From NCBI GenBank assembly GCA_045605205.1, contig JAZUPO010000229.1, positions 1-54,154 of the forward strand: a stretch of DNA of 54,154 nucleotides. Reading direction: 5' to 3'. Positions 1 through 54,154 of this stretch are shown piece after piece (position 1 is the stretch's first letter; every line of letters begins with the position of its first letter). The translations under genes and the position numbers were made by a program. The stretch comes from Victivallaceae bacterium. Lineage in GTDB: Bacteria > Verrucomicrobiota > Lentisphaeria > Victivallales > Victivallaceae. The notes below the pieces were generated by a model, which made no database searches, had not been told where the DNA came from, and saw only the letters and a program-made list of their open reading frames with translations.

Positions 1-791
1 ACTTTGTGGAATACGGTTTCTATGCCGGTAACTACGGCGGCAAACTTACTCCTGTTCCCACCCTTGAAAACTTCAAACTTGACCCTGCGGCTTTCAAAAA
101 AGCGATCACTGCCGATACCCGGGCTATCATTCTCAATTCCCCCAACAATCCCACCGGCCGTATTTATACGGAAAGTGAGCTTCAAGGAGTTGCCGCAGTT
201 ATCAAAGAAGCGGAAAACCAATTCGGCCGCCCCATCTACGTCATCTCTGATGAACCTTACAGATTCCTGAACTTTGACGGGGAAGAAATACCTCCTTTCT
301 TCGGGCTTTTCTCACATCCCGTCATTATGGGCTCCTGTTCCAAAAATCTTTCTCTTGCCGGAGAACGTATCGGTTACATCGCCGTTGGCAACTTTGACGG
401 AGCAGATGAAGTAATGAATGCCTTGATCCTCTGCAACCGTATTCTGGGTTTTGTCAATGCTCCCATTGTGGGCCAGAAGATCCTTTCAAAGTGCATCAAG
501 GCTCAGGTAGACCTCAACATCTACCGTGAACGCCGTAATGCAATGGCAAAAGTCCTTGATCAAGCTGGTATTGAATACTTTATGCCCCAAGGAGCCTTTT
601 ATTTCTTCCCCAAATCCCCCACTGCCGACGAACAGATTTTTATTGATGCCCTGCTTTCAGAGCGGGTTCTGGCGGTTCCCGGCCGCGGCTTCGGAGCCCC
701 CGGCTATTTCCGCACAGCCTTCTGCGTTGACAAATCCATTATTGAAAGGTCTGCCGAAGGCTTCAAAAAAGCTGTTGAAAAGGTCAGGTAA
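1..791 (+). CDS. Class I/II pyridoxal-phosphate-dependent aminotransferase (5' end outside window)
   Basis: The ORF is open to the window edge (frame of 6..791). Motifs NSPNNPTG, SCSKNLSLAGERIGY (PLP-lysine context) and GYFRTAF are typical of AspC/AlaT-type aminotransferases. Confidence 0.85.
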   Translation, partial: FVEYGFYAGNYGGKLTPVPTLENFKLDPAAFKKAITADTRAIILNSPNNPTGRIYTESELQGVAAVIKEAENQFGRPIYVISDEPYRFLNFDGEEIPPFFGLFSHPVIMGSCSKNLSLAGERIGYIAVGNFDGADEVMNALILCNRILGFVNAPIVGQKILSKCIKAQVDLNIYRERRNAMAKVLDQAGIEYFMPQGAFYFFPKSPTADEQIFIDALLSERVLAVPGRGFGAPGYFRTAFCVDKSIIERSAEGFKKAVEKVR

Positions 792-798
792 CTGAAAA

Positions 799-1647
799 AT
801 GGCCGTTGTTTTTGCCCTGTGCTGTCTTGCCTGTTCAGCTGTAAATGATTTTATTTTCAAACTCTTTGCCGACCGTCCGATGTCCAGGGGCGTTTTCTTT
901 TCCATCATCGGAGTGGTCATCACTTTGACGATGGCACCGACTTTGAATATCCACTCTTTTTCCGGAAATATGGCAAACACTCTGATCTGGGGCTGTGCCG
1001 CCGGATTTTTTTCAATTGTCGGCAATGTGCTGCTGATTGAAGCAATGGGTAAACTCAGTGCCGGGATCTGTTCCACTATTTACCGCTTAAATCTGATTTT
1101 TGTGGTTCCGGGAGCAATGTTCTTTTTCGGAGAAACCCTGAATCCGTTTCAATTATGCGGAGTAGTGGCCGCGATTCTGGCCATTATTCTTTTTTCTTTC
1201 AGCACCCTTTGCGGAGGACAGAAATCCTCTCTGGCCGGTATGATCATTATCATTTCGGCGGCACTTCTCCGTGCCGGAATGGGACTTGCCTACAAAAAGG
1301 CTTTTCTGACTGGCGTGGAAGAATCATCTCTTGTCTTTATCAACGGCCTTTTCTGGGTTTTCGGCGGTTTGATTTACGCCTGGATCAAAGACGGTGCACT
1401 CAAGATGCCCGGCAAAGCGATATGGGGCTTCGGGGCACTTTCCGGACTTTTTGTCTGCGGTATCGTCTTCTTTATGGCCAAAGCCCTTCAGGCCGGAGCT
1501 GCCGGAGTTGTCCTGTCCATAGCCCAGATGAGTTTTCTCGGAACATTGCTTTTGAGTGTCATTATTCTCAAAGAAAAACTTGAGAAATTCAAGATCGCAG
1601 GTATTGTTTGCGGCACGGCTGCCATATTGCTTCTGGCGTTGAAATAA
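799..1647 (+). CDS. EamA/DMT-family membrane transporter
   Basis: A 282-aa, roughly 10-TM hydrophobic protein with a two-fold EamA-like repeat. It lies 8 nt after the aminotransferase stop. Confidence 0.7.
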   Translation: MAVVFALCCLACSAVNDFIFKLFADRPMSRGVFFSIIGVVITLTMAPTLNIHSFSGNMANTLIWGCAAGFFSIVGNVLLIEAMGKLSAGICSTIYRLNLIFVVPGAMFFFGETLNPFQLCGVVAAILAIILFSFSTLCGGQKSSLAGMIIIISAALLRAGMGLAYKKAFLTGVEESSLVFINGLFWVFGGLIYAWIKDGALKMPGKAIWGFGALSGLFVCGIVFFMAKALQAGAAGVVLSIAQMSFLGTLLLSVIILKEKLEKFKIAGIVCGTAAILLLALK

Positions 1648-1649
1648 CT

Positions 1650-2624
1650 ATGGAACGTATCATAAAAACCGGAGTCACCTGGAACGGCGAGGGACTCACT
1701 GTTGCCAATTATCTGGCGGGCCGCTTCACCTACCGTTCTCTTGAGGAGTGGAATAAAAGAATCGAACTCAGAGAGATCACCGTCAACGGTCAGGAGGTGA
1801 CTCCTGATTACATCCTCAAACTGCACGATGTGATCGAATACCGTCCGGGAGACATAGCTGAGCCCCCTGCGGACCTCAATTATTCCGTTGTTTTTGAAGA
1901 TGAACACTTACTGGTCATCAATAAACCCGGTAATCTGTGTGTCCACCCGTCAGGGCCTTATTTTAAAAACACCCTCTGGTATCTTCTGAAGGAACACTTC
2001 GGGGAAGTACATCTGATCAACCGGCTCGACCGGGAAACTTCCGGACTTCTTATCGCAGCAAAAAATCCGGAAGTTGCGGCAAAACTTGCCAAAAAACAAG
2101 ATGATATTACCAAAGTCTATGCCGTAATGGTGCACGGGGAATTGCCGGAAAAGATTTCTGCCAAAGGATTTCTTTTTGACGACAGTATGAGTAATGTCCG
2201 GAAAAAACGTAAGTTTGCCCCGGGTGAACGTCCGCCGCAAGGTGCATTAAAAATCGAATCTTCGTGGACAGAACTTCACAAGCTGGAGTACAAAAACGGC
2301 TTTTCTCTTGCCGCGGCACAATTGAAAACAGGCAGAATGCATCAAATCAGAGCAACTGTATTTTCCTATGGCTTTCCCGTTGTCGGTGATAAGCTCTACG
2401 GTAAAGATGAAAATCTTTTCCTGAAACTGCGTACAGACTCTTTAACACCTCAGGACAAAGAGCTGCTGCTGCTGCCCTGTCAGGCTCTGCATTCAGCAAG
2501 GCTTTCCTTTACCCACCCTGTGACGGGAAACGTTTTGACCTTTGATGCACCATTCCCTGAGCTTTGGAACTCTTGTGAGGCTCTTCCTGCTTGGGGGACG
2601 CAGAGGATCCCGGACGTTCTGTAA
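1650..2624 (+). CDS. RluA-family pseudouridine synthase with N-terminal S4-like domain
   Basis: Motifs NRLDRETSGLLIAAK (HRLD..TSG catalytic Asp), KVYAVMVHG and GRMHQIR are present. The ATG at 1650 is preferred over the 1608 ORF start because it lies 2 nt after the upstream stop. Confidence 0.88.
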   Translation: MERIIKTGVTWNGEGLTVANYLAGRFTYRSLEEWNKRIELREITVNGQEVTPDYILKLHDVIEYRPGDIAEPPADLNYSVVFEDEHLLVINKPGNLCVHPSGPYFKNTLWYLLKEHFGEVHLINRLDRETSGLLIAAKNPEVAAKLAKKQDDITKVYAVMVHGELPEKISAKGFLFDDSMSNVRKKRKFAPGERPPQGALKIESSWTELHKLEYKNGFSLAAAQLKTGRMHQIRATVFSYGFPVVGDKLYGKDENLFLKLRTDSLTPQDKELLLLPCQALHSARLSFTHPVTGNVLTFDAPFPELWNSCEALPAWGTQRIPDVL

Positions 2625-4737
2625 AGGCCATTTCGCAATTGACGACGCCCTGTTGTATCGGAATGCTCCACAAAGTGCCTTCTTTCTGAGCCCAGGCTGG
2701 GAACAGTCCGAAAAACCAGGAATACTCATATTTTTTCCTCTCGCCGTTCACAAAGGTCAGGCGGAGTTTGAGATCGTAGTCAGCCTCAGGAGTCTTTTTC
2801 AGTCTGAAATGAAGCATCCGACCGTCGTATTTGCAGTCAAAGCGGGGATTTCCCGTATTGAGCATCACTCCTGCGGCAGCTTTGAAACGTTCTTCTGAAA
2901 CCTGGAAACAGGGGATCCTGTGAGGCGTATCGGCCGCAGCGATGTGAAGAAGCACCAGGTGTTTGCCGAACCAGTTGACATAAGTGACAGGACGGCAGCG
3001 GGGATCGGTATAAAGTTTGCGGCGGAGAGCTTCTGTTTTTTCAGAAGATTCAAAGGCGGGATCGTGCAAATCAAGCAAGAGCCAATCCCCCAAACGGTAT
3101 TCCTGAGACAAAGGTTTTACAGGATATTCAAACATAAAATGAGCTCTGATCCGCTCGGCAGCAAGAAGCCGCTCAGGCTGAGATGGCAGATGTTTTTTCA
3201 AAAATGCCACAGCTCTTGAAGCATCTTCCTTGAAAAAGCCATAATCCCGGGGATACAGACCGAATTTGTAACCGTAACCAAAGAAAAAATATCCGATAAC
3301 AATACCGGTACAAACAGAACAGACAGCCCCATACCTGATGTCGCCGCGGCATTTGATGAAACTTTTTTCTCCATTAAAAAGTCTGCCCATATTCACAATT
3401 GCCGCAGCCAAACACAAAGTTCCCAGTTCCACACCGTATTGAAGCAGCGGCGTTTTTACTTCATCTGCACTTTGGATAAAAAATCCTCCCAGCAGAGGAA
3501 CTCCTATGAGCAATAACCCCGGAAATGCTGCGGCAGCAAAAAAAGCTGGCGTGAGAATAATAGCTGCAAAAAGAAGATTCCGGGGAGAGAAAAGAGCAGT
3601 ACAAAAAGCTCCCGGTCTGAGAAAAGGAGATAAGGCGATCTCAACCGGCGTATTTCCCAAGGTTGCATACCTGAAACTTTGGGCGTAAACAGCCGCTTCC
3701 CCGCCCCACGGTTGAACCACAAGAGCTAACAAAGCAAACCATCCCACCATCGCAAGAGCCAAAAGAGCCCCCCGTATATACTGCTTTTTAACTGCGAAAA
3801 GATAAAGCCCCCAACCGATCCAAAAGATCGCCACAGTTTCCTGCACCAGCAGAGAAAGAACAATGCAGAGCGTCATTCCCCTGAGAGATTTTCTGCTTCT
3901 GGCAATGAAAAAACACAAAAGCAGGGGCATAAAAAATACAATAGGATGAAATCCGTAAAAAAGACACAGGCTCTGACGGGTAAAAATAGGATATATTGCC
4001 GCCAAAAAAGCACAACATAATGCCATATTGTTTTTTAATCCGCTGCACCGGGCGAGACAAAAACTCAAAGGTACAGCAGAAGCGATCACCATAGCATTGA
4101 CACAAAAAACGGTTTGTGCTGATGCAGCGATCTTGATCGCTGCGGTCATAATGAGGTTTATCAGCGGATTAAAATGTCCTGCAGCACAGAGCCATTGTTT
4201 CAGCGATGCACTGCCGGAGGCAAGTACCAGGTAACTTTCAGCATATTGTCCCCAGTCTCCGAAAATCAAATAAAGGGCCTTGAAGGCGGAATTCTGCAAA
4301 TACCAACTTAAGGAAAAGGTAAAAATCGTTAAAAACAGCACCAAAGGCCAAGAATATTTTACGCTGATTTCAGGAATTTTCTCAAACTTCCTGTACTGCA
4401 GACTTCCCAAACGGAACGCACTCCAGACAAACAGAGCCAACGCATAGCAAAACATTCCGCTGCTGTCATTGGGCCAGACAAAAATGACAGGAGTCAACCA
4501 TAAAGGACGTAAGGCATACTCATATAATACAGTTTTCCGCCGCATAAAAAAAAGAAGCAACGCCCCCAAACACAGCGGGATGATCCACGTCAGAGGCGAA
4601 TACTCTTCTTTGAATATGGCAAAACCGTAAATATGAACTGTTGACTGAACACCATAAGTCAACTCAAACAAGGCAAAAGTGCCGAGAAGAACTGAGCCAA
4701 GCAGAGAAAAGAATTTTAATTTCATAACTTTTCTCAC
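2509..4737 (-). CDS. Large polytopic membrane protein (about 12-14 TM helices plus a ~290-aa soluble C-terminal domain), DUF2079/GT-C-like, function unknown
   Basis: A 742-aa ORF with long hydrophobic helices in the first ~450 aa. Its start overlaps the mcsB stop by 4 nt. The family guess is from memory only. Confidence 0.65.
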   Translation of the reverse strand: MRKVMKLKFFSLLGSVLLGTFALFELTYGVQSTVHIYGFAIFKEEYSPLTWIIPLCLGALLLFFMRRKTVLYEYALRPLWLTPVIFVWPNDSSGMFCYALALFVWSAFRLGSLQYRKFEKIPEISVKYSWPLVLFLTIFTFSLSWYLQNSAFKALYLIFGDWGQYAESYLVLASGSASLKQWLCAAGHFNPLINLIMTAAIKIAASAQTVFCVNAMVIASAVPLSFCLARCSGLKNNMALCCAFLAAIYPIFTRQSLCLFYGFHPIVFFMPLLLCFFIARSRKSLRGMTLCIVLSLLVQETVAIFWIGWGLYLFAVKKQYIRGALLALAMVGWFALLALVVQPWGGEAAVYAQSFRYATLGNTPVEIALSPFLRPGAFCTALFSPRNLLFAAIILTPAFFAAAAFPGLLLIGVPLLGGFFIQSADEVKTPLLQYGVELGTLCLAAAIVNMGRLFNGEKSFIKCRGDIRYGAVCSVCTGIVIGYFFFGYGYKFGLYPRDYGFFKEDASRAVAFLKKHLPSQPERLLAAERIRAHFMFEYPVKPLSQEYRLGDWLLLDLHDPAFESSEKTEALRRKLYTDPRCRPVTYVNWFGKHLVLLHIAAADTPHRIPCFQVSEERFKAAAGVMLNTGNPRFDCKYDGRMLHFRLKKTPEADYDLKLRLTFVNGERKKYEYSWFFGLFPAWAQKEGTLWSIPIQQGVVNCEMAFTERPGSSASPKQEEPHKSSKAQGMVHQRSKRFPSQGG

Positions 4738-5783
4738 AGTTTGCTGCGGAAAAGTTTTGCCCGCAAAACATCCAGTTCGGCTTCAGGAAGAGCCAATCCG
4801 GAACGCATTTGCAAATGTCCCGGATTGAGCTCCATAAAAAGTTCATTGACTGTTGCGATTTTCAATTTTTTGAAAAGCCCCATATCAACTCCCAAACGGA
4901 GAGCAGACAAAGCCTCTGCAGCCTCATCAGCAGAAAGTTTGTAACAGCATTGCAGCATACCGAATGCACGGCCAACGTGATCAAGAAGTGCAAAACGATC
5001 CTGTTCCATCAAAGCACGGCGGGCACGGCGTTCATATTCCACTATCTGCCCTATTACAGCAGACAGCTGTTCGATGATATTCGCTTCACTTTCCCCCAAA
5101 GTCACCTGATTGGACACCTGATAAAGGCGACCGGTGTTATCGCTGCCTTCGCCGTATATGCCTCTGACGGCAAGTCCGAGTTTGTTGATACCGTGAATCG
5201 TCGGCAGGATCTGTTCAGTCATTACCAGCCCCGGCAGATGAAGCATAACAGATGCACGCATACCGGTTCCCACATTGGTGGGACAAGCTGTCAGATATCC
5301 CAAATCATCGCTCCAGGCAAAATCGAGAGAAGCGGCAAGTTCATCATCCAGAGCACTTACCTTTTTCCAACACTCTTCAAGCTGAAATCCGGGCATAAGA
5401 GCCTGTATCCGCAAATGATCCTCTTCGTTGATCATAACGGAACATCTTTCATCATCGCTGACAGCGAGAGCCGGAGATATTGAGGAGCTTATCAATTCGG
5501 AACTGGCCAGACGGCGTTCAAGAAGGAACTGTCTTTCCAGTTCATCCAACTGTGTGATATCAAAAAAACATCCCTGTTCCTGAAATGCAGAAACGGCACA
5601 GCATCCGGAACTTACGGCCGCAGCGACCTGAGCGGCACTTTCCTTGCTTGCACAGGAGGGGAAAGTCCATTCTGCAAGATTTCTTGAAAGCCGGATCCTG
5701 CTTGAAATACATATTCCGTCAGAAGAAGACGCGGTAAGAAAACTTGCCGGATTTTTCAGAAAACGAACGATATCCTGATTCAT
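4734..5783 (-). CDS. mcsB: Protein arginine kinase (ATP:guanido phosphotransferase)
   Basis: Motifs NEEDHLRIQ, CPTNVGTGMRASV and LGLAVRGIYGEGS are characteristic of McsB / phosphagen-kinase catalytic domains. The start overlaps the mcsA stop by 4 nt. Confidence 0.9.
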   Translation of the reverse strand: MNQDIVRFLKNPASFLTASSSDGICISSRIRLSRNLAEWTFPSCASKESAAQVAAAVSSGCCAVSAFQEQGCFFDITQLDELERQFLLERRLASSELISSSISPALAVSDDERCSVMINEEDHLRIQALMPGFQLEECWKKVSALDDELAASLDFAWSDDLGYLTACPTNVGTGMRASVMLHLPGLVMTEQILPTIHGINKLGLAVRGIYGEGSDNTGRLYQVSNQVTLGESEANIIEQLSAVIGQIVEYERRARRALMEQDRFALLDHVGRAFGMLQCCYKLSADEAAEALSALRLGVDMGLFKKLKIATVNELFMELNPGHLQMRSGLALPEAELDVLRAKLFRSKL

Positions 5784-6337
5784 TGTTCCCCTTCCCTGCT
5801 CTGCAAAGATTTTATTTCAGCTTTGAGGGCATTGATCCTGTCCCGGAATTGGGCTGCTTTTTCATATTCCTCTGCCGAAACAGCTCTGGCAAGGTCGAGT
5901 TGCAGCTGATCGATCTTAAGTTTCAAAGCAGACAAACTGCCAACAGAGGAAGCGGGACGTTTTCCCATATGGACCTTTCCGCGCTGAACTTGTTCAAGAG
6001 CTTTGTCCACCCATTTTGCGTAAACAGTATAACATCCGGCACACCCCAGCTTGCCGCCAGACTTCCGCATCTTGGCCAAAGTCCATTTGCAGTGGGGACA
6101 GACAACTTGCGGCGTTTTTTCTTTTGCATTGTCTCTTGCTGAAGATTTCTTAAGTTCGGGAGTCTTGCCGACATTAAAAATAACTTCAGCCAAATTGAAA
6201 CCGAAAGCTCCCAGGCCGCCTGCGAGTTCCTTTTCGCGGGCACACTCAGGACAAAGGTTCGTACTGATGCACTTACCGTCTTTGACTTCCTTTATATGAA
6301 TCGTGGCTTCTCTTTTTTTGCAAATATCGCACAGCAT
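5780..6337 (-). CDS. mcsA: McsA-like activator (two CxxC zinc-finger pairs plus C-terminal UVR motif)
   Basis: Zinc-finger motifs CDICK...CPECA and CPHCK...CAGCY are present. The C-terminal EEYEKAAQFRDRINALK is a UvrB/UvrC-type motif. The gene is coupled to mcsB. Confidence 0.8.
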   Translation of the reverse strand: MLCDICKKREATIHIKEVKDGKCISTNLCPECAREKELAGGLGAFGFNLAEVIFNVGKTPELKKSSARDNAKEKTPQVVCPHCKWTLAKMRKSGGKLGCAGCYTVYAKWVDKALEQVQRGKVHMGKRPASSVGSLSALKLKIDQLQLDLARAVSAEEYEKAAQFRDRINALKAEIKSLQSREGEQ

Positions 6338-6434
6338 AATCCAACACCTGTATGCCTTTCATAAAACTTCTGCGGCGAAAAAGGAAAACTGAAAAAACTT
6401 TTCTTCCCCCTTTTTCGCAACGGGTCTGCAGTAT

Positions 6435-6463
6435 ACTATAATACATCTCAAGCAGAAATTCAA
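6435..6463 (-). promoter_or_regulatory. Putative sigma-70 promoter of mcsA-mcsB operon (TTGAAT-17-TATAGT)
   Basis: The hexamers read on the minus strand with a 17-nt spacer, about 100 nt upstream of the mcsA ATG. Confidence 0.35.
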
Positions 6464-6516
6464 GAAATTTATACGATTATTCTCCTGATTTTCCTGTTTT
6501 ACGATTTGAAAACTGT

Positions 6517-8061
6517 TCAGATATTTTCAATAGCCCTTGCATATTTGCAGTAAAGAGCATAACGTTCGTCACAGTTACGCTGAGGCATATAGACCTTGCT
6601 GCATCCGGATTCCATAGCACGTTGGGCAGTAAAAATATCAGGATGCACCCCGGAGGCGGCTGCTCCGAACATAGCCGCCCCCAAAGCACAGGTTTGGTCA
6701 GAGTTGACGATCGCTATGGGCATATTCAAAGCGTCGGCACAAAACTGCATAACAAAAGGCGACTTCCTGGCGATTCCGCCGGTGGCTTTGACACTTTTGA
6801 TCTCAAGTTTCTGCTCTCTGAAACGCTCAAAAATGGCCCGGGTTCCAAATACAGTTGCTTCGACCAGAGCCCGGTAAACCATAGGCGGAGTTGTTCCCAA
6901 AGTCATACCGAAAACAGCTCCGGTCAAAAGAGGATTGGTATCAGGAGTTCTGCGGCCATTCATCCAATCGAGGGCACAAACCCGGGAATCCGGCAGCAAA
7001 GCAGCCTCTTTTTCCAGATCAGCAAGAGAAACTTTGCTGCCGCTCCATTCCAGAAAATGGCGGAACCAGGCATAAATATCGCCGAAAGCTGACTGGCCGG
7101 CTTCAAGTCCGGTAAGCCCGGGAAGCACAGAACCGTCCACCTGACCGCAAATGCCGGGGATACACCGTTCAATAGAAGGCATAACGATGATATCACAGGT
7201 TGAAGTCCCCATTACTTTGACCATTTCACCGGGAACGATCCCGGCCCCCACAGCTCCAACGTGGCAGTCGATAGCCCCCACCGCGATCACTGTCTCAGCG
7301 GGCAATCCCAAACGCTCCGCCCATTCGGGAGCGATTTTTCCCACAGGCGTATCAGCCGTAAAAGAATCATTACCTATCCGTTCCGGAAAATCCGCAAGCA
7401 ACGGATCGACGGCCCTGAAAAATTCAACCGGCGGCAAACCGCCCCAGGAAGCGTGCCAGAGAGCTTTATGCCCGGAGGCACAGCGGCTTTTCTTGACAGG
7501 AGATCCGGCGAGTACTCCCGTGATCCAGTCGCAAAGCTCCACAAAGCTCCATATTTTCTGCCGGACTTTTTCGTTATTTTTGAGAATGTGAAGCAATTTG
7601 CTCCAAAAAGACTCACAGGAATAAGTGCCTCCGGTGTACAAAGTGTAATCGACGGGGCTGTTACCGGCAACTTCATTGATCCGTTCGGATTCTTCAATGG
7701 CAGTATGATCTTTCCACAGCACAAACATCGCATCGGGATCATCTTTGAATTCCTCAGACAGACTCAAAGGGATCCCCTCCCGATCGACAGCACAGGGAGT
7801 GGAACTCGTTGTATCCACACCGATTCCTCTGACCAAACGTGCATCTCCGTGTTTCAGCACCTCTTTGATGACCTTTTCCATACATTCAAGATAGTCGAGC
7901 GGGTGCTGACGGAAGCGGAATTCCGCTGCATCGGAATATTTCCCTTCGCTCCAGCGAGGATAATACGCCACACTGTCAGCGATTTCTTTGCCGCAGGAAT
8001 CAATCAAAAGAGCTCTGACACTGTCGGAACCGAAATCCAGTCCTATGAGCAATTCATTCAT
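6517..8061 (-). CDS. araB: Ribulokinase (FGGY carbohydrate kinase)
   Basis: The N-terminus IGLDFGSDSVRALL..YPRW.., plus MFVLWKDHTA, GLEAGQSAFGDIYAWF and DWMNGRRTP, match E. coli AraB (recalled from memory) along the whole length. Confidence 0.9.
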   Translation of the reverse strand: MNELLIGLDFGSDSVRALLIDSCGKEIADSVAYYPRWSEGKYSDAAEFRFRQHPLDYLECMEKVIKEVLKHGDARLVRGIGVDTTSSTPCAVDREGIPLSLSEEFKDDPDAMFVLWKDHTAIEESERINEVAGNSPVDYTLYTGGTYSCESFWSKLLHILKNNEKVRQKIWSFVELCDWITGVLAGSPVKKSRCASGHKALWHASWGGLPPVEFFRAVDPLLADFPERIGNDSFTADTPVGKIAPEWAERLGLPAETVIAVGAIDCHVGAVGAGIVPGEMVKVMGTSTCDIIVMPSIERCIPGICGQVDGSVLPGLTGLEAGQSAFGDIYAWFRHFLEWSGSKVSLADLEKEAALLPDSRVCALDWMNGRRTPDTNPLLTGAVFGMTLGTTPPMVYRALVEATVFGTRAIFERFREQKLEIKSVKATGGIARKSPFVMQFCADALNMPIAIVNSDQTCALGAAMFGAAASGVHPDIFTAQRAMESGCSKVYMPQRNCDERYALYCKYARAIENI

Positions 8062-8073
8062 AAAGAAAACTCC

Positions 8074-8808
8074 TTATTTTTCAGAACCGGCGATCAGTCT
8101 CAAGAGGGCCTCAAGCATAACCGCCGGATGAGGAGGACACCCGGGAACATACATATCCACGGGCAAGACAGATTCCACGCCGCCCGCAGTCGTTCCGTCC
8201 CGGTACAGGCCTCCTGAAATGGCACACCCCCCCCCGGCAATAACGAAAGAGGGTTTAGGCATCGCATTATAGGTTTTTTCCAATGCAAGACGCATATTGT
8301 CGCTGACAGGTCCCGTTACCAACAGAGCATCTGCGTGGCGGGGAGAAGCAACGACCTGTATCCCGAAACGGCCGATATCCCAGGCGAGAGTATTCAGCAC
8401 ATTGAAATCCAGCTCACAAGCGGCACATCCGCCGGCTGAAACCTGACGGATCTTAAAGGACTTGCCGCAAAGTTTCCGCAATTCCGGGTTGGATGATTCC
8501 TTCCAGGGTTCAAGCCCGGGAACTTCAAGTGCTTCCTTTGAAAAAGCTCCCATACGGTATTCTCCGGAAAAACGGATCCCTTCAGGACAGACACCGGCAC
8601 ATTTACCGCAAAAAATACAACGGCCCAGATTGATCTTGCCATTTTCAGAAATGGCACTTACGGGACAGATCTGTTTTGCTTCTTCAGTGACCTTTTCGGG
8701 GTAGACTTCAGGACGACCGGCAAAGCGGTCAGGCAAAACAGGAGCAGTGGCAGGAAAAGTCCCGGTACGATATCCCTGACGCAGACGCGCCATAAATGCT
8801 TTCAACAT
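8074..8808 (-). CDS. NuoB/HycG-like small subunit with N-terminal half-ferredoxin module (Ehr/group-4 hydrogenase-like complex)
   Basis: The N-terminus carries CPVSAI...CIFCGKCAGVCPEG. The C-terminal part carries GGCAACELD, GGGCAISGG and PGCPPHP, which are the proximal 4Fe-4S ligands of NuoB/HycG. Confidence 0.85.
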   Translation of the reverse strand: MLKAFMARLRQGYRTGTFPATAPVLPDRFAGRPEVYPEKVTEEAKQICPVSAISENGKINLGRCIFCGKCAGVCPEGIRFSGEYRMGAFSKEALEVPGLEPWKESSNPELRKLCGKSFKIRQVSAGGCAACELDFNVLNTLAWDIGRFGIQVVASPRHADALLVTGPVSDNMRLALEKTYNAMPKPSFVIAGGGCAISGGLYRDGTTAGGVESVLPVDMYVPGCPPHPAVMLEALLRLIAGSEK

Positions 8809-8829
8809 CTTTTTTCAGCTCCTTATATT

Positions 8830-10290
8830 TTACAGATCGTGCCCGCAATAGGACAGATTGAAACTCTTGTTGCAGATAGGGAAATTTGAGATCTCTTCAT
8901 TTCTCAATGCCATTGCCAGACCGAACCAGTTGTGGAAAGAAGGATCAACGATCCTGCTTTGAGCAATGCCGCCTTTCTCATCGGTAACTGCGATCTGACA
9001 CAATTCTCCGCGCCACGCCCCGGTTATGGCAACTGCCAGTGAATTTTTCTGAAGTTTGTCTGCTTCAAAAGGTGTCATTACAGGGCCTTCGGCAAGATTC
9101 CGCAGATTTCTGTCGATAAAGTCAAGAGATGCAAAAATTTCATTATAACGGATCCTGGCTCTGCTCAGCACATCACCTGTGCCGCCGGGGACAGGTGCCG
9201 GAACATCCACCTTATAAAATCCGGCAGGCAATTCACGACGGACATCCATATCCATACCGGAAGCCCTCGCAGCACATCCCACAAGTCCTATGGAACGGGC
9301 CGTTTCAAGAGAAACACAACCGGTATTTTCAAAACGGTCAAGCACCGTGGGCGAATCGAACATCAAATCAAGAGCGTGTTTCAATTCAGGATTGATCCTG
9401 TCGAGCCACTTGAGCAGTTTCTCGCACCGGGCAGGTTCCACATCGTAACGCACGCCCCCCGGCTGAATGTAATTACGGCCGAAACGGTTGCCGCAGATTT
9501 CCGCAGTCATATTAAGATATTCACCTCTGATCCGTCCGCAGAAAGAAGCTGTGGGCAGATAAGCCACATCTCCGGCCAATGCCCCCAGATCACCGGTATG
9601 GTTTGCCACCCGTTCAAGTTCGATCATAAGGGCACGGAGCTGCTGAGCTCTGAGAGAGACATCTGTCCCGGAAAGAGCTTCAAAAAGAGAAGCTCCCCCT
9701 GTCGCAGCTGCGGCGGCACTGTCTCCTGCTGCCGATTCAAACAGCGGCAATGTTCTCGATGAAAAAGCTCCCTCAAGAAGTTTTTCAACACCCCGGGACT
9801 GATACCCAAGGGAGATTTCAAGAGAATAAACCTTTTCTCCCATACATTGAAAACGGAAATGTCCCGGCTCAATGACTCCGGCGTGAACAGGCCCCACTGC
9901 AACTTCATTGACCGCATCACCGGTCATCGTAAAGTACTCTCCGTCCGCCTTGCGAATGGGCTTCAGCCAGGGATGTCCCTGAGGCATATAGCCGTAACGC
10001 TCAAAAAGTTCCCGTTCAAACCAGTGAAACTGCGGAGCTTCAGGGGTAAGGGCGATATAATTTTTTTCTGCCCGGGCAGAGCCGCAATAGAGACACTGTT
10101 TTACGGAATCTATCATAAGGACAGTAAGCAATTCCTCTCCATCTTTGCGGAGCGGGAAAAGGGCTCCCACACGACATTTTTCATTTCCGACGGTGTCGAT
10201 CAACGTTTGTCTGAAATTGGCAAATTCAAGCACAGGTATCGCATCAAGGGAAACAGCACTGCAGTTTTTAAGTTCCAAAAAGTTTTTCAT
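8830..10290 (-). CDS. NuoC-NuoD / HycE-like large subunit lacking the NiFe cysteine ligands (Ehr-type)
   Basis: GPVHAGVIEPGHFRF and LIELERVANH are typical of HycE/NuoD. The L1 site reads ESAAGDSAAA instead of RxCGxCxxxH. The C-terminus reads SFNLSYCGHDL instead of DPCxxCxxR. The start is taken at ATG 10290, which makes an ATGA overlap with the upstream stop and has a GGAGG upstream. Confidence 0.85.
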   Translation of the reverse strand: MKNFLELKNCSAVSLDAIPVLEFANFRQTLIDTVGNEKCRVGALFPLRKDGEELLTVLMIDSVKQCLYCGSARAEKNYIALTPEAPQFHWFERELFERYGYMPQGHPWLKPIRKADGEYFTMTGDAVNEVAVGPVHAGVIEPGHFRFQCMGEKVYSLEISLGYQSRGVEKLLEGAFSSRTLPLFESAAGDSAAAAATGGASLFEALSGTDVSLRAQQLRALMIELERVANHTGDLGALAGDVAYLPTASFCGRIRGEYLNMTAEICGNRFGRNYIQPGGVRYDVEPARCEKLLKWLDRINPELKHALDLMFDSPTVLDRFENTGCVSLETARSIGLVGCAARASGMDMDVRRELPAGFYKVDVPAPVPGGTGDVLSRARIRYNEIFASLDFIDRNLRNLAEGPVMTPFEADKLQKNSLAVAITGAWRGELCQIAVTDEKGGIAQSRIVDPSFHNWFGLAMALRNEEISNFPICNKSFNLSYCGHDL

Positions 10291-11672
10291 TTCAACATTC
10301 CTCCGAACTTGGTCCAGAAATAAACCGCAAGAGCCAATGCGGCGACAAGCCCCGCAGCAGGAACCCAAATCAATTTTTCAGCCGGAGCGGCATCGACTTC
10401 AGCTTCTCCCGGCTTGCCCATCGTCATAGCAAGCACATTCTTTGTCATACCGGCAAAAATGATAAAAAGCAGAACTGCCACGGTCAAAGCCAACCACAAA
10501 GGTGCCGAACACAGCAATTTGAGCTCCGTTATAAACAACGGTGACGGCGGCACACCGCAAATCAGCAGCGTACCGGTCAGAAACAAAATAGCATTACGGG
10601 GCATAAGCGTGAAAAGTCCTGAAACTTTGCCGACCTGACGGGTCCCGCAGGCAAGAAGCAGGTTTCCGGCGAGCAGAAAGAGTGCCATCTTGACTGCTGA
10701 ATGAGCACACAAATGAGCGATCGTCAAATCCATACCGCACAGAGCAAAGATAATGGCAGCAATTCCCATATGTTCGATACTGCTGTAAGCAAGCATCCGT
10801 TTGAAATCCCCCTGATGAATGATGAAAAAGGCAGCAGTTGCCAATGAGATCACCCCCAGTACGATCATCAGATTTGAGCAAAAACTGCCGACCTGAGCCG
10901 GTGCCGCTGCTGCAAAACGGATTATTCCCACAAAGGAACAGTTGAGCAATCCTGCTGACAGCAAAGCTGACACAGCTCCCGGAGCTTCGCTGTGAGCATC
11001 GGGCAGCCAGGTGTGAAAGGGAGCCAGCCCCATCTTGGTACCGTATCCGGCAAGAGCCAGTACAAAGGCTGCCTTGTACCAACCGGGATCAAGGGAATTT
11101 TTGATCTTGAGAAACTCAGCGATCTGAAGATCGTGCAGCACAACTCCGCTGTTGCGGGCGGCAAAAGCAAGAAACAAAGTTCCCAGAAGTGCAAGACCGA
11201 TACCGACAGAACAGATCAGCAGATATTTCCACATAGCTTCAAGAGCCCTGCCGGAACGGTGAAACAGGATCAAAGGAGCACTGAAAAGCGTAGTTGCTTC
11301 GATCGCCACCCACATAACGCCGTAGTTTTGAGAAAACAGCACCAACGTCATCGTGGAAAGAAACAGAGGCAGGCAAATACCCAATACCATTTTTGATTTA
11401 TCTGAAGTTTCTTCTGCTTTGAGCCCAAAGGTACAATATACTGTGACAGCCAGATAAAGCAGTGAAGTCAGCAGCAGCAGCGTTGCCTCATAGTCCGACG
11501 TAAGGCCGATCCAGCGTCCGGCAAAACGCAGTTCAACACTTTTCAGGATGAATGCCAAATGCAAGAGGCTTCCTGACAGCAGCAAGGTACGGCTGTAAGT
11601 TCCTTTGAGCAGAGCAGCAGCCAGTGCGGTCAAAAGGGGGACTGTTATTGAAAGAATGGGAAACAGATTCAT
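10287..11672 (-). CDS. NuoN/NuoM/HyfF-like antiporter-type membrane subunit
   Basis: A 461-aa polytopic protein with Mrp/complex-I antiporter motifs (GLAPFHTWLPDAH, LAYSSIEHMG). Confidence 0.85.
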   Translation of the reverse strand: MNLFPILSITVPLLTALAAALLKGTYSRTLLLSGSLLHLAFILKSVELRFAGRWIGLTSDYEATLLLLTSLLYLAVTVYCTFGLKAEETSDKSKMVLGICLPLFLSTMTLVLFSQNYGVMWVAIEATTLFSAPLILFHRSGRALEAMWKYLLICSVGIGLALLGTLFLAFAARNSGVVLHDLQIAEFLKIKNSLDPGWYKAAFVLALAGYGTKMGLAPFHTWLPDAHSEAPGAVSALLSAGLLNCSFVGIIRFAAAAPAQVGSFCSNLMIVLGVISLATAAFFIIHQGDFKRMLAYSSIEHMGIAAIIFALCGMDLTIAHLCAHSAVKMALFLLAGNLLLACGTRQVGKVSGLFTLMPRNAILFLTGTLLICGVPPSPLFITELKLLCSAPLWLALTVAVLLFIIFAGMTKNVLAMTMGKPGEAEVDAAPAEKLIWVPAAGLVAALALAVYFWTKFGGMLK

Positions 11673-12335
11673 TTATTTACCCTCCCCGGTATCGGTCAAA
11701 AGATTCAAACGGTCAGCATCGATATGCTCGAATTCACGGCTGATCTGGAATACGGCGATCCCCATAACAAAGACAAGCACAAGAACGTCGAGCAAGATCC
11801 CCAGCTCCACAAAAAAGCCGTATTCAAGATGCATTGCCACCCCAAACAGTGCGATGCCGTTTTCAAAAGCAAGAAATCCCAACGCCTGAGTGATAGCCTT
11901 GCGGCGGGAAATGATAATAAACAAACCGGTAAAAACAGTCATTGCCGCAGCAGGCACCGCAAGAACGGGGACACCGGAAAGTTCAAGAGTACGGGAAAGC
12001 CAGAGGGCAAGAGTTCCCGCAATGGTAATGATCAGAAGCGACCAGGAATATCCGGCAAGGGGTTCAAGTTCACGCTTGACTCCGGCTTTATGCATTGCAC
12101 GCACCAGCATTACAGGAAGCAGCACACCCTTGACTGTAATATTGATCAAACTGGAAAGCCAGAATTCACATCCCGGGATACCGGATTCCCAATTCCACAT
12201 AAAGCAGGGCAGGATCCCCAGCAATATTCCCTGCAGAGCCACCAAACGGATGCAATGCAGCAGACGGCTGGAGGCACTGAGCAAAAGACACACCGCCATA
12301 AAGGCAGTAAGAATCAGATCGACTGTCATATTCAT
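11673..12335 (-). CDS. HyfE-like small membrane subunit
   Basis: FENGIALFGVA...VELGILLDVLVLVFVMGI resembles E. coli HyfE (MENGSHL...VEIGIATD, recalled from memory). The start is taken at ATG 12335, an ATGA overlap with the upstream stop. Confidence 0.75.
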   Translation of the reverse strand: MNMTVDLILTAFMAVCLLLSASSRLLHCIRLVALQGILLGILPCFMWNWESGIPGCEFWLSSLINITVKGVLLPVMLVRAMHKAGVKRELEPLAGYSWSLLIITIAGTLALWLSRTLELSGVPVLAVPAAAMTVFTGLFIIISRRKAITQALGFLAFENGIALFGVAMHLEYGFFVELGILLDVLVLVFVMGIAVFQISREFEHIDADRLNLLTDTGEGK

Positions 12336-13264
12336 TTGGAACCTCCCAAAAGAAGCAGCAGAGCCCAAGCTCCGAATTCAATACAAAATCCCCCCATAAG
12401 CATTTGAGGCACTTTAAGAAAACGGTATCTGGCCATCATAGATTCTGTGACACCCACTGCAACGGCAAGGATAAAACAAATACCGGTCATAACCAAAGTT
12501 CCCATCCAGGGAGAAAGAGCTCCGGCCGGAATGATCAGTGCCGCAAACATCGCACCGAAAATCCACAACTTGAGCCCTGCCCCGTAATGGATAAACGCCA
12601 AATCGGGACCGCTGTTATCGAGGATCATTGCTTCGTGGATCATCGTCAGCTCAAGATGGGTTTCAGGATCATCCACCGGCACACGGCAGCATTCAGTAAG
12701 AAGCACAACATACAAAGCCACAGCAGAAAGCACCATTGAAGGAGCAGCAGCTCCCCAGAAATCACAGGGACGGCCGCAAAGCATAACTGATAATTCACAG
12801 CTGCCGCTTTGTATGGCAAGGAAGGCCAGCAACAGCAGCAGTGTGCCTTCAGAGATCACAGAAAACTGCAATTCCCGGGCAGCTCCCATCCCTTCAAAAC
12901 TTGACGCTGTATCAAGAGCTCCGAGAACTGTCAGCATCCGTCCCAGTCCGAGAAGATAGAGAAAGAGCAGAGCATCCCCCTGAAATCCCAGGGGGGATTG
13001 AGCATATCCCAGAGGCAGAAAAAGCAGAGCCATAAGACAGGCGGCCAATGTCCCCACCGGAGCAATTCTGAAAATCCAGGTTGAACTGGTGCTGTAAACA
13101 GTGCCTTTACGCAGCAGTTTGAATATATCATACCAGGTCTGCATAATCCTGGGGCCTTTGCGTCCGGCAAAAAATGCTTTGACCTTATTGATCACCCCGA
13201 AAAGCACAGGGGCCAGGATCAATGCCAGCAATGCGTTGATAATAAAATATTTCATTTGTACCAC
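12332..13264 (-). CDS. NuoH/HycD/HyfC-like membrane subunit
   Basis: A 310-aa polytopic protein. Its N-terminus (GRKGPRIMQTWYDIFKLL) and its acidic loop (PVDDPETHLELTMIHEAM) are typical of HycD/NuoH. Confidence 0.85.
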   Translation of the reverse strand: MVQMKYFIINALLALILAPVLFGVINKVKAFFAGRKGPRIMQTWYDIFKLLRKGTVYSTSSTWIFRIAPVGTLAACLMALLFLPLGYAQSPLGFQGDALLFLYLLGLGRMLTVLGALDTASSFEGMGAARELQFSVISEGTLLLLLAFLAIQSGSCELSVMLCGRPCDFWGAAAPSMVLSAVALYVVLLTECCRVPVDDPETHLELTMIHEAMILDNSGPDLAFIHYGAGLKLWIFGAMFAALIIPAGALSPWMGTLVMTGICFILAVAVGVTESMMARYRFLKVPQMLMGGFCIEFGAWALLLLLGGSK

Positions 13265-13265
13265 C

Positions 13266-15098
13266 TCAACAAAGGATCGCCCAGACGATCATAGCAATAA
13301 GAGCTATGGTCATAATCAATACATACATATGAAGATATCCCGACTGGAACTTGTGGACCCGGTCAGATATCCCGGCAAAAAACTTGAACAGGGGAGCCCA
13401 GAAAAAACGTTCAGAGCCGTCAGGAGCGTTCCATTCAAAGGAGGCTTTTTCCGGGAAAAGTCCTTTGGGGGGCTCCACTTTGCGGCGGATCCGCAAAAAG
13501 CCGTTGAACAAATCGGCAAGAGCCTGTACCACAGCACTGCCGGTATACTCCATTCTGGCTGTAGGTTTGGCATAGCCGCAATCCCAAGTGGGACCGGAAA
13601 GATTTTCTCTTCCCCGTACCAAAACGTATCTCCGCCAGAAAAAACCCCAGGCACACAAAGCGTAAAACACCGCAGAAAAAATTGCAGCCAGCCACAGGAT
13701 ATCCACAACTTTTCTGCCGACGGGAAGACCTTTCAACAGAAATTCCCCTGCCAACGGTGCAGCAAAAACACTCAAAACAGCAAAACTCAGCAGAACGATC
13801 ATCGGCACATACATCCAGGGGGATTCTTTACCGCACTCTGAGATCTGCCGGGGTTCCCCGAGAAAAGTTCCGCCCACAGCCTTGGCAAAAGCAACCACGG
13901 CACAGGCACCGGTAAGACTGAGCACAAGTGCACAGAGGATCCCCGCCCCGCGGAGCATCATCGAATTTGAACAGATCCCGGCAAAAGCAGCAAGATATAT
14001 CATCAATTCCCCGATGAAGCCGTTAAAAGGCGGAAGTCCGGAAATCCCCAGAGAGGCCAGGGTGAAACAACTTCCGGTAACCGGTGTCTTTTTCATCATT
14101 CCGCCCATTTTATCAATGGAAAGAGTCCCCCTTGAACAATACACCTGCCCTGCCCCCAAAAACAACGTCCCCTTAAGCAGAGCGTGATTGATGATATGCA
14201 ATACAAATCCCAATCCGGCAAAAACAACCATTTCTGTGTGTTGATTGTGAGCTGCAAGAAACACACTCCCGAGAGCGATGGAAATGATCCCCATATTCTC
14301 AATACTGCTGTATGCAAGAAGCCGCTTCAAATTGTCCTGAGCAAAAGCAAAGACGATCCCCCCGAGACTTCCGATGCAGCCGAGGATCAGCAGCGTCCAT
14401 CCGAAAAATGCAAAAGGCGACTGAAGCAATGCCGCTTCAGGAAATACAAAATTCAAGATCCCCCAGAAACCGAGATTGATCATCGCTCCCGACATAATGG
14501 CCGACACGGGAGCAGGAGCCGCCGGATGAGCTTCAGGCAGCCAGAGATGAAGCAGAGGGAATCCGGCTTTCAATCCGAAGCCGGCCATTCCGATGGCGAT
14601 AAGCAGATATCCGGGAACTCCCGCCTTATGGGCAAGTGCCCAAAAGAGCATCAGCAGCACTCCTCCGGCTTCACAGGCAAGCAGATAGATCCAAGCCACC
14701 CGTTTAAGTTCTTCAGCTTTGTAATTGAACATCACCAGCACAAAACTGAAAATCCCCATAAGCTCCCAGACGATCAGAAAAGGAACAAACTCTGAGATCA
14801 AAGGCAAAGCCAGCATCGTCGCCACAGTCAAATTAAAAAATCCCCAGTAGATCCCGGGATTACCGTGCCCCTTGATGTATGCAAGTGAATGAAAGGCAGC
14901 AGCAGGAGCCAATATAAGAGTCGGCAGCATAAAGAGAGCCGCCAAGCCCGGCTGCGAGATACATATACCGGCCAGTCCGGTGACGGCGGCAATAAGTGTT
15001 CCGGCAATTCCCACCGCTCCGGCAAGATTGCCCCACCGGCAACAAAGCAAAGCCAACACACCGGCGATGGCTGCTGTGCCTGCACTCCAATAAATCAT
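13266..15098 (-). CDS. NuoL/HyfB/HycC-like antiporter-type membrane subunit
   Basis: A 610-aa polytopic protein with GFPLLHLWLPEAHPAAP and LAYSSIENMG motifs. It is the first gene of the operon and has a GGAGGT RBS. Confidence 0.85.
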   Translation of the reverse strand: MIYWSAGTAAIAGVLALLCCRWGNLAGAVGIAGTLIAAVTGLAGICISQPGLAALFMLPTLILAPAAAFHSLAYIKGHGNPGIYWGFFNLTVATMLALPLISEFVPFLIVWELMGIFSFVLVMFNYKAEELKRVAWIYLLACEAGGVLLMLFWALAHKAGVPGYLLIAIGMAGFGLKAGFPLLHLWLPEAHPAAPAPVSAIMSGAMINLGFWGILNFVFPEAALLQSPFAFFGWTLLILGCIGSLGGIVFAFAQDNLKRLLAYSSIENMGIISIALGSVFLAAHNQHTEMVVFAGLGFVLHIINHALLKGTLFLGAGQVYCSRGTLSIDKMGGMMKKTPVTGSCFTLASLGISGLPPFNGFIGELMIYLAAFAGICSNSMMLRGAGILCALVLSLTGACAVVAFAKAVGGTFLGEPRQISECGKESPWMYVPMIVLLSFAVLSVFAAPLAGEFLLKGLPVGRKVVDILWLAAIFSAVFYALCAWGFFWRRYVLVRGRENLSGPTWDCGYAKPTARMEYTGSAVVQALADLFNGFLRIRRKVEPPKGLFPEKASFEWNAPDGSERFFWAPLFKFFAGISDRVHKFQSGYLHMYVLIMTIALIAMIVWAILC

Positions 15099-15136
15099 AA
15101 TACGCTTTTACCTCCACGTTTTTTGAGCATCTTATT

Positions 15137-15165
15137 AATATACCACCAAACAGGAGTTTTTTCAA
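15137..15165 (-). promoter_or_regulatory. Putative promoter of the Ehr-like operon (TTGAAA-17-TGgTATATT)
   Basis: A -35 hexamer, 17-nt spacer and extended -10 on the minus strand, about 40 nt upstream of ATG 15098. Confidence 0.45.
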
Positions 15166-15178
15166 TAACAAAAGCGTA

Positions 15179-15952
15179 TCAGAACATCAATTTGTAAAGT
15201 AAATTTCCCCCGAGCATAACCCCGGCAACAATAAGCACAGTATAAACAAGAAAGGTAAATTTCCGTTGATCCGCTTTGTTATGCAGATAGTCCCCAAACA
15301 TCATACCGGCGGCAATAAAGGGAAGCATTCCCAGGATCATCCGCCCCATTTGCGGTGTCCATACCGTACCGGACAACGTCCATTTGGCAACCATAACCGT
15401 ATTGGTCGTCAGCCACAGGGAACTTAAAACAGCCCGGAACCTTGATTTTTCTTTCAAGGCTTTTGACGCATACATCACAACCACCGGCCCGCCGGAACTG
15501 AAAGCCCCCTGAATAATGCCTCCGGTAAAAAGTACGATACGGGAAAGGAAACTCTTTTTTGCAGGGATTTCAGATACAACAGCACATTTCTTTGAACGTA
15601 ACGAAAGCAATCCCCTGATCCCCACAAAAAACATAAAGCAGACCAACAGTGCAATAAGCCATTCTTTGGGCAAACTGTCCATCATAAAAAGTCCGACGGG
15701 CACTCCCAGCCCGACGTGAAGAACAATAAATCCGTATTCCCGCCAATCCAAATCACGCCGGGAACGCAGCACAATAAACAGTGAAAGCAAGATGCTCAGA
15801 GATGAAAGTACCGGAACCGCCTTGTCCACACCGATTAGCATAGCAATAAAAGGCAGAGCCATAACAGTCGATCCGAAACCGGCGATACCTTCAACAGTAA
15901 AGGTAGTAAAGACCACACTTCCGGCAATAAGTACGATCAGCCATTCATTCAT
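15179..15952 (-). CDS. TauE/SafE-family anion exporter membrane protein
   Basis: A polytopic ~257-aa protein with a GFGST motif and an internal repeat. ATG 15952 is chosen because the predicted promoter (15984-16012) lies inside the longer TTG-initiated ORF. Confidence 0.7.
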   Translation of the reverse strand: MNEWLIVLIAGSVVFTTFTVEGIAGFGSTVMALPFIAMLIGVDKAVPVLSSLSILLSLFIVLRSRRDLDWREYGFIVLHVGLGVPVGLFMMDSLPKEWLIALLVCFMFFVGIRGLLSLRSKKCAVVSEIPAKKSFLSRIVLFTGGIIQGAFSSGGPVVVMYASKALKEKSRFRAVLSSLWLTTNTVMVAKWTLSGTVWTPQMGRMILGMLPFIAAGMMFGDYLHNKADQRKFTFLVYTVLIVAGVMLGGNLLYKLMF

Positions 15953-15983
15953 AAAAAAATCTGCTCCCTGAAAAAATTTTCTT

Positions 15984-16012
15984 AATATACTTCTCAATCT
16001 CTGTTTTTGCAA
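15984..16012 (-). promoter_or_regulatory. Putative promoter of the TauE-family gene (TTGCAA-17-TATATT)
   Basis: Minus-strand hexamers. The promoter is divergent from the one at 16023-16051. Confidence 0.4.
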
Positions 16013-16022
16013 ATAAAAGCCC

Positions 16023-16051
16023 TTGAATTATCCTGCAACCGGTGTTATATT
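16023..16051 (+). promoter_or_regulatory. Putative promoter of the isomerase-PHP operon (TTGAAT-17-TGtTATATT)
   Basis: Plus-strand hexamers with an extended -10, 35 nt upstream of ATG 16086. Confidence 0.45.
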
Positions 16052-16085
16052 TTGTCTGTCAGAAGTCAATCAATCAGGAAGCAAT

Positions 16086-16862
16086 ATGAAAAATCTCGTT
16101 CACTTCGTCCGCTGGGAAGTCATCCCGCAGGAAACTTGGGATAAAGTTTTTGAAGAACTCCCCGGCTGGGGAGTCACCCATACAGTTGCCCATCCCCTTT
16201 GGGGGAAACTGGAACGGCAAACGCCCGGAACTTTGAACAAGATCAAACAAAGGTGCGATTCCCTGGGATTGAGCACTCCCGGTTGTCACGCTTTCTGGGG
16301 TAAGGGAAACGATATCGGCTGTGATGATCCCGTCCGCCACAAAGAGTTGGTCAGAGAACACAATATTTTTCTTGAACAGCTTGCTGAGATGAAGGTAAAA
16401 ACATACACCCTTCATTTGGGGCTCAGCTCTGCTTCCGGGTCCTGGGAGTATGTCAGACGTTCTGTTGAGAAACTTTTGCCCACCGCCGTTAAAAATGATA
16501 TTGTTCTGGCCCTTGAAAACGGCAGCGAAACACCGGAGGATCTGCAGAAAATGACAGCTCTTGCAGATGAATTCGACTCCGAACATCTGGGATTCTGTTT
16601 TGACACGGGCCACGCCAACTGTTACGGAACCAAGAATGTCACTGAACTTCTTTCATTGATGTCACCAAGGATCGCCGTGCTTCATCTCCACGACAACTAC
16701 GGCTCCTTTGATGACCACAATCCCCCCGGCGGCGGCAATATCGACTGGGCAGAGCTTGTTCCCAAACTGAAAAGTTTGCCCAATTTACGCAATCCTGAAA
16801 CTGAATCAGGCGACTGGGGCCGGGAATCCTGGGAGTCTTTCCAAAAAATGTGGAACTTTTGA
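16086..16862 (+). CDS. Sugar phosphate isomerase/epimerase (xylose-isomerase-like TIM barrel)
   Basis: LALENG, CFDTGHAN and LHLHDN metal-ligand motifs are present. ATG 16086 follows an AGGAAG RBS and lies downstream of the promoter at 16023-16051. Confidence 0.8.
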   Translation: MKNLVHFVRWEVIPQETWDKVFEELPGWGVTHTVAHPLWGKLERQTPGTLNKIKQRCDSLGLSTPGCHAFWGKGNDIGCDDPVRHKELVREHNIFLEQLAEMKVKTYTLHLGLSSASGSWEYVRRSVEKLLPTAVKNDIVLALENGSETPEDLQKMTALADEFDSEHLGFCFDTGHANCYGTKNVTELLSLMSPRIAVLHLHDNYGSFDDHNPPGGGNIDWAELVPKLKSLPNLRNPETESGDWGRESWESFQKMWNF

Positions 16863-16891
16863 TCCTTTAATATTATTAACGAGGTAAAAAT

Positions 16892-17800
16892 ATGTCTGAA
16901 CAGCTTGCATCCTTTGACTTTCATCTTCACACCTGTTGGAGCTACGATGCCACAGCTCCCGTAGAAAATTACTTTGCAATGGCAGAAAAACTGGGAGTTT
17001 CCCATATCGCCATTACAGAACATCATCAGATGGACTCCCTGCCCGAAGCTATTGAAGCGGCAAAAAAACATCCTTCCGTCAACTATATTCCCGCTGCGGA
17101 GCTGACCGTCCACAGTCCCAAAGGCACCTTTGATATGGTCTGCCTGGGACTGCCTCTTGTACCCACGCCTGAATTGCAGCAGGTCTTTGCCGCCTACCAT
17201 AACTGGCAGCGTGCTTACGGTGACGCCCTCTGTGCATTGCTCTCTATTGAAGGTTATCCCTACTGCCGCAAAGAACGGGAAATTCTGCTGAAACGTTACC
17301 GTCCCCAGAAAACCATTGATGTGCAGGGTATCACTCACGTTCAGAACAGCGTTCAAAATGACTACCTCATCAAAGAGAAAAAACTTTTTGCTGACACTGA
17401 TGCCAAAAACAATGTTGTCTGGAATTCCAGTTACCCGATGCCCCCCTACCCCGAATATGATTTCGTTCTCCCCGCTGTCAAACGGGCGGGGGGACTGGTA
17501 TTCATCGCCCACCCCAAAGGTTATTTCCGCGGCCAGGATCTTTACCGTATGGACGAACTGCGTGAAATGCTTGACTTCGACGGTATCGAATGTGCCCACA
17601 CTTCAATTCCTCACGATCTGACCCCCTTCTACCGTCAGTATTGTTTGGATCACGGTCTGCTTTCCACCGCAGGAAGCGACACCCACTCCACCGGTGACGG
17701 TCCCTACCACTTCGGCAAAGAGTGCCATTTTGCCACCCATATCGGCGAAAAACGCTATGTGGAAGAAATTTTGGAAAGAATTTCTGTATTCCGCCCTTGA
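16892..17800 (+). CDS. PHP-domain metal-dependent phosphoesterase
   Basis: FDFHLHTCWSYDA and HIAITEHH are PHP motifs, and AGSDTH occurs near the C-terminus. Confidence 0.8.
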   Translation: MSEQLASFDFHLHTCWSYDATAPVENYFAMAEKLGVSHIAITEHHQMDSLPEAIEAAKKHPSVNYIPAAELTVHSPKGTFDMVCLGLPLVPTPELQQVFAAYHNWQRAYGDALCALLSIEGYPYCRKEREILLKRYRPQKTIDVQGITHVQNSVQNDYLIKEKKLFADTDAKNNVVWNSSYPMPPYPEYDFVLPAVKRAGGLVFIAHPKGYFRGQDLYRMDELREMLDFDGIECAHTSIPHDLTPFYRQYCLDHGLLSTAGSDTHSTGDGPYHFGKECHFATHIGEKRYVEEILERISVFRP

Positions 17801-17825
17801 CATTTGACACAATTGGGTGTATATT
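17797..17825 (+). promoter_or_regulatory. Putative promoter of the small-basic-protein gene (TTGACA-17-TATATT)
   Basis: A perfect -35 hexamer that overlaps the stop of the PHP gene. Confidence 0.5.
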
Positions 17826-17882
17826 TAATAAATAATAGTAAACAAACAACTAATGATAACATAAAAAGAAGCGAGGTATACA

Positions 17883-18038
17883 ATGTCCCAGCATCCCAGT
17901 CTCCGCGTGGGCGGCAAGATCCGCAAAGTCCGTAATGTTATGAAGCGCTATGAGCGTATCAATGTGCTCCGGGATTCCGGCCGCATTGCTGAGGACAAAG
18001 TTCTCGGACTTCCCAAGACCAAACCGGTTGAAATGTAA
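17883..18038 (+). CDS. Small basic protein (51 aa; Chlamydiota/Verrucomicrobiota-type SBP family, from memory)
   Basis: Not in the ORF track because it is under 60 aa. It encodes MSQHPSLRVGGKIRKVRNVMKRYERINVLRDSGRIAEDKVLGLPKTKPVEM. A GAGG RBS lies 8 nt upstream, a consensus promoter is at 17797-17825, and a strong terminator is at 18064-18101. Confidence 0.7.
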   Translation: MSQHPSLRVGGKIRKVRNVMKRYERINVLRDSGRIAEDKVLGLPKTKPVEM

Positions 18039-18063
18039 TTTGAAACCTTACGGTCAAAAAGAA

Positions 18064-18101
18064 AGCCTCTGGATTTGATTCCGGAGGCTTTTTTATTTTT
18101 T
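18064..18101 (+). terminator. Rho-independent terminator after the small-basic-protein gene
   Basis: The stem is AGCCTCTGGA / TCCGGAGGCT (one G-T pair), the loop is TTTGAT, and the tail is TTTTTTATTTTTTT. Confidence 0.6.
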
Positions 18102-18129
18102 TGGGCAGCTTTCAGCAGAGAGATGAATT

Positions 18130-19194
18130 ATGGAACAGGAACGCCTCATCAACTTTGTAAATGACAGACCTCTCAATAACGGAAAAAGTTGGGAGCGGGT
18201 ACTGGAAACCCGTGATCCGGAGTGTTGGTACTTCAGGCTCAGCAGAAGCATCTGGGGATTATATGCATTTTTGATATTGCCCCCTCTTGCGGCAACTCTT
18301 TCCGGCAGTGGGAGTGCACTGATATTTTCATTGATATTCTTATTTTTCATACTGTTCATTCTGGCTATTTCTGCAAAAGATTTTTTTGCTGTCCCAACCT
18401 TTGATTTCCGGAATGGATGCTTTTACCGGGACTGGAAAAAGCCCCGATATGGAGATGTTTCCAGCTTAAAGGACTACCTGCCCTTTTCCAAGATCAGCGG
18501 CATCCAGCTTCTTTATAAAATTGTGCACAGACGCAAAAGCGGTCCCTGTCAATTTTACGAATTGAACCTCATCACTGATGATCTGAACCGGATCTTTATA
18601 ACAGACAGCAGCAACTACGCCTCTCTCAAAAAAACTGCCGAAACACTTTCTCAAAAACTCAATGTTCCCTTAAAAGAAAATGACAGGAATAAAACAAAGC
18701 AAAAAAATGTCCCCCGCTGGGTCGCCATACTTTTTCTTGCGGTATTTTCCGGGATGGGCCTCTTGGGAGCCATTCAAAATGTGGTCACACCTCTGTGGAA
18801 AAACAGACAGACAGAAAAATGGCTTTCCCTTCCGGCGGAAGTGACCAAGAGTTATGTAAAAACAGCCCGCCGCCGGTCAAAAAACAGCTCCTATACGGTC
18901 TACAAAGCTGAAATAACTTTTAAGTATGATGTAAAAGGAAAAAGTTACACCTCGGACACCTACTCTTTTTTCCACGATTTTTCCCGCAGTTCTTACAAGC
19001 ACCGCCAACTGGTGAAAAAATTTGCTCCCGGTAAAAAATTCCATTGTTTCAGCAACCCTGCCGCTCCTCATCAGGCAGTCATCGACAAAAATATTCCGGC
19101 ACTCTCTCTCTTTTTGGAGGGAGCCGGCTATTCATTCTTTATTGTTGTGGGAGTGGGGATCTTTATACTTCTCTGGTCACAACGTAAAAAATAA
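18130..19194 (+). CDS. Membrane protein with C-terminal DUF3592-like domain, function unknown
   Basis: A 354-aa ORF with several TM helices. The C-terminal segment (TM, then beta-rich YTVYKAEITFKYDVKGKSYTSDTY, then TM) resembles DUF3592. Confidence 0.6.
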   Translation: MEQERLINFVNDRPLNNGKSWERVLETRDPECWYFRLSRSIWGLYAFLILPPLAATLSGSGSALIFSLIFLFFILFILAISAKDFFAVPTFDFRNGCFYRDWKKPRYGDVSSLKDYLPFSKISGIQLLYKIVHRRKSGPCQFYELNLITDDLNRIFITDSSNYASLKKTAETLSQKLNVPLKENDRNKTKQKNVPRWVAILFLAVFSGMGLLGAIQNVVTPLWKNRQTEKWLSLPAEVTKSYVKTARRRSKNSSYTVYKAEITFKYDVKGKSYTSDTYSFFHDFSRSSYKHRQLVKKFAPGKKFHCFSNPAAPHQAVIDKNIPALSLFLEGAGYSFFIVVGVGIFILLWSQRKK

Positions 19195-19257
19195 ACCGGC
19201 ACCTCTTCTGTAAATAAAGGCTTCAAATTTTCTTCACGTTTCTACCTGGCAGTGCTC

Positions 19258-19285
19258 TTGAAAAAACTTCTGCTCACACTATATT
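19258..19285 (+). promoter_or_regulatory. Putative promoter of the permease-sdaA operon (TTGAAA-16-TATATT)
   Basis: Plus-strand hexamers, about 50 nt upstream of ATG 19335. Confidence 0.45.
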
Positions 19286-19334
19286 GAAAACAGAGCCAAA
19301 GTTCAATTGCAAGAAAAAGAAAGTGGAATTCAAT

Positions 19335-20603
19335 ATGAGTCATCATCACACCGGCAGCCGCCCGGTCTGGACGGCAGGATTGATCGTCGGCAACCTGATC
19401 GGAGCCGGAATATTGGCCCTGCCAGTCAGTCTTGGTATATGCGGTATGGTTCCCTCGCTGATTTTAATGATACTTTACGGAGCCCTTATGCTTTACTCGG
19501 CTGAAGTATTGAGCAGAGAAGCGGTCGAAAGAAAACGCGTCTCCTTTGACCTGCCTTCCCTTTACAGCACCTATCTCGGACGCTGGGCACGCTGGGCGGC
19601 AGTTATCACCAACGGTATCATTCTTTACGGATTGCTGACGGCCTATATTTCCGGAGCTTCGCAGATCATTGCCGATCTCACAGGGGCAAACGGTATAAAA
19701 TCCCTGATCGTTCCTGTGGTGGCGATAATACTTTCTCTTTTGGCGATTATGGACTTTTCTGCGATCAACAAATACAATGCGATTATGGTGGGGACATTGA
19801 TCTGTGCTTTCGGAGCACTGCTTTTTCTGAGTTTTCCGGCCATACATTTTTCCCGGCTCAAGGAATCCCACTGGAATTATGCGGCTCTTGCCATTCCTCT
19901 GATCGTAACGGCCTGTCATTTTCACAATATCATCCCCCTGCTCTGCCGTAATCTCGAATGGGATCTGCGGGCAATGCGTAAAGCAGTGATCCTCGGTATG
20001 GCGATTGCTTTTGTAATGAATTTGCTCTGGACCTTATGCGGTATAGGGACTCTGCCCCGCCACGGAGACAACAGTCTGGTTTTGGCATATCTTTCCAATC
20101 TGCCAGCCACAGTACCTATGGGCAATATTCTCAATTCAAAGCTCTTTTTGGTGATTGCAGTTTACTTCTCACTGTCTGCCATTGCCACATCATTCATTGC
20201 CAACGGTATCGGTTTGATGAATTTTCTGAGGGATATGCTCACTTCGGATCGGCAGAACTCCGGATTTTCTCAAAAGCAGAAAAATTTTATCCGGGCGGCA
20301 GCCTTTGTTCCTCCTGCTGTAACAGCTCTCATCAAACCAGAAATTTTCATCAAAGCTCTTGACGTTGCCGGCGGCGTCGGGATCGTTACTCTCTTTGGGA
20401 TTCTGCCTTGTCTCATTGCCATATTCCGAAAGAAAAATTCTCTTTTGTTCCGTACGGCAGGGTTCTTTTTTCTCTGCCTTGCTTTGATTGCACTGATAAC
20501 AGCTTCTTACAATCTCTGGCAGGGGAGACCGGAGCTTGCTCCGGAATGCAGCTCTTCTCACAATAACAAAACTTTTATTATTAAAGGCTCTGTAAAACAA
20601 TGA
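19335..20603 (+). CDS. HAAAP-family (Trp/Tyr/Ser-type) amino acid permease, probably a serine transporter
   Basis: An 11-TM protein whose N-terminus GNLIGAGILALP is typical of TyrP/Mtr/SdaC-type permeases. It overlaps sdaA by 4 nt. ATG 19335 lies downstream of the promoter at 19258-19285. Confidence 0.8.
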   Translation: MSHHHTGSRPVWTAGLIVGNLIGAGILALPVSLGICGMVPSLILMILYGALMLYSAEVLSREAVERKRVSFDLPSLYSTYLGRWARWAAVITNGIILYGLLTAYISGASQIIADLTGANGIKSLIVPVVAIILSLLAIMDFSAINKYNAIMVGTLICAFGALLFLSFPAIHFSRLKESHWNYAALAIPLIVTACHFHNIIPLLCRNLEWDLRAMRKAVILGMAIAFVMNLLWTLCGIGTLPRHGDNSLVLAYLSNLPATVPMGNILNSKLFLVIAVYFSLSAIATSFIANGIGLMNFLRDMLTSDRQNSGFSQKQKNFIRAAAFVPPAVTALIKPEIFIKALDVAGGVGIVTLFGILPCLIAIFRKKNSLLFRTAGFFFLCLALIALITASYNLWQGRPELAPECSSSHNNKTFIIKGSVKQ

Positions 20604-21799
20604 AATCCCTGAAAGAACTTTTCCGCATCGGCCACGGCCCGTCCAGCAGTCATACAATGGCACCGGCTCACGCCTCAGCACTTTTCAAAGACCGATTCCC
20701 GGAAGCAAGCTCCTTTGAAGTCATCCTCTACGGCAGTTTGGCTGCCACAGGCAAAGGCCATTTTACCGATCAGGCGATCATCCATACTCTTGCTCCCATT
20801 CCCGCCGTTGTCAAATGGGAGCCGGGGATCGTACTTGAATATCATCCGAACGGTATGAAATTCACTGCTCTGGACGCCCAAAAGCATATTATGGGAGAAA
20901 CTGTATTTTTTTCAACCGGCGGCGGAGCTCTTGTTGAAAAAGGCGAACAAGATTCAACGCCTGAACGTTACTGCTTCAACTCTATGACGGAAATGATGAA
21001 CTTCTGCCGCAAAGAAGGGATCCCCTTATGGGAACTGGTCAATCGTTTTGATGATGATGATATTATGTTCCACCTTGAAAATTGCCTGAAAGAAATGGAC
21101 CGTTCTATCGAATCAGGTCTTTTTACAGAAGGTGTTTTACCGGGAGAACTGCATCTGCCCCGCAAAGCTCACAATGTCTTGCTCAAAACAAGGGCGTTGC
21201 GGCAGGATATCCAACGGACGGGACTCATTTCTGCTTACGCCTATGCTGTTGCTGAGGAAAATGCTTCTCTGGGAATCGTTGTCACAGCCCCCACCTGCGG
21301 CAGCTGCGGTGTTCTGCCGGCAGTACTGCGTTACTGCAGAGAAACCCGGACTCTCACAAAAACAGAGGAACTTCACGCATTATGTACTGCGGGAGTCATC
21401 GGAAACATTGTTAAGCAAAATGGCTCTATTTCCGGAGCAGAAGTGGGGTGCCAGGGGGAAATCGGCGTCGCCTGTGCAATGGCGGCCGGAGCCGCCGCTG
21501 CCATTTTCGGCGGGACACTTCCGCAAATCGAATATGCCGCAGAAATAGCCCTTGAGCATTTTCTGGGATTGACGTGCGATCCTGTTATGGGCTTGGTACA
21601 AATACCGTGCATCGAAAGAAACGCCATTGCGGCCAACCGGGCTCTTGCCGCAGCTGAAATGGCCCTGTTGTCTGACGGCAATCACGTTATTTCTTTTGAC
21701 ACAGTCATAAAAACGATGCTTCAAACGGGCAAAGATATGCCCTCGTTATACCGGGAAACTTCGGCCGGCGGTCTTTCTTTGTTTGCAGACATCAAATAA
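20600..21799 (+). CDS. sdaA: L-serine ammonia-lyase (iron-sulfur type, fused beta-alpha)
   Basis: FRIGHGPSSSHTMAP, APTCGSCGVLPAV and CQGEIGVAC are hallmark motifs. Confidence 0.9.
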   Translation: MKSLKELFRIGHGPSSSHTMAPAHASALFKDRFPEASSFEVILYGSLAATGKGHFTDQAIIHTLAPIPAVVKWEPGIVLEYHPNGMKFTALDAQKHIMGETVFFSTGGGALVEKGEQDSTPERYCFNSMTEMMNFCRKEGIPLWELVNRFDDDDIMFHLENCLKEMDRSIESGLFTEGVLPGELHLPRKAHNVLLKTRALRQDIQRTGLISAYAYAVAEENASLGIVVTAPTCGSCGVLPAVLRYCRETRTLTKTEELHALCTAGVIGNIVKQNGSISGAEVGCQGEIGVACAMAAGAAAAIFGGTLPQIEYAAEIALEHFLGLTCDPVMGLVQIPCIERNAIAANRALAAAEMALLSDGNHVISFDTVIKTMLQTGKDMPSLYRETSAGGLSLFADIK

Positions 21800-23153
21800 A
21801 ACGTTTCAACGCTGTATTCCAAACCAGCTTTTCGCCCCATAAGGGGGCCAGTGCAGCAGCTCCGAGTTTTTCCACTTGGGCCCGTTCTTCATCCAGCAGG
21901 TCGTAGGGAACTGCATACCAGGGCGTTGGGGGAGTATGACGCATTTCAAGAAAATGGGAATAAAGAACGCTGCGGGGATGAAATTTTTTAACTGCCGCAG
22001 GCACACTCAGTCCAACGCGGGGGTGAGGAATAAAAATATCCGGGCGGCAATCAGGCTCAAGCTGAGCAACCTCTCTTGAATCCCCCACGGCAAAAATCAC
22101 ACAATCATTGGGAAGTTTGATAAGATAGGAAGCCACAAATTTCTGCAAAGTGGAATTATGGTCGTTTTCCCGCATTGAGATTTTCAACCGGTCAATTTCC
22201 AGTTCCACCGGGGGGCGGTGAAATCCCGGAGCCGGGTAAAAGTTGGTAATGACCTGTTTTTTTGCGGCAGCCAAAGCCTTGAAAAGTTCAAGATCGCAGT
22301 GATCTGCGTGATTATGTGTTGTCAGCACAAAGTCCATATGCTCAGCCAGATCGACAGCCCGTCTGTGGCTCAGATCCAAACCGAAACATACATAAGAGGT
22401 TTTTACCACATATCCCATATTGTACAAATGCCAAAAGAAAACCTCATTTTCACCGGGTGAGGCAGCGGCAGCTTCTTTAATGATCCTGTCAAGAGCCTTT
22501 TCATAAAAATACAATATCGGATATTCTTCTGTCAGCTTTTGCACCTCATCCGGGAGCATTTGGCCGTCAACAGCAAAGGGATTGAATATGGTATTACGCA
22601 TTTGCAGGACACCATTTTGGATCAATTGACAGCAATCCCGGCGTTCGGCACTGCCTTCTGCGGGGTAAGGCCCTCCATTGACAAGAGCTGAAAAATTTTC
22701 AATGGAAGGCTGGCATTTATGCCAGTTGCAGTCACTTCTCACCCTGAAAGCCAGGTGCATAACTTCGCCGGGAACAGACTTCAGAACAACTGTCAGTAAA
22801 TTTTTTCCTTTGCGGCAATATGCAGGGACGGTAAAATTGTCACTTTTCGGGGGGAAGTAAGGTTTGTTCCCGTTTTCACGCCGGTCAAGTATGGATTCAC
22901 CATTCAAAAAGACCTGATAAAAATAACAGCATCCGAATCCCAGAGGCAGAACACAATCTTCTTCGACCTGGATCTCTGCGGTAAAGACACCCTGTTCCGG
23001 AATATCCTGAGCATTTTTCCCGGTGTAAACATCGTCAGCAAAACAAATATTTTCCCCTTTTACACCGTCCAGAGTTTCCGGCATTTCAGTAAGTTCTGCG
23101 GCATTGATTTTCTCACCGTCAACGCCATAAAAAAGCCGCCATTGCAGTTCCAT
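21792..23153 (-). CDS. MBL-fold metallo-hydrolase with N-terminal beta-sandwich domain
   Basis: HNHADHCD (HxHxDH) is present in the C-terminal half. The N-terminal ~140 aa look like a galactose-binding-like domain. Confidence 0.7.
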   Translation of the reverse strand: MELQWRLFYGVDGEKINAAELTEMPETLDGVKGENICFADDVYTGKNAQDIPEQGVFTAEIQVEEDCVLPLGFGCCYFYQVFLNGESILDRRENGNKPYFPPKSDNFTVPAYCRKGKNLLTVVLKSVPGEVMHLAFRVRSDCNWHKCQPSIENFSALVNGGPYPAEGSAERRDCCQLIQNGVLQMRNTIFNPFAVDGQMLPDEVQKLTEEYPILYFYEKALDRIIKEAAAASPGENEVFFWHLYNMGYVVKTSYVCFGLDLSHRRAVDLAEHMDFVLTTHNHADHCDLELFKALAAAKKQVITNFYPAPGFHRPPVELEIDRLKISMRENDHNSTLQKFVASYLIKLPNDCVIFAVGDSREVAQLEPDCRPDIFIPHPRVGLSVPAAVKKFHPRSVLYSHFLEMRHTPPTPWYAVPYDLLDEERAQVEKLGAAALAPLWGEKLVWNTALKRFI

Positions 23154-23181
23154 AAGCTCTCCCCGCTTGCAAATTCACCAC

Positions 23182-23210
23182 AAAAAAGCCGGAAAATCAT
23201 CTTTCCGGCT
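23182..23210 (-). terminator. Rho-independent terminator after the CBM9-like gene
   Basis: The stem is AGCCGGAAA / TTTCCGGCT, followed by a T6 run on the minus strand. Confidence 0.55.
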
Positions 23211-23238
23211 CAGTACGATTCTCATTTTTTCAGACTTT

Positions 23239-23904
23239 TCATCCGAACACCAGTTTTCCGAATTCATCAGGCACGTGAAAATTCACAGCCCGCAGCGGGA
23301 TCCAGCTCTGCCAGTGAGGGTGCGAAGTACAGTCACCGCATTTGTAAACGTTGGCACGCCAGACGGTTCCGGCCACAGGCACAGGAGCCCCGTTCAAATG
23401 CTTGAAAAGAGAAAAGGGAATAAACCAAGCCAGCCGATAGGTGCACAAACCGGTCTGTTCCGGTTCAACTTTATCCGGCAGTGTATGGAAAATCTGAATA
23501 TCTTTGACCTCTTCAGCTTCCAGGAAACGGTATTCTATAAAACCGTTTGCCGTCCGGCCGGGGTTGGTGATATGCATACAAAGCATTGCACCGGAAGCAT
23601 TGATCTCAAAGTTCTGATATCCGACACCGGCAGCAGGGCGGACAAAAAACTCAAGACAGCTGTCGTGGCAGACACTGGACTGAAACTCGGTATGGGCGCA
23701 GCGGACATAGGAGTCCTGAACTTCAAACATTCCGTAAAGCCCTTCCTGGTCATACAGAAGTTTGAAATTGACTTCAGGATTGTAATTGCTGCCTTCTGCA
23801 TACGTTTGATTGATTTTCATCACCTCTGCGTCGGCCCAGCAGGGACCATCAAAAGGACTTGAAATATCAGGCTTGCTTAAAGCTCTTTTTACCAGATAAC
23901 TCAT
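23239..23904 (-). CDS. Carbohydrate-binding family 9-like / DOMON-like protein
   Basis: A 221-aa beta-rich protein. The pattern (W..A....I.., FEVQD, LEFFV.P, YQNFEINA) resembles CBM9-like proteins. A terminator follows at 23182-23210. Confidence 0.55.
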   Translation of the reverse strand: MSYLVKRALSKPDISSPFDGPCWADAEVMKINQTYAEGSNYNPEVNFKLLYDQEGLYGMFEVQDSYVRCAHTEFQSSVCHDSCLEFFVRPAAGVGYQNFEINASGAMLCMHITNPGRTANGFIEYRFLEAEEVKDIQIFHTLPDKVEPEQTGLCTYRLAWFIPFSLFKHLNGAPVPVAGTVWRANVYKCGDCTSHPHWQSWIPLRAVNFHVPDEFGKLVFG

Positions 23905-23938
23905 TTTTTATCTCCTTGAAAAATATTCTCTTTGCAAT

Positions 23939-25153
23939 TCATTCACTGTCGACAGCATAGGCTTTGAGCCTTGAATACTGCAGCTTTGTTATGTTTCTCG
24001 GCACCAGTTTACTCCTGTCTGCGGCAGAAACGCCAATGCTGTTGATATACATCGTTCTGTCGATTTTATTGCCCGGAAGCATCGTATAAACGGCAGCGAC
24101 TCCGGGATATTTTCTCAAACTGAGCCAATTCCGCTGAAACAGCTTCAAGTTTGCGGCATTTTTCCCAAATCCGGTCAACAACATATTGACGGCATCAAAA
24201 GTTTGACTCTCGCTCCCTTCCGGCTGATAAAAAAGTTTTTTCCTGAAATTTTTTTTGAAATTCAGAAATTCAGGACTTTTGCTCTCAGCATTGAAACGGG
24301 CAATGTAAAAGTTGTTTCCCGGAAATTTCATCCCTTGCAACCCGGCAACAAACTCCGGATCATCCCAACTGTCCGTTCCGCAAATCAACCCTTTGTACCC
24401 ATACTGACGCAGGATTTTATAGAGACGGGCAGCATTTTTTCCGTCAAAAGGCAGCACAATGGCATCCGGCATTGCAGAAATGATCTCACGGAGAGCCCCT
24501 TCGGGAGCTGCCGTATGAATTTCTCTGAGAAAGGCGTGTTCGCCGCCGACCTTCTTGAAAGAGGTGACAATATCCTGAGCAACATTGCGTGAATAAACCG
24601 CCTCCTGTTCGGTGGCAGCAGTAACAATGATCCGGTTTGCACGGCGGTAATACTTCAGATACCCGGCGATCATTGCCGCCTGCTGTTTGTCCGTAAACAC
24701 CACCCGGAACACAAAGGGATTGCTGTTGATCCGCTCACCGTCGCCGGTTGCAGCAGCAATAACAAAAGGAACTTTGAAACGCTTGGCAAGAGAAGTCATC
24801 CCTTGTGTTTCAAGAGAAGAATATCCTCCCACAATGCCAATTGCTCCGGAAGAGACAGCCTGTTCAAAGGCTTTAGCAGCTCCCTGTTCGGTGCTGCCGG
24901 AATCACAAACGATCAACTTCACCCGGCGGCCGAAATGCCCTCGGGATGAATTGAGTTCATCGACTGCCAGAGTGGCCCCATTAAGCATTTTTTTCCCTTT
25001 GACCGCATCAGGACCGCTCAAAGGCAGCACAAGACCGATACAAACAGGCGAAAGTGAATCAGGTTTGTAACGCAACAGCTCACTTTTCGGTGCACAACCG
25101 CAGAAAAGCAAACTCAAAACAACAAGTACCAAGAGTTTTCTGAGATATGGCAT
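23939..25153 (-). CDS. Periplasmic-binding-protein type 1 (LivK-like) ABC substrate-binding lipoprotein
   Basis: The signal peptide has a lipobox (LLFCGC). The ligand-binding fold pattern is GLVLPLSGP...GAIGIVGGYSS. The start is taken at ATG 25153, not the TTG at 25219. Confidence 0.7.
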   Translation of the reverse strand: MPYLRKLLVLVVLSLLFCGCAPKSELLRYKPDSLSPVCIGLVLPLSGPDAVKGKKMLNGATLAVDELNSSRGHFGRRVKLIVCDSGSTEQGAAKAFEQAVSSGAIGIVGGYSSLETQGMTSLAKRFKVPFVIAAATGDGERINSNPFVFRVVFTDKQQAAMIAGYLKYYRRANRIIVTAATEQEAVYSRNVAQDIVTSFKKVGGEHAFLREIHTAAPEGALREIISAMPDAIVLPFDGKNAARLYKILRQYGYKGLICGTDSWDDPEFVAGLQGMKFPGNNFYIARFNAESKSPEFLNFKKNFRKKLFYQPEGSESQTFDAVNMLLTGFGKNAANLKLFQRNWLSLRKYPGVAAVYTMLPGNKIDRTMYINSIGVSAADRSKLVPRNITKLQYSRLKAYAVDSE

Positions 25154-25228
25154 TACTTTCACTCCTTGACAAAGCGTATGATTTTCAAACAGGGAAATTT
25201 TCCGGACGGCCCTTCCCAATGCAGAAAC

Positions 25229-25942
25229 TCAGCTGACGATAGTCCCGTATTTGGTATCATTCATCAACAGTTTTTCCAGAGCCTCAGGGTCTGAAAAATT
25301 CAGGACACCGATATGCAGACCGTTGTCCCGGCAAAGAGAAAATGCCGCAGCATCCATAACCCGGAGATTTTTTTGCAAAGCCTCATCAAAGGAGATTCTC
25401 TCATAACGCACAGCAGTGGGATCCTTGAAGGGATCTGCAGAGTAAACTCCGTCAACTTTGGTGGCCTTGAGAACGATATCGCATCTTGTTTCAAGAGCTT
25501 TAAGAACAGCCGCAGTATCGGTGGTAAAGAAAGGACTTCCGGTTCCGCCGGCAAAAATAACGACCTTGCCGGAACTGAGATCATTCATTGCTTTTTCCCG
25601 GTCAAAAAGTTTGACAGCCGGAGCCATATTGACAGCAGAATAAACTTCAGCAGGGATCCCGGCCTGAGTCAGGAACTCTCCGATGGCAATAGCATTCATT
25701 GCAGTTGCCAGCATTCCCATATAGTCAGCCCGGACGTGATCCATACCGACGCCCATATTGCCGCGCCAGAGATTTCCGGCCCCCACGACCACAGCGACTT
25801 CAACGCCCTTCTCTCTGACCTGACTGATCCGGGCAACGACCTCTCTGAGAGCTTCGGGTTCATATCCGTGACAACGCTCGCCTTTAAGAGCCTCTCCGCT
25901 GATCTTCAGCATAATCCTTTTGTAGCTGAAAGTACATTCCAT
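25229..25942 (-). CDS. pyrH: UMP kinase
   Basis: KRIMLKISGEAL, VVGAGNLWRG and KATKVDGVYSADP are canonical PyrH motifs. Confidence 0.92.
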   Translation of the reverse strand: MECTFSYKRIMLKISGEALKGERCHGYEPEALREVVARISQVREKGVEVAVVVGAGNLWRGNMGVGMDHVRADYMGMLATAMNAIAIGEFLTQAGIPAEVYSAVNMAPAVKLFDREKAMNDLSSGKVVIFAGGTGSPFFTTDTAAVLKALETRCDIVLKATKVDGVYSADPFKDPTAVRYERISFDEALQKNLRVMDAAAFSLCRDNGLHIGVLNFSDPEALEKLLMNDTKYGTIVS

Positions 25943-25969
25943 AATAGCAGTCCTCCAAATATTTTACAA

Positions 25970-25998
25970 AATATAACCCGTAAAAGATGCTTTTGCAA
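25970..25998 (-). promoter_or_regulatory. Putative promoter of pyrH and the binding-protein gene (TTGCAA-17-TATATT)
   Basis: Minus-strand hexamers, about 28 nt upstream of ATG 25942. A GGAGG RBS is present. Confidence 0.45.
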
Positions 25999-26073
25999 GT
26001 GGAAAAAAACAGTAAAATGTGCTATTTTATCAAAAAGACAATATATTCAATCTTAAAGAGAGGAATTTTCATA

Positions 26074-27069
26074 ATGGGAAACACTGAAAAAATCAAAGTC
26101 GGAGTCATCGGAGTCGGAGCATTAGGCAGACATCACGCCAGACTTTACGCTGAAAATCCCGGAGCAGAGGTCGTCGGTATCTTTGATGTCCAGAAAGAAA
26201 ATGCACAAAAGGTGGGGGCGGAATTCAATCTGAACGTTTTTGACACCTGGGAGGAACTTGCTTTTCAATGCGACGCTCTCAGTGTGGCTGTCCCTGCCAC
26301 ATACCACGGAAGCACCACTTTGCCCCTGCTGCAGATGAAAAAACACGTTCTGGTGGAAAAACCCATTGCAGACTCCCTTGAAGATGCTGAAAAAATGGTT
26401 CTGGCCGCTCAGAAAAACGGCGTCGTTTTCGGTGTCGGCCACGTGGAACGCTTCAATCCGGCAATGACGTTTCTTGAAAAACGTCACCTTTCCCCGGTTT
26501 TCATTGAAGCCCGCCGTATGGCAGCTTACCCCCCTGCCCGTCCGGGACTCCACCCCAGAGGCACAGAGGTCAGCGTCATTCTTGATCTGATGATCCACGA
26601 TATCGAGCTGGTTCTTGCCCTGATCGATTCAGAAGTCGAACGTGTCGACGTTATGGGAGCTCCCATACTCAGTCCCGGCGAAGACCTTGTCAACGCCCGG
26701 ATCAAATTCGTCAACGGCAGCTGTGCCCTCCTTACGGCAAGCCGTGTAAGCCAGACTCCTGTCCGGCAAGTCCAGGTCTATGAGACAGACAACTGCATTA
26801 CGATGGACTTCGGCAACCATACAGGCACCATCGTTTCAAAGGCCGCCGGCACACTCGTCACTGAAGAGGTCAAACTTGATGCTGTCAACGCTTTGGCCTG
26901 TGAACTGGACGATTTTCTCTGTGCTGTACGCAAAACGAAAGAAACTGGAATCGTCGCAGCAACCAGGATCCCCGGCTCTCAGGGGCTCAAAGCTCTGCAG
27001 CTGGCGGTCACGATCGAAAAAGAAGCCAGACGCTATAACGAACAGTACGGTTTCAAATTCCAGGATTGA
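26074..27069 (+). CDS. Gfo/Idh/MocA-family NAD(P)-dependent oxidoreductase
   Basis: IKVGVIGVGALGRHHA is the Rossmann N-terminus, and an EKP motif is present. ATG 26074 follows an AGAGGA RBS. Confidence 0.8.
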   Translation: MGNTEKIKVGVIGVGALGRHHARLYAENPGAEVVGIFDVQKENAQKVGAEFNLNVFDTWEELAFQCDALSVAVPATYHGSTTLPLLQMKKHVLVEKPIADSLEDAEKMVLAAQKNGVVFGVGHVERFNPAMTFLEKRHLSPVFIEARRMAAYPPARPGLHPRGTEVSVILDLMIHDIELVLALIDSEVERVDVMGAPILSPGEDLVNARIKFVNGSCALLTASRVSQTPVRQVQVYETDNCITMDFGNHTGTIVSKAAGTLVTEEVKLDAVNALACELDDFLCAVRKTKETGIVAATRIPGSQGLKALQLAVTIEKEARRYNEQYGFKFQD

Positions 27070-27081
27070 TTCGTCTGAAAA

Positions 27082-27951
27082 ATGGAACACCAAGGTCTTT
27101 TTTACGCTCCGGCCAAGATAAATCTGCTGCTCCGGGTCACAGGCAGACGCAGTGACGGTTATCACGAGCTTGTCACATTGTTTCATCCGGTATACAAAGT
27201 TTGTGATGAGATCAAAGCGGATCTGTGTGCTGCCGGGGGGATCTCTTTAAGCTGTACTCAACCGGGTGTGCCGGCAGACAGCCGCAATCTCCTTTGGAAA
27301 GCGGCAGCAGCTTTTGCGGAAAAAATGCAACTCTCCCCCCGGTGGCACTTTGAACTGATCAAACACATTCCCGTTGCGGCAGGAATGGGGGGGGGCAGTT
27401 CCGATGCCGGAAGAGTGCTCAGATTTCTTTCTGAACGATTCCCGGGATGTTCTGAAACTGACCTTGTGACACTGGGGGCTTCTCTCGGTGCCGATGTGCC
27501 ATTTTTTCTTTCACCCCAAGATGCTGCCGCCAGGGGAACAGGGGAAAAAATCACACCTGCCGGCACACTGCCGATGCCGCCCATACTTGCTGTTTTTCCG
27601 AACTTTCCGGTCAGTGCGGCGTGGGCTTATAAGCATTTGCAGCAATTCACCCCCCCGGAACAGGCAGAAGAGGAACTGAGACTTTTAACAGAAGCTCTGC
27701 TCCAAAAAAACTTCGACCAAGCGGCAGCTCTCTGTGCCAATGATCTGGAACACTCGCTCTTTGAGAAATTCCCTTTGCTGAACTTTTTACGCAGAGAACT
27801 TCTTGCCTACGGGGCGATGTGCGTTCACGTTTCCGGCAGCGGATCTTCTTTGTTTGCGATGTTCCCTGAAACGGAAGTGCTGAAAAAGGCTTCAGCGGTC
27901 CTCGGGACAAAAGAAAACCTTGCAACCGGCATAAAAATAATGGAGTGTTGA
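27082..27951 (+). CDS. ispE: 4-(cytidine 5'-diphospho)-2-C-methyl-D-erythritol kinase
   Basis: YAPAKINLLLRVTGRRSDGYHEL and the GHMP motif AAGMGGGSSDA are present. Confidence 0.9.
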   Translation: MEHQGLFYAPAKINLLLRVTGRRSDGYHELVTLFHPVYKVCDEIKADLCAAGGISLSCTQPGVPADSRNLLWKAAAAFAEKMQLSPRWHFELIKHIPVAAGMGGGSSDAGRVLRFLSERFPGCSETDLVTLGASLGADVPFFLSPQDAAARGTGEKITPAGTLPMPPILAVFPNFPVSAAWAYKHLQQFTPPEQAEEELRLLTEALLQKNFDQAAALCANDLEHSLFEKFPLLNFLRRELLAYGAMCVHVSGSGSSLFAMFPETEVLKKASAVLGTKENLATGIKIMEC

Positions 27952-27960
27952 AAGATCCTT

Positions 27961-28509
27961 ATGAACAAAGCATTCTTTTTAGATCGTGACGGTGTGGTCA
28001 ACTACGATGTCCGGTATTGCCACGAACCGGAAAAAATAGAGTTGAAGCCGGGATTTGCAGAAGGAGTGAAACTCCTGCACCGGGCAGGCTATCTTGCTGT
28101 TGTCATCACCAATCAGGGCGGTATCGCACTGGGAATGTACGAAGCAAGTGCCGTTCAGGACTGTCACGCAAGGATCCAGGAGCTGCTGGCTCTTTCCGGA
28201 GAAAAAATAGACGGCTTCTATTTCTGTCCCCACCACCAGAAGGTCAACGGGGAATGTTCCTGCCGCAAACCCAATCCGGGAATGCTTTTCAAAGCTGCCC
28301 GGGATCTTGACATTGACATCAGCAACTCTTATATGGTGGGGGACCGTATTTCAGACCTTGAAGCCGGACGCAATGCCGGTTGCCGTCAGGGTTTTCTGGT
28401 TGACTCATTTTATTGGGACATCCACGCCCCCAAAGCCAAAGCCGCCGGATTTGCAACCGTTCCGACATTGGCGGAGATCGCAGCTTTGATTTGTACTCCG
28501 GAGAAGTAA
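27961..28509 (+). CDS. gmhB: D-glycero-beta-D-manno-heptose-1,7-bisphosphate 7-phosphatase (HAD-IIIA)
   Basis: FLDRDGVVN, the zinc motif CPHH...CSCRKPNPGM, and VGDRISDLEAG are present. Confidence 0.85.
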   Translation: MNKAFFLDRDGVVNYDVRYCHEPEKIELKPGFAEGVKLLHRAGYLAVVITNQGGIALGMYEASAVQDCHARIQELLALSGEKIDGFYFCPHHQKVNGECSCRKPNPGMLFKAARDLDIDISNSYMVGDRISDLEAGRNAGCRQGFLVDSFYWDIHAPKAKAAGFATVPTLAEIAALICTPEK

Positions 28510-28511
28510 TT

Positions 28512-30452
28512 ATGCCCTATTCTCTCGGTGTTCCTCTTTTGCTGCTCCTGGAAAGCACCTTTATTTTTACCATTCTCGCCTTGCTTTTTCATCAGCGTTC
28601 CAACATCGGCAAGGCTCCTTTTGTTATGGTTTTTTCGGTTCTGACGGTGCTGACCTTTCTCACAATGGGAGCGGATATTCAGGCTCACCTCGGCAACGGA
28701 ATGTTTTTCCCCGTTCCCAAAGTAGTGATGTTCACTCCTGTCCTTACGGCATATCTGCTGGTCTACATCGTTGACGGCACCCTTGCTGCCCAACGCCTTA
28801 TATACGGTCTGCTGGCAGTTTCGATCGTCCTCATCTACATTGCGGAAATGGTTTTTCTGCAATGTTCCTGGAGTACATTTTCGCTCTCTGCGGGCGTTTC
28901 CGGAACCGCTCTTGAAGCGTTGCTCAATCAGGCCAAAGTGGCACTGCTCTCCTTTTTGGTGCCTTTGATATTTTCGATTTTTGCGATTCCCATTATATAT
29001 TCCAGCCTTGTCGAACTTAAATTCCCCCGTTTCTGGGCAGTTCTTATTGCGATGCTCAGCAGCGAAGTTATCATTTGGATCCCTCAATGGCTGCTTCAGC
29101 TCGGAGTAGGTCTGACTCCGACCTGGTTCAGCGATGAACATCTGGCCCAATTCGTTATGAATTTATGGCTGGGAATACTTCTTGGTTCCTATCTCAAATT
29201 GACGGAAAACGAAACGACTTTCCCTCAGCCCCGGCGTTCTCTTGATCTGTTCTTCGCCTTTTTCGGAAGCTACGGCCGCAGCAAGGAACTTGAACAGAAT
29301 CTTTCAGACTGGCAAAACCGTTACCGGCTGCTGCTGCGTAATGCCTCTGAAATCATCGTGATTTTTGACAATTCCAACAAGGTCAAAGAAGCTAATCTGG
29401 CAGCACGGCATCTTTTCGGAGCTGCGGTCAAACCCGGAAATGCCGCTCTTATTGACTCATTTTTCGACTTCACCCCCAAGGACTTCAGCTTTGGGGAATC
29501 CGCAAACGGGACAGCCGCATTCCGCTGTTCATATATGCCCCCCGACAGCACAGAACCGGTCAAACTCCACTGCTCCTGGAACACGGTCACTCTGATGAAT
29601 GAAGAACTCAGGATGCTTATTGCAAGAGACATCACTCAGGAAGTCAAACTCACAGAAGAAAAACGTTTTCTTGCCGAACAGCTCGACCACTCCCAGCGGC
29701 TGGAATCTTTGGGAGTACTGGCAGGCGGTGTTGCTCACGACTTCAACAATTACATTCACGCCATTCTGGGACACGTTGATGTCGCACAGCTCATCGGCCT
29801 CAGAGAAAAAAGCTGGACTCCCAAAATCCAGGACCATATGGACAAGATCATCACTATCGCAGAAAAAGCAGGTGAATTGACCAAACAACTTCTGGGTTTC
29901 GCCCGCCGGGGAAACTATGTCGAAACCGACTTTGATCCGGCAAAACTGTTTCAAAGTACATTTGACCTCATCGGCCCCCGGAAACTTGCCGATGTGGAAA
30001 TATGCTGCAAGGCCCCTGAAAACCGTTTTCTCATTCACTGCGATCAGCTTCAACTTCAGCAGGTTCTTGTGAATATCATCATCAATGCGATCTACGCTAT
30101 GGACAAAAATGAAAACACTCGCAAACTTGAAGCAACTCTTCTTTCAGCAGAGGAACTGCCGGAAAATGCGTTTTCCATCCCTGCGGGGATCACTCCCAGA
30201 GGAAAAGAACGCAAAGATTTCTGCTGTATCGTCATTTCAGATAATGGCAGCGGTATGGATAAAGAGACTATGTCCAAGATCTTTGAGCCTTTTTTCACAA
30301 CCAAGCCTCAGGGCGAAGGCAGCGGAATGGGTCTATCTATGGCTTACGGTATTGTCAATAACTGCGGCGGCTGGATCGCCGTTGAAAGTACCCCCGGAGC
30401 GGGGAGTACATTCCGCCTTTTTCTGCCGGACATAAAAAATAAGGGAGAGTAA
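28512..30452 (+). CDS. Membrane sensor histidine kinase (multi-TM N-domain, PAS-like, HisKA, HATPase_c)
   Basis: The H-box is GGVAHDFNNYI, an N-box is present, and the G-box is GSGMGLSMAYGIV. ATG 28512 lies directly after the gmhB stop. No response regulator is adjacent. Confidence 0.85.
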   Translation: MPYSLGVPLLLLLESTFIFTILALLFHQRSNIGKAPFVMVFSVLTVLTFLTMGADIQAHLGNGMFFPVPKVVMFTPVLTAYLLVYIVDGTLAAQRLIYGLLAVSIVLIYIAEMVFLQCSWSTFSLSAGVSGTALEALLNQAKVALLSFLVPLIFSIFAIPIIYSSLVELKFPRFWAVLIAMLSSEVIIWIPQWLLQLGVGLTPTWFSDEHLAQFVMNLWLGILLGSYLKLTENETTFPQPRRSLDLFFAFFGSYGRSKELEQNLSDWQNRYRLLLRNASEIIVIFDNSNKVKEANLAARHLFGAAVKPGNAALIDSFFDFTPKDFSFGESANGTAAFRCSYMPPDSTEPVKLHCSWNTVTLMNEELRMLIARDITQEVKLTEEKRFLAEQLDHSQRLESLGVLAGGVAHDFNNYIHAILGHVDVAQLIGLREKSWTPKIQDHMDKIITIAEKAGELTKQLLGFARRGNYVETDFDPAKLFQSTFDLIGPRKLADVEICCKAPENRFLIHCDQLQLQQVLVNIIINAIYAMDKNENTRKLEATLLSAEELPENAFSIPAGITPRGKERKDFCCIVISDNGSGMDKETMSKIFEPFFTTKPQGEGSGMGLSMAYGIVNNCGGWIAVESTPGAGSTFRLFLPDIKNKGE

Positions 30453-30456
30453 CACT

Positions 30457-31566
30457 ATGAACATTCTTATCATCGGCGGCGGCGTTGCCGCCTATGAAGC
30501 GGCTCTCGGGGCCGCTGAAAATCCAACGTGCCATATCACCGTCTGTTCCAATGAATCAGTCCGCCCTTACCGCCGGCCGGCACTTTCACGGATGGTGGCA
30601 GAAGAAATTTCAGATAGTGCCTTTTATTTCAAGCAGGCTGCTTTTTATCAGGAACACAACATTGATCTGAAACTGAATAAAACAGCTGTTTCCATCAATA
30701 AAGAAGAAAAAAATGTCACCTTTGAAGATGGGGATGTTCTTTCCTATGACCGCTTGATTCTTGCCGCAGGCGGCCACTCTTTTGTGCCTCCCGTTCCGGG
30801 AGCGGAATATGCCCATACATTCCGGGATTACCGGGATCTGGAATTGTTCCGCCGGAAACTTGACTCAGGCATCACTGATGCGGTCGTCATCGGTGCGGGC
30901 GTTCTTGGACTGGAACTTGCAGATTCTCTCATTGCCAAAGGATGCAATGTCACACTCGTTGAAGCCAAAGATACACTTTTGTCACGCAACCTTGATCCGG
31001 AAAGTTCAGCTGTTGTTATGAAGCATCTGCGAGGTGTTCCGGGAGTTACTGTCAAAAACAACAGCCGGGTCCTTGAGATCACGCCTGACAGCGTTATCCT
31101 CGAAAATGAAACGCTCTCCTCAGAGTTGACCGTATTTTCAACAGGTATCAGAAGCAATACAAATTTGGCCCTGAGTGCAGGCTTGACCGTCAACAGAGGG
31201 ATCGTTGTGGATGACCGGATGATAACTTCTGACTCCTCTATTTTCTGCTGCGGCGACGCTGCTGAACCGCCCTCAGGTTGTACCGGGCTGCTTCCTGCTG
31301 CCAAATCGATGGGCCATATTGCGGGAGTCAATGCGGCGGGCGGCAGTGAACATTTTGTTCCTGAAGCCTACCCCATCCGGCTTATGGCTCTGGGGCTCAA
31401 ACTTTTCGCTGCCGGAAAAACAGCAGATGCCTCCTCAGAAATTTCCCGGGATGAAAACGGCAATTATCAACGGCTGACCCGGAACAAAGAAGGAAAACTT
31501 ACCGGAATAATCCTCATAGGCGACCTGAAATCTGCCGTCAGACTGCAAAAGGAGATGGTCTGTTGA
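30457..31566 (+). CDS. FAD-dependent pyridine nucleotide-disulfide family oxidoreductase
   Basis: ILIIGGGVAAYEAA is the FAD GxGxxA motif, VVIGAGVLGLELA is the NAD site, and CCGDAAE is the distal FAD motif. Confidence 0.8.
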   Translation: MNILIIGGGVAAYEAALGAAENPTCHITVCSNESVRPYRRPALSRMVAEEISDSAFYFKQAAFYQEHNIDLKLNKTAVSINKEEKNVTFEDGDVLSYDRLILAAGGHSFVPPVPGAEYAHTFRDYRDLELFRRKLDSGITDAVVIGAGVLGLELADSLIAKGCNVTLVEAKDTLLSRNLDPESSAVVMKHLRGVPGVTVKNNSRVLEITPDSVILENETLSSELTVFSTGIRSNTNLALSAGLTVNRGIVVDDRMITSDSSIFCCGDAAEPPSGCTGLLPAAKSMGHIAGVNAAGGSEHFVPEAYPIRLMALGLKLFAAGKTADASSEISRDENGNYQRLTRNKEGKLTGIILIGDLKSAVRLQKEMVC

Positions 31567-32690
31567 AGCTGTGCAAATTCAAAGTTGATGCCATTGCCTA
31601 CGGCGGCGAGGCTGTCGGCCGGCTCGATTCGGGTGAGGTCTGTTTTTTCCGCGGAGCACTTCCCGGAGAAGAGGTTGAAGTCGAGATCACAGAAGAAAAA
31701 AAACGCTTTGTCAGAGGAAAATTAAAAAAACTTCTGAGTACTTCTCTTTCCCGGAGAGCCCCCCTCTGTCCCTATGCTGAATTCTGTCCCGGATGTTCGT
31801 TCCAGCATTGTACTTATGAACTTGAACAGGAATGGAAACAGAAACAGTTTGAAAGGTTCCTCAAAAATTTTCCGGGTGAAAGAGTCCCCTTCTTTCCCTC
31901 TCCTCAACGTTTTTTCTGGAGGAACCGGCTTAAAGTCGCCTGCGAAAAGGGCCTTGCCGGATACAGAGGATTTGACAACACAACTCTTCTGCCAATTTCC
32001 CGCTGTCTGCTTTGCAGTGAAGAGATAAATACGATATTCTCTCAAACGCCTGTTCCCGACACGGGCAGTTTGTTTTTCCGTTCCACTCCGGACGGCAGCT
32101 GCGAAATAAGCACTTGCAGGGAAAAATATTTGACTGAACACATCCCCGGGGCGGGAACATTCAAAGTCCCCGTCAGAGGATTTTTTCAAACCAATATTCC
32201 TGTTGCCGCGGAACTCTGCTCGCAAGTCACCCAGGCCATTGCAGAAACAGGAGCACAAACAATGGTTGAACTTTTCTGCGGAGTGGGCGTTTTTTCCATA
32301 GCGGCCGCCCGGAAAATCCCCACACTCCGCACTTACGGAATAGAACTTGCAGCTGATTCCATTGAAGCGGCATTTCTCAATGCCGCCGCCAACGGCGTAC
32401 AGGAGCGATGCCGTTTTCAGGCAGGCGATGCCGCCTCTTTTGACATCGGGAAAAAATGCGATCTGCTGCTGCTTGACCCTCCCCGGAGCGGTTTGGAAAA
32501 GAAACTTGTCAACAAGATCCTGAAAAGCGGCATACCTCATATTCTTTACGTTTCCTGCGGTCCCGACACTTTGCAGCGGGATCTGCAACTGCTCTCATCC
32601 CGTTATACAGTGATCCGTTCAGGGGCACTGGATATGTTTCCCTGTACCGCTCATTTTGAAACTTTTACGATATTGAACTTGTCAAAATAA
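31563..32690 (+). CDS. RumA/RlmD-like RNA (uracil-5)-methyltransferase with TRAM domain and Fe-S cysteine cluster
   Basis: There is a TRAM-like N-terminus, a CPYAEFCPGCSFQHC cluster, and the SAM-MTase motifs ELFCGVG and LDPPRSG. The TTG start overlaps the upstream stop. Confidence 0.8.
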   Translation: MKLCKFKVDAIAYGGEAVGRLDSGEVCFFRGALPGEEVEVEITEEKKRFVRGKLKKLLSTSLSRRAPLCPYAEFCPGCSFQHCTYELEQEWKQKQFERFLKNFPGERVPFFPSPQRFFWRNRLKVACEKGLAGYRGFDNTTLLPISRCLLCSEEINTIFSQTPVPDTGSLFFRSTPDGSCEISTCREKYLTEHIPGAGTFKVPVRGFFQTNIPVAAELCSQVTQAIAETGAQTMVELFCGVGVFSIAAARKIPTLRTYGIELAADSIEAAFLNAAANGVQERCRFQAGDAASFDIGKKCDLLLLDPPRSGLEKKLVNKILKSGIPHILYVSCGPDTLQRDLQLLSSRYTVIRSGALDMFPCTAHFETFTILNLSK

Positions 32691-32707
32691 GTTTCAGGAT
32701 ATATATT
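32679..32707 (+). promoter_or_regulatory. Putative promoter of the NagA-like gene (TTGTCA-17-TATATT)
   Basis: It overlaps the 3' end of the methyltransferase gene. An AAGGAG RBS lies upstream of ATG 32747. Confidence 0.4.
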
Positions 32708-32746
32708 ATAGAAAATTCCCAATTTTTTCATAAGGAGAAAACAAAA

Positions 32747-33655
32747 ATGAAAAATCCCGGCTGGATCGATTTGCAGGTCAACGGTCATAACGGCGTTGAC
32801 TTTTCCAATCCCGAACTGACAGAAGATATGGTCATCAAAGCGTGCGAAGAACTTTTCGCCGCCGGTACAGATATCTTTCTGCCCACGATCATCACCGGTC
32901 CTATGGAACTTTACCGCCGCAACATCCCCATTATCAAAAAAGCTGTTGAGTCCCACGGCTTTGCCGACAAAGTTCCCGGTGTCCACCTGGAAGGCCCCTT
33001 CATTTCCAACACTCCCGGAGCTGTGGGTGCTCACAACCCCGCCTGGGTCCAGATTCCTTCAAAAGAAGCTGTCGATCAGCTCAATGCTGACGGATTCATC
33101 AAGATCATCACCATTGGTGCCGATGCCCAGAATGCTCCCGAAGCCATTGCCCGGGCCCGGGAAGTCGGTATCCACGTTTCAGTGGGCCACCATATGGCCA
33201 ACTATGAACAGGTCAAAGCTGCCGCCGATGCCGGAGCTGAACTGCTGACCCATCTGGGCAACGGCTGTCCCAACCTTATTGACCGTCACAACAATCCGGT
33301 TTGGGCCGGTCTTGCCGAAGAACGGCTTACTGCAATGTGTATTTCTGACGGACATCATCTCCCCGGTGATCTGCTCAAGGTTTTCATCCGTACCAAAGGT
33401 GTGGACAAGATGATCATCACCAGCGATCAGGCTGAAGCTACCGGATTCAAACCCGGCCGTTACTTTGTCCTGGGCAACGATGCTGTTCTTGAGCCCAACG
33501 GCAAACTCCACAACCCGGTCAAAAAGTGCCTGGTGGGCTCTGCCTCCACCATCGGTATGTGTATGGACTTCCTTGAATCCCTCAACATCTGGAGCGAGGA
33601 AGAACTCACCAAAATGGGACGCACCAACGCACTGGCTCTGCTCAACAGCAAATAA
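32747..33655 (+). CDS. NagA-like amidohydrolase (N-acetylglucosamine-6-phosphate deacetylase family core only)
   Basis: DLQVNGHNGVDF, LPTIIT, GVHLEGPFI, SVGHH and THLGNG align with the E. coli NagA core (from memory). At 302 aa it lacks the flanking beta-sandwich. Confidence 0.7.
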   Translation: MKNPGWIDLQVNGHNGVDFSNPELTEDMVIKACEELFAAGTDIFLPTIITGPMELYRRNIPIIKKAVESHGFADKVPGVHLEGPFISNTPGAVGAHNPAWVQIPSKEAVDQLNADGFIKIITIGADAQNAPEAIARAREVGIHVSVGHHMANYEQVKAAADAGAELLTHLGNGCPNLIDRHNNPVWAGLAEERLTAMCISDGHHLPGDLLKVFIRTKGVDKMIITSDQAEATGFKPGRYFVLGNDAVLEPNGKLHNPVKKCLVGSASTIGMCMDFLESLNIWSEEELTKMGRTNALALLNSK

Positions 33656-33684
33656 TCAAACAAGATATCGGTTTGAACTATCGG

Positions 33685-33718
33685 CTCTCAAGGCATAAAA
33701 AGCCTTGAGAGTTTTTTA
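33685..33718 (+). terminator. Rho-independent terminator after the NagA-like gene
   Basis: A perfect 10-bp stem CTCTCAAGGC / GCCTTGAGAG, a 7-nt loop and a T6 run. Confidence 0.65.
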
Positions 33719-33777
33719 TTAGCAGTCTGAATCAGGAAAGCTGCCGGATTTCGCTTGAATAAAGTGCCCCGATCATC

Positions 33778-33806
33778 TTGCAATAAAGCTTAAATGACAT
33801 TATATT
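33778..33806 (+). promoter_or_regulatory. Putative promoter of the metallophosphoesterase / G1PDH-like operon (TTGCAA-17-TATATT)
   Basis: Plus-strand hexamers downstream of the terminator at 33685-33718. Confidence 0.45.
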
Positions 33807-33846
33807 ATAGAAGCAGTTGATTTTTTACAATAAAAAGGAAAATATT

Positions 33847-34971
33847 ATGATGACTCTTGCAGATTTGCCGAGTGAAATTTTTGCCTCAACCCCGGTTGTG
33901 TATGCAGTGGGGGCTGAATATCAGATTTTCGTCCTTACTTCTTCCAAAACCGTTATGTGGTGCAAGATCGGCGACAAGGAATATTATGACGATTCCAACG
34001 GCGTTTTGCGTTCAGAAAGCCCCTTCCATAAGATCATTGTTCCCGCCGCAGAACTGGATAATGCCGGAATGTATACCATTGGCTACCGCAGATTTCAGGA
34101 GCGGGTCCCCTACTATAACAAAGCAGATATTGAAGGTGAAGTTTCTTTCAAATTCCGTAAAGTCGCTGCAGCTGAACCCAAATTCTATTTGATTTCAGAC
34201 GTACATAATCAGCTGGAAGCAGGCGTCAATGCGGCCAGATCTTTCAGCGAAATGGATTTTCTTGTTGTCAACGGCGACATCCACGATAACAGCGAAACGC
34301 CCGAACGTCTGATGCTTGCTCACAAGATCGCTTCTGAAATTACCGGCGGCGAGATTCCGGTGGTCTATTCAAGGGGCAACCACGACTTGCGGGGAAGTTG
34401 GGCAGAACGTCAGGCAGAATTCACCCCCACCGACAGCGGCCGCTCCTATTACACCTTCCGTCTGGGAAACACCTGGGGCATCGTGCTGGACTGCGGCGAA
34501 GACAAACCCGATGAAAGTATCGAATACGGCGGTGTCAATTGCTGTCATAACTTCCGTCTGCGTGAGACAGCTTTCCTTGAGAAAGTCATTGCCGATGCTG
34601 ACCGTGAATACAATGCTCCCGGCGTGGAGTACAAACTTGTTATTTCCCACATCAACTTTACCGAGCCCCATAAGCCTCCTTTCAACATTGAGTATGACAT
34701 CTACGGCAAATGGTGCACTTTGATCCGTGAAAACATCAAACCTGCTGCCTATTTCCACGGTCATATCCACAAAAATTACGTTTCTCTTCCCGGTGGAGAA
34801 AGCGATATTTTCAATCAGGGAGCTCCCGTTATTGTGGCAGGCGTTCCTGTCAGAAAAGAAAATGAAAGCGGCTTTACCGGTGGAGCCATCACTCTTGCCA
34901 AAAATAAAATCACCGTTTCTTTTATCAGCAATACCGGAACTGTTGCAGAAACGATCGAAATTTCAAGATAA
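33847..34971 (+). CDS. Calcineurin-like metallophosphoesterase
   Basis: SDVH, NGDIHDN, GNHD and GHIH motifs are present. The ATG at 33847/33850 lies downstream of the promoter at 33778-33806. Confidence 0.8.
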   Translation: MMTLADLPSEIFASTPVVYAVGAEYQIFVLTSSKTVMWCKIGDKEYYDDSNGVLRSESPFHKIIVPAAELDNAGMYTIGYRRFQERVPYYNKADIEGEVSFKFRKVAAAEPKFYLISDVHNQLEAGVNAARSFSEMDFLVVNGDIHDNSETPERLMLAHKIASEITGGEIPVVYSRGNHDLRGSWAERQAEFTPTDSGRSYYTFRLGNTWGIVLDCGEDKPDESIEYGGVNCCHNFRLRETAFLEKVIADADREYNAPGVEYKLVISHINFTEPHKPPFNIEYDIYGKWCTLIRENIKPAAYFHGHIHKNYVSLPGGESDIFNQGAPVIVAGVPVRKENESGFTGGAITLAKNKITVSFISNTGTVAETIEISR

Positions 34972-34995
34972 CTCAATTTGCAGGAAATTTTCACT

Positions 34996-36300
34996 ATGAA
35001 TAAGAGTTCTATGCCTACGATCCCGATCCCCTCAGGACTTGATACCCGCTGTTTTGTCCTCGGTGAAGGTGCTTTGAAATATCTACCTCAGCTCCTTCAG
35101 CAGGAGTTTCCCGGCCTTACGCCCTGGGTCATTGCTGACACCAACACCTGGGAAGCCGCCGGAGCGGAAGCCCGGAAATTACTTATTGAAGCCGGAATGA
35201 CTCCTGCGGAGCCTTATATTTTCCCCGGCACACCAGTGCTGCATCCCGACTTTGCCTATTCGGAACTTCTCGCATCTCAGATGCCCGCAAACTGCGTTCC
35301 TGTGGCTGTGGGTTCCGGAGTGCTCAACGATCTGGTCAAGTGTGCTTCAGGACTCAAAAATGTCCGTTACTGCTGTGTTCCCACGGCCTGTTCCGTTGAC
35401 GGCTTCACCTCTGCCGGAGCAGCTCTTGCTGTCAATCACAACAAACAGACAGTCAAGTGCCCTCCCCCGGCAGCACTTTGTGCAGATACCACCGTTATGG
35501 CGACCGCCCCTGCCCCGATGCTGAGTTCCGGATTTGCCGATTTGCTGACCAAAGTGGTTGCCGGGGCCGACTGGATCATTGCAGATGCAGTCGGCGAACA
35601 GGCCATCAGAAGCGACGTCTGGGAGCTGATCCAGGGAAATATCCGCCGCTGGGTGGCTGATTCCAAAGATATGCTCAATATTTTTGAAGGTCTGGCAGCC
35701 ACAGGGTACAGTATGCAGATGATGCTTGACAGCCGTCCGGCTTCCGGTTCAGAACATCTTTTCAGCCACGTCTGGGAAATGGAAGGACTGCAGAAAGACG
35801 GCCTTGACGTCTCACACGGATTCAAAGTGGGTGTAGGGCTGCTTGCGACCTCTTTGCTTATGGAGTTCATCATCAACAACGACTATGAAACTGTCAGTCA
35901 AAAAGCACAAGCTCCCTTGACCATAGCGGAGCGTACCGCAGAAATCGACCGTCTGCTCATTAAAAATTGTTACGGTGCCGAACCGAAAAAAATATCTCTT
36001 GCCAAATTCCGTACCGGCGACGCTGCCATTGAACGCCGAACCCTTATCGGAAAGGTTTGGAAATCTCTGGCGGAAAAGTTGAAAAAGCAGCTTTACACCT
36101 ATGAAGAACTCCGTGCGATGCTCAAAGCAGCCAACTGTCCTCTGACTCCGGCAGAGATCGGCTTGAGCAGAGAACAATTCCTCCACGGAATAAAAACAGC
36201 ACAGCTCATTCGGAACCGCTACACCGTACTGGATTTCCTGTATGAAGCAGGTCTCCTTGATGAAGCGATGAAAAATCTTGACCGGATGATCGTTGAATAA
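34996..36300 (+). CDS. Iron-containing alcohol dehydrogenase / sn-glycerol-1-phosphate dehydrogenase (AraM/EgsA-like) family protein
   Basis: VAVGSGVLNDLVK is the GGG..D..K-type motif of the DHQS-like fold, and SGSEHLFSHVWE is the metal-ligand motif typical of G1PDH-like enzymes. Confidence 0.7.
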   Translation: MNKSSMPTIPIPSGLDTRCFVLGEGALKYLPQLLQQEFPGLTPWVIADTNTWEAAGAEARKLLIEAGMTPAEPYIFPGTPVLHPDFAYSELLASQMPANCVPVAVGSGVLNDLVKCASGLKNVRYCCVPTACSVDGFTSAGAALAVNHNKQTVKCPPPAALCADTTVMATAPAPMLSSGFADLLTKVVAGADWIIADAVGEQAIRSDVWELIQGNIRRWVADSKDMLNIFEGLAATGYSMQMMLDSRPASGSEHLFSHVWEMEGLQKDGLDVSHGFKVGVGLLATSLLMEFIINNDYETVSQKAQAPLTIAERTAEIDRLLIKNCYGAEPKKISLAKFRTGDAAIERRTLIGKVWKSLAEKLKKQLYTYEELRAMLKAANCPLTPAEIGLSREQFLHGIKTAQLIRNRYTVLDFLYEAGLLDEAMKNLDRMIVE

Positions 36301-36344
36301 TTCTTCCATTCAGAAAAAATCTTGTGTGGACAAAACTTCTGAAA

Positions 36345-36391
36345 TAAAAAAGACCGGCCGTAACATTTGTGTTGCGTCCGGTCGCTTTTTT
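36345..36391. terminator. Bidirectional terminator between convergent genes
   Basis: An A-run, a GACCGG...CCGGTC hairpin and a T-run lie between the stops at 36300 (+) and 36411 (-). Confidence 0.45.
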
Positions 36392-36410
36392 CCTCTGATT
36401 TGACTTATTG

Positions 36411-37292
36411 TCACTCCCGGCATATAAAAACGGCTCCGATGATCAAACACATTCCAATTCCGGCAGCAAGGGTCATATTCTCCTGAAAGCACACACACCC
36501 GACCGCAGTTCCGACTGCCGGTTCGATTGTTGCAGCAATGGCAGCCGTTGAGGGGGCAAGTCTTTTCAATCCGGCAGTGTAGGCATAGTAAGGCAATATG
36601 GTCACGATCAATACAAGTCCTGCCAGCAAGCTCCAAAGCTGCCAATTGCCGTTTCGGGCGATATGCAGTGTATTTTCCCAATCCAATATAAAAGTTCCGG
36701 CACATCCGGCAAAAATAAATGTCCACAAAGTGATTGCCGCATTGCTGTAATTTCTGATCTGGGCATAACGGCTGAATATGGTAAAAAGAGCGTAAAAAAA
36801 GGCTGCCCCAACGCCCATAAGCAGCACTTTGGGCGAAAGAACTCCTCCTGAAGAAAACACACCGCTCACAAATACACACCCGGCAATCACAGAAAGCAAG
36901 GCCAGAATTTTTCGCAAAGAAAGTTTCTCTTTGAAACAGATGACCGACATAACCATTACAAATGCCGGAGACGTATAGAGCAAAACGACAGCTGTATTGA
37001 CCGTGGTGTATTTGATTGCAGAAAAATAACAGATATTGAAAAATATGATGCTTACGATTCCGCATCCGGCCATACACCACACGTTCCGGAGTTTCAATTT
37101 GAACGCCTCCCGGCAGAATAAGGCAAAAGAACTCCCCAGTATCAATGCCGCTCCCAATGCCCGTAAAGCAGCAATATCCACCGGACGGAATCCCACACTG
37201 ATCAGGTTGCGGACAAACAATCCCATAGATCCCCAACAGATACCGGCGATCAGGACAAAAAATATGCCAACGCGGAAGTCCTTATTTTTCAT
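36411..37292 (-). CDS. EamA/DMT-family membrane transporter
   Basis: A 293-aa, 10-TM protein with duplicated EamA-type halves. The overlapping 36310..37236 ORF in another frame is Cys/Arg-rich and was rejected. Confidence 0.75.
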   Translation of the reverse strand: MKNKDFRVGIFFVLIAGICWGSMGLFVRNLISVGFRPVDIAALRALGAALILGSSFALFCREAFKLKLRNVWCMAGCGIVSIIFFNICYFSAIKYTTVNTAVVLLYTSPAFVMVMSVICFKEKLSLRKILALLSVIAGCVFVSGVFSSGGVLSPKVLLMGVGAAFFYALFTIFSRYAQIRNYSNAAITLWTFIFAGCAGTFILDWENTLHIARNGNWQLWSLLAGLVLIVTILPYYAYTAGLKRLAPSTAAIAATIEPAVGTAVGCVCFQENMTLAAGIGMCLIIGAVFICRE

Positions 37293-37342
37293 ATTCCACA
37301 GTATCCTGCCAGGTATAAAAATCTGTTGAAAGATTTTTGAGG

Positions 37343-38872
37343 TCAGTCGATTTTTTCTCTTGATTTTTCAAAAATGTCAATGACCTCTTTTTCAGGCCTC
37401 TTGTCAGCAAGAGAAACGATGACCGCCGCCAGCAGCCCTGCCGCAAAACCGGGAATGATCTCATAAAGAGAAGTCCACGCCATAAAAACATACCAGAGAC
37501 CATCAACCAGAAATCCGGTAAGAATTCCTGCGAAAGCCCCCCAGTAAGTCAGACGTTTCCAAAAGAGTGCCAAAAGCATCACAGGTCCGAAAGCGGCTCC
37601 GAAGGCTCCCCAGGCACAGGAAACAAGCCCCATAATTCCTTTGCAATCCGGGCTTGAAGCAATCAGAAAAGCCACAATAGAGATAAACACCACAATAAAA
37701 CGTCCGGCCCGGAGCATTTCATTGTCAGAAGCTTTTTTACGCAGCAGAGGCTTGTACAAGTCAGATGCAAAGGCCGAAGAAGAAGCAAGGAGTTGGGAAT
37801 CTGCCGTGCTCATTGCCGCAGCAAGAATGGCTGACAACATAATTCCTGCAAAAAAGCTCCAGACAGCCACCATACCCACATTCTGTCCGATCCAGTCAGC
37901 AACGCTTCTGATCATATTGATAAAGACCAGAGTATTGGCATCTTTGGCAATTGTCAACGCATCCCCCAGATAGGATCTGCCGATCAAACCGACAGCACTG
38001 GAAGCAAGGATGATCAAGATAAACCAGGAACAGCCGATGATCTGGGACTTACGCATCTCTTTTTCATCCTTGACGGCAATATACCGGATGAGGATATGGG
38101 GCATTCCGAAATATCCGAGCCCCCAACCGAGGCCGGTGAGGATATCGCTGATACTTTTCCAGTTCCAGCTGCCGCCTGACAGCCAGTTCCAATAATGAGC
38201 GGGAATCACGCCCTGAGGTGCCGTAAATGTTGGAAGTGCCATAATTCCGGCACAGCACAGAGGAATCAGCATAAGAGCTCCCAGCATCAGCATCCCCTGA
38301 AAGAAGTCTGTCCAGCAGACAGCATTGAATCCACCGAGAAAAGTATAGATCACAATGACCACAGTTGCTGCGATCATTGCCGTTTTCGGCTCGATCCCCA
38401 GCACCGTATTGGCAAGGGTTCCGCAAACATAAAGGCTTGATGCAGAATAGACACAATAGGTAATCACAAAGACAATGGCCGAAAGCACCATAATCTCCTT
38501 ACGGTTGGAACAGAAACGCCTGGTCAGAAATTGAGGGATCGTAATAGAATCCCCCGCTGCAATGGAATACCGCCGCAGCACCGGAGCCACAAGAAGCCAC
38601 GCACAGAAAGTCCCCAGCGTCAACCCCACAGCGATCCAAAGCTGCCCCATACCGTACATATAGATAGCCCCCGGCAATCCCATAAGCACCCAGGCACTCA
38701 TATCAGAAGCTCCGGCAGACAATGCGGACACCCAGCCATTCATCTCGCGGCCGCCCAGAAAATAAGATTTCTCTCCACCGGTACTTTTGCGTTCTTTAAC
38801 AAAGAAATAAATTCCGATATACAAAACAAGCATCAAATAGACCAGCAAAGCTGCAAGTTCGGGTATTTTCAT
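37343..38872 (-). CDS. putP: Sodium:proline symporter (SSS family)
   Basis: YFLGGREMNGWVSALSAGASDMSAWVLMGLPGAIY matches the PutP signature, and the protein has 13 TM helices. Confidence 0.85.
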   Translation of the reverse strand: MKIPELAALLVYLMLVLYIGIYFFVKERKSTGGEKSYFLGGREMNGWVSALSAGASDMSAWVLMGLPGAIYMYGMGQLWIAVGLTLGTFCAWLLVAPVLRRYSIAAGDSITIPQFLTRRFCSNRKEIMVLSAIVFVITYCVYSASSLYVCGTLANTVLGIEPKTAMIAATVVIVIYTFLGGFNAVCWTDFFQGMLMLGALMLIPLCCAGIMALPTFTAPQGVIPAHYWNWLSGGSWNWKSISDILTGLGWGLGYFGMPHILIRYIAVKDEKEMRKSQIIGCSWFILIILASSAVGLIGRSYLGDALTIAKDANTLVFINMIRSVADWIGQNVGMVAVWSFFAGIMLSAILAAAMSTADSQLLASSSAFASDLYKPLLRKKASDNEMLRAGRFIVVFISIVAFLIASSPDCKGIMGLVSCAWGAFGAAFGPVMLLALFWKRLTYWGAFAGILTGFLVDGLWYVFMAWTSLYEIIPGFAAGLLAAVIVSLADKRPEKEVIDIFEKSREKID

Positions 38873-38907
38873 AAAAAAAGCTCCTTTTTAGAAATAAAAA
38901 TCTTATT

Positions 38908-38936
38908 AATATAGCACAATATCAATTGTTTTTCAA
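38908..38936 (-). promoter_or_regulatory. Putative promoter of putP (TTGAAA-17-TGcTATATT)
   Basis: Minus-strand hexamers with an extended -10, between the DUF1559 terminator and the putP ATG. Confidence 0.45.
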
Positions 38937-38958
38937 CCTTATAGAAATACAAAGAAAC

Positions 38959-38984
38959 AAAAAAGGGCTCTCCGCAGAGAGCCC
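38959..38984 (-). terminator. Rho-independent terminator after the DUF1559 gene
   Basis: The stem is GGGCTCTC / GAGAGCCC with a 4-nt loop, followed by a T6 run on the minus strand. Confidence 0.6.
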
Positions 38985-39002
38985 GGGAAGAAGCTGTTTT
39001 TA

Positions 39003-39866
39003 TCAATCAGCCAGATAACGGAAGAATCCGTTATCATACATAAAGCCGGCAGCAGTATTGTGCATTGTACTCAAAAGGGCTGTCGGATGCGTTTCTGTAT
39101 GACCATCCATCATAACCAACATTCCTTTCTTGCCATTGTAATGCCCCCATTTGTGAGAGTTGAAGTTGGTGCCGGGGGCAAGATTGGCTCCGTTGGGGAT
39201 ACCATTAGGACGGCTGTCGATATTCCAACCTCGTTTTGAGGGATTTTTGACTTGGCCCCAACGCAGCATCTTAAACCCTCCGACACCGGGATTTTTTGAC
39301 CGTGCCATAATAGAAATCGTATAATCGATCTTGGCACCATAATCTTTGACCGTAAAGGCCTCCAGTCCGGAACAGGAAAAAACTCCGGGTTTATAGTAAC
39401 GCACCATAGAGGTGGGGGATTGACTCAAACGGTAAAAATCCCGTTTGCCATATCCGGCATACGAGGCGATCATCGTATACCAGGTTCCTGTTCCCCGAGG
39501 AGCATATCCGCTGTAAGCCCCTTCAGAATGATATGAAAAGTTGGCATAGTCATTATTATCATTACCGTAAAAGGCGGAAAATGATCCAATGCTTTTCAAA
39601 TTATTAAGACATCCGGCAGCTTTTCCCCGGTCACGGGCCTGCTGCAAAGCCGGCAGAAGCATAGCAGCAAGGATAGCAATGATGGCGATAACGACAAGAA
39701 GTTCTATCAAGGTGAAGCTGTGCAGCTTCACCTGCCTGCAGGCAGGAAAAAAAGCCATTCTTTTTTTGGAGCATCTTTTCTGCACATCTCTCATCAAATT
39801 ACTGTTACAGCCACAATTAGTGGTGACATCCCAAAATTCAAAAGACTCCCATCCTGACTCTTTCAT
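39003..39866 (-). CDS. Prepilin-type N-terminal cleavage/methylation domain protein (DUF1559 / H-X9-DG-like)
   Basis: [29 protein letters not shown] is the type IV pilin-like leader. The C-terminal MMDGHTE is typical of the PVC DUF1559 family. The true start may be an internal ATG (39794 or 39758). Confidence 0.8.
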
Positions 39867-39928
39867 AACTTCCTGCTCCCGGATTCTTCAAGTTTTGATA
39901 CGAAACGCTAAAAATCTGTTCTTATACA

Positions 39929-39956
39929 AGTATAACCATTTTCACCTAAAAAGCAA
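39929..39956 (-). promoter_or_regulatory. Weak putative promoter of the DUF1559 gene (TTGCTT-16-TATACT)
   Basis: Minus-strand hexamers. This is a poorer match than the other promoters. Confidence 0.25.
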
Positions 39957-40164
39957 GAGCAAAACGTAAAAAATCTTAAAATTAAATCAAATTTTCTCCT
40001 GATGTACCTCTTATTCAGTTATCGTTCCTTCTTGCAATTGAAAGGAAAACAGCAACTTGATAACTTTCACGCTCTGTCCGGCAGTGCAAATTTTTGTTAA
40101 GCAGTGTATTTTTTCAGATTGTATTCCCCCCTTTGCACTTGTTTTTTATTCTTCACGATGCAAG

Positions 40165-41136
40165 TTAAAAATCCTCTTTTTCGCTCAAGGGAGCTGCTGC
40201 GATCTGATAACCGGGAGATAATATACTGGGAACAGAACGGTCTTTTTTCATACGCCGCCAGTGTCCCGGAGTAGCACCGTAGACTTTTTTGAAAAGCGTC
40301 ATAAAATATTTCGGATTGCGAAAGTCACATTCGGCGGCAATTTCTGCAATAGATTTTTCCGTCATCTCAAGCAGCAGAGCGGCTCTTTCAAGCTGTTGGT
40401 GCCGCTGCCACTGATGAGGTGTTTCGTCATAATATTTCCGGAAAATATTGTACAATGAACGGGTGGAAACGCCGAAAACTTCAGCAATTTCATTATTTTT
40501 CCTGCGGGGCATATTTCCCCGTTTCAAATTCGTACTTTTCTTTTGTATATCCACAGGAATATCACTGCGTCTGGTTTTCCGGAACTGCCTGGATAGATCA
40601 AGCAGCAGAGTCCAAAGCAAACCGGCCGCCCGGCAGCAGCCTATATCAGAGTGAAGTTCCATAGCTTCACGTATAAGGCGGAACTGCTTTGCTGTTTCCT
40701 CACGATCTTCAAGGTGGATCAGAGTATCCTGCTGAAATCCCAGTTCGTGCATCAGGGGCTTAAAAAAACTTCCGTCAATAATGATAAATATTTTATGGGT
40801 GGCTTGCCGCTGGATGTACCAGCGGTCTTGATTGGGGGCAAAAACCAGCAGGTCGCCGGCAGCAGCTTCGTATTTGCTGCCGCTGGAAACAAGTTCGATC
40901 ACCCCATCCAATATGAGCTCAAGTGCGGCGAAAGGATAATTAGCGTGTCTGCACCAATTCAAATCGCGCCGCACCGACTCACACCAGTAGGTTGCGTAAA
41001 CGGGGATCGGGAATGTGCAATTTTCCTGATTGGAGCAAACAACACGTCTTTCCACATCCTGTTTCTGAGGAAACAGAATAAAGGCCTCCTTATCAAACTG
41101 GTCAAAATACCTTTTGTAGAAATCCTCCTCAGCCAT
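40165..41136 (-). CDS. AraC/XylS-family transcriptional regulator (cupin-like N-domain plus dual HTH)
   Basis: The C-terminal ~100 aa (IAEVFGVSTRSLYNIFRK...IAEIAAECDFRNPKYFMTLFKKVYGATPGHWRR) is a canonical AraC-type HTH. An AAGGAG RBS is present. Confidence 0.85.
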   Translation of the reverse strand: MAEEDFYKRYFDQFDKEAFILFPQKQDVERRVVCSNQENCTFPIPVYATYWCESVRRDLNWCRHANYPFAALELILDGVIELVSSGSKYEAAAGDLLVFAPNQDRWYIQRQATHKIFIIIDGSFFKPLMHELGFQQDTLIHLEDREETAKQFRLIREAMELHSDIGCCRAAGLLWTLLLDLSRQFRKTRRSDIPVDIQKKSTNLKRGNMPRRKNNEIAEVFGVSTRSLYNIFRKYYDETPHQWQRHQQLERAALLLEMTEKSIAEIAAECDFRNPKYFMTLFKKVYGATPGHWRRMKKDRSVPSILSPGYQIAAAPLSEKEDF

Positions 41137-41185
41137 CCTCTATTCTCCTTAATACAGAATCTCAATGTGAATCTGACGTCTTTCT

Positions 41186-41214
41186 AATATAGATTCATTT
41201 CTGCATTATTTCAA
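41186..41214 (-). promoter_or_regulatory. Putative promoter of the AraC-family gene (TTGAAA-17-TATATT)
   Basis: Minus-strand hexamers. It is part of the left copy of the 32-33-bp repeat shared with the hsdM promoter. Confidence 0.45.
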
Positions 41215-41230
41215 ATCGGATCCTGAAGAA

Positions 41231-41273
41231 CACCTCAAAAAGTGCCTCGTCCCAACTTTTGAGGTGCTTTTTT
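41231..41273 (+). terminator. Orphan plus-strand hairpin and T-run between two minus-strand genes
   Basis: A 10-bp stem CACCTCAAAA / TTTTGAGGTG followed by CTTTTTTCC on the plus strand. No plus-strand gene lies upstream. Confidence 0.4.
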
Positions 41274-41313
41274 CCCTGATGCTCCGGCGACTTTCTTATT
41301 GCTGGAGGGTGTT

Positions 41314-41830
41314 TTAATTCTTAGGAATAGTTCTCGCAAGCTCAAAACGGTTGCCGACAATGCAAATTTGCCGAACTATGCCGTTTCTTCGGAAAACACC
41401 TCCTAAAGCATAAAAATCAAAACGGAGAACGGCTTTCACCTCAAAGTAAATGTCTGTAAATTCCGATGAAATAAAAAACACATCGAAAAATAGTCGTACC
41501 GCAGTTGAGCGGTATGCTGTCAATAACACTCAGAGGCAATGAACTTTGGATCTGCCATAGCCGATTGATTGTCGGCGTTACATCAGATAAATCACTTCGG
41601 AAATAGCCATTGAGCCAGAGAATAAGATAATGTCCTCCATTGGTACCCACGAACCAAGTATAACAAGGCATCAAATCCATCCGCCGCAGTGTTACCAGTA
41701 AAGAATTTATAAATACCGAAAACATCTCATTTTCAGCCAACGGCGGCAAATAGTAAATCCCGATCAAAACTTTTCCGAAACGCTCCAGATAACGATCCGT
41801 GATCTCCATAATTCTATCAATTTTATTCAT
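41314..41830 (-). pseudogene. YagK/YfjJ / inovirus-Gp2-like protein, apparently frameshifted (129-aa plus 71-aa ORFs)
   Basis: The pattern VLIGIYYLPP..FSVFINSLL..L....YTWFVGTNGGHYLILWLNGYF....V...INRLW matches the YagK/YfjJ family (R.DL..P, Y.WV.E, HYH..l.lnG; from memory). The reading frame continues in the overlapping ORF 41314..41529. Confidence 0.4.
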
Positions 41831-41936
41831 TATTAAAGTCCTGCATTTAAAATTTTGAGCTTAAAAAGCCCTGTCAGATTTATATTATGGAGAGAAAGTA
41901 ATTGCAAAGATATATTGATAAGAGTTGATTTTTTAC

Positions 41937-41965
41937 TTGACAAAAGTGCCTGAACGGATTATATT
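41937..41965 (+). promoter_or_regulatory. Putative promoter of the DUF3791-DUF3990 cassette (TTGACA-17-TATATT)
   Basis: A perfect -35 hexamer with a 17-nt spacer, 25 nt upstream of ATG 41990. Confidence 0.5.
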
Positions 41966-41989
41966 AAATAGTGGAAAGCGAGGTGTAAA

Positions 41990-42217
41990 ATGGATGAATC
42001 TATGAATATTGATGAAATGAAAGCGGAATTTCTTTCATTTTGCATTGAGGCATATAAGACAAAACTCGGCGTTTCCGGAGCAAAAGTTGCAGAATACTTT
42101 GACGAAACCGGCACACTTGATTTCCTTTTGGAAAACTACGATTTGCTGCATACTCTGGGAAAAGAACAGCTTCTTGCGGAAATTGAACGATTTTTAAGTA
42201 AACGGGTGAACAAATGA
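41990..42217 (+). CDS. DUF3791-family small protein (putative antitoxin/partner)
   Basis: A 75-aa protein. The pattern F..FCIEAYK.....SG..V.EYF...G.LDFL..NYD.LHT.G...L..EIE is as in DUF3791 (from memory). It has a GAGGTG RBS, the promoter at 41937-41965, and overlaps the next gene by 4 nt. Confidence 0.7.
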
Positions 42218-42708
42218 AATTGTATCACGGCAGCCATATTGAGGTAAAAAATCCCAAGATCATCACTTCATCCAGAGTGGGGGATTTCGGGCGCGGATTT
42301 TATACGACCAGCAGTTTGGAGCAAGCCCGCCGCTGGGCGCAGATCCGGGCAAGGCAGGAAGAAGTTTCAGCCGGTATCGTTACAGTATTTGATGTGCCTG
42401 AACATCTTTTCACACATCCGGAACTGCAGATCAGGAACTTCGTAAAAGCCGATGATACCTGGCTGGACTTTGTTTTAGCCAACCGTAAAGATGTTGACTT
42501 TGACCACGAATTTGATCTTGTCTGCGGACCTGTTGCCAATGACCGGGTGTATATCTGCTTGAATATGCTTGAAGACGGTTTAGCTGACAGAGCAACTGTT
42601 ATTGCAAAACTGAAAACGTATGTACTTGCAGATCAGATTTTATTCCACACTGCCAAATCACTGTTGTTTCTGGAATATGCTTCAACGGAGGAAGTGCTAT
42701 GCAAGTAA
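42214..42708 (+). CDS. DUF3990-family protein (possible ADP-ribosyltransferase-fold toxin)
   Basis: A 164-aa protein starting MKLYHGS, followed by GRGFYTTSS and the C-terminal DQILFHT. This H / Y-x-S / Q-E-like arrangement is reminiscent of H-Y-E ART folds. Confidence 0.7.
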
Positions 42709-43091
42709 CGCAAGAAAACCTTTATAACCTCATTCCACCGAAAGCTGCAAAGATCACCACCATACTGCGCAACGCACGCAGCATAGCAGTAAAACAGGCA
42801 TTGCTGACCTTTTACAAATCCAAAGCATACAGATTGCTGGAAAATGAAGAAACCAAACTGTGGCACTCAAGTCCCGCCCAGATTTATGCGGAATACCTCT
42901 CCGCCCCCCAACGTTCACGGAAGAGCTATCAGAACGGTCCCGGCCGCAGTAAACTTGTGCCTTTCGCCGAACAAATCAAACTCTGGCAAGCCCAAGGAAT
43001 GACACTCCGGGAAATCGCCGCCGAATTGCAGCACTACGGCTGCCAAACCACCGCCCAGAATCTCTCACTTTTTCTGCGTAAGAAAAAGTAA
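42699..43091 (+). CDS. DUF3791-like N-domain fused to a C-terminal helix-turn-helix
   Basis: A 130-aa protein. [29 protein letters not shown] resembles second-type DUF3791 proteins. The C-terminal [31 protein letters not shown] is a resolvase/IS-type HTH. It overlaps the DUF3990 gene by 10 nt. Confidence 0.6.
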
Positions 43092-43108
43092 CAGTTCACC
43101 AATTTATT

Positions 43109-46100
43109 TTATCCGGCGATTGACGGATAGCGGTTGTAAACGTGCTCGTAGATCAGACCGGTGTACTGGTTGATGCTTTGATCATCGTAGCTTTGAGGCA
43201 GAGAAACGAACAACGAGTCGCGGATAAGATTACTGACGGCAGATCGAGTATCTTCTTTGTCCCGCCAATGGTCGAGTTCGGCTATTTTTTCTTTGACTTT
43301 GGCAAGAAGTTCAATGGAAATCTCTTTGATTTTTTTGATATCCTTGGCAGAAAGGGAGTCTTTGAAAAGCAAATCGTAGACAGAAAGCTCTTCATCGCTG
43401 GTAAAACCTTCACGGACATATCGGCGCTGCTCTGAATCAAGCTCACTGCTCAATTTCATCAAATCCATAAATGTTTTTTCTATCTTGGCTTTATCCTGTT
43501 CGCCGTTGTAGCTTTCAATGATTTCCTGATATTTTGTGTAGTAATCGATCCGTTTGGGATTGGTCGGCAGCATTGTAGAAAGCCGCTGTTCAATGAGTTC
43601 TTCGAGATCTTTCAGAAGCAGGAATTTCTTCCGTGTCTTCGCAAACTCTTTCTGCAGTAATTCAAAGTCTATCTGGCTGATATCGAAAGAACGGGGCGTA
43701 TTCCGGTCGGCAGATTCAGTGGAAACATATTCATTGACGATTCCGTGAATTTGAACCATCAGTTCCGTATTATCTGCATTTTTCCGCTTTTTCTGAAGTT
43801 CGTTAAAAATTCCATTGACAGCATCTTTTTCCTGACGCATGGAAGGAGTAATATCATTTCGGTCTAAATATTTCCACAGCCTGAAAAGTTCACTTGCCGA
43901 TGTTTGGAACTCTTTTTTGATCTCCAAAGTTTTGCATAATTCATTTGCCGCCTGCTGCAGCAAGGCGATACGTTCAAAACCGGAGGAAGCAATCAGGGCA
44001 TCCAGAGAAAAGTTGTTCTTCTGCAGGAATGTTTTGGTTGTACTTATGATTTCCTGAATTCTATGAATAAGCTCTTCTTTGTTCACCGTCGGATCAGTTC
44101 CATTGCCGTGGCCCTCTTGGGACGTATATGCAGCCAACGCTTCACGCAGAGCCTTGACAATACCGATGTAGTCAAGGATGAGCCCGTTTGTTTTCCCTTC
44201 TGCCACACGATTTGCCCGAGCGATAGTTTGCATAAGAGTGTGGGCTTTGAGAGGTTTATCCAGATAGAGGCATGAGAGAGATTTTACATCAAATCCGGTC
44301 AGCCACATAGCACAGACAAAGACCACGCGGAAAGGATTTTGGGAATCTTTGAATTCCTTATCCAGTTCCCGGGTTTCCATTTTCGTGCGGTGTGGACGGA
44401 TATCCAATCCCCAGGCGTCAAAAGTTTTGATTTCATTTTGTTCCTGACTGATGACAACAGCCATTTCGGTTTCTTTCATCCAGTTGAGCTTACGGGAAAG
44501 CTCTTGAGCTGTTTGCTGTGAAGTTTCTTTTTTGAGCTGCTGTTCAAGTTCAGAAATTTTAAGCTGCCAGTATTTTTGAACGAGATTATACATCCTGACA
44601 CAGGAAATTTTGTTCAAGCAGACATACATAGCCTTGCCGCAAGTCCACAAGTCAGAATAGTGTTCAACAAAATCCTGAGCCAGCGCCTCAAAGCGTGATT
44701 CAGCAGTCAGCAAATGGATTTCCTTTGCGAACTCCCGTTCCAGCTTTTCCTGCTGATTGGGATCTAGATCGGCGGCTTCAACAGCTTCGATAATGCGTTC
44801 AGTAATTTCGGGACTTGTGATATCCTTGAATTTCTGACCTCTGTTTTCGTAGTAAAGAGGAACGGTTGCGCCGTCATCAACAGCCCGTTTGAAGTCGTAG
44901 ATGGAAACGTAGCCGCCAAAGGTCCTTTCGGTAATGTTATCATTAGAAAGGAGAGGTGTCCCGGTAAATCCGATACGGGAGGCTGTGGGCAGTAAAGAAC
45001 ACATATTGTCGGCAAAGATACCATTTTGACTGCGGTGAGCCTCATCTGACATAATGATAATATCGTGATCAGGAATGATCGGAGTTGGATTCCCTTGATT
45101 GAATTTCTGAATCAGAGTAAAAATAAAGCTGGGATTGCCTTTAAGTTTGTTGATCAGGTCAGAGCCGCTGGAGGCAATAAAATGAGACCCCTTGACGGCT
45201 CCGAGAATACCGCAGTTTTCAAAGGTGTCGCTGATCTGTGAATTAAGCTCATCACGGTCAGTCAGAATAACAATGGTCGGAGAGCCTTCAAACTTGCGGC
45301 GGATCTTTTGAGCGAGAAAGAGCATGGAGTAACTCTTTCCGCTGCCTTGGGTATGCCAGAAAACGCCCAGTTTGCCCTCTTTGAGTTTTCTGTTTTTGTA
45401 GGCTTCGATGGCTTCATTGACACCGAGATACTGATGGTTGCGGGCAAGGATTTTGGCAGTACGACCGCCTGAATGATCGAAGAGGATAAAGTTTTCGAGC
45501 AGATCAATAAAGGTCTCTTTTTTGCAGATCCCCCGGAGCATGGTCTGCAATTCCACGCAGCCGGGATCCTGTTCTTTAAGACGTTTCCATTCGTGGAAGA
45601 ATTCGTATTTACTGCCGAGGGTTCCGACTTTTGCGTGATGTCCGTTACTCAGGATGAGAAACGCGTTGTAATAGAAGAGCTGCGGAATGGTCGCCAGATA
45701 GTCGGTATAATTGTTGGTATAGGCATCTTGCACATCCACATTAACGGCTTTGAATTCCATAAACAAAAGCGGGATACCGTTGACAAAGCCCACAATATCC
45801 GTCCGGCGGCGGTGGAGAGTACCTTGGATTTTAAGTTCTTTAATGGCGAGAAAATGGTTATTGAGTGGAGTCTGAAAATCAATGAGTTTGGCGGTGCGGG
45901 TGGAAAATTTGCCATTGGGAAGTTTGACGGAAACAGGGATGCCGTCACGGATGAGGAAATATTTTTCCTCATTGATCTGCATAAGGGAGGCAGAAGCAAG
46001 ATGAGTTTCGAGTTTCTTTTGGGCTTCATCGATCTGAGCCGGAGTAATCCAGGGATTGAACTCTTTGATTTTAAGACGGAAATATCGGGAAAGCAAGATT

Positions 46101-46246
46101 TCTCGATAACTTTTGCGTCCGAAAGTGCCATCGATACCAAGTTTTTCGGTGTTGTAGGCAAACTTGACCTCCCAACCCAACTCATTCTGGAGCAGATTTC
46201 CCGCACTTTCCTGCACCAGAATATTTTCAGAATACTCGTAACTCAT
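43109..46246 (-). CDS. hsdR: Type I restriction endonuclease subunit R
   Basis: A 1045-aa protein with an HsdR N-terminal nuclease region, SF2 helicase motifs (HTQGSGKS, MSDEAHRSQ, TGTPL, QTIARANR) and a DUF3387-like C-terminus. Confidence 0.95.
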   Translation of the reverse strand: MSYEYSENILVQESAGNLLQNELGWEVKFAYNTEKLGIDGTFGRKSYREILLSRYFRLKIKEFNPWITPAQIDEAQKKLETHLASASLMQINEEKYFLIRDGIPVSVKLPNGKFSTRTAKLIDFQTPLNNHFLAIKELKIQGTLHRRRTDIVGFVNGIPLLFMEFKAVNVDVQDAYTNNYTDYLATIPQLFYYNAFLILSNGHHAKVGTLGSKYEFFHEWKRLKEQDPGCVELQTMLRGICKKETFIDLLENFILFDHSGGRTAKILARNHQYLGVNEAIEAYKNRKLKEGKLGVFWHTQGSGKSYSMLFLAQKIRRKFEGSPTIVILTDRDELNSQISDTFENCGILGAVKGSHFIASSGSDLINKLKGNPSFIFTLIQKFNQGNPTPIIPDHDIIIMSDEAHRSQNGIFADNMCSLLPTASRIGFTGTPLLSNDNITERTFGGYVSIYDFKRAVDDGATVPLYYENRGQKFKDITSPEITERIIEAVEAADLDPNQQEKLEREFAKEIHLLTAESRFEALAQDFVEHYSDLWTCGKAMYVCLNKISCVRMYNLVQKYWQLKISELEQQLKKETSQQTAQELSRKLNWMKETEMAVVISQEQNEIKTFDAWGLDIRPHRTKMETRELDKEFKDSQNPFRVVFVCAMWLTGFDVKSLSCLYLDKPLKAHTLMQTIARANRVAEGKTNGLILDYIGIVKALREALAAYTSQEGHGNGTDPTVNKEELIHRIQEIISTTKTFLQKNNFSLDALIASSGFERIALLQQAANELCKTLEIKKEFQTSASELFRLWKYLDRNDITPSMRQEKDAVNGIFNELQKKRKNADNTELMVQIHGIVNEYVSTESADRNTPRSFDISQIDFELLQKEFAKTRKKFLLLKDLEELIEQRLSTMLPTNPKRIDYYTKYQEIIESYNGEQDKAKIEKTFMDLMKLSSELDSEQRRYVREGFTSDEELSVYDLLFKDSLSAKDIKKIKEISIELLAKVKEKIAELDHWRDKEDTRSAVSNLIRDSLFVSLPQSYDDQSINQYTGLIYEHVYNRYPSIAG
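46224..46246 (-). repeat. 23-nt direct repeat, copy A (functional hsdR 5' end, ATGAGTTACGAGTATTCTGAAAA)
   Basis: Identical at 22 of 23 positions to 47165-47187. Confidence 0.9.
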
Positions 46247-46264
46247 CTGTATTTCTCCACGTTA

Positions 46265-47152
46265 TCAAATCTCATCGGTATCGCTCTCATAATAGTAAGA
46301 GTAGTCGATGCCTTTCATAAACATTTCCCGGTCATTAATTTTATCGGTCAGAGCGACTTTCAGTAAAGTTTTCAAATCGGTACTGTTAATCACACTCTTC
46401 TGCATGGCTTCAAGATAAGCCTTTTTATTGACCAGACTCCAGTCAATACATTGTTTCAAAGAACGCTTGAGCATCAAGTCCAGCCAGATACGGGTGGAGC
46501 GTCCGTTACCTTCCATAAAGGGGTGAGCGACATTCATTTCCACATATTTGTTGATGATCTCTTCAAAAGAAGATTCCGGCATATTCTCGATATTGGGAAA
46601 AATCGTAGAAAAGTAAAGAGCATTGGCAAAGGTGAAACCGCCTTTACTGATATTTTTATCCCGGATTTGTCCGGCGAATTCATACAAGCCGCCGAAAAGA
46701 TAAGCGTGGATCTGCTGCAGACATTTTACCGTGCCGGGTTCCATAGAAGAGAGAAGACCGCTTTCAAAGAGAGCATAGGCTTTGGTACGGCTTTTGCCGT
46801 CGATGGTATCATCGCTGTAAGTGAACCATTTTATAAATTTAGCGGCATGACGGCTGGGGATATGCTCAATCAAAATGAGAATATCCTGTTGGGTAAGACA
46901 ATCAGTCAGATAGCGTTTCCCGTCAGAAGCAGTCATTTTCAGTTGACTACAATTTGTAGTCAACTCGGGGTTGGTCTTTTTCAGGCGTGATTTGAGAACG
47001 CTCCAATATTTCCGCGGATTAACGCTTTCGGTCAAAACGCCGACAATATCGGCAACCGAGAACAGCCATTGATTAGCTGAATCATCCCACGCTGCCCGAA
47101 CTTCCCGATCATTAAAAAAACGGATGGAAATTTTATTGCTCATCAATTTCAA
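46265..47152 (-). CDS. Bro-N-like DNA-binding domain fused to a Fic/DOC (Fido) domain
   Basis: The Fic motif is [12 protein letters not shown]. The N-terminal [31 protein letters not shown]...AAKFIKWF fits the Bro-N pattern. The start is TTG 47152 (TTGA overlap with the relic mini-ORF stop) or ATG 47143. Confidence 0.85.
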
Positions 47153-47164
47153 CCTTGTTTTAAT

Positions 47165-47187
47165 TTTTCAGAATACTCGTAAGTCAT
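47165..47187 (-). repeat. 23-nt direct repeat, copy B (relic hsdR 5' end, ATGACTTACGAGTATTCTGAAAA)
   Basis: Its ATG overlaps the stop of the unknown 243-aa gene (ATGA). It opens a 12-codon mini-[15 protein letters not shown], whose TGA overlaps the TTG start of the Fic gene. Confidence 0.9.
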
Positions 47188-47912
47188 AATTCATCATCCC
47201 GCAATTTGCAAATATTTTTTGTCATCATAATTTTACGCAACTTTGTTCCTAAATCAGTATATGCATAGTATGAATTGACTTTACGGGGTATGGGGATTTT
47301 TTTAGAAACCATACGCGTAGGTTCTGTTATGAAGCGATTTTTCGCTTGGTTATCCTCCGTAATTATACCAAGTCCCTCTAATCTCAACAATGGCTCAATT
47401 CCATCACTTCGCCCCTCGTATACTACAAATAAGTTTTCTGCATACATCAAATAAGTAATATCATCCGGAAGTAGTCTATCTATAATTTCTGCATATGTAG
47501 AGAACACCTGCCAATCAATATACTCAAACAAATATGCGAGGTATAATTTCGCTAACATTCTTGGTTTGTTGTAATCAAGATAGCGATCAATTAAAATCAT
47601 AATGTACTCAAGTTGTTGTTTTTGAAATTTTTCATTCTGTTGGAATTTCTCCGCATACAAGTTGCGATTATTTTCATCAAGAGAACATTTATTTAACTCA
47701 TCTAAAAAACATATTAATTTTTTTAAGTTGTGTCGCTCTTTAATGCTTTTTCCAATGCGATATATGGAAATCGCAGAAGATATAAACGGTATATCTTTTA
47801 AAATACCATCTTCAAGTAACGCATCAATTCCCAACTCCGCCGCATTAGATATGATACTTTCAAATTCTGGTGACAAACTGTCTTTTAATGACTTAGATAA
47901 ATCATTTGCCAT
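47184..47912 (-). CDS. Uncharacterised 242/243-aa protein embedded in the Type I R-M operon (no family recognised)
   Basis: The ORF starts at ATG 47912 (TGATG overlap with the hsdS stop, GGAGG 8-9 nt upstream) or at GTG 47915. GC is about 30%. It looks like a helical N-half plus a mixed C-half, with no TM helix and no catalytic motif recognised. Confidence 0.75.
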   Translation of the reverse strand: MANDLSKSLKDSLSPEFESIISNAAELGIDALLEDGILKDIPFISSAISIYRIGKSIKERHNLKKLICFLDELNKCSLDENNRNLYAEKFQQNEKFQKQQLEYIMILIDRYLDYNKPRMLAKLYLAYLFEYIDWQVFSTYAEIIDRLLPDDITYLMYAENLFVVYEGRSDGIEPLLRLEGLGIITEDNQAKNRFITEPTRMVSKKIPIPRKVNSYYAYTDLGTKLRKIMMTKNICKLRDDEL

Positions 47913-49114
47913 CACTTCACCTCCAATTCGCCGGTCATCAGCTTGGGCAATAAATTATCACGAGCCTCTTGTGTTGCATTGATACATTGTTGGGAATCAT
48001 ATATTTTTTTGAAAATGGGAGCTGTCAATTTTGAAAATGCAGATATTAAATCTGTATCTGGTAAAATAAACGGCATAGCTTTTATGATAGATGAGTTTAC
48101 TGCTTTTGAAATTGATGATGTATTACCCAATGTGTCGTACTCAAAGTTTTTAAGATATAAATATGTGTATTCCCGCATCCACTCTTCATCAATGTAAAAA
48201 TGGGCGATGGCTTCGTTTGTACAACACGGAGTTGTTGCTATAGAAACTCGTCCGAGAGTTAATTTAAAACTCAACAAAATAGTCCCGACAGGTACTTTTT
48301 TTACATTGTATTTATTTATTGAATCTGCAGTCAGACCTTCAGTAGTGAAAAAAACATAAGCGCCACTATTGCCCATATCAGAAATGGATACCCATGGGAT
48401 ACCATTATTACCATCCGTGAAACATTGGCTTTCTGAACGAGGAGGTGTTTTGCCAATGGTAATATTGAAAAAATCTATTGCTTTCCCTGTTCGCCATCCA
48501 TCGGGGATGCCGTTGACGATGGGGGTGGTTTCGTGGCCGGGGAAGCGGAGGTCGATGAACCATTCTTTATAGAGCCGCTGGGCGGCTTCTTCCAGAAGCT
48601 TGATCTGTTTCCGGTTGTTTTCAATCAAATCATCATACGCCGAAAGCATATCTGCGATTTTTTGCTGAACCTCAAGCGGCGGAAGATTGTCTACATTCAT
48701 TTCACGAATTGTCGGAAGGTTTACATGAGCCACTGTTGCTCCATTGGCGGTACCAAGCAATTTGTATTGCTGCTCCGAAGCAAGCAGATAGTAAACCAAG
48801 TAGTCCGGACAAACTTTTTCCGGATTAGGGCGAATCAAAACAGTTCTTTGCCCTAAACACATTTTTTCATTGTTTTTTATAATTGCAGCATTTCCAGCAG
48901 GTGCTTCCCGAGCAAAAATTATATCATCATTTTGCGGGATAGCTCGCGCACATCGGGCTTGATACACCTTTTCAGAAACTCGATGTACCCCTTCCAAGTT
49001 AAAACGCCCCAAGCCAATATTGGGGGTTCTGATGAGTGGAATTCCGCTTCCCTCATCCGGAGCCGTTGAGTGGGGGCAGTCAACAATAAAATGACAAATA
49101 TCTTGTAATTTCAT
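47912..49114 (-). CDS. hsdS: Type I restriction-modification specificity subunit S
   Basis: It has two target-recognition domains separated by the conserved helix LPPLEVQQKIADMLSAYDDLIENNRKQIKLLEEAAQRLYKEWF. The C-terminal conserved helix is ...QEARDNLLPKLMTGELEV. Confidence 0.92.
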   Translation of the reverse strand: MKLQDICHFIVDCPHSTAPDEGSGIPLIRTPNIGLGRFNLEGVHRVSEKVYQARCARAIPQNDDIIFAREAPAGNAAIIKNNEKMCLGQRTVLIRPNPEKVCPDYLVYYLLASEQQYKLLGTANGATVAHVNLPTIREMNVDNLPPLEVQQKIADMLSAYDDLIENNRKQIKLLEEAAQRLYKEWFIDLRFPGHETTPIVNGIPDGWRTGKAIDFFNITIGKTPPRSESQCFTDGNNGIPWVSISDMGNSGAYVFFTTEGLTADSINKYNVKKVPVGTILLSFKLTLGRVSIATTPCCTNEAIAHFYIDEEWMREYTYLYLKNFEYDTLGNTSSISKAVNSSIIKAMPFILPDTDLISAFSKLTAPIFKKIYDSQQCINATQEARDNLLPKLMTGELEVK

Positions 49115-49138
49115 TTGTTCACCTCGCGAGCTGTTTTT

Positions 49139-49167
49139 ATAAGTCTTATATGGCTCATAAGTCTTAT
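49139..49167. repeat. Two copies of the 11-bp palindrome ATAAGTCTTAT, 18 nt apart, in the four-helix-bundle/hsdS intergenic region
   Basis: The copies lie at 49139-49149 and 49157-49167. Related copies, ATAGGTCTTAT at 49470-49480 and ATAGGACTTAT at 49488-49498, lie inside the four-helix-bundle gene with the same 18-nt phasing. Confidence 0.8.
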
Positions 49168-49181
49168 TTTTACTGCCTCTC

Positions 49182-49850
49182 TCATTGTTTCCCGCCTTTC
49201 AGCAGATTTGCCGCTTCTTCGATTTTTTTAAGCAATGATTCATTGCCGTATTGAGAAACTTCCCGGTAGATTTCCCGGAGGAGTGATAAGACCTTTTCCT
49301 GTTTTGCATTACGGCTGCCTACTCTTGCATTATACATTCTTTCCCGCAAGCCGCCTTTTTCAGCGAAACTCTCTGCTAATGATTTCAGTTGCCGGTCAAG
49401 CAGATAATTGGTCTGGTGGATCAGCGAAATCATCGTGTTGCAGAAAAGCTCGGCATTGTCGGGGGCTAAATAGGTCTTATAAGTCTCATAGGACTTATTT
49501 TTTTGTTTTGCCAACTCTCTGATTTGCACGATCCGCTGATCGTTTTTATCCCACAAAGGCAACCTGTGTACTCGCAAATGATCCCGGTAATCTTCCAGCA
49601 ATTCCTCAAGACTCGCCCGGGCAACACCGATCAGTTTGATTTCGGTTTCACAACTGATCCCGGAGGCGGAACAACCTTCAATAATATTCTGTTTGCCGCT
49701 TCGTGCCGCCTGTATCATCTGATCAATAGTCCGATCACCTTTTTGCAAGTACCACTGACAAAAATTATTGGTGGCATCAAATATAACCACACTGTTCTGA
49801 TAAGACTCCAGTTCCTGATAATTGCCGTGGCTCTGGATAATTTCATTCAT
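49182..49850 (-). CDS. Four-helix-bundle protein (23S rRNA intervening-sequence-protein family) with C-terminal suffix domain
   Basis: A 222-aa protein. The pattern Y....V.IFD.T..F........RT.DQM.QAARSGKQNI.EG and its location between hsdM and hsdS fit the TIGR02436-type family (from memory). It overlaps hsdM by ATGA. Confidence 0.6.
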   Translation of the reverse strand: MNEIIQSHGNYQELESYQNSVVIFDATNNFCQWYLQKGDRTIDQMIQAARSGKQNIIEGCSASGISCETEIKLIGVARASLEELLEDYRDHLRVHRLPLWDKNDQRIVQIRELAKQKNKSYETYKTYLAPDNAELFCNTMISLIHQTNYLLDRQLKSLAESFAEKGGLRERMYNARVGSRNAKQEKVLSLLREIYREVSQYGNESLLKKIEEAANLLKGGKQ

Positions 49851-51850
49851 ATCCCCAGCTCCTTGAAGTTGGCAGAGATTTGCGCCATCAGCTCATTGGA
49901 TTGCTGTTGCAAGGTCAGCAGTTCAGCGTGGATTTCGTGCATTCTTTCGGAGAAATCCACTCCGTCATCTTTCGCTTCGGCAACTCCGACGTATGCTCCC
50001 GGAGTCAGGGACCAGTTTTTTCCTTCAACTTCGGTGCTATCCGCAATTTTACACAAACCGGGAATATCGGCATACTTGCCTTCAGTACCAAATTTGCCGG
50101 TCAGCCAGTTGGCCTCCTGCAAAATGGTGATATAGGCATTAATAAATTCTGCAGCCGCTTCGCCTCTTTGTTCCAAAGCCTTATTGAAAGCATTCAGGCG
50201 GTTGAAACCTGCATCTTTCAGTTTGTCTTTCTGTGTCGCCGGGTTGTTGGCATAGTTTGCCAACAACCCCGCAGTACACTTTTTGTGAATTTCAGCAGCT
50301 GTTTTCAATGCTTCCATTAAGGCTTCAGACTTTACCAATGTTTCCGGTGTCATCGCCAGCAGATCTTTACAGAGATGATCGATTGCACAGTCAAAGTGTC
50401 CGATACGGTCAGCATCCAACAGCTGCCGATATTCTTTGACGGCTTCTTTTATTTCTTTGGCTCCATCGTGGAACGTTTTCAGATATTCAGAGATCAGATT
50501 CTGATATTTTTCCATTTCTCCACGGTACAGCCAGACAATGGCATTTAGATTTTTCAACTGCCATTCGCTCCATTCATTGAGGGTACGGTCAACTTCGGTG
50601 TAATAGCTCCGGGCATCAATGAAAAGAATTTTTTCTTGCAGAGCTTCTGCTTTCCCTTTGTCAAAGAACCACAGCGAACAGGGGAGACTTTTGGTATAAA
50701 AGAAGTTGTTGCCCACGCTGATCATCACATCAATATGTCCGGTCTTAACCAGCTGTTCTCGAATATCTTTATCTTTGCCTTGACTGTCCGTGGCACTTGA
50801 AGCCATAACAAATCCGGCTCGGCCAACCTCATTCAAATAGGCGTAGAAATAAGAGATCCACAAGTAATTGCCATTGCCCACCTCTTTTGCTTTATTTACA
50901 CCGGGCATTCCAAAAGGCAGCCGCCCGGCAGCTTCGGCTGATTCCGCTTTGACCTTATCCACATTGAAAGGCGGGTTGGCCATCACATAGTTACATTCGC
51001 CGACCAGATTGTGTGCATCGTGATAAAAGGTATTGGCTCCGTCTCCGGAAAGGATTTTTCCGTTCAACCCGTGAACTGCCATATTCATCAGGCACAGCTG
51101 GGCATTGTATTCCACCTTTTCCTGACCGTAAAAGGTCATAGTGTTGTTGGCGACCATACCGGAGTGATTGACAAAATCTCCCGTTTGCACAAACATTCCA
51201 CCCGATCCGCAGGCAGGATCAAGCAGAATGCCGGATTTGGGTTCCAGCACATTCACGATCATTTTAACCAGTGACTTGGGCGTAAAAAACACGCCGTCAT
51301 CAGACGCGATGTTCTTGGCAAACTTATTGAGAAAATATTCATAGATCCGGCCGAAGACATCTCCGCCGATCTCATCAAGAAGATTGTTGTTGAAAATCCG
51401 CAGCAGTTCCGCAAGCAGAGCATCTGAAAACATCGTGTACTCTTTGGGCAAAACACCTTGAAGCTGTTCACTCTGCTGTTCGATCAGCTCCATGGCATTA
51501 TTGACCGCCTCACCAAGACTGTTAATAGGCAGTCCATCCTGATTGATCAGCCCGGCCTCAGCGATATTCTCTGGCAGATTCACCAGATAGGGGTATTGGG
51601 CTTCTTCCGACAGAAACAATGCGCTCTTTTCTTTGAAATCACTAGCCTCCACAGGCAATACTCTGCCATTGCGAACAGGACGATGAGCAAGAATTTCTCT
51701 TTCAACCAGTTTGAAACGGCTGTAGGCGTAGCGCAAAAAGAGCAAGCCCAGAACAGGCATACAGTACTGGTTGGAGGTAAGTTTCGATTCTGCCCGGAGC
51801 AAATCTGCGGATTCCCAGAGGTCACTCTCAAGTTTTCGGATATTGATCAT
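49847..51850 (-). CDS. hsdM: Type I restriction-modification DNA methyltransferase subunit M (long form)
   Basis: The HsdM_N helix bundle (LWESADLLRA...VLGLLFLRY), the SAM motif LDPACGSGGM, the catalytic NPPF (VMANPPFN) and the C-terminal KNWSLTPGAYVG are present. Confidence 0.95.
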   Translation of the reverse strand: MINIRKLESDLWESADLLRAESKLTSNQYCMPVLGLLFLRYAYSRFKLVEREILAHRPVRNGRVLPVEASDFKEKSALFLSEEAQYPYLVNLPENIAEAGLINQDGLPINSLGEAVNNAMELIEQQSEQLQGVLPKEYTMFSDALLAELLRIFNNNLLDEIGGDVFGRIYEYFLNKFAKNIASDDGVFFTPKSLVKMIVNVLEPKSGILLDPACGSGGMFVQTGDFVNHSGMVANNTMTFYGQEKVEYNAQLCLMNMAVHGLNGKILSGDGANTFYHDAHNLVGECNYVMANPPFNVDKVKAESAEAAGRLPFGMPGVNKAKEVGNGNYLWISYFYAYLNEVGRAGFVMASSATDSQGKDKDIREQLVKTGHIDVMISVGNNFFYTKSLPCSLWFFDKGKAEALQEKILFIDARSYYTEVDRTLNEWSEWQLKNLNAIVWLYRGEMEKYQNLISEYLKTFHDGAKEIKEAVKEYRQLLDADRIGHFDCAIDHLCKDLLAMTPETLVKSEALMEALKTAAEIHKKCTAGLLANYANNPATQKDKLKDAGFNRLNAFNKALEQRGEAAAEFINAYITILQEANWLTGKFGTEGKYADIPGLCKIADSTEVEGKNWSLTPGAYVGVAEAKDDGVDFSERMHEIHAELLTLQQQSNELMAQISANFKELGI

Positions 51851-51886
51851 ATAAAACCTTTTTTCTCACATTTTTCATTTGAGGCT

Positions 51887-51914
51887 AATATAGCATTTAT
51901 TTCTCTTATTTCAA
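51887..51914 (-). promoter_or_regulatory. Putative promoter of the Type I R-M operon (TTGAAA-16-TGcTATATT)
   Basis: Minus-strand hexamers with an extended -10, about 37 nt upstream of the hsdM ATG. Confidence 0.45.
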
Positions 51915-51930
51915 ATGAAAGAACGCAAAT

Positions 51931-51966
51931 TTTTTGCTATTCTGCCATGAATTTTTGCTATTCTGC
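51931..51966. repeat. Two 15-nt direct repeats TTTTTGCTATTCTGC with 21-nt periodicity upstream of the hsdM promoter
   Basis: The copies lie at 51931-51945 and 51952-51966. On the minus strand they are about 16 nt upstream of the -35 hexamer. Confidence 0.8.
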
Positions 51967-51999
51967 AGCAAAGTTGTTTCTTCATTTCAAACTTAAAAA

Positions 52000-52251
52000 A
52001 TGACGATGAGGCCAGATCAAGAATCGTCAGAGCAGCAGAGCTCGGAGCAATCAACAGCAGTGATATTGTGCCTGTATTTAAAGAGTTCAAAGCCCCCCGG
52101 ACATCCTGAATTCTCTGAACCGACAAGGTATTCGCTGCTCAACGCCTTTACAGAGACGATCAAGAAGTACACGCCCTTGCGTGTTGATCACTCCTATATG
52201 GCCCTCAACCGTTGTTTCGGATTGGATGGCAATCGTCCTGAATTGTGGTAA
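52000..52251 (+). pseudogene. Possible C-terminal relic of a DUF932-like phage/plasmid protein
   Basis: An 83-codon ORF. Only the tail (PTRYSLLNAFTETIKKYTP...L) resembles the conserved C-terminus of DUF932-type proteins (from memory). The N-half is low complexity, and no promoter or RBS was seen. Confidence 0.2.
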
Positions 52252-52275
52252 TCAAACAAATAGAAAGGAAAAATT

Positions 52276-52572
52276 ATGGAATGTCCAATGTGTGGCAAGA
52301 AAGCCTACGTCGTAACGCAAACCCGTGGTACGACAACGCTTCTCGGTGCAGGAGCCGGAGGTTACGCTGCTGCAGCAGGAGGTAAAACAGGAGCTGTGGT
52401 CGGCAGCTTCATCTGCCCCGGTTTCGGAACAGTGATCGGTGGTCTGCTCGGAGTGATCACAGGTGCTGCAACAGGAACAGTTGCAGGAAATACCATAGGC
52501 CGTATGATCGATGAAAACGTGATGCGTCTCTATCGTTGTGAAAGCTGCAACCACCAATGGAGGGCTGCCTGA
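52276..52572 (+). CDS. Split zinc-ribbon protein with an inserted glycine-zipper segment
   Basis: A 98-aa protein with CPMCG near the N-terminus and CESCNH near the C-terminus. These bracket GAGAGGYAAAAGGKTGAVVGSF..GFGTVIGGLLGVITGAATGTVAGNTIG, a GxxxG zipper. An AAAGGA RBS is present. Confidence 0.65.
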   Translation: MECPMCGKKAYVVTQTRGTTTLLGAGAGGYAAAAGGKTGAVVGSFICPGFGTVIGGLLGVITGAATGTVAGNTIGRMIDENVMRLYRCESCNHQWRAA

Positions 52573-52682
52573 TGGATCGCTGTCCTGACTGTAACTCTGA
52601 TCGTGTCATCCCCTGGAATGACGGTTATATCTGCTGCGACTGTGGTACGGAGTTTGATGAACCGGAATCACCAGAGTATTAA
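52572..52682 (+). CDS. 36-aa zinc-ribbon peptide
   Basis: Not in the ORF track. It encodes MDRCPDCNSDRVIPWNDGYICCDCGTEFDEPESPEY (CxxC...CxxC). Its ATG shares one base with the upstream TGA (TGATG). A weak terminator follows. Confidence 0.5.
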   Translation: MDRCPDCNSDRVIPWNDGYICCDCGTEFDEPESPEY

Positions 52683-52691
52683 CTGAATTTA

Positions 52692-52720
52692 AGAGAGTTT
52701 TTCCGGACTTTCTTTTTTTT
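52692..52720 (+). terminator. Weak terminator after the zinc-ribbon pair
   Basis: An AT-rich 7-bp stem AGAGAGT / ACTTTCT (one wobble) followed by a T7-8 run. Confidence 0.3.
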
Positions 52721-52779
52721 GATTTGTTTTTTTATTTATTCGGGTGTACTTTATAATAAAGTAAAGGAGATACGCCAAA

Positions 52780-53388
52780 ATGTCACTGAAATACCCTACA
52801 ACTTCTAAAACGCTTCTGGATAAAATCGCTTCCGGTGATGAAATCAGTTGGGATGAATTTTATCTGAAGTATGCCCCCATAGTGAAAGCTCTTGCCAAAT
52901 TCAAAGGCTTGGATGCCAATGCCGCAGATGATGTCTGTCAACAGGTTATGCTGCAGTTTTTCAAGCAGAGCAAAACTTTTAAGTTTGACCCCAATATTGC
53001 CAAGTTCAGAACCTACTTCGGCAGGATCGTTAATGCAAAAATCACGAATTATTACCGTAAAAGAGGAGAAGTCTCTTCCGATGAACCCGAAGAAATTCCT
53101 GTGGATTCTGAAGAAGGCAACCTCTTTATGAATGAATGGCGGAAAGCTGTGCTTAAAGAGGCTGAACAGGTGCTGAAACAGCGGGTTGCTCCTGAAACTT
53201 TTCAGGCTTATGAATTGTACGCCATTCAGAACCGCCCCGTCAAGAAAGTTGCTGAATATCTGGACTGTTCCGAAAATCAGGTTTATCAGGCAAAGAAGCG
53301 TTGTTTCAAGATGATGAAAGAAATCCTTTTGAAGATGAACGAGACTGATCCGGATTTGCAGTTGGAGTTGTCGAAATATGAGTTATAA
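52780..53388 (+). CDS. ECF-type sigma-70 family RNA polymerase sigma factor
   Basis: A region-2-like segment (DDVCQQVMLQFF...FRTYFGRIVNAKITNYYRKR) and a region-4 HTH (VKKVAEYLDCSENQVYQAKKRCFKMM) are present. An AAGGAG RBS is present. Confidence 0.8.
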   Translation: MSLKYPTTSKTLLDKIASGDEISWDEFYLKYAPIVKALAKFKGLDANAADDVCQQVMLQFFKQSKTFKFDPNIAKFRTYFGRIVNAKITNYYRKRGEVSSDEPEEIPVDSEEGNLFMNEWRKAVLKEAEQVLKQRVAPETFQAYELYAIQNRPVKKVAEYLDCSENQVYQAKKRCFKMMKEILLKMNETDPDLQLELSKYEL

Positions 53389-54154
53389 TGTCGGCGATAC
53401 CATTTGCAACTGTACTCTTTTGCAAAAGTGCGGCGAAGGGGCTTACGGAGAAGTCTGGCTTGCCCGCGATACTATCGGTGCCAACGTAGCTTTGAAAATC
53501 ATCAAAAATGGCGGCAGGTATTCTGAAAGAGAACTTGCGGGACTTAAAAATTACAAAGACTGCAACCACCCCAACTTGCTGAAGATCCGTTATGTGGAAA
53601 TTACCGATGCACAAATCATCTGCATTATGGATGCCGCTGATGACCTCAATCACGGTAACGGCGAATATAAGCCCGATACTCTTGCCAACCGTTTGAGAAA
53701 ATACGGCAGGCTGGACGGCAAAGAGATCACAGATATGCTCGACGGTTTGCTTTCTGGTCTTGAAGAACTCCACAAACACGGACTGGTTCACCGGGACATA
53801 AAGCCTGATAACATCCTGTGGGTAAATGGCAGAGCCACCCTTGCCGATGTGGGGTTGATCGCCTTTGAAGGCGCAGGTTCACTGGTGGGCACACCGGGTT
53901 TTCTTTCGCCACGGGTGCTTGAAGGGAATCCAGCCGAAGCCAGTGACGACTTTTATGCTCTGGGCAAAGTGATTTACTGTGCCTTGACCGGACTTGCAGT
54001 TACCGAATATCCGAGTATCCCTGCCGATATGACCATCAGCGTGGATGCCAATTTAAATAAAGCCTTACGGACAAGCTGTGCTGTTCCCATCAATTCCACA
54101 GCAGAGTTCAGGAAACTTTTGGCTGGCAAGCAAATCACTCCCACCCCGCAGAAA
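53378..54154 (+). CDS. Serine/threonine protein kinase (3' end outside window)
   Basis: Not in the ORF track because it is open-ended. It starts at ATG 53378, overlapping the sigma gene by 11 nt. Motifs are GEGAYGEVW, VALKII, HRDIKPDNIL, DVG and GTPGFLSP. Confidence 0.85.
   Translation, partial: MSYNVGDTICNCTLLQKCGEGAYGEVWLARDTIGANVALKIIKNGGRYSERELAGLKNYKDCNHPNLLKIRYVEITDAQIICIMDAADDLNHGNGEYKPDTLANRLRKYGRLDGKEITDMLDGLLSGLEELHKHGLVHRDIKPDNILWVNGRATLADVGLIAFEGAGSLVGTPGFLSPRVLEGNPAEASDDFYALGKVIYCALTGLAVTEYPSIPADMTISVDANLNKALRTSCAVPINSTAEFRKLLAGKQITPTPQK

What the first reader, a model, noticed from the sequence alone, without database searches (positions are those of the whole stretch)
8074..15165. 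Complex-I / group-4-hydrogenase-like six-subunit operon whose catalytic subunit has lost all four NiFe ligands (Ehr-type)
The gene order is NuoL/HyfB-like, NuoH/HyfC-like, HyfE-like, NuoN/HyfF-like, NuoCD/HycE-like, NuoB/HycG-like. The genes are tightly coupled, with two ATGA overlaps. In the large subunit, the N-terminal ligand motif (RxCGxCxxxH in HycE-type enzymes) reads FESAAGDSAAAAA (about nt 9700-9738). The C-terminal DPCxxCxxR reads SFNLSYCGHDL (nt 8833-8865). The four ligand positions are therefore Ala, Ser, Ser and Gly. The small subunit keeps its 4Fe-4S cysteines. No hyp/hyc maturation genes, formate dehydrogenase or CO dehydrogenase are nearby. This matches the energy-converting hydrogenase-related (Ehr) class described bioinformatically as a link between group 4 hydrogenases and complex I. 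To my knowledge its substrate and acceptor are unknown.
Basis: partly seen in the sequence, partly recalled or inferred. Interest (0 to 1): 0.65.

Follow-up and report, generated by a model that had tools for sequence, protein, structure and literature searches.

The report
Nickel-free hydrogenase-like membrane complex (Ehr)
This is an intact, expressed six-gene operon for an "Ehr" complex in an uncultured gut Lentisphaeria bacterium: a membrane ion-pump relative of hydrogenases and respiratory complex I that has lost its nickel-iron site, belongs to a class described since 2005, and still has no known reaction.

Summary
Six tightly packed minus-strand genes (8074-15098) encode HyfB/NuoL-like, NuoH-like, HyfE-like, HyfF/NuoN-like, HycE/NuoCD-like and NuoB-like proteins.

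In the large subunit the four Ni-Fe cysteine positions are Ala, Ser, Ser and Gly. The small subunit keeps its four cluster cysteines.

The operon belongs to the known Ehr family (ehrABCDLS, named in Geobacter). Its large subunit is 45-50% identical to Geobacter-type EhrL and carries the same replacement motifs. The same gene order was found in at least 589 species genomes from many phyla. Lentisphaerae members were already placed in an Ehr clade in 2019.

The operon is not a relic. dN/dS is 0.04-0.11, the proton-relay residues of both antiporter-like subunits are kept, and metatranscriptome contigs cover it.

- The small subunit is a fusion of a HycF/NuoI-type ferredoxin domain with NuoB. This lineage has lost the outer of that domain's two clusters.
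- The complex I quinone ligands Tyr and His are absent.
- Five cysteines specific to this clade are nearly invariant.
- The rhizobial Hyq "endo-hydrogenase" is a sister clade that also lacks the Ni-Fe ligands.

Most likely it is a ferredoxin-fed, redox-driven ion pump with an unidentified acceptor. It is a new member of a known kind, of moderate interest.

The parts
15137..15165 (-). Promoter-like site (TTGAAA, 17 nt, TG-TATATT) upstream of ehrA, followed by a GGAGG ribosome-binding site
   Evidence: Best sigma-70-type match in 7800-15400: 10 of 12 positions, with an extended -10 TG. Sequence read. This is a consensus match only, not shown to be functional.
13266..15098 (-). ehrA: HyfB/NuoL-type antiporter-like membrane subunit (610 aa)
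   Evidence: PF00361 3e-31; hydrogenase-4 subunit B model 4e-103. Relay residues kept: E112 (TM5), K177 (TM7), H301/H305/K309 (TM11), E364 (TM12). The TM8 position is Asn here and Lys in most of the family.
12332..13264 (-). ehrB: NuoH/HycD/HyfC-type membrane subunit (310 aa from GTG; an ATG three codons downstream is the alternative start)
   Evidence: PF00146 5e-31. Family-specific TM5-6 loop RxPxDDPxTHLELTMIHE replaces PFDxxEAEQEL of NuoH/HycD. The ES.MAR motif is shared with HycD.
11673..12335 (-). ehrC: HyfE-like membrane subunit (220 aa), whose C-terminal half is NuoK-like
   Evidence: NCBIfam hydrogenase-4 membrane subunit HyfE 8e-16. Conserved membrane carboxylates (ENG, VE..LLD) align with HyfE. 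The ATG start overlaps the ehrB stop as ATGA.
10287..11672 (-). ehrD: HyfF/NuoN-type antiporter-like membrane subunit (461 aa)
   Evidence: PF00361 2e-44; HyfF models to 3e-80. E125, K213, H320/H324/K328 and E383 are kept.
8830..10290 (-). ehrL: large subunit (486 aa), a NuoC-like N-terminal domain fused to a HycE/NuoD-like domain, without Ni-Fe ligands
   Evidence: Best solved relative by sequence is HycE 7z0s_E at 1.3e-36. By fold it is also HycE, TM 0.82. The ATG start overlaps the ehrD stop. In 318 non-identical family members the protein ends at ...GxDL with no C-terminal tail.
9703..9741 (-). Replacement of the N-terminal Ni-Fe motif: FESAAGDSAAAAA, where HycE has SDRVCGICGFAHS
   Evidence: Cys1 is replaced by Ala188 and Cys2 by Ser191. 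Gly189 is invariant; it is where NuoD has the quinone Tyr. Asp190 is 317/318 conserved.
8833..8865 (-). Replacement of the C-terminal Ni-Fe motif: SFNLSYCGHDL-stop, where HycE has SLDPCYSCTDR plus a tail
   Evidence: Cys3 is replaced by Ser480 (317/318) and Cys4 by Gly483 (317/318). Cys482 is 315/318 conserved.
8074..8808 (-). ehrS: small subunit (244 aa), a HycF/NuoI-like ferredoxin domain (aa 1 to about 100) fused to a NuoB/HycG-like domain (aa about 105-244)
   Evidence: PF01058 2e-27 for aa 128-237. Fer4 and FHL iron-sulfur subunit models match aa 1-96. HycF 7z0s_F residues 9-105 align to aa 9-93. HycG 7z0s_G is the top fold match for the C-terminal half. All four N2-type cysteines are present.
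8509..8808 (-). Ferredoxin-like domain of EhrS that retains only one complete [4Fe-4S] ligand set (C48-P49 plus C64, C67, C70)
   Evidence: The first motif is EKVTEEAKQICP, where HycF has CIGCAACVNACP. The full first motif is present in 63 of 71 genome orthologues. It is lost in the close relatives L084 and L086 and in 52 of the 119 nearest database homologues.
15179..16012 (-). TauE/SafE-family membrane protein gene directly upstream. It is a neighbour, possibly co-transcribed, and not part of the conserved module.
   Evidence: PF01925 5e-23. The synteny is kept in the 81%-identical relative L084 but absent from the 80 genome loci. One metatranscriptome contig spans 14629-15977.
6517..8061 (-). 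FGGY carbohydrate kinase gene 12 nt downstream of ehrS with its own GGAG site. It is a neighbour, possibly co-transcribed, and not part of the conserved module.
   Evidence: PF02782/PF00370. Junction sequence read; no terminator-like site between the genes. The synteny is kept only in L084.

Best explanation
This is an ehrABCDLS operon: an Ech/energy-converting-hydrogenase-related complex of an uncultured gut Lentisphaeria bacterium.

Shown here:
- It encodes a complete six-subunit membrane complex that is under selection and transcribed.
- It has two antiporter-like subunits with intact Glu/Lys/His relays, a NuoH-like subunit and a HyfE/NuoK-like subunit.
- Its HycE-like large subunit has none of the four Ni-Fe cysteines and neither of the complex I quinone ligands (Tyr, His).
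- Its small subunit carries an N2-type [4Fe-4S] site fused to a HycF/NuoI-type ferredoxin domain. In this lineage that domain keeps only one of its two clusters.

Inferred:
- It works as a redox-driven, probably reversible, ion pump in the manner of Ech and Mbh.
- A soluble low-potential donor, most likely reduced ferredoxin, docks on the ferredoxin-like domain of EhrS.
- Electrons pass through its one remaining cluster to the N2-type cluster.
- They leave to an acceptor bound in the remodelled pocket at the EhrL/EhrS/EhrB interface. That pocket is lined by the invariant residues Glu141, His144, Asp190, Asp241 and Cys482.
- The charge change there is relayed through EhrB and EhrC to the two antiporter-like subunits, which move H+ or Na+.
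- The acceptor is not H+ at a Ni-Fe centre. Its identity is not established. A membrane quinone bound in a non-canonical way is my first guess.

My confidence that this is an Ehr family member is about 0.9. My confidence in the ferredoxin-fed ion-pump mechanism is about 0.45.
For: Subunit identities.

Ligand loss: two independent alignment methods, and 318 family members.

Orthology to Geobacter-type EhrL: 45-50% identity with the same motifs. The Geobacter subunit nomenclature matches (PMC7894505).

Conservation of the module: the order A-B-C-D-L-S is conserved in nearly all of the loci long enough to show it, among the 80 retrieved, and at least 589 species genomes matched.

Purifying selection: dN/dS is 0.04-0.11 for all six genes against an 81%-identical relative.

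Ion-translocation residues: the TM5 Glu, TM7 Lys, TM11 His-His-Lys and TM12 Glu are kept in both antiporter-like subunits.

Electron path: the N2-type cysteines are kept. The ligand set made of the first-motif CP cysteine and the first three second-motif cysteines is kept in 71/71 orthologues. The other set is lost repeatedly, sometimes together with its fourth ligand. This pattern is expected if the invariant cluster is the wire to N2.

No partner dehydrogenase: none is conserved next to the operon in the 80 loci or present in the window. This is the situation in ferredoxin-dependent Ech and Mbh (established knowledge).

Expression: gut metatranscriptome contigs cover most of the operon. Ehr proteins are detected in G. 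sulfurreducens (PMC7894505).
Against: No biochemical data exist for any Ehr. Donor, acceptor, ion and direction are all inferred by analogy.

The canonical quinone ligands are missing: Gly189 and Ile140 are invariant. A quinone acceptor would therefore need a new binding mode.

The AlphaFold monomer model has confidence below 50 exactly at the pocket (residues 111-152 and 471-486), so the cavity could not be examined.

Whether this organism makes quinones, ferredoxin-reducing enzymes or Hyp proteins cannot be seen from a 54-kb window.

Metatranscriptome contigs can contain DNA, and contig depth is a poor measure of expression.

The assignment of the retained cluster as the N2-proximal one rests on the standard cross-ligation topology of 2x[4Fe-4S] ferredoxins and on the loss pattern. 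It was not checked on a structure.
Confidence: 0.6

Rival explanations
1. It is a Ni-Fe-independent "endo-hydrogenase", as claimed for the sister Hyq complex of Azorhizobium. On this view the remodelled large subunit still turns over H2 (H2:quinone oxidoreductase, reversible) using an unidentified catalytic site.
For: Hyq has the same six-gene order, and HyqG also lacks both CxxC motifs (PMC3357923).

It shares the GPVHAGxIEPGHFRF, xGD(S/T) and FPxCNKSFNxSYxGxDL motifs and two of the conserved cysteines with the window protein.

An hyq operon deletion grew more slowly when fixing N2, which the authors read as loss of H2 recycling (PMC2650096), and H2 evolution in microaerobic culture was attributed to this enzyme (PMC3357923).

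Glu141, the counterpart of the HycE/MbhL loop glutamate, is invariant.
Against: The Hyq evidence is genetic and physiological only; no purified enzyme or cofactor has been shown, and its authors themselves call a Ni-Fe site in HyqG "uncertain, if not unlikely" (PMC3357923).

The window protein is only 33% identical to HyqG, against 45-50% to Geobacter-type EhrL.

EhrS has a ferredoxin domain that the Rhizobium HyqI lacks.

No hyp genes are in the window.

From established knowledge, no biological H2 catalyst is known without a Ni-Fe, Fe-Fe or Fe-guanylylpyridinol cofactor.
Confidence: 0.1
2. It is an Mrp-like cation/proton antiporter in which the Fe-S clusters no longer carry a catalytic electron flow. 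Instead they sense the redox state and gate transport. There is no substrate turnover at the large subunit.
For: Both known kinds of catalytic ligand set at the large-subunit pocket (Ni-Fe cysteines, quinone Tyr/His) are gone, while the antiporter machinery is intact.

The outer cluster is dispensable in many lineages, and the Rhizobium HyqI has no ferredoxin domain at all.

In 30 loci of other phyla the operon is preceded by an HTH plus PTS-EIIA(Ntr-type) regulator. Relatives of that domain control K+ homeostasis in E. coli (established knowledge).

In relative L086 a Na+-symporter (SNF) gene follows ehrS after 5 nt.
Against: The pocket residues and five cysteines of EhrL are nearly invariant across phyla, and EhrS is the most constrained subunit (dN/dS 0.04). 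This argues for a demanding chemical role rather than a mere sensor.

True Mrp antiporters manage without any NuoB/NuoD-like module (established knowledge).
Confidence: 0.12
3. It is a sulfane-sulfur/polysulfide or thiol-disulfide reductase in the manner of Pyrococcus Mbs (Mbx). Chemistry would occur at the proximal cluster and/or at the clade-specific cysteines of EhrL.
For: EhrL has five nearly invariant cysteines that are absent from HycE, HyfG and NuoCD, and one of them (C482) lies next to a former Ni ligand position.

A TauE/SafE-family gene (Pfam's name for it: sulfite exporter) lies upstream here and in a close relative.
Against: MbsL (6u8y_L) is a much weaker match (5e-14) than HycE (1e-36).

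The subunit composition differs: there are no extra Mrp subunits.

The paralogous ligand-less clusters in L029 and L071 lack these cysteines.

The TauE neighbour is confined to close relatives.

Whether the cysteines lie close together in space could not be tested.
Confidence: 0.1
4. It is a decaying, non-functional remnant of a group 4 hydrogenase, as a 2026 paper assumes for the Ehr of Geobacter strain KN400.
For: All four catalytic ligands are lost. One cluster's ligands in EhrS are lost too. PMC13194489 treats Ehr as already non-functional.
Against: All six reading frames are intact and translationally coupled.

dN/dS is 0.04-0.11.

The replacement motifs themselves are invariant in 318 sequences from many phyla.

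Gene order is conserved in the loci retrieved from at least 589 matching genomes.

The operon is transcribed here, and the proteins are abundant in G. sulfurreducens grown on formate (PMC7894505).
Confidence: 0.02

Closest known systems
Ehr (Ech-hydrogenase-related / energy-converting-hydrogenase-related) complex, ehrA(-A2)BCDLS of Geobacter sulfurreducens GSU0739-45. Named by Coppi 2005 and surveyed by Marreiros et al. 2013 (both cited through PMC7894505, PMC4758237 and PMC13194489).
   Same: Same subunit set and order. The large subunit lacks Ni-Fe ligands and has the same ETAAGD(S/T) and CNKSFNLSYCGxDL motifs, at 45-50% identity to Geobacter-type EhrL. The small subunit has a fused ferredoxin-like domain and all N2-type cysteines.
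   Different: There is a single EhrA here, where G. sulfurreducens has ehrA-1 and ehrA-2 (PMC7894505, PMC13194489) and about a dozen of the retrieved loci also carry two EhrA genes. The outer ferredoxin-type cluster of EhrS is lost. There is no HTH-EIIA regulator gene upstream. The host is a fermentative gut Lentisphaeria rather than a metal-respiring bacterium.
Hyq "endo-hydrogenase" of Azorhizobium caulinodans and rhizobia (hyqRBCEFGI; PMC2650096, PMC3357923)
   Same: Six structural genes in the same order. The large subunit lacks both CxxC pairs. It shares the GPVHAGxIEPGHFRF, xGD(S/T) and FPxCNKSFNxSYxGxDL motifs and the cysteines equivalent to C251 and C473.
   Different: Only 33% identity to the window EhrL. 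The motifs are GRTSGDSTVAY and ...FNCSYSGHDL. The Rhizobium HyqI is 177 aa with no ferredoxin domain. Hyq is part of the nif regulon, and in vivo H2 turnover is claimed for it.
E. coli formate hydrogenlyase / hydrogenase-4 (Hyc, Hyf; group 4a [NiFe]-hydrogenases; PDB 7z0s)
   Same: This is the closest solved structure for both the large subunit (1e-36, TM 0.82) and the small subunit. The gene order HyfB-C-(D)-E-F-G-(H)-I is mirrored. The HycE-type loop EPGHFR with its glutamate is kept.
   Different: There are no Ni-Fe ligands, no C-terminal tail for HycI processing, and no hycI, hyp or formate dehydrogenase genes. HycF (or HyfH) is not a separate protein: it is shortened to about 100 residues and fused to the small subunit. 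There is no HyfD, HyfA or HycB.
Respiratory complex I / NDH-1 (NuoB, CD, H, K, L, M, N)
   Same: A homologous core of NuoB, NuoCD and NuoH plus antiporter-like subunits with the same relay residues. The aspartate equivalent to Thermus Nqo4 Asp139 is kept (Asp241, 317/318).
   Different: The quinone-binding Tyr and His are replaced by invariant Gly189 and Ile140. There are no NuoEFG, NuoA or NuoJ subunits, and only two antiporter-like subunits. Sequence similarity is lower than to HycE.
Pyrococcus furiosus Mbs/Mbx (PDB 6u8y)
   Same: A group-4 hydrogenase relative that no longer makes H2 and is thought to react at or near its proximal cluster (my memory of the literature).
   Different: It is a much weaker sequence match (MbsL 5e-14). 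It has 13 subunits including an Mrp module and retains some of the Ni-Fe cysteines (my memory of the literature).

Membership tests
Ehr complex (ehrABCDLS) | Operon of NuoL/HyfB-like, NuoH-like, HyfE-like, NuoN/HyfF-like, large and small subunit genes, in that order | tested here: met
   The same order holds in nearly all of the loci long enough to show it, among 80 retrieved. The subunit names match PMC7894505.
Ehr complex (ehrABCDLS) | Large subunit lacks the N- and C-terminal CxxC Ni-Fe ligands | tested here: met
   The positions are Ala188, Ser191, Ser480 and Gly483. In 318 family members they are A/S, T/S, S and G.
Ehr complex (ehrABCDLS) | Small subunit keeps the four cysteines of the proximal [4Fe-4S] cluster | tested here: met
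   GGCAACE, GGGCAISGG and PGCPP are present.
Ehr complex (ehrABCDLS) | Orthology to the Geobacter EhrL in which the family was named | tested here: met
   45% identity over the full length to the Geobacter grbiciae protein (E 2e-147) and 50% over aligned columns to a Geobacteraceae MAG, against 33% to HyqG and 27% to HycE. The G. sulfurreducens protein itself was not in hand.
Group 4 [NiFe]-hydrogenase (Hyc/Hyf/Ech/Mbh) | RxCGxCxxxH and DPCxxCxx(R/H) motifs that bind Ni-Fe | tested here: not met
   All four cysteines, the Arg and the His are replaced in the window protein. The four cysteines and the Arg are replaced across the family, but the His position is still His in 198 of 318 members.
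Group 4 [NiFe]-hydrogenase (Hyc/Hyf/Ech/Mbh) | Fold and subunit architecture of the membrane-bound hydrogenase module | tested here: met
   HycE and HycG are the top matches by sequence and fold.
Group 4 [NiFe]-hydrogenase (Hyc/Hyf/Ech/Mbh) | H2 evolution or uptake; Hyp-dependent maturation | not testable with these tools
   No hyp or hycI gene is in the 54-kb window. The rest of the genome was not available.
Respiratory complex I / NDH-1 | Quinone head-group ligands of NuoD (Thermus Nqo4 Tyr87 and His38) | tested here: not met
   They align with Gly189 and Ile140, which are invariant or nearly so in 318 sequences. Only the Asp139 equivalent (Asp241) is kept.
Respiratory complex I / NDH-1 | Eleven to fourteen core subunits, including NuoA, NuoJ, separate NuoI and three antiporter-like subunits | tested here: not met
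   Six genes only, with two antiporter-like subunits and a NuoI-like domain fused to NuoB.
Hyq endo-hydrogenase | Orthology to HyqG/HyqI of rhizobia (a plain 177-aa HyqI in Rhizobium; HyqG motifs SGDSxVA and FNCSYSGHDL) | tested here: not met
   33% identity. The cysteine pattern differs and the small subunit has an extra domain. It is a sister clade, not the same family.
Mbs/Mbx sulfane reductase | Thirteen-subunit complex with an Mrp module; large subunit close to MbsL | tested here: not met
   6u8y_L scores 5e-14 against 1e-36 for HycE. The subunit set differs.

The most novel reading that the evidence does not exclude
The Ehr/Hyq superfamily has not simply lost its active site. It may have built a new one without nickel. 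Nearly invariant Glu141, His144, Asp190 and Asp241 (and Cys149/251/266/473/482 within the Ehr clade; the Hyq-like paralogues lack most of these cysteines) would bind an as yet unknown cofactor or extra Fe-S centre, or form a redox-active thiol site. That site would catalyse a reaction coupled to ion pumping. The reaction could even be the H2 turnover claimed for Hyq, or reduction of an unrecognised acceptor common to anaerobes and aerobes.
Probability: 0.15. Interest if true: 0.85.

Novelty: new member of a known kind. Interest (0 to 1): 0.4.

Why it matters
Ehr complexes are widespread: at least 589 species-level genomes matched in one scan, from gut fermenters to Geobacter, Planctomycetota and Acidobacteriota. 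They sit between hydrogenases and complex I in evolution. Even so, no one knows what reaction they catalyse, and a 2026 paper still dismisses one of them as non-functional.

This window adds a clean, selected and transcribed example from animal-gut Lentisphaeria. With its relatives it gives concrete handles for experiments:
- a two-cluster minimal electron path in EhrS;
- a defined set of invariant pocket residues and cysteines to mutate;
- a regulatory link to an HTH-PTS-EIIA protein in other phyla.

If the acceptor were identified, it would fill a gap in the energy budgets drawn for many uncultured anaerobes. It would also test ideas on how complex I acquired quinone chemistry.

Tried and rejected
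1. AlphaFold2 of EhrL from a 14-sequence alignment. The overall model is good (pLDDT 79, pTM 0.84), but confidence is below 50 at residues 111-152 and 471-486, the former active-site elements. No coordinates are returned either. I therefore could not test whether the five conserved cysteines cluster or whether a quinone-like cavity exists.
2. Marreiros et al. 2013 could not be read because it is not held. Its content is cited only through other papers.
3. A paper search for EhrL/EhrS was swamped by \"electronic health records\".
4. A search for Victivallis plus menaquinone gave nothing useful on whether these bacteria make quinones.
5. I looked for a conserved partner dehydrogenase (FDH, CODH, NuoEFG) beside the operon in 80 loci. 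None was found; the only recurrent neighbour is an HTH-EIIA regulator. The FDH-Ehr idea of PMC6349859 gets no support from these neighbourhoods.
6. I tested whether the upstream TauE gene is a family-wide partner. There was no hit in the 80 genome loci; it occurs only in the near relative L084.
7. Reading the C-terminal Cys482 as a shifted Ni ligand was rejected. It is a single cysteine, the other three positions never hold Cys in more than 3 of 318 sequences, and there is no CxxC pair.
8. The absence of a C-terminal processing tail is noted but not used as evidence. From established knowledge, some true group 4 hydrogenases (Ech, Coo) also lack one.

Full report
**What is in the sequence**

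Between 8074 and 15098 the minus strand carries six long ORFs with almost no spacing. Pfam and NCBIfam identify them in transcription order:
- a HyfB/NuoL-type antiporter-like protein (610 aa);
- a NuoH/HyfC-type protein (310 aa);
- a HyfE-like protein (220 aa from the ATG at 12335);
- a HyfF/NuoN-type antiporter-like protein (461 aa);
- a large subunit related to NuoD, with a weak NuoC-like N-terminus (486 aa from the ATG at 10290);
- a 244-aa protein whose C-terminal half is NuoB/HycG-like.

The junction sequences confirm two ATGA start/stop overlaps, ehrB/ehrC and ehrD/ehrL. They also show a TAAATG abutment, a 1-nt gap, and a 21-nt gap with an AAGGAG site. The best sigma-70-like match in the region (TTGAAA, 17 nt, TG-TATATT, 15165-15137) lies just upstream of the first gene.

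**The ligand claim**

phmmer against the PDB finds E. coli HycE (7z0s_E, 1.3e-36) as the best solved relative, followed by MbhL, Thermus Nqo4 and, much further down, MbsL. In that alignment, and in MAFFT alignments with HycE, HyfG and NuoCD taken from E. coli K-12:
- HycE's DRVCGICGFAH is matched by ESAAGDSAAAA;
- HycE's DPCYSCTDR is matched by NLSYCGHDL, followed by the stop codon.

I then collected 318 non-identical family members: 240 database proteins plus 80 genome loci. At those positions they read A/S (Cys in 3), T/S/A, S (317) and G (317). None has a C-terminal extension. The small subunit retains GGCxxCE, GxCAxxGG and PGCPP.

**Which family**

The closest database proteins are from Lentisphaeria, Lentisphaerota and Victivallaceae MAGs. 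The contig is found in goat, pig and other gut or faecal metagenomes.

They span Lentisphaerota, Verrucomicrobiota, Kiritimatiellia, Planctomycetota, Desulfobacterota including Geobacteraceae and Desulfuromonadaceae, Acidobacteriota, Myxococcota, Omnitrophota, Riflebacteria, Elusimicrobia, Spirochaetes and Hydrogenedentota. In the 80 loci retrieved, the order A-B-C-D-L-S is conserved in nearly every locus long enough to show it. About a dozen loci have two EhrA genes, as does G. sulfurreducens, which has EhrA-1 and ehrA-2 (PMC7894505, PMC13194489).

The window's large subunit is 45% identical over its full length to the Geobacter grbiciae protein and 50% (over aligned columns) to a Geobacteraceae MAG protein, with the same replacement motifs. 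This is the Ehr family. It was named in Geobacter ("Ech-hydrogenase-related"; large subunit EhrL, small subunit EhrS, HyfE-like EhrC; PMC7894505) and generalised as "energy-converting hydrogenase-related complexes" (cited in PMC4758237 and PMC6349859). Lentisphaerae sequences had already been seen in an Ehr clade in 2019 (PMC6349859).

**It is not a relic**

A 2026 paper treats the Geobacter Ehr as already non-functional (PMC13194489). The evidence here says otherwise:
- Against an 81%-identical relative with the same synteny (L084), dN/dS is 0.089, 0.113, 0.057, 0.094, 0.095 and 0.038 for EhrA, B, C, D, L and S. Synonymous sites are close to saturation.
- The replacement motifs themselves are invariant across phyla.
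- Contigs assembled from a gut metatranscriptome cover most of the operon at depths similar to its neighbours. The caveat is that such contigs can include DNA.
- In G. sulfurreducens all Ehr subunits are detected and are more abundant with formate (PMC7894505).

**Anatomy relevant to mechanism: membrane subunits**

Both antiporter-like subunits keep the canonical relay. These are the TM5 Glu (E112, E125), the TM7 Lys (K177, K213), the TM11 His-His-Lys and the TM12 Glu (E364, E383). They align with E. coli NuoL/M/N, HyfB/D/F and HycC.

EhrB has the NuoH fold. Its TM5-6 loop is family-specific: PxDDPxTHLELTMIHE, where NuoH and HycD have PFDxxEAEQEL. EhrC keeps the membrane carboxylates of HyfE.

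**Anatomy relevant to mechanism: the small subunit**

The small subunit is a fusion. Residues 9-93 align with residues 9-105 of HycF (7z0s_F, 4e-08) and with MbhN and NuoI. The N-terminal domain is modelled with high confidence, and HycG is the top fold match for the rest.

In 63 of 71 genome orthologues this domain has two full cysteine motifs, so it would hold two [4Fe-4S] clusters. The window protein reads EKVTEEAKQICP where the first motif should be, so only the CP cysteine is left. The same loss is present in relatives at 81% and 61% large-subunit identity and in 52 of the 119 nearest homologues. In 17 of those 52, the fourth cysteine of the second motif is gone as well.

In a standard 2x[4Fe-4S] ferredoxin, the lost residues are the four ligands of one cluster. 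The set that is always retained (first-motif CP plus the first three second-motif cysteines) ligates the other cluster. I infer that the retained cluster is the one next to the N2-type cluster, and that this lineage has a two-cluster wire. This inference rests on ferredoxin topology and on the loss pattern; it was not checked on a structure.

**Anatomy relevant to mechanism: the large-subunit pocket**

The large-subunit pocket matches neither hydrogenases nor complex I.
- The NuoD quinone Tyr aligns with invariant Gly189.
- Thermus Nqo4 His38 aligns with Ile140 (317/318).
- The Asp139 equivalent is kept (Asp241, 317/318).
- The hydrogenase-type loop EPGHFR, with Glu141 and His144, is invariant.
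- Asp190 is 317/318 conserved.
- Five cysteines absent from HycE, HyfG and NuoCD are nearly invariant: C149 (318/318), C251 (317), C266 (311), C473 (307) and C482 (315).

I could not establish whether these cysteines lie together in space. The monomer model is unreliable exactly at 111-152 and 471-486.

**Context**

No hyp, hycI, formate dehydrogenase, CO dehydrogenase, nuoEFG or rnf gene was found among the ORFs scanned across the 54-kb window.

Across the 80 loci no dehydrogenase partner recurs. The only recurrent neighbour is a gene of about 230 aa encoding HTH_17 plus PTS_EIIA_2. It lies immediately upstream on the same strand in 30 loci of other phyla. It is absent from the window and from the Lentisphaeria loci I inspected.

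The operon thus looks self-contained, like ferredoxin-dependent Ech or Mbh.

**A sister clade with an experimental claim**

Rhizobial plasmids carry a six-gene cluster with the same order. This is the Hyq "endo-hydrogenase" of Azorhizobium and rhizobia (PMC2650096, PMC3357923).

HyqG also lacks both CxxC pairs. It shares the GPVHAGxIEPGHFRF, xGD(S/T) and FPxCNKSFNxSYxGxDL motifs and the cysteines equivalent to C251 and C473. However, it is only 33% identical to the window protein, and the Rhizobium HyqI has no ferredoxin domain. Paralogous clusters that also lack the Ni-Fe ligands, and whose large subunits are nearer to HyqG than to EhrL, sit beside Ehr in a Geobacteraceae MAG and a Verrucomicrobia MAG. 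A second group-4-like cluster, whose large subunit I did not examine, lies next to an Ehr-type cluster on a Variovorax plasmid.

The Hyq papers report a diazotrophic growth defect of an hyq operon deletion and attribute H2 recycling and microaerobic H2 evolution to the enzyme, without a purified enzyme. Their authors doubt that a Ni-Fe site exists. This is the only functional claim in the wider group, and I keep it as a rival at about 0.1.

**Most likely mechanism**

The evidence taken together is:
- intact Fe-S wiring that ends at an N2-type cluster;
- intact ion-translocation machinery;
- a highly constrained but remodelled pocket;
- no attached dehydrogenase.

The best-supported reading is a redox-driven, probably reversible, ion pump. 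Reduced ferredoxin, or a similar soluble carrier, donates to the ferredoxin-like domain of EhrS. Electrons reach the N2-type cluster and then an acceptor in the EhrL/EhrS/EhrB pocket. The resulting charge change drives H+ or Na+ movement through EhrB, EhrC, EhrD and EhrA.

The parts list, the conservation and the ligand states are shown. The donor, the acceptor, the coupling ion and the direction are inferred. The acceptor is not H+ at a Ni-Fe site. A quinone is plausible for most host phyla but would need a non-canonical binding mode.

The rivals are a redox-gated Mrp-like antiporter, an Mbs-like sulfur or thiol reductase, a Ni-free hydrogenase of the Hyq kind, and a relic. The last is effectively refuted.

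**Verdict**

The finding is real and correctly interpreted, but the class is already described and the function remains open. The window itself does not make that question more testable, because the host is uncultured. The family-wide features extracted here do give specific targets for work in Geobacter: the EhrS fusion and its minimal two-cluster form, the invariant pocket residues and cysteines, the link to an EIIA-type regulator, and the relation to Hyq. Interest is 0.4.

Noticed in passing
L012:4140-4850, L055:2272-2952, L076:2331-3008 and 27 other loci (not in the window): In 30 Ehr loci from Verrucomicrobiota, Planctomycetota, Desulfobacterota, Acidobacteriota and other phyla, a gene of about 230 aa lies directly upstream of ehrA on the same strand (median gap 7 nt). 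It encodes an HTH_17 DNA-binding domain fused to a PTS EIIA-2 (PtsN-like, GIAIPH) domain. This suggests PTS(Ntr)-type control of the operon. The window and the Lentisphaeria loci I inspected lack it.
   Followed up: partly
L029:13257-20575; L071:2250-9986; L089:14514-19341: A second, paralogous group-4-like cluster sits right next to the Ehr cluster in a Geobacteraceae MAG, a Verrucomicrobia MAG and a Variovorax plasmid. In the two MAGs its large subunit also lacks the Ni-Fe ligands (RVSGDTTVAH ... CNKSFNASYSGHDL), is nearer to HyqG than to EhrL, and lacks most of the five Ehr-clade cysteines. The large subunit of the Variovorax cluster lies beyond the fetched stretch and was not examined.
   Followed up: partly
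L086:12267-13643: In a 61%-identical Lentisphaeria relative, a sodium:neurotransmitter-symporter-family (SNF) gene starts 5 nt after ehrS. This hints at a link to a Na+ gradient. It was seen in one lineage only.
   Followed up: no
window 15179-16012 and 6517-8061; L084: A TauE/SafE-family membrane protein gene upstream and an FGGY sugar-kinase gene 12 nt downstream flank the operon. The same flanks occur in the 81%-identical relative. A metatranscriptome contig spans the tauE-ehrA junction (14629-15977), so the transcription unit may be longer than six genes.
   Followed up: partly
window 43109-51850: A type I restriction-modification system lies here in a region of lower G+C (0.39-0.45 against about 0.48). 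It comprises HsdR (1045 aa), HsdS and HsdM. A Fic/Bro-N gene (46265-47152) and two ORFs that gave no clear Pfam match (47184-47915 with none; 49182-49850 with only a sub-threshold hit) are interleaved. It is probably a mobile defence island.
   Followed up: no
window 4734-6337: An McsA-like (UVR motif, CxxC-rich) and McsB-like (ATP:guanido phosphotransferase) gene pair is present, i.e. the protein-arginine-kinase system best known from Firmicutes. The synteny with DUF2079 is kept in relative L084.
   Followed up: no
window 9497-9563: One low-depth DNA contig from gut metagenome run X1 skips 65 bases inside ehrL. This would be frame-breaking. It is probably a minor strain variant or an assembly artefact; the main contig of the same run is continuous.
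   Followed up: no
window 30457-31566: A rubredoxin-reductase-like pyridine-nucleotide-disulphide oxidoreductase (Pyr_redox_2 plus Rubredoxin_C) follows a VUPS/PAS histidine kinase. It is the only other obvious redox enzyme found in the window. Nothing links it to the Ehr operon.
   Followed up: no

Follow-up and report, generated by a model that had tools for sequence, protein, structure and literature searches.

The window considered here, a 54,154-nt stretch of contig JAZUPO010000229.1 from a Victivallaceae bacterium, carries three small genes, which we call A, B, and C, next to a convergent type I restriction-modification (R-M) operon (Table 1). The three reading frames of 75, 164, and 130 aa that had been noted in a preliminary description of this DNA are present on the forward strand, as are the overlaps between them, which amount to 4 nt at the A/B junction (ATGA) and 10 nt between B and C. 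The 17-nt gap between the stop codon of C and that of hsdR (positions 43092–43108) was also confirmed, and no terminator was found within it. A GAGG sequence is situated 5–6 nt upstream of the ATG of gene A. The arrangement, in which small, adjacent, co-oriented genes overlap behind a single conserved promoter, is the layout of a type II toxin-antitoxin system. Low ratios of nonsynonymous to synonymous substitution in 16–17 orthologous copies (dN/dS of 0.07 for A, 0.10 for B, and 0.10 for C, with dS of ~0.8–1.0; 0.14 for the C-terminal tail of C) indicate that all three genes, the tail of C included, are under purifying selection, and on this measure A, B, and C are real genes.

Table 1. Positions of the cassette, its parts, and the neighboring R-M operon in the window
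Feature	Position	Strand	Description
Whole conserved cassette (promoter region and genes A, B, and C)	41914..43091	+	Delimited by blastn against >20 loci
Three direct TTGAYA repeats	41915-41920, 41925-41930, 41937-41942	+	Third repeat is the -35 hexamer; candidate operator
Sigma-70-type promoter	41937..41965	+	TTGACA 41937-41942, 17-nt spacer, TATATT 41960-41965
Gene A	41990..42217	+	75 aa, acidic (pI 4.6), DUF3791; candidate antitoxin or inhibitory subunit
Gene B	42214..42708	+	164 aa, DUF3990; predicted ART-fold with H5, Y30, and Q141; candidate toxin/effector
Gene C	42699..43091	+	130 aa; N-terminal core and basic C-terminal tail
C, N-terminal core	42699..42902	+	Residues 1-68; motif AL..FY.S..Y..LE.E.TK.W; obligatory third partner
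C, basic C-terminal tail with predicted HTH	42954..43091	+	HTH at ~residues 86-127; lineage-specific
Convergent type I R-M operon with three embedded genes	43109..51850	-	Pfam and PADLOC; outside the mobile cassette
hsdR	43109-46246	-	1045 aa; HSDR_N, SWI2_SNF2, and T1R_D3 domains
Bro-N/Fic gene	46265-47152	-	PADLOC PDC-S04; embedded candidate defense gene
Unknown, 243 aa	47184-47915	-	Embedded in the R-M operon
hsdS	47912-49114	-	Type I R-M operon
Unknown, 222 aa	49182-49850	-	Embedded in the R-M operon
hsdM	49847-51850	-	Type I R-M operon

Comparison of the window by blastn with more than 20 loci from Victivallaceae/Lentisphaeria gut metagenome-assembled genomes (MAGs) shows that the cassette is a discrete unit of 1,177 bp with sharp ends. 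Nucleotide identity ranges from 66 to 84% and is ~80% in most loci. In most of them the similarity begins at position 41914/41915 and ends at 43088–43092, and the sequences beyond these points are unrelated. Several copies can be present in one genome, again with sharp ends and unrelated flanks. The cassette also occurs on 82 plasmids, many of them small (7.6–23 kb among others), where it is found beside rep genes or a zeta toxin, and the DUF3990 family to which B belongs is present on 28 conjugative and 9 mobilizable plasmids. The plasmid hosts include species of medical interest (Clostridium botulinum, C. tetani, and Bacteroides fragilis). Plasmid carriage, sharp ends, and unrelated flanks together give the picture of horizontal mobility and patchy distribution that is associated with type II toxin-antitoxin systems.

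Protein B is a full-length member of Pfam family DUF3990 (PF13151; E = 2.7e-40, 137.9 bits against a cut-off of 32.2), with residues 1–154 aligning to positions 1–151 of the 152-position profile. The motifs MKLYHGS, GRGFYTTSS, and DQILFHT that had first drawn attention to this protein are all found in it, and the earlier placement of DUF3990 in the ADP-ribosyl clan is borne out by the listing of DUF3990 in the Pfam ADP-ribosyltransferase (ART) clan (PMC7955679). An AlphaFold2 model of B built with an alignment of 101 diverse sequences has a pLDDT of 96.3. With this model as the query, Foldseek returned almost exclusively ART-fold proteins, and 19 of the 20 best matches in the PDB belong to the ART superfamily by name. 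The top match is the RES toxin 6gw6_A (E = 5.5e-3, probability 0.99, TM-scores of 0.49/0.55), and PARP2/3, Arr, ExoA, cholera toxin, and Tpt1 are also among them; these PDB matches are weak, with none at E < 1e-3 and TM-scores of ~0.5. Among the viral models of BFVD, B matches ART-PolyVal (E = 1e-5) and a PARP-like iridovirus protein, and some homologues of B have sub-threshold matches to the Pfam ART-PolyVal family. Sequence searches of the PDB with A, B, and C, both by phmmer and by profile, gave chance matches only, and PHROGs and NCBIfam added nothing for any of the three proteins. A single-sequence AlphaFold2 model of B (pLDDT 41.6) was all-helical and meaningless, and was discarded. We regard it as computationally shown, at the level of a predicted structure, that B folds as an ADP-ribosyltransferase.

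The arrangement of motifs in B had been likened to the H-Y-[E/Q] NAD-binding core of ART folds. In the 101 diverse homologues, H5 and G6 are each conserved in 98, S7 in 81, Y30 in all 101, and Q141 in 100, the one exception at position 141 being Arg; D24, R91, D101, and G105 are invariant. The protein encoded in the window keeps all conserved residues intact. In the model, H5-G6-S7 is on strand β1 (residues 2–7), Y30 is on β2 (residues 29–32), and Q141 is on β5 (residues 140–144), and because the His, Tyr, and Gln residues are conserved on these predicted strands, the mapping onto the H-Y-[E/Q] core, whose His and Tyr contact NAD+, is reasonable. The comparison stands for the near-invariant His, Tyr, and Gln, but not for Glu, which never occupies the third position, and B thus lacks the catalytic Glu on strand 5 that marks the H-Y-E clade of ARTs. 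Since the third active-site residue is Gln, classical ART catalysis by B is not assured. Judging from these alignments, B could lack classical transferase activity, or it could use other residues (D24, D101, D110, or R91) in its place. B is mildly acidic (pI 5.7), which we counted against its being part of a toxin module.

Both proteins that flank B had been described as DUF3791-like. This is correct for A, which matches DUF3791 (PF12668) with E = 3e-18 and 66 bits against a cut-off of 25, but C is below any threshold. Pfam gives no match to C above threshold, and the C protein of the window has no DUF3791 match; sub-threshold DUF3791 matches were obtained for 4 of 21 members of the C family, the best with E = 0.0078. 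BLASTP of C against A found nothing, and jackhmmer iterations hold the two families apart. Profile-profile alignment of A and C by hhalign gave P = 4.7e-4 with a probability of 32% in one run and P = 0.024 with a probability of 2% in a second run, in the same register. On the strength of the BLASTP, jackhmmer, and Pfam results and the weak hhalign scores, we rejected C as a DUF3791 protein. As far as sequence comparison can tell, C is a separate small-protein family, with remote homology between A and C being possible. Its N-terminal core contains eight invariant residues (A34, Y39, Y44, L47, E50, T52, K53, and W55).

A DNA-binding helix-turn-helix (HTH) had also been assigned to one of the flanking proteins, and here too the outcome is divided. 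Of the 12 C-family proteins that bear the tail, 11 match HTH_38 there (best E = 5e-4; E = 0.038 for the window protein), but all of these matches are below the Pfam threshold, and the tail is confined to Victivallales copies; most C proteins have no HTH. C is basic, with a pI of 10 for the whole protein and 10.5 for the tail.

The TTGACA-17-TATATT promoter reported ahead of the genes is present and is the top promoter-like site in the region, with 11 of 12 hexamer positions matched (the -35 perfectly and the -10 at five of six). Because the number of promoter-like sites in the region (6) is not above that in shuffled sequence (4.1 ± 1.9), the promoter call rests on the conservation of both hexamers, with a spacer that varies, across ~24 homologous loci. 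The -35 hexamer is the last of three direct repeats. This GTTGAYA triple repeat is kept in all cassettes of the clade in which C bears the predicted HTH tail, with a deviation in the most divergent tail-bearing member (locus L025), which has three copies of GTAGAYA in place of the usual repeats as well as a divergent tail. The triple repeat is absent upstream of cassettes whose C has no tail, such that tail and repeat occur only together. From this pattern we infer that the repeat is a putative operator for the HTH tail of C. A search for an inverted-repeat operator near the promoter gave only weak, long-range pairs, and the conserved element is the direct repeat.

The trio stays together in three different arrangements, A-B-C, B-C-A, and [C·A]-B, with examples from Lentisphaerota, Clostridium, Bacteroidales, spirochaete, Lachnospiraceae, and planctomycete genomes, as well as from viral contigs. 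About 10 DUF3990 proteins on phage contigs, which have neither an A nor a C partner, are an exception. Natural fusions of C to A and of B to C are also found, the B·C fusions on two to three independent contigs each. The strict co-occurrence in three gene orders, together with these fusions, suggests that A, B, and C form a complex. The B family is large, with 2,400 clusters at 50% identity matching B at E ≤ 1e-3. A single-protein scan for related loci retrieved close relatives only, and the diverse contexts described here were drawn from plasmids, from viral contigs by means of a degenerate DNA pattern for DFGxGFYTT, and from contigs encoding cluster representatives. A scan of viral contigs with the window protein gave no match. 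DUF3990 is present on ~23 IMG/VR contigs, either on its own or as the C-terminal domain of proteins of 550–900 aa, and at one locus (L049) a single domain matches both DUF3990 and ART-PolyVal.

The location of the cassette had been taken as that of a defense island. The window does adjoin a type I R-M system with a Fic/Bro-N gene embedded in it, but among the related loci this particular R-M neighbor is shared with one other (L016) only. A Treponema locus (L028) has the order hsdM-hsdS-A-B-C-hsdR with all genes on one strand, and elsewhere the cassette has as its neighbors other R-M systems of type I or type II, Fic, or GmrSD/HNH. When 101 flank proteins from ~28 loci were run through PADLOC as a measure of co-occurrence with defense islands, R-M and other defense matches were obtained, but for a small minority (three type I restriction endonucleases and two proteins for each of the other families listed). 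Most of the sampled loci have housekeeping or unannotated neighbors. Defense neighbors are thus a feature of the window and of a minority of loci.

All three proteins match the PADLOC models for PDC-M13, with E values of 1.9e-19 for A, 9.9e-53 for B, and 7e-24 for C; assignment to this system requires adjacent genes that match the PDC-M13A, B, and C models, respectively. PDC-M13 is one of 145 "guilt-by-embedding" phage defense candidates, whose defining feature is a position inside BREX, DISARM, or type I R-M systems (Payne, Hughes, Fineran, Jackson, bioRxiv 2024, 10.1101/2024.01.29.577857). The main text of that preprint neither names PDC-M13 nor mentions ADP-ribosylation. A survey of rumen MAGs lists 3,324 PDC-M13 calls (PMC13356809), and anaerobes of the gut and rumen carry the family very often. 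A literature search that covered DUF3990, DUF3791, their PF numbers, PDC-M13, and ART-PolyVal returned no functional study, in agreement with the earlier statement that the DUF3990/DUF3791 pair has no experimental function.

The reading that we favor, with a confidence a little above even, is that the cassette is a mobile, self-contained system of three parts, of the toxin-antitoxin or abortive-infection type, whose toxin depends on NAD. The toxicity of B, its neutralization by A and/or C, and a role in phage defense are all parts of this reading that we infer. A single A-B-C transcript would be made from the sigma-70-type promoter, and the 4-nt and 10-nt overlaps could couple translation of the three genes. 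B, with its predicted ART fold, would bind NAD+ through Y-H-G-S on strand 1 and G-F-Y-T-T on strand 2, which is a PARP/Arr-like signature, and strand 5 is predicted to present an invariant Gln where classical ARTs have the catalytic Glu. As the effector, B would use NAD+ to modify a macromolecule, or would destroy NAD+, leading to cell arrest, unless held inactive by the binding of the acidic DUF3791 protein A and of C. A simple labile-antitoxin model for C is ill-suited to the covalent B·C fusion. In Victivallales, C would have gained the basic HTH tail, with which it probably represses the operon through the GTTGAYA repeats that overlap the -35 hexamer. We speculate that phage infection or loss of the carrier element frees B, and that freed B might then bring about abortive infection as a back-up to the neighboring R-M system, or post-segregational killing in the case of plasmids.

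A more far-reaching version of this proposal is offered tentatively, and we expect that it will prove wrong rather more readily than right. In this version, DUF3990, DUF3791, and C would make up a widespread three-subunit immune or addiction system, in which A and C form a composite inhibitor or sensor around a Gln-for-Glu ART-fold enzyme with non-classical NAD+ chemistry. A phage trigger would displace A and C, and the system would act as a back-up to R-M when restriction is evaded. The chemistry could be a transfer with a phosphate or a nucleic acid as the acceptor, as in Tpt1 or DarT, or cleavage of NAD+, as in RES.

It is conceivable that B is an offensive or counter-defense enzyme of mobile elements, in the manner presumed for phage Alt/Mod and ART-PolyVal domains. 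The plasmid, ICE, or phage that carries B would profit when B modifies a target of the host or of a competitor (for instance, R-M or other defense proteins, RNA polymerase, or nucleic acids), and A and C would serve B in specificity, in targeting, or as chaperones rather than as antitoxins. Phage ART-PolyVal proteins are structurally nearest to B among its named relatives, the domain of L049 bridges the two families, and DUF3990 is found on viral contigs, solo or at the end of large proteins, and on conjugative and mobilizable plasmids. We nevertheless think this explanation unlikely, as the Victivallaceae trio is mostly chromosomal, is present in multiple copies, and is not beside transfer or virion genes. 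Embedding in R-M operons in the same orientation suits a host-defense gene better than an anti-defense gene, and the solo or fused phage versions do without A and C, as would be expected if A and C shield the producer from B. Furthermore, small non-mobilizable plasmids carry the cassette beside rep, the usual place for addiction modules. This placement leads to another possibility, namely that the mechanism is as proposed but serves selfish maintenance alone (addiction to a plasmid or genomic island, or stabilization of the adjacent R-M system) with no anti-phage function, in which case the R-M neighborhood would be a "genomic sink" coincidence. The number of plasmids with the cassette, many of them small, its position beside rep genes and a zeta toxin, and the non-defense neighbors of most chromosomal copies are all in keeping with this possibility, as is the report that PDC/HEC systems associate less with other defense systems than classical ones do (Payne et al. 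2024, 10.1101/2024.01.29.577857). On the other hand, the cassette has inserted independently beside or inside at least four different R-M systems among ~30 distinct contexts, which by a rough estimate is far above the expectation for a random gene. Addiction and anti-phage roles also do not exclude each other, as many toxin-antitoxin modules first seen as addiction systems abort phage infection as well. We judge an exclusively selfish role to be marginally less likely than an offensive one.

The Gln found at the position of the catalytic Glu in nearly every homologue, and the only moderate likeness of B to the structures of active ARTs, raise the question of whether B is an enzyme at all. As an inactive pseudo-ART, B would be a ligand- or protein-binding module that senses, for instance, NAD+, ADP-ribose, or a phage protein, and the trio would be a regulatory or sensor complex whose output passes through a DNA-binding C or an unlinked effector. 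The basic character of C and its predicted HTH in the clade of the window would fit such a role, but the HTH is missing from most C proteins. Moreover, H5-G6-S7, the D24-F-G-x-G-F-Y30 segment, R91, D101, G105, and D110 are near-invariant across homologues of ~35% identity, which is typical of an active site, and in Rhs effectors DUF3990 stands in the place of the toxin. An ART that lacks the Glu can still be active, examples being the mono-ART PARPs with an H-Y-I/L signature, Arr with an Asp, and Tpt1, which has no acidic third residue. Of the three alternatives, we find an inactive B the most improbable.

If B is an active NAD+-dependent toxin, the tripartite cassette would represent a new family of ART-based toxin-antitoxin/defense systems, one with an unusual H-Y-Q active site, control by two proteins, and possibly a new target of ADP-ribosylation. 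Membership of the ART clan and the status of a defense candidate are already on record and will not surprise specialists. What the present analysis supplies is a set of experimental handles, which include residues to mutate, the need to co-express both partners, and a candidate operator, along with naturally occurring fusions as a hint of physical association.

Comparison with known systems places the cassette near several families of ART-fold toxins and defense modules. The RES-Xre systems (Pseudomonas putida, PDB code 6gw6; Mycobacterium tuberculosis MbcTA, PMC6436930) also pair a small ART-fold toxin with a small partner and are likewise found on both plasmids and chromosomes, and a RES toxin is the top structural match of B in the PDB. 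The Victivallales C protein, too, would join a toxin-associated domain to its predicted HTH. The signature of B is H-Y-Q, however, not R-E-S, the components are three rather than two, and DUF3791 and the C family stand in place of Xre/COG5642. With no RES or Xre/HTH_3 match in Pfam, the likeness to 6gw6_A is at the level of the fold only, and membership was rejected. The ART-PolyVal domains (PF18760) are nearest to B in the viral model library, share sub-threshold sequence similarity over the H-G-S...G-F-Y region, and resemble those DUF3990 domains that are C-terminal modules of large phage proteins. They differ in being parts of giant injected effectors with no DUF3791 or C partner, whereas B of the window is a stand-alone protein of 164 aa in a three-gene operon, and the two are separate Pfam families.

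The CmdTAC (tripartite toxin-antitoxin-chaperone) system (PMC11618068) resembles the cassette, as predicted here, in having three co-transcribed genes, an ART-fold effector, and a phage-defense context, and the control of the effector by two non-enzymatic partners would be a further parallel if A and C have the role that we propose for them. A and C are helical proteins of 70–85 aa from families of their own, the two ARTs belong to unrelated families, and neither Pfam nor NCBIfam matches A or C to a SecB-like chaperone or a ChAD-type antitoxin, such that the cassette is not a CmdTAC system. According to the published correction to the CmdT work (PMC11445053), production of this ART effector by itself is not highly toxic, which counts against a toxin reading. 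DarTG and ParST also combine an ART-fold toxin with a toxin-antitoxin or defense module, but A, B, and C have no DarT or Macro match in Pfam or NCBIfam, and a DUF2384/Xre (ParS) partner is lacking; membership of either was rejected. Because there is neither a macrodomain (DarG) nor a ParS-type partner, neutralization in the cassette would be by binding and not by reversal of a modification.

DUF3990 is also found at the variable C-terminal toxin position of Rhs effectors of type VI secretion systems (T6SS), as in Serratia Rhs5 (PMC4524185) and Enterobacter RhsA (PMC10763514), where it is followed by a small presumed immunity gene; these differ from B in being secreted effectors fused to Rhs/PAAR delivery modules. 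The likeness to PDC-M13 extends to all three proteins, each of which matches its model, and to the type I R-M neighbor, the kind of context by which PDC systems were defined. The cassette of the window differs from that definition in that it is adjacent and convergent to hsdR rather than embedded in the operon, and in the lineage-specific, predicted HTH tail of its C protein.

The three overlapping genes of the cassette, A, B, and C, are arranged exactly as the preliminary description had claimed, with ORFs of 75, 164, and 130 residues, a 4-nt overlap between A and B (an ATGA junction), and a 10-nt overlap between B and C. The 17-nt gap from the stop of C to that of the convergent 1045-residue ORF is also confirmed, and the domains of that ORF are those of hsdR. 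Across 16-17 orthologous copies (dS ~0.8-1.0), dN/dS is 0.07 for A, 0.10 for both B and C, and 0.14 for the C-terminal tail of C, values that indicate strong purifying selection on all three ORFs. The promoter had been called perfect; it has 11 of 12 matches but is the region's best sigma-70-like site. Promoter-like sites in the region are not more numerous than in shuffled sequence. The promoter is nonetheless credible because both hexamers are kept in ~24 homologous loci in which the 17-nt spacer is free to vary. Relative to many orthologues, the window carries 12 extra nt at the start of A (41990-42001), as do L004, L007, L016, and L018 among the comparison loci; these encode four additional residues at the N terminus, which are MDES in the window's copy. 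The remaining A copies begin at the equivalent of Met5 (71 residues), directly downstream of the same ribosome-binding site.

Coordinates of the cassette and other features in the window, with C·A fusion genes at comparison loci
Feature	Position	Strand	Description
up129	41441-41830	-	129-aa ORF; nucleotide similarity across 41508-41896
Promoter	41937-41942, 41960-41965	+	TTGACA, 17-nt spacer, TATATT; sigma-70-like
A	41990-42217	+	75-aa ORF
B	42214-42708	+	164-aa ORF
C	42699-43091	+	130-aa ORF
Type I R-M operon	43109-51850	-	hsdM, 222-aa protein, hsdS, 243-aa protein, Bro-N/Fic, hsdR
hsdR	43109-46246	-	type I restriction subunit, 1045 aa; HSDR_N, SWI2_SNF2, T1R_D3
Bro-N/Fic	46265-47152	-	PADLOC PDC-S04, E 5e-146
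243-aa embedded protein	47184-47915	-	no PADLOC or PHROG match
222-aa embedded protein	49182-49850	-	no PADLOC or PHROG match; weak 23S_rRNA_IVP match only
98-aa ORF	52276-52572	+	CxxC...CxxC ends, glycine-rich middle (GAGAGGYAAAAGGKTGAVVGS...)
ECF-type sigma-70 factor	52780-53388	+	Sigma70_r2, r4_2 domains
C·A fusions	L002:3555-4004, L003:3537-4004, L065:6443-6892		Bacteroides/Phocaeicola plasmids and a viral contig

B belongs to Pfam family DUF3990 (138 bits), and its suggested place in the ADP-ribosyl clan is borne out by a paper on ADP-ribosyltransferase (ART) families that lists DUF3990 in the Pfam ART clan (PMC7955679). An AlphaFold model built with a 101-sequence alignment of cluster representatives (30-50% identical) reached a pLDDT of 96.3; the value from the single sequence was 41.6. 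When this model was searched against the PDB with Foldseek, ART-superfamily proteins took 19 of the 20 top places, among them the RES toxin 6gw6_A, PARP2, PARP3, PARP10, the rifampin ADP-ribosyltransferase Arr, a PE-like toxin, ExoA, the cholera and LT toxins, and Tpt1, at modest scores (best E 5.5e-3, TM ~0.5). Among viral models, the best match was an unnamed protein (E 1e-11), ART-PolyVal proteins came next (1e-5), and an iridovirus PARP-like protein was also found. Sub-threshold Pfam ART-PolyVal matches occur in several DUF3990 homologues, and in one phage-contig protein (L049) the same domain matches both families. The suggested ART fold is supported and very probable for B.

Five residues of B, Asp24, Tyr30, Arg91, Asp101, and Gly105, are invariant in all 101 homologues; Gln141 is conserved in 100, His5 and Gly6 in 98 each, Asp110 in 95, and Ser7 in 81. 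His5, Tyr30, and Gln141 lie on predicted strands (residues 2-7, 29-32, and 140-144, respectively) at the positions of the H-Y-E triad of PARP-like ARTs, making an H-Y-Q reading of the putative active site reasonable. The proposed H-Y-[E/Q] core is plausible in its Gln form, but position 141 is never Glu. In the absence of the catalytic Glu, the chemistry of B may differ from that of classical ARTs.

Both partners of B had been described as DUF3791-like. This description holds for A (66 bits), an acidic protein with a pI of 4.6, but not for C, which has no above-threshold Pfam match and whose N-terminal 68 residues match model PDC-M13C of a PADLOC phage defence candidate (E 7e-24). Invariant in the C family are Ala34, Tyr39, Tyr44, Leu47, Glu50, Thr52, Lys53, and Trp55. 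BLASTP of A against C found nothing, and the two families stay apart in iterated searches. Two hhalign runs aligned them in an identical register (P 4.7e-4, probability 32%; P 0.024, probability 2%), and 4 of 21 C members have sub-threshold DUF3791 matches; homology of A and C is not demonstrable from these comparisons. The DNA-binding helix-turn-helix (HTH) attributed to one partner survives in reduced form: 11 of 12 tail-bearing C members match HTH_38 in the basic C-terminal tail, but below threshold (best E 5e-4), and the tail is confined to the Victivallales clade. Exactly the tail-bearing clade carries three GTTGAYA direct repeats, spaced by 10 and 12 nt, the last of which serves as the -35 hexamer. 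In L025, the most divergent tail-bearing member, GTAGAYA occurs three times instead, and cassettes with tail-less C have no such repeats. We infer that the tail is a putative autoregulatory DNA-binding domain.

All sampled trio-type loci contain all three families, in the orders A-B-C, B-C-A, or [C·A fusion]-B, and on this evidence the three belong to a single system. Hosts include Lentisphaerota, Clostridium, Bacteroidales, spirochaetes, Lachnospiraceae, and Planctomycetota, and the trio is found too on unassigned metagenomic contigs and IMG/VR contigs. Natural fusions join the families. Three cluster representatives (P0180, P0161, and P0231) are B·C fusions of DUF3990 and a C-like domain (228-243 residues), the first two each on 2-3 independent contigs, and C·A fusions of a C-like domain and DUF3791 (149-155 residues) lie upstream of DUF3990. 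At L077:1068-4333, a B·C fusion gene adjoins an EcoRI-type methylase, a GmrSD_N/HNH protein that resembles type IV restriction enzymes, and a phage-type integrase, an arrangement suggestive of one more small defence island or mobile element.

By sequence comparison, the cassette is also a discrete mobile unit. The nearest resemblance of the window is to Victivallaceae/Lentisphaeria gut MAGs. In blastn searches the cassette matched >20 Victivallaceae/Lentisphaeria gut MAG loci at 66-84% identity (~80% in most copies), and at nearly every locus similarity starts at 41914/41915 and stops at 43088-43092, with unrelated flanks outside. The 159 proteins flanking the trio at ~28 loci fall into 150 distinct clusters, and some MAGs have two cassette copies. 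The ends (41914/41915 and 43091/43092) showed neither a transposase or integrase nor terminal repeats, and the cassette may serve as portable homology for recombination. In the window, up129 lies to the left and hsdR to the right; L020 keeps up129 with a different right flank, L016 keeps hsdR with a different left flank, and L014 has both alternatives. With two alternative flanks on each side, all four pairings thus occur among the MAGs, an independent reassortment. L016 has the same R-M operon but a different hsdS (32% identity). The up129 ORF, which has no match in Pfam, PADLOC, NCBIfam, or PHROGs, is a second discrete module of ~380 bp. In the window, L018, and L020 it directly adjoins the trio on the left, and in L005, L011, L013, L015, and L021 on the right; in L012 it is inverted and ~4 kb away. 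This placement suggests cassettes shuffling in arrays or a recurrent companion gene.

In PADLOC, the trio corresponds to PDC-M13, one of 145 untested PDC candidates that were put forward on the ground that their homologues lie within BREX, DISARM, or type I R-M operons (Payne et al. 2024 preprint). PDC-M13 is among the commonest calls in rumen MAGs (PMC13356809). A Treponema MAG provides a textbook case of such embedding, with hsdM-hsdS-A-B-C-hsdR on a single strand (L028:5103-12022). Near other trios are a different convergent hsdR and a HATPase_c_3 protein (L004), an NgoFVII-type type II R-M system (L068), or Fic and an HsdM fragment (L067); further copies adjoin AcrB, PheRS, phosphofructokinase, or enolase. 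The module is also carried by 82 plasmids, among them 17-23 kb C. botulinum plasmids, on which rep is its neighbour, a Phocaeicola plasmid of 7.6 kb, and pBF9343 of B. fragilis, on which a zeta toxin is its neighbour. The proposed defence-island location is apt for the window, where a type I R-M system lies beside the trio, but only a minority of 101 flank proteins match defence families in PADLOC. Three genes, Bro-N/Fic and those for the 243- and 222-residue proteins, are embedded between hsdM, hsdS, and hsdR in the window. Elsewhere in the window, the 98-residue CxxC ORF directly upstream of the ECF-type sigma-70 factor may encode a partner of that factor, either a small membrane protein or a zinc ribbon.

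A tripartite toxin-antitoxin-type module is the best explanation, one that we hold with slightly more confidence than doubt. B would be an NAD+-using effector with an ART fold, A and C would jointly keep it inactive, the HTH tail of C would autoregulate in this lineage, and phage infection or element loss would release B and lead to growth arrest. By our rough estimates, which extend to the fold, NAD+ binding by B is likely, neutralization by A and C is marginally favored, autoregulation by the HTH is evenly balanced, and an anti-phage role is somewhat less likely than not. About 10 phage-contig DUF3990 proteins (~195-235 residues) have no A or C nearby (solo loci L040, L042, L047, L050, L053, L055, L057, L058, and L060), several of the IMG/VR contigs with partnerless DUF3990 being 90-200 kb. 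Similarly partnerless DUF3990-like domains end three proteins of 551-901 residues (L048, L049, and L062). If A and C shield the producer from B, such solo and large phage forms are what one would expect to see. DUF3990 is further found at the variable, putative toxin position of Rhs effectors of the T6SS (PMC4524185; PMC10763514; PMC12165300).

We consider it unlikely that B is a mobile-element enzyme that serves offence or counters defence. An unchanged mechanism in a purely selfish addiction role seems a shade less probable still. The lowest probability goes to B as an inactive pseudo-ART, with Gln at position 141, that works as a sensor.

The literature on DUF3990, DUF3791, their Pfam numbers, PDC-M13, and ART-PolyVal yielded no functional study, in keeping with the earlier statement that the pair has no experimental function. 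The cassette will not surprise specialists, since its ART-clan link and defence-candidate status are already on record; it is an abundant, wholly uncharacterized system for which the analysis yields clear experimental handles. By analogy, its working would be closest to that of the ART-toxin toxin-antitoxin systems RES-Xre, ParST, DarTG, and CmdTAC, from which it differs in the Gln that replaces Glu in B. Membership in these systems was rejected, as the trio is without RES, DarT, macrodomain, Xre, and SecB-like domains; its family and model matches place the cassette in DUF3990 and catalogue class PDC-M13.

Follow-up and report, generated by a model that had tools for sequence, protein, structure and literature searches.

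The classical example of a toxin gene embedded in a Type I restriction-modification (R-M) operon is PrrC/EcoprrI, and the paradigm has been described by Payne et al. (10.1101/2024.01.29.577857), for whom embedding is itself a signal of defence ("guilt-by-embedding"). In the E. coli prr locus (hsdM-hsdS-prrC-hsdR), the co-oriented gene between hsdS and hsdR encodes a latent toxin, PrrC, that provides the second line of defence. This ABC-ATPase anticodon nuclease is held inactive by EcoprrI and is triggered by the T4 Stp peptide. Fic proteins encoded within BREX, DISARM or Type I R-M loci have been catalogued as the candidate family PDC-S04 (Payne et al. 2024); for one member, no measurable defence was detected by deletion in the native host (10.1101/2024.12.20.629700). 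For SoFic, a single-gene Fic defence, abortive infection by AMPylation has been proposed (PMC12249575). New phage-defence systems are now being sought through the accessory genes of R-M operons.

In Campylobacter jejuni, the rlo (restriction-linked ORF) genes were reportedly described by Miller et al. in 2005 in hsd loci, where variable and unrelated ORFs separate the hsd genes within one Type I family. The locus described here shows the same arrangement, although in another organism and with other gene families. It lies in a window of 54,154 nucleotides (the whole stretch of DNA that was analysed, GCA_045605205.1 JAZUPO010000229.1:1-54154) from a gut Victivallaceae/Lentisphaerota bacterium, and the operon is chromosomal. 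A candidate latent toxin gene, BroN-Fic, is placed between hsdS and hsdR in the same orientation, as in the prr locus; however, its product has no homology to PrrC and is by sequence an AMP transferase of the NmFic type, with its own inhibitory helix and a Bro-N domain. PrrC and RloC are not among the PADLOC matches listed for any of the three accessory proteins, and the resemblance to an anticodon nuclease of this type is positional only.

Cargo embedding in an R-M operon is a known pattern, and the general picture of R-M cargo is left unchanged by this locus, whose cargo functions, read from the sequence, are candidate functions only. The orf243 family is undescribed, and the hsdR fragments show how passengers are added. 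We regard it as fairly probable that the operon is an R-M cargo platform carrying three independently acquired modules, which are probably added layers of phage defence.

Organization of the operon

Six tightly packed minus-strand genes occupy positions 43109-51850 in the order hsdM, four-helix-bundle+suffix gene, hsdS, orf243, BroN-Fic and hsdR. The features, in the direction of transcription, are as follows.

51887..51914, minus strand: promoter-like site, TTGAAA-16-TATATT with an upstream TG, 36 nt upstream of the hsdM ATG
49847..51850, minus strand: hsdM, Type I N6-adenine methyltransferase subunit, 667 aa (Pfam HsdM_N and N6_Mtase; PADLOC MTase_I, E=1e-282)
49182..49850, minus strand: four-helix-bundle+suffix protein, 222 aa, in the slot after hsdM; ATGA overlap with hsdM
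47912..49114, minus strand: hsdS, specificity subunit with two target-recognition domains, 400 aa (two stretches of Pfam Methylase_S; PADLOC Specificity_I, E=1e-86)
47184..47912, minus strand: orf243, uncharacterised cargo family, first gene of the hsdS-hsdR slot, 242 aa from ATG 47912
47149..47187, minus strand: mini-ORF, relic of an hsdR 5' end; begins with an ATG that overlaps the orf243 stop (ATGA) and ends with a TGA 5 nt upstream of the Fic ATG
46265-47143 (ATG) or 47152 (TTG), minus strand: BroN-Fic, with 292-aa homologues; an 18-nt gap to hsdR follows
43109..46246, minus strand: hsdR, restriction/translocase subunit, 1045 aa (Pfam HSDR_N, SWI2_SNF2, ResIII and T1R_D3-like; TIGR00348, 480 bits)

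All six ORFs are found on the strand and at the coordinates given in the original prediction, as are the hsdM/four-helix-bundle ATGA overlap, the 67-nt gap, the overlap of orf243 with hsdS and the 18-nt gap before hsdR. The predicted 31-nt gap before the Fic gene is obtained only with the TTG start at 47152; the ATG at 47143 is favoured because the homologues are 292 aa long, and the gap is then 40 nt.

The identities of HsdM, HsdS, HsdR, the four-helix-bundle+suffix protein, Bro-N and Fic are backed by Pfam, NCBIfam and PADLOC, and a motif check of the translated genes finds the catalytic motifs of the operon all intact. HsdM contains the AdoMet-binding motif DPACGSG at residue 211 and the catalytic NPPF at residue 292, as expected of a Type I subunit, and HsdR contains both an N-terminal PD-(D/E)xK nuclease (D150...EFK) and an SF2 translocase (GSGKS at 301, DEAH at 401). 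HsdS has the two target-recognition domains typical of Type I specificity subunits. The HMM matches and motifs thus bear out a Type I R-M operon that carries three co-oriented accessory genes, and this operon is apparently intact and functional-looking. HsdM is 84-85% identical to the copies in Victivallaceae and Lentisphaerae MAGs. HsdS, compared with that of the closest relative (L012), shows 32% identity outside the conserved central region, which indicates an exchange of recognition domains.

The gene overlaps suggest that the accessory genes are co-expressed with the R-M genes. Co-transcription and translational coupling of all six are most likely, because the genes share one orientation, are joined by overlaps (ATGA, TGATG and the relic mini-ORF bridging orf243 and Fic) and are separated by gaps in which no terminator is found. 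The promoter-like site is the best minus-strand match of a promoter scan but carries no statistical weight, since 19 sites were found vs 18.4 expected by chance; the flank upstream of hsdM is not common to the window and L012. Metatranscriptome contigs for the locus are fragmentary and come from 90-95% relatives, and an Rfam scan of the window gave no match.

BroN-Fic resembles a self-inhibited class III Fic protein

The BroN-Fic gene encodes two domains.

46820..47143, minus strand: Bro-N-like N-terminal domain, residues 1 to ~108 (Pfam Bro-N, E=5e-5, just under the cutoff)
46265..46807, minus strand: class III (NmFic-like) Fic AMP-transferase domain (NCBIfam NF046029)

NmFic AMPylates GyrB/ParE, and its inhibition is relieved by monomerisation and auto-AMPylation. 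The Fic domain of BroN-Fic is ~65% identical over 175 residues to NmFic (Neisseria meningitidis, class III; PDB 2G03, 3S6A, 5CGL), and structures 2G03 and 3S6A are aligned along their whole length, including the C-terminal helix, with the active-site motif and SYYYE in common. The match to NF046029 (274.7 bits vs a cutoff of 230; profile positions 3-176 of 177) passes the equivalog cutoff. The canonical active site that had been predicted, HxFx(D/E)GNGRxxR, is present at residues 207-218 (nt 46490-46525).

The original prediction had, however, seen no obvious inhibitory (S/T)xxxE(G/N) helix, and this part does not stand: SYYYES at residues 282-287 (nt 46283-46300) aligns with SYYYEG of NmFic, and the strict pattern fails at the last residue only, where S/T replaces G/N. 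Among the aligned homologues, GIDYSYYYE[ST] is nearly invariant, with the S and the E conserved in at least 90% of the sequences. The helix lies at the C-terminus of the same polypeptide, as in class III Fic proteins, and BroN-Fic is, judged by these sequence features, a class III, self-inhibited NmFic-like protein and not an unregulated one. A class I FicTA module of the VbhTA type was considered and rejected: neither orf243 nor the mini-ORF has the canonical inhibitory motif, and the VbhT model reaches 47 bits against a cutoff of 800. BroN-Fic differs from NmFic in its additional ~110-residue N-terminal Bro-N domain, in the S/T and acidic tail that follow the inhibitory Glu where NmFic has G, and in its position in an R-M operon; the GyrB/ParE target proposed for it below is taken over from NmFic and VbhT. 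The combination of a self-inhibited class III Fic with a phage-type Bro-N moves the focus to helix mutants and to GyrB/ParE, and away from a missing antitoxin.

The Bro-N profile PF02498 is present in many BroN-Fic homologues, and the same domain heads the PADLOC family PDC-S13 (E=1e-37) and the phage family phrog_15286 (E=1e-32). The architecture is already catalogued as candidate PDC-S04: model PDLC04841 matches residues 4-290 to profile positions 1-290 of 292 (E=5e-146), and the embedded context, here between hsdS and hsdR of a Type I R-M operon, is also shared. In addition to these features of the candidate family, the present locus has co-cargo and hsdR-start repeats that flank the Fic gene. 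SoFic has in common with BroN-Fic a Fic toxin but differs in architecture and has a separate small antitoxin, AS1; its PADLOC match to BroN-Fic is marginal (E=0.0025).

The hsdR-start relic and the cargo of related loci

The first 23 nt of hsdR occur twice in the window, at 46224-46246 and 47165-47187, with 22/23 positions matching and 0 matches expected in shuffles, and the two copies bracket the Fic gene. The relic mini-ORF noted in the original prediction is therefore real. In L012 it is identical, and L174-176 also carry it before Fic, there preceded by a different gene. Analogous relics of 50-75 nt are present in L006/7, L017, L097, L103 and L124/5/7. Their recurrence in at least six independent loci (at least five besides this one) leads us to conclude that cargo accretes at the hsdR start. 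The reading frame of the mini-ORF is not kept, with 12 codons in the window vs 8 in L174, so any role in coupling does not depend on the encoded peptide. Since the relic stands between orf243 and Fic, these two genes were acquired separately. The truncated hsdR starts are thus a record of cargo accumulation: they reveal in which order the modules were acquired and point to a recombination mechanism that can be tested.

The locus was compared with 65 species-level loci that have the HsdM/HsdR family in common. Cargo is present between hsdS and hsdR in 58 of them, with gaps from 15 nt to 5.1 kb, and the ORFs in this slot fall into ~50 sequence clusters, including bSEFIR/TIR, PDC-S56, PDC-S20 (KAP NTPase), PDC-S02 (DUF1016/YhcG) and PDC-S19 (DUF3644). 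The identical six-gene set and order is found in one relative only (L012), which is also the only one of the 65 with the four-helix-bundle gene (two with the window); orf243 homologues occur in 3/65 and BroN-Fic in 1/65. Close Victivallaceae relatives have a different gene after hsdM. Compared with L012, the locus is a mosaic, with identities of 91-100% over orf243 and the 5' part of Fic and 62-85% over hsdR and the flanking hsd genes. All three cargo families are under strong purifying selection.

The predicted recurrence of Fic and four-helix-bundle genes inside hsd loci is seen in other loci and other R-M families. The embedding of accessory genes in Type I R-M loci is indeed recurrent but not new, having been described by Payne et al., and the six genes, although all present, are not a conserved unit: most relatives are without each accessory gene, and the relics show stepwise accretion. 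BroN-Fic directly precedes hsdR in L160 and L174; it is also found with 379-aa or DUF3644 partners and in a different R-M family.

The orf243 and four-helix-bundle genes

The start of orf243 overlaps the hsdS stop as TGATG, and ATG 47912 is the true start, as the database copy P0001 shows. No match is found in Pfam, NCBIfam, PADLOC or PHROGs, consistent with the third accessory gene being of an unknown kind, as had been stated. More than 120 unnamed homologues are found, and the family comprises 3,414 clusters (at 50% identity) at E<=1e-3. The AF2 model is confident (pLDDT 82, pTM 0.84) and has no match in the PDB with E<1. Homologues are placed between hsdS and hsdR of this R-M family, often directly before hsdR; because this holds for the closer homologues, orf243 is a plausible defence candidate that is contained in none of the four libraries. 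Distant relatives occur in non-R-M contexts, behind XRE-type regulators and near HicAB and a 404-aa ORF, a putative integrase. In one member, the C-terminal part is fused to an ADP-ribosyltransferase toxin domain. Most likely, the protein acts on its own as a defence or sensor module and prefers this HsdR family.

The four-helix-bundle+suffix protein belongs to TIGR04258 (79.8 bits, cutoff 40) and TIGR02436 (25.3 bits, cutoff 24). Its AF2 model (pLDDT 87) has its best PDB matches in 2GSC and 2RLD (TM 0.72-0.73, normalised on the target). The HMM scores and the N-terminal bundle link it to the S23 family (PF05635, '23S rRNA intervening sequence protein'), whereas no retroelement or 23S rRNA context is seen here. 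Avd of diversity-generating retroelements is a relative of this family. Such an element was rejected here: there is no reverse transcriptase among the six operon genes, and the repeat copies described below differ at mixed bases, not specifically at adenines. The gene follows hsdM in other R-M families too and overlaps the hsdM stop in three different lineages. Conservation within the family is very strong (72% mean column identity), and family members also lie beside housekeeping genes in many unrelated contexts; a non-defence or selfish role therefore fits as well.

Acquisition and possible role of the cargo

According to the cargo-platform reading, this R-M family would have spread widely by horizontal transfer and would offer two slots, one after hsdM, which holds the four-helix-bundle+suffix gene, and one between hsdS and hsdR, which holds orf243 and then BroN-Fic. 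The three genes would be independent modules, acquired one at a time. Entry into the second slot may occur when an incoming cassette, together with an hsdR start that is complete, is joined to the resident hsdR within its first 20-75 nt, which would leave the truncated old start as a scar and, here, the Fic gene bracketed by the 23-nt direct repeats. Guilt-by-embedding and homology suggest that the cargo probably provides further phage-defence layers behind restriction. BroN-Fic would act as a latent AMP-transferase toxin that inhibits itself until it is switched on by a phage cue, sensed via Bro-N or via disruption of the oligomer and auto-AMPylation of the SYYYE helix; the active protein would AMPylate a GyrB/ParE-type target and stop DNA replication, resulting in abortive infection analogous to that by PrrC in EcoprrI. 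An extended form, in which the hsdR 5' end is a dedicated, integron-like cassette-capture site, is considered improbable. Defence genes would then integrate at the first 20-75 nt of hsdR and bring a replacement start, and the old start would persist as a short ORF upstream, being maintained for its role in passing translation on from the preceding gene to the new one; orf243, with its new fold, its large family and its usual place next to hsdR of this family, would by analogy with PrrC be a family-specific guard that monitors HsdR.

The six genes might instead form an integrated system in which the accessory proteins serve the R-M enzyme as regulators or structural partners; for example, Fic might control restriction, during establishment or upon DNA damage, by AMPylating HsdR or HsdM or by modulating gyrase, HsdR might be a docking site for orf243, and the assembly of HsdM/HsdS might be influenced by the four-helix-bundle protein. 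The tight overlaps and fixed gene positions would fit such a system, as would the position of orf243 homologues, in most loci directly before hsdR of this family, the similar position of BroN-Fic in L160 and L174, the hsdM stop overlap in three lineages and the preserved order in L012. However, most members of the R-M family lack each gene and have unrelated cargo in its slot, the relics show one-by-one addition, BroN-Fic and the four-helix-bundle gene are also found in other R-M families or apart from any R-M family, and orf243 has distant relatives outside R-M contexts, which makes this arrangement quite unlikely. A single travelling orf243/BroN-Fic module, such as a sensor or antitoxin with its toxin, is very improbable: the relic lies between the two genes, BroN-Fic has other neighbours elsewhere, most orf243 homologues have no Fic nearby, and orf243 lacks the canonical (S/T)xxxE(G/N) motif while Fic has its own helix. 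These points outweigh the high identity of the orf243/Fic 5' segment to L012 relative to the flanking hsd genes, the co-occurrence of NmFic-like genes with orf243 homologues in L001-L005 and L121, and the ADP-ribosyltransferase fusion.

The cargo could also consist of selfish hitch-hikers that give the host no defence benefit and for which a mobile, selected R-M operon guarantees expression and transfer; the Fic toxin would then add stability to the locus, not immunity. The many unrelated contexts of the four-helix-bundle+suffix genes and their own flanking repeat motif are consistent with this, as are the PDC-S04 member without a defence phenotype (10.1101/2024.12.20.629700) and the selfish benefit of embedding discussed by Payne et al. 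(10.1101/2024.01.29.577857). We nevertheless hold it to be unlikely, as several of the cargo families that share the slot, including bSEFIR, are known or candidate defence systems, all three families are under strong purifying selection, and Fic is no classical two-gene addiction module because its class III inhibitor is carried in cis.

A tandem motif beside the four-helix-bundle gene

A 9-nt tandem motif is present in two copies.

49470..49502, minus strand: in-gene copy, translated as KNKSYETYKTY in the linker that precedes the suffix domain
49139..49171, minus strand: second copy (TAAGACTTA-like), just 3' of the four-helix-bundle stop, in the 67-nt gap before hsdS

The two copies form a direct repeat (D4) with 85% identity and a spacing of 331 nt, and the window contains no further match to the pattern (chance expectation, 0). 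The duplication of the motif after the stop codon is, as far as we have found, undescribed. The same arrangement of an in-gene and a post-stop copy is also present in L166, L169 and L173.

Organization of the operon and integrity of the restriction-modification enzyme

The compact array of six genes, three of them accessory, described in the original prediction is confirmed by the open reading frames, their junctions and family scans, and all six ORFs are found in the window:

49847-51850, minus strand, hsdM
49182-49850, minus strand, four-helix-bundle protein gene
47912-49114, minus strand, hsdS
47184-47912/47915, minus strand, orf243
46265-47143/47152, minus strand, BroN-Fic
43109-46246, minus strand, hsdR

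As predicted, hsdM and the gene for the four-helix-bundle protein overlap by ATGA, the latter is followed by 67 nt up to hsdS, and 18 nt separate Fic from hsdR; hsdS and orf243 meet in a TGATG overlap. The start codons of two of these genes need adjustment: the homologue lengths place them at the ATG at 47912 for orf243 (242 aa) and at 47143 for Fic (292 aa), and the upstream GTG and TTG codons are not favoured. The family scans establish the three Hsd subunits, the four-helix-bundle protein with a TIGR04258 suffix domain, and the fusion of Bro-N to Fic. The catalytic motifs of HsdM (NPPF and DPACGSG) and HsdR (GSGKS, DEAH and D...EFK) are intact, from which the R-M system looks functional, and the Fic active-site motif is intact as originally claimed.

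A promoter-like site is present at 51914-51887, 36 nt upstream of hsdM, as expected for the single promoter that had been predicted; because the scan yields 19 sites versus 18.4 in shuffled sequence, this site marks a plausible promoter position and is not evidence for one. No terminator-like hairpin is detected on the minus strand in any intergenic gap of the operon, and Rfam and tRNA scans of the window give no matches. The shared orientation, the overlaps and the absence of terminators suggest that the six genes are co-transcribed and translationally coupled. Among the metatranscriptomes, only two runs contain approximately 6% of the sequence words, and the fragmentary contigs represent 90-95% relatives, none of them covering orf243.

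Just downstream of hsdR, on the opposite strand, lies a DUF3791-DUF3990 pair with overlapping stop and start codons (41990-42708, plus strand), which is followed by a 130-aa ORF (42699-43091) without a family match. Upstream of hsdM, two small overlapping ORFs (52276-52682, plus strand) encode a 98-aa glycine-zipper plus zinc-ribbon protein and a 41-aa zinc-ribbon protein, and an ECF-type sigma factor follows at 52780-53388. Additionally, the plus strand of the window exhibits a high AT skew (0.22-0.30) at about 3000-5000, 10000-15000 and 37000-39000, where long minus-strand ORFs are present.

The accessory genes are interchangeable cargo

HsdM shares 84-85% identity with proteins encoded in gut MAGs of Victivallaceae and Lentisphaerae and 64-70% with those of many Bacillota, Bacteroidota, Actinomycetota and others, and the spread of the 64-70% relatives over many phyla indicates that the R-M family is widely transferred. 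Across 65 species-representative genomes that encode all three Hsd subunits of this family, hsdS and hsdR are separated by 15 nt to 5.1 kb (at most 103 nt in 6 of the 65, 212 nt in one and at least 586 nt in 58), and the 115 ORFs within these gaps form approximately 50 clusters. The commonest cargo clusters are bSEFIR/TIR, PDC-S56, PDC-S20 (KAP NTPase), PDC-S02, PDC-S19 (DUF3644) and several unannotated families; PDC-S02 (DUF1016/YhcG) is found mostly in the slot after hsdM.

The interpretation of the locus as a Type I R-M operon with embedded accessory genes thus stands, but these genes are not conserved partners of the enzyme: because approximately 50 cargo clusters fill the hsdS-hsdR gaps of the same R-M family, each of the three is one of many interchangeable occupants, acquired in a modular, stepwise manner and recurrently embedded. 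A defence role of the cargo is suggested by this embedding (guilt by embedding) and by the neighbouring cargo, which includes known systems. The locus is a Type I R-M operon in which defence candidates are embedded. Two of its accessory genes are members of catalogued families, and its main interest lies in the uncatalogued orf243 family and in the recurrent hsdR-start scars as a record of cargo accretion.

One relative locus, L012 (Lentisphaerae bacterium SIG96), has the same six genes, with an additional 263-aa ORF between the four-helix-bundle gene and hsdS. The downstream flank (DUF3791/DUF3990) is common to the window and L012, and the upstream flank is not. The nucleotide identity between the two is a mosaic, with 91-100% over orf243 and the 5' part of Fic, approximately 80% over hsdM and 62-85% over hsdR; the HsdS proteins are 32% identical overall and have only the central conserved region in common.

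Relics of the hsdR start record the addition of cargo

The mini-ORF upstream of Fic had been taken for a relic, and this reading is borne out: 22 of the 23 nt at 47165-47187 are identical to the start of hsdR (46224-46246), with zero chance matches expected, so that a direct repeat of this hsdR sequence lies on either side of Fic. The mini-ORF opens with an ATG that overlaps the stop codon of orf243 and, after 12 codons, terminates 5 nt short of the Fic start codon. L012 has an identical relic, and the relic is also present upstream of Fic in the relative loci L174-L176, where it lies behind DUF3644 instead of orf243 and a 1-nt difference cuts the mini-ORF to 8 codons; in a metagenome contig, too, the relic and Fic are preceded by a different gene. 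When every locus was searched for a second copy of its own hsdR start, other cut-off copies of 50-75+ nt were found in L006/7, L017, L097, L103 and L124/5/7, and in every case further cargo follows the copy (by a rough estimate, approximately 2e-3 such matches would be expected by chance over the entire scan).

In the simplest reading of these sequences, cargo arrives as a segment of one or more cassettes followed by a complete hsdR, and this segment joins the resident hsdR near its start. The previous hsdR start would stay behind as a scar, and the genes from the scar to the current hsdR would be the later arrivals. Fic would have been the first to be linked to hsdR, in a relic-Fic-hsdR unit, and the genes that now precede the relic differ. 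A dedicated recombination mechanism may lie behind the accretion, and the short upstream ORF may be retained because it couples translation of the adjoining genes. A 69-aa hsdS-start fragment in L160 (3526-3735), located upstream of a different complete hsdS, exhibits one mismatch to the N-terminus of the window HsdS over approximately 22 readable residues (MKLQEICHFIVDCPHSTAPDEG vs MKLQDICHFIVDCPHSTAPDEG) and is an hsdS-start relic analogous to those of hsdR.

Excision of Fic or of the suffix segment between direct repeats was sought in four gut metagenome runs, in which no contig skips the 941 nt or 331 nt concerned. A loose contig end at 47165 was a diverged copy of the same arrangement.

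BroN-Fic resembles self-inhibited class III Fic proteins

Contrary to the original prediction, in which no inhibitory helix was recognized, the C-terminal SYYYES of BroN-Fic aligns with SYYYEG of the NmFic alpha-inh helix. The Fic domain (residues 116-290) is approximately 65% identical to NmFic over the full length of the crystal-structure sequences, and the protein scores 274.7 bits against the NCBIfam NmFic equivalog model (cutoff 230). GIDYSYYYE is retained in all 23 aligned BroN-Fic homologues (75-97% identical), followed by S or T and an acidic tail. The alignment including the helix, the NCBIfam score and the conserved motif assign BroN-Fic, at the sequence level, to the self-inhibited class III. 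A class I arrangement with orf243 or the mini-ORF as the antitoxin was rejected: neither contains the canonical inhibitory motif, and the Fic protein carries its own. A separate antitoxin thus appears not to be needed, and there is no sign of one.

NmFic and VbhT are models for the Fic mechanism, and GyrB is the reported target of NmFic-type toxins. By analogy with these two proteins and with SoFic, for which Fic-based abortive infection is proposed (PMC12249575), relief of the SYYYE helix would activate Fic, which would AMPylate a GyrB/ParE-type target and thereby cause growth arrest.

The N-terminal approximately 108 residues form a Bro-N-type domain, which scores just below the Pfam threshold here and above it in many homologues, and which also heads PADLOC PDC-S13 and the phage family phrog_15286. 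BroN-Fic matches the PADLOC model PDLC04841 (candidate PDC-S04) end to end (E=5e-146). Payne et al. defined the PDC families by their embedding in loci of BREX, DISARM or Type I R-M (10.1101/2024.01.29.577857), and deletion of a PDC-S04 member in its native host revealed no defence (10.1101/2024.12.20.629700). All BroN-Fic contexts retrieved are R-M loci or R-M remnants, which agrees with the suggestion that Fic genes recur in hsd loci:

L160, hsdM, four-helix-bundle gene, hsdS, 379-aa ORF, Fic, hsdR
L174, hsdM, hsdS, DUF3644, Fic, hsdR
L177, BroN-Fic adjoining an hsdS fragment
L178-L181, BroN-Fic within the invertible hsdS region of another family (501-aa HsdM)

The hsdS region of L178-L181 is phase-variable, with a tyrosine recombinase, several hsdS copies, and SIR2 and DUF87 genes alongside, and the orientation of the BroN-Fic-containing region differs between samples. 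In L177 (33-7888), BroN-Fic, the hsdS fragment and a 221-aa ORF of four-helix-bundle size lie directly downstream of gyrB and gyrA, a curious position given the GyrB target that may be a coincidence. Other Fic genes of this R-M family immediately precede hsdM (L001-L005, 4545-6906; L015, 9335-9850; L016, 4082-4597; L006, 2029-2913), a third Fic position in these operons; they are NmFic-like without Bro-N, or HTH-Fic, and adjoin a T5orf172 gene in L001-L005.

The four-helix-bundle protein and the slot after hsdM

The four-helix-bundle protein matches TIGR04258 and TIGR02436, both above cutoff, and its AF2 model (pLDDT 87) has structural matches to 2GSC and 2RLD, which are S23/IVS four-helix bundles; the suffix half of the model is without a distinct structural match. 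The family is very large (at least 8,000 matches) and strongly conserved (72% mean column identity). The proposed recurrence of such genes in hsd loci is observed in at least three lineages and with two HsdM types, where they follow hsdM with an overlapping stop codon; they also adjoin housekeeping genes. Among the 65 R-M relatives, only L012 contains the gene. No relevant role for four-helix-bundle or IVS proteins in R-M loci was found in the literature.

In close Victivallaceae relatives, the slot after hsdM holds a different gene of approximately 280 aa, related to phrog_23933. Genes of this kind (approximately 260-280 aa) are located in close Victivallaceae and Lentisphaerae relatives, in L011 from ~2670, L013 from ~6230, L014 from ~3820 and L012 at 12734-13525, with a conserved PHIVAFLDFLGA(S/T)EKM, a phrog_23933 match and no Pfam domain; L011 has two tandem paralogues.

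In the four-helix-bundle genes, the linker before the suffix domain contains a tandem motif of 9 nt (TAAGACTTA-like) that encodes K-S/T-Y repeats, and at a distance of 316-341 nt, just past the stop codon, a second copy is present in lineages whose neighbouring genes differ:

Window, 49139-49171 and 49470-49502
L166, 2289-2330 and 2630-2671
L169, 6358 and 6680
L173, 5607 and 5923

Read in the same register, the downstream copy is in frame with the start codon of the next gene in three of four independent lineages. The motif may mark the boundary of a cassette, represent a promoter-like TATAAG run or serve as a recombination site. A DGR reading of these repeats was rejected, since no reverse transcriptase is seen among the six operon genes and the repeat differences are not adenine-specific.

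orf243 represents an uncatalogued, probably portable family

No match to orf243 is found in Pfam, NCBIfam, PADLOC or PHROGs. A word-indexed search returns 122 homologues, none informatively named and a few only labelled "hypothetical protein", and a profile search of 1.84 billion cluster representatives yields 3,414 clusters at E<=1e-3 and 2,226 at E<=1e-10, but assigns orf243 itself to no known domain. AF2 confidently predicts (pLDDT 82, pTM 0.84) a mostly helical protein with a small C-terminal alpha/beta part; a fold search gives no PDB match with E<1, and the sole BFVD match is one unnamed viral protein that is uninformative on function.

The closer homologues (at least 38% identity) are mostly in the hsdS-hsdR interval of the same R-M family, usually abutting hsdR. 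Distant homologues occur outside R-M loci, one example following an XRE-type regulator in the L110 array and another group in a conserved Gram-positive neighbourhood. In one of the database proteins P0459 and P0438, an ADP-ribosyltransferase exoenzyme toxin domain is fused to the C-terminal two-thirds of orf243, and in the other orf243 is fused to TPR repeats and a class I methyltransferase. These contexts and the two fusions support orf243 as a portable accessory module that is probably defence-related.

In the relative locus L110 (4200-9600), tandem units each consist of an XRE-type HTH protein of approximately 100 aa and a payload of approximately 232-240 aa, and the final unit has an orf243 homologue as its payload. 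The array is followed by HicA/HicB-like genes and by a 404-aa ORF, a putative integrase, and resembles a hotspot for defence or toxin-antitoxin genes carried by a mobile element.

Follow-up and report, generated by a model that had tools for sequence, protein, structure and literature searches.

The window analyzed here was the whole 54,154-nt contig stretch, and the operon under study lay on its minus strand. The list of open reading frames, combined with a Pfam search of the window, gave the gene order hsdM-orf222-hsdS-orf243-relic-Fic-hsdR, tightly packed on one strand, the relic being the repeat copy described below. The hsdM gene (49847..51850) encoded an N6-adenine methyltransferase domain (N6_Mtase, 3.6e-70) together with HsdM_N (8.6e-13), and was followed by a 222-aa gene (orf222, 49182..49850) with a weak match to 23S_rRNA_IVP, a four-helix bundle. 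The product of hsdS (47912..49114) matched Methylase_S (2.9e-30) in two stretches, its two target-recognition domains, and carried the conserved LLPKLMTGELEVK immediately before the stop at its 3′ tail. The 1045-aa product of hsdR (43109..46246) matched HSDR_N (1.4e-36), SWI2_SNF2 (3.4e-64), ResIII and a T1R_D3-like domain, that is, a nuclease domain at the N-terminus and an SF2 translocase. These domains identified the locus as a Type I R-M system. Between hsdS and the relic lay the accessory gene orf243 (47184..47912, 242 aa from its ATG), for which 120 homologues were found; it had no match in Pfam or PADLOC, and its AF2 model, of moderate confidence (pLDDT 77), matched no fold in the PDB.

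The gene preceding hsdR (46265..47143, minus strand) encoded a 292-aa protein whose only Pfam matches were Fic (3.9e-11) and Bro-N (4.9e-05). The canonical Fic active-site motif, HxFx(D/E)GNGRxxR, could be read in its sequence, and the protein corresponded over its full length to the PADLOC candidate PDC-S04 (PDLC04841, 5.4e-146; residues 1-287 aligned to positions 1-290 of the 292-position profile). The preprint describing the PDC systems lists them as 145 as yet untested candidates for phage defence (Payne et al., 2024; bioRxiv 10.1101/2024.01.29.577857), and the Fic gene is, by this profile match, a candidate anti-phage gene. An 18-nt spacer (46247..46264), containing a Shine-Dalgarno-like GGAG for hsdR, separated it from hsdR in the junction comparison. 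Exact-protein look-ups with the window's HsdR and with Fic, using both start codons, returned no record. A scan of species-representative genomes yielded 80 loci with Fic, and in none of them (0/80) was Fic next to this hsdR family, so that no empty site could be obtained from that scan; in Victivallis relatives, Fic directly followed the hsdS tail.

A repeat search revealed that the first 23 nt of the functional hsdR (ATGAGTTACGAGTATTCTGAAAA, 46246-46224, minus strand) recurred upstream of Fic (ATGACTTACGAGTATTCTGAAAA, 47187-47165, minus strand) with 22/23 identical positions, as the first-pass annotation had noted. The starts of the two copies were separated by 941 nt. When up to three mismatches were allowed, they were the sole two matches in the window (expected count 0.00), and two matches were reached in none of 100 dinucleotide-preserving shuffles. 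In this window no similarity extended beyond the 23 nt on either side of the copies, and the 23-mer had 0 matches in viral contigs. The ATG of the upstream copy overlapped the TGA stop of orf243 as ATGA, again in agreement with the earlier reading. Furthermore, the same relic turned up in at least 15 independent contigs, which came from different samples and assemblers and showed lineage-specific variants, and the suspicion of an assembly artefact raised together with the original observation did not hold up. A scan for promoters and terminators gave nothing notable at the relic.

The relic was closest to the hsdR allele of its own lineage, synonymous sites included, with 22/23 identical positions versus 16-20/23 for most other alleles. 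In three loci (L001, L167 and L182) the duplication extended into 7-15 nt of the hsdR spacer and Shine-Dalgarno region, a related spacer preceding the relic, and the repeat reached 31-36 nt instead of the 23 nt of the window. Judging from these matches, the upstream 23-mer is derived from the 5′ end of an hsdR. The six relic haplotypes had accumulated five substitutions, all of them amino-acid-changing, and a 1-nt deletion causing a frameshift, while the first 36 nt of the functional hsdR had zero changes across eight distinct Fic-hsdR junction haplotypes. A hairpin at nt 25-63 of hsdR began directly after the repeat, with a z of -3.4 in the window allele, and was absent from four other alleles. 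As a cause of the breakpoint this hairpin was kept as an anecdote only, because it was significant in the window allele alone.

Downstream of the relic, a 16-nt linker (ATTAAAACAAGGTTGA, 47149..47164, minus strand) completed a chimaeric 12-codon mini-ORF (47149..47187), in which codons 1-7/8 came from hsdR and the rest from the linker, with KLKQG preceding the stop. That the upstream copy encodes nothing beyond this mini-ORF was borne out; the overlap proposed between its TGA and a TTG start of Fic was wrong. All close Fic homologues were 292 aa long and began at the ATG equivalent to position 47143. The TTG at 47152 was replaced by TAG in L085 and was missing from the loci without a relic, which makes it a very unlikely start codon for Fic. 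Fic would thus begin at the ATG at 47143, which places the mini-ORF stop 5 nt upstream of the gene. The linker was always joined to both relic and Fic and was seen only in relic-bearing loci, being identical in L001, L086, L167-172, L178/179 and L182/183 and represented by a variant with two mismatches in L085; no independent source of it was found in any locus searched. An origin as a remnant of an hsdS 3′ tail was set aside as unsupported for the window-type, L127 and L131 relics, because local alignments to 62 hsdS tails did no better than shuffles (p 0.25-0.8).

The mini-ORF peptide was clearly not conserved, since the haplotypes differed by amino-acid-changing substitutions only and by the frameshift; variants among the loci included MSYEYSEN followed by a stop. 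By this pattern of change, the peptide is under no selection. With the ATGA-coupled start of hsdR retained and a stop 5 nt short of the Fic ATG, the relic probably maintains translational coupling as a by-product. Because all six haplotypes retained an ATG-initiated short ORF ending 5-16 nt before the Fic ATG, there may also be some selection for coupling.

The locus was compared with related loci, mostly represented by short metagenome contigs. The identical relic-linker-Fic junction was found behind four different upstream genes: orf243, orf444, a TIR/SEFIR gene and a 227-aa gene. Fic adjoined hsdR without any relic in L002-L004 and L173-177. The closest hsdR relatives, L180 and L181 (97% aa identity), shared the same downstream genes and lacked Fic. 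Compared with the Fic-less L180, the window's hsdR contained a mosaic block of 150 nt (nt ~52-202; 46044..46194, minus strand): there were 31 differing sites in nt 52-202 (20% diverged), 0 in nt 0-51 and 2 in nt 203-344. Since the divergence was confined to this block, the exchanged tract would end inside hsdR, and the first ~200 nt of the gene appear to have a history different from that of the rest. Fic was ~94% identical at the nucleotide level among loci while their hsdR dropped to 82-60%, and its similarity between loci was far above that of hsdR or hsdM.

An empty site, in the form of a close orf243 relative ATGA-coupled directly to hsdR, was not recovered: all six contigs with orf243 of at least 92% aa identity carried the relic and Fic. 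In eight Fic-less loci, distant orf243 homologues ended 14 nt short of hsdR. Hence the comparison with empty sites suggested in the first-pass annotation gave a Fic-less arrangement among distant homologues, but no ATGA-coupled form among close relatives. The comparison yielded no pair of parental loci for the event behind the window's relic. The proposed insertion of Fic within the start of hsdR was upheld as regards an hsdR-derived scar of cassette insertion or stacking in an hsd operon, to which the allele match, the decay, the Fic-less L180, the separate history of the first ~200 nt of hsdR and the further relics described below point, but not as regards an event at this genome's own junction. 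Such an event is not demonstrable at the orf243-hsdR boundary of this genome, to judge from the occurrence of the same junction behind four upstream genes.

The search for duplicated hsdR 5′ ends in other Type I loci, also proposed at the outset, was productive: three further independent hsdR-head relics of about 42-87 nt were found, making four classes with that of the window. The relic of L127/L134 spanned about -8..+42 relative to the hsdR start, and that of L131/132/135 spanned -13..+47, extendable to +87. These two separated PADLOC candidates from each other, PDC-S32 from PDC-S56 and PDC-S56 from PDC-M59A/B, and same-lineage loci with 98% identical hsdR lacked the insert. In L085/L086 two relics were nested in the order TIR/SEFIR, an hsdR head (-8..+57, 82%), an hsdS 3′ tail, orf243, a 24-nt relic and Fic, the older relic being the one farther from hsdR and the more decayed. 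In the older relic of L085 the hsdR head was fused to an hsdS 3′ tail, whose match was significant (p=0.0005). Both partners encoded N-L-L at this join; the hexamer CTGCTC, read by eye from other hsdS alleles, could be shared there, and the window's own hsdS tail reads TTATTG. The breakpoints varied between the classes (23, ~42-51, ~57-65 and ~87 nt). Because they differed between independent events, the process forming the scars is, on this evidence, not site-specific.

Taken together, these observations make it likely that the 23-nt copy is a non-functional, slowly decaying scar of homology-anchored illegitimate recombination between Type I loci, by which accessory modules were stacked. The scar would mark the boundary between the stacked modules orf243 and Bro-N/Fic (PDC-S04) in the hsdS-hsdR interval. 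Recombination between two Type I R-M loci from one family would involve homologous pairing in a conserved flank, either the first ~200 nt of hsdR or a region upstream in hsdM, and at the other end the hsdR head of one partner would be joined illegitimately to the sequence just upstream of the accessory gene of the other. Such a process would resemble homology-facilitated illegitimate recombination (HFIR) or unequal crossing-over, and its outcome would be additive: the accessory genes of both parents in series, an intact hsdR downstream and a truncated hsdR head left behind. The transfer may have brought Fic into a locus in which another gene preceded hsdR, or that gene and an hsdR head into an hsdS-Fic-hsdR locus; the enzymatic route, like the direction, is inferred from the sequences. 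The relic-linker-Fic junction would have arisen once in this lineage and then been spread or re-contexted by ordinary recombination, so that at least four different upstream genes now precede it. Re-contexting of this kind needs recombination in ~23-41 nt of homology, which would be inefficient under ordinary RecA rules and speaks against the main reading.

Other explanations of the repeat were weighed against recombinational scarring. That the match is due to chance or to assembly is vanishingly improbable, as apart from its shortness nothing favors this, and both the shuffles and the recurrence in independent contigs contradict it. A transposon-like or integrase-driven insertion of Fic, with the repeat as its target-site duplication, would likewise leave a single inserted gene between direct repeats. 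However, the insert held Fic alone, with no recombinase, transposase or integrase, and no terminal inverted repeats were found at its ends. Moreover, the repeat is long for a duplication of this type and of no fixed length (23 nt here, 31-36 nt in L001/L167/L182 and ~42-87 nt in the other classes), and one of the joins fuses an hsdR head to an hsdS tail, possibly at a short homology; a target-site duplication is therefore highly improbable. Selection of the mini-ORF as a translational-coupling bridge, in which ribosomes leaving orf243 would restart at the ATGA, stop 5 nt before the Fic ATG and reinitiate, is more plausible than these two but still improbable. The weak Shine-Dalgarno of Fic (AAGG) agrees with it, as a bridge would give operon-level expression, and so do the ATGA overlap with the upstream gene in the orf243, orf444 and 227-aa contexts and the ATG and in-frame stop kept by 6/6 haplotypes. 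In the relic-less loci Fic was overlapped by, or lay within 2 nt of, the upstream stop, so that coupling seems to be the norm for this gene. Nevertheless, the ORF varied in length (8 versus 12 codons) and in its spacing from Fic (5 versus 16 nt), and its substitutions were unconstrained; the L167 relic was preceded by a long untranslated or pseudogenised stretch; the other relic classes ended at least 36 nt from the next start, which had its own strong Shine-Dalgarno; and after a retained ATG, A/T-rich sequence would be expected to give a short ORF by chance.

A further alternative is that the hsdR-head repeats are working handles, through which the unit formed by linker, Fic, spacer and hsdR head loops out when the two direct repeats recombine and re-enters related hsdR 5′ ends by a single crossover, without a recombinase. 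This would explain the identical junction behind the four upstream genes, and the high similarity of Fic between loci fits it. Additionally, L167 (TIR-relic-Fic) resembles an L085-type locus minus everything between its two relics, and in many metagenome contigs the sequence breaks off 59-95 nt upstream of Fic, which suggests several contexts in one population. The homology, however, amounts to just 23-41 nt, the relic decays with no homogenisation with hsdR, Fic also occurs without any relic, ordinary-recombination swaps of the upstream modules give the same pattern, and circular or deleted forms were not observed. Working handles were thus judged unlikely, although less so than a selected coupling bridge.

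The classic case of a defence gene embedded in a Type I R-M operon is PrrC in EcoprrI. No description of hsdR-head duplications was found in literature searches. The arrangement in the window is that of "guilt-by-embedding", with accessory genes nested between hsd genes in the same orientation, and its modules belong to the same set: PDC-S04 here, and PDC-S32, PDC-S56 and PDC-M59A/B in the other relic-flanked cassettes (Payne et al., 2024). In the accessible portion of that preprint the embedded genes are catalogued, the embedding route is left open with a "genomic sink" hypothesis and no insertion scars are reported, whereas the duplicated hsdR heads described here trace events and their order.

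A close parallel in other systems is offered by C-terminal displacement and orphan modules in Rhs, CDI and T6SS effector-immunity arrays (e.g., Kirchberger et al., 2017; PMC5361080). There too, modules are added serially beside a conserved gene, a piece of which stays beside the older module; the kept fragments can supply homology for later recombination, and homology-facilitated illegitimate recombination is the proposed route. In contrast to those arrays, the kept piece here is the 5′ head of a separate downstream hsdR and not the 3′ end of a toxin gene, the relics measure 23-87 nt only, and as read from the sequence no displacement or silencing has taken place, the older modules being intact and co-transcribed upstream. 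As in HFIR (de Vries and Wackernagel, 2002; Prudhomme et al., 2002; PMC3240628), a single homologous anchor, with a tract ending within hsdR at nt ~200, goes with one illegitimate join, possibly at short homology. Three features expected of scars from either process were found: a duplicated fragment beside the older module, breakpoints that differ, and a homologous anchor whose tract ends in hsdR; a fourth, microhomology at the illegitimate join, may be present at the N-L-L site of the older L085 relic. Unlike HFIR in transformation or conjugation, the process was deduced here from natural sequence variants alone, and a duplicated gene head remains, whereas loss of recipient DNA is the usual outcome of classical HFIR; the same product would be expected from unequal crossing-over or template switching.

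Type I R-M, BREX and similar operons harbor many embedded anti-phage genes, whose arrival route is an acknowledged open point. The duplicated hsdR heads offer a simple, searchable signature of single embedding events, and they show that embedding can proceed stepwise and additively between related R-M loci rather than via mobile-element insertion. They also give a relative order and age of the acquisitions, because nested relics are more decayed farther from hsdR, and they delimit modules, which helps to define new candidate defence genes, orf243 and orf444 among them, that are absent from current libraries. We tentatively raise, as a rather unlikely extension, the idea that hsdR-head relics are portable homology arms, making embedded defence genes into recombinase-free cassettes that are inserted, deleted and shuffled like orphan Rhs/CDI modules. 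Were this true, an operon's stack of relics would preserve the order of its defence-gene acquisitions; and relics that also served as recombination handles would belong to a mechanism by which defence repertoires are rapidly reshuffled.

Within the window, a tightly packed minus-strand operon comprises hsdM (51850-49847), a 222-aa gene (49850-49182), hsdS (49114-47912), orf243 (47912-47184, an accessory gene without family match), a mini-ORF of 12 codons (47187-47149), the Bro-N/Fic gene (Fic; 47143-46265) and hsdR (46246-43109). The nearest Fic homologues (88-89%) suggest a gut Victivallaceae bacterium as the probable host. As the first-pass annotation had noticed, hsdR has a second copy of its opening 23 nt at 47187-47165, with 22/23 matches. 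These two copies were the sole matches in the 54 kb at ≤3 mismatches (expected 0.00), and two matches were reached in 0/100 dinucleotide-preserving shuffles of the window. The upstream copy (the relic) was indeed ATGA-coupled, its ATG overlapping the TGA of orf243, and opens the mini-ORF. Fic had been proposed to start at a TTG (47152) overlapping the mini-ORF TGA, which was wrong: the close Fic homologues, all of 292 aa, share an N-terminal start matching the ATG at 47143, the comparison locus L085 has TAG in place of this TTG, and the TTG is absent from loci without the relic. Since Fic starts at 47143, the mini-ORF stops 5 nt before it.

Two other repeats were observed at this operon. The 15-nt sequence GCAGAATAGCAAAAA (minus strand) occurs as two perfect direct copies whose starts are 21 nt apart (51931-51966); the pair sits immediately ahead of the best promoter-like site before hsdM (51914-51887) and may be an operator for the hsd operon. 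In addition, the 67-nt gap before hsdS contains, at 49139-49171, an 85% identical copy of a 33-nt segment of the 222-aa gene (49470-49502, encoding KNKSYETYKTY), which may be a further gene-fragment relic where two modules meet.

The succession of relic, 16-nt linker (ATTAAAACAAGGTTGA) and Fic was common to contigs encoding near-identical Fic or orf243. Four different genes precede the relic: orf243 (window, L085, L086 and L178/179), a 444-aa gene (L001), a TIR/SEFIR gene (L167-172) and a 227-aa gene (L182/183); in L001, L167 and L182 the duplication additionally takes in 7-15 nt of the spacer/Shine-Dalgarno region of hsdR. Of the hsdR alleles compared, that of its own lineage resembled the relic most (22/23, versus 16-20/23 for most of ~80 other alleles). 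Six relic haplotypes showed five substitutions, all amino-acid-changing, and one frameshifting deletion, while the first 36 nt of functional hsdR were identical across eight junction haplotypes. This variation beside an invariant functional start ruled out an assembly artefact, and the decay of the relic argued against a conserved functional element; judged by its substitutions, the relic behaves as a pseudogene fragment. An origin of the window linker in an hsdS tail was tested and was unsupported. The 8-mer AGGTTGAA adjoining Fic, also present in Victivallis loci that have Fic immediately behind hsdS, would be the sole hint to the donor junction. The presence of one junction behind four upstream genes could reflect either later exchange of the modules upstream or a relic-flanked cassette inserting repeatedly through short homology. 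Many independent metagenome contigs (L168, L170-L172, L174-L177) stop 59-95 nt ahead of the Fic ATG, which fits several upstream contexts co-existing in one sample that would break the assembly graph.

Every relic haplotype kept an ORF that opens with ATG and closes 5-16 nt ahead of the Fic ATG, and in relic-less loci the upstream gene overlaps Fic or nearly so. It is thus plausible that the relic incidentally preserves translational coupling, as a by-product. The mini-ORF peptide and its length were not conserved among haplotypes, and relics of other classes are in positions unsuited to coupling.

Fic-hsdR without the relic was found directly after a pentapeptide-repeat gene in L002/L004, after a 229-aa gene in L003 and after other DNA in L173-177. 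The predicted empty site, with a close orf243 directly coupled to hsdR, was not encountered among the relatives; eight loci without Fic do have distant members of the orf243 family (42-50% aa), which stop 14 nt before hsdR. The closest relatives of the window HsdR (L180/L181, 97% aa) have no Fic, an unrelated upstream gene and, as in the window, DUF3990/DUF3791 genes downstream. A DUF3990 gene and a 130-aa gene lie convergent to hsdR in the window (42214-43091, plus strand); the set of DUF3990, 130-aa and DUF3791 genes (L180:3977-5066) is conserved with hsdR in the closest relatives. The hsdR differences between the window and L180 numbered 0 in nt 0-51, 31 in nt 52-202 and 2 in nt 203-344, and nt 52-202 of the window group with other Fic-bearing loci. 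Among loci with ~94% nt identical Fic, hsdR identity drops with distance, from ~90% in the initial 100 nt down to 82%, 75% and 60% deeper in the gene. Because of this mosaic block and declining identity, Fic and the opening ~200 nt of hsdR have a history distinct from the rest of hsdR. The exchange bringing Fic would have been ended by a homologous crossover inside hsdR. On this tract evidence, the downstream hsdR 5' end that had been proposed as regenerated arrived together with Fic. Fic itself is a domain-level mosaic: between L182:7103-7981 (also L183) and window 46265-47143, the relic, linker, first ~48 nt and Fic-domain half are 90-100% identical, and nt ~49-370 (Bro-N region) just ~57%, the N-terminal domain having apparently been swapped.

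Furthermore, 80 metagenome loci with related HsdR all have the layout hsdM-hsdS-[0.3-3.5 kb variable]-hsdR, and two further classes carry hsdR-head relics. L127/L134 read hsdS-PDC-S32-relic (about -8..+42)-PDC-S56-like-hsdR (PDC, PADLOC phage-defence candidates). L131/132/135 read hsdS-PDC-S56-relic (-13..+47)-RhuM-like/Doc (PDC-M59A/B)-hsdR, with a relic 38/38 identical at its start and traceable to +87. L131-lineage loci whose hsdR is 98% and whose hsdM is 96-99% identical have no such insert, the spacer type of this relic sits directly at the hsdR start in L130 and L153, and L154 has RhuM/Doc-hsdR without a relic. In two loci of the L131 hsdR lineage (L161:5827-6000, L165:2040-2216), all that is kept ahead of hsdR is some 100 nt of RhuM and the final ~63 nt of Doc; internal deletion is therefore a further way in which cassettes are lost, with remnants of their 3' ends staying behind.

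L085 and L086 carry nested relics, two in each, along with a stack of three accessory modules: TIR/SEFIR-[hsdR -8..+57, 82% identical]-[~30 nt hsdS 3' tail]-orf243-[24-nt relic]-Fic. The second, older relic, fused to the hsdS tail (L085:1472-1567; L086:1442-1537), is farther from hsdR and more decayed, and the nesting reads as a stratigraphy of successive insertions. Because the hsdS tail aligns with the window hsdS-orf243 junction (p=0.0005 vs shuffles), the window hsdS-orf243-relic-Fic represents the un-rearranged right-hand parent of the L085 layout. At the L085 join, hsdR encodes N-L-L (AAT CTG CTC) and hsdS its conserved LLPKLM motif; the window hsdS tail has TTATTG there, and visual reading of other hsdS alleles suggests CTGCTC as a possible short homology.

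Relic breakpoints varied by event (23, ~42-51, ~57-65 and ~87 nt), and the insert, whose only gene is Fic, showed neither terminal inverted repeats nor an encoded recombinase, which opposes a transposon or site-specific system. Instead, two related Type I loci would recombine, with one end homologous, in hsdR or on the other side in hsdM, and the other joining the hsdR head illegitimately to the stretch that precedes the accessory gene of the partner. Accessory modules would thereby be stacked additively, a truncated hsdR head remaining between them. Homology-facilitated illegitimate recombination (HFIR) or unequal crossing-over are the closest descriptions of this process; template switching fits the same product, and either partner may have been the donor. 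A 12-nt inverted repeat at hsdR nt 25-63 (window 46184-46222, minus strand) forms a hairpin (DNA -8.8 kcal/mol, z -3.4; 0/200 shuffles fold equally well) beginning 2 nt past the 23-nt repeat. It was absent from four other hsdR alleles checked and, judging from a single event, might have set the breakpoint. Separately, an HsdR homologue of 1218 aa (P0245) carries an internal tandem duplication of ~173 aa (VTCVRMYNYVQE…PTV repeated), which may be real or an assembly artefact.

Regarding the accessory genes, Fic corresponds to PADLOC candidate PDC-S04 and the remaining relic-flanked cassettes to PDC-S32, PDC-S56 and PDC-M59. The orf243 product belongs to a family of ~120 proteins repeatedly encoded immediately upstream of hsdR (L143, L144, L147, L148, L150, L151, L163, L166); the L001 444-aa gene occupies the same position. 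The orf243 product gave no Pfam, PADLOC or PDB fold match (AF2 model pLDDT 77, mostly helical), and orf243 is an unlisted candidate embedded defence gene.

Defence genes embedded in Type I R-M operons are already known; the available text of Payne et al. 2024 (bioRxiv 10.1101/2024.01.29.577857) leaves the origin of this embedding open and describes no insertion scars. The nearest mechanistic analogue is found in Rhs, CDI and T6SS effector-immunity modules, whose serial displacement leaves conserved-gene fragments beside older modules and for which HFIR was invoked (PMC5361080). Here, in contrast, a separate gene located downstream supplies the fragment, its 5' head, without anything being inactivated. 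No description of hsdR-head duplications was found in open-access literature text. In substance, the footprint of cassette insertion claimed for this hsd operon held, the relic being hsdR-derived, decaying and recurrent, with three details corrected. The relic represents a generally known kind of recombination scar in what appears to be a previously undescribed setting, and such hsdR-head scars, recurrent and nested, are useful as a marker of defence-gene stacking in R-M operons.
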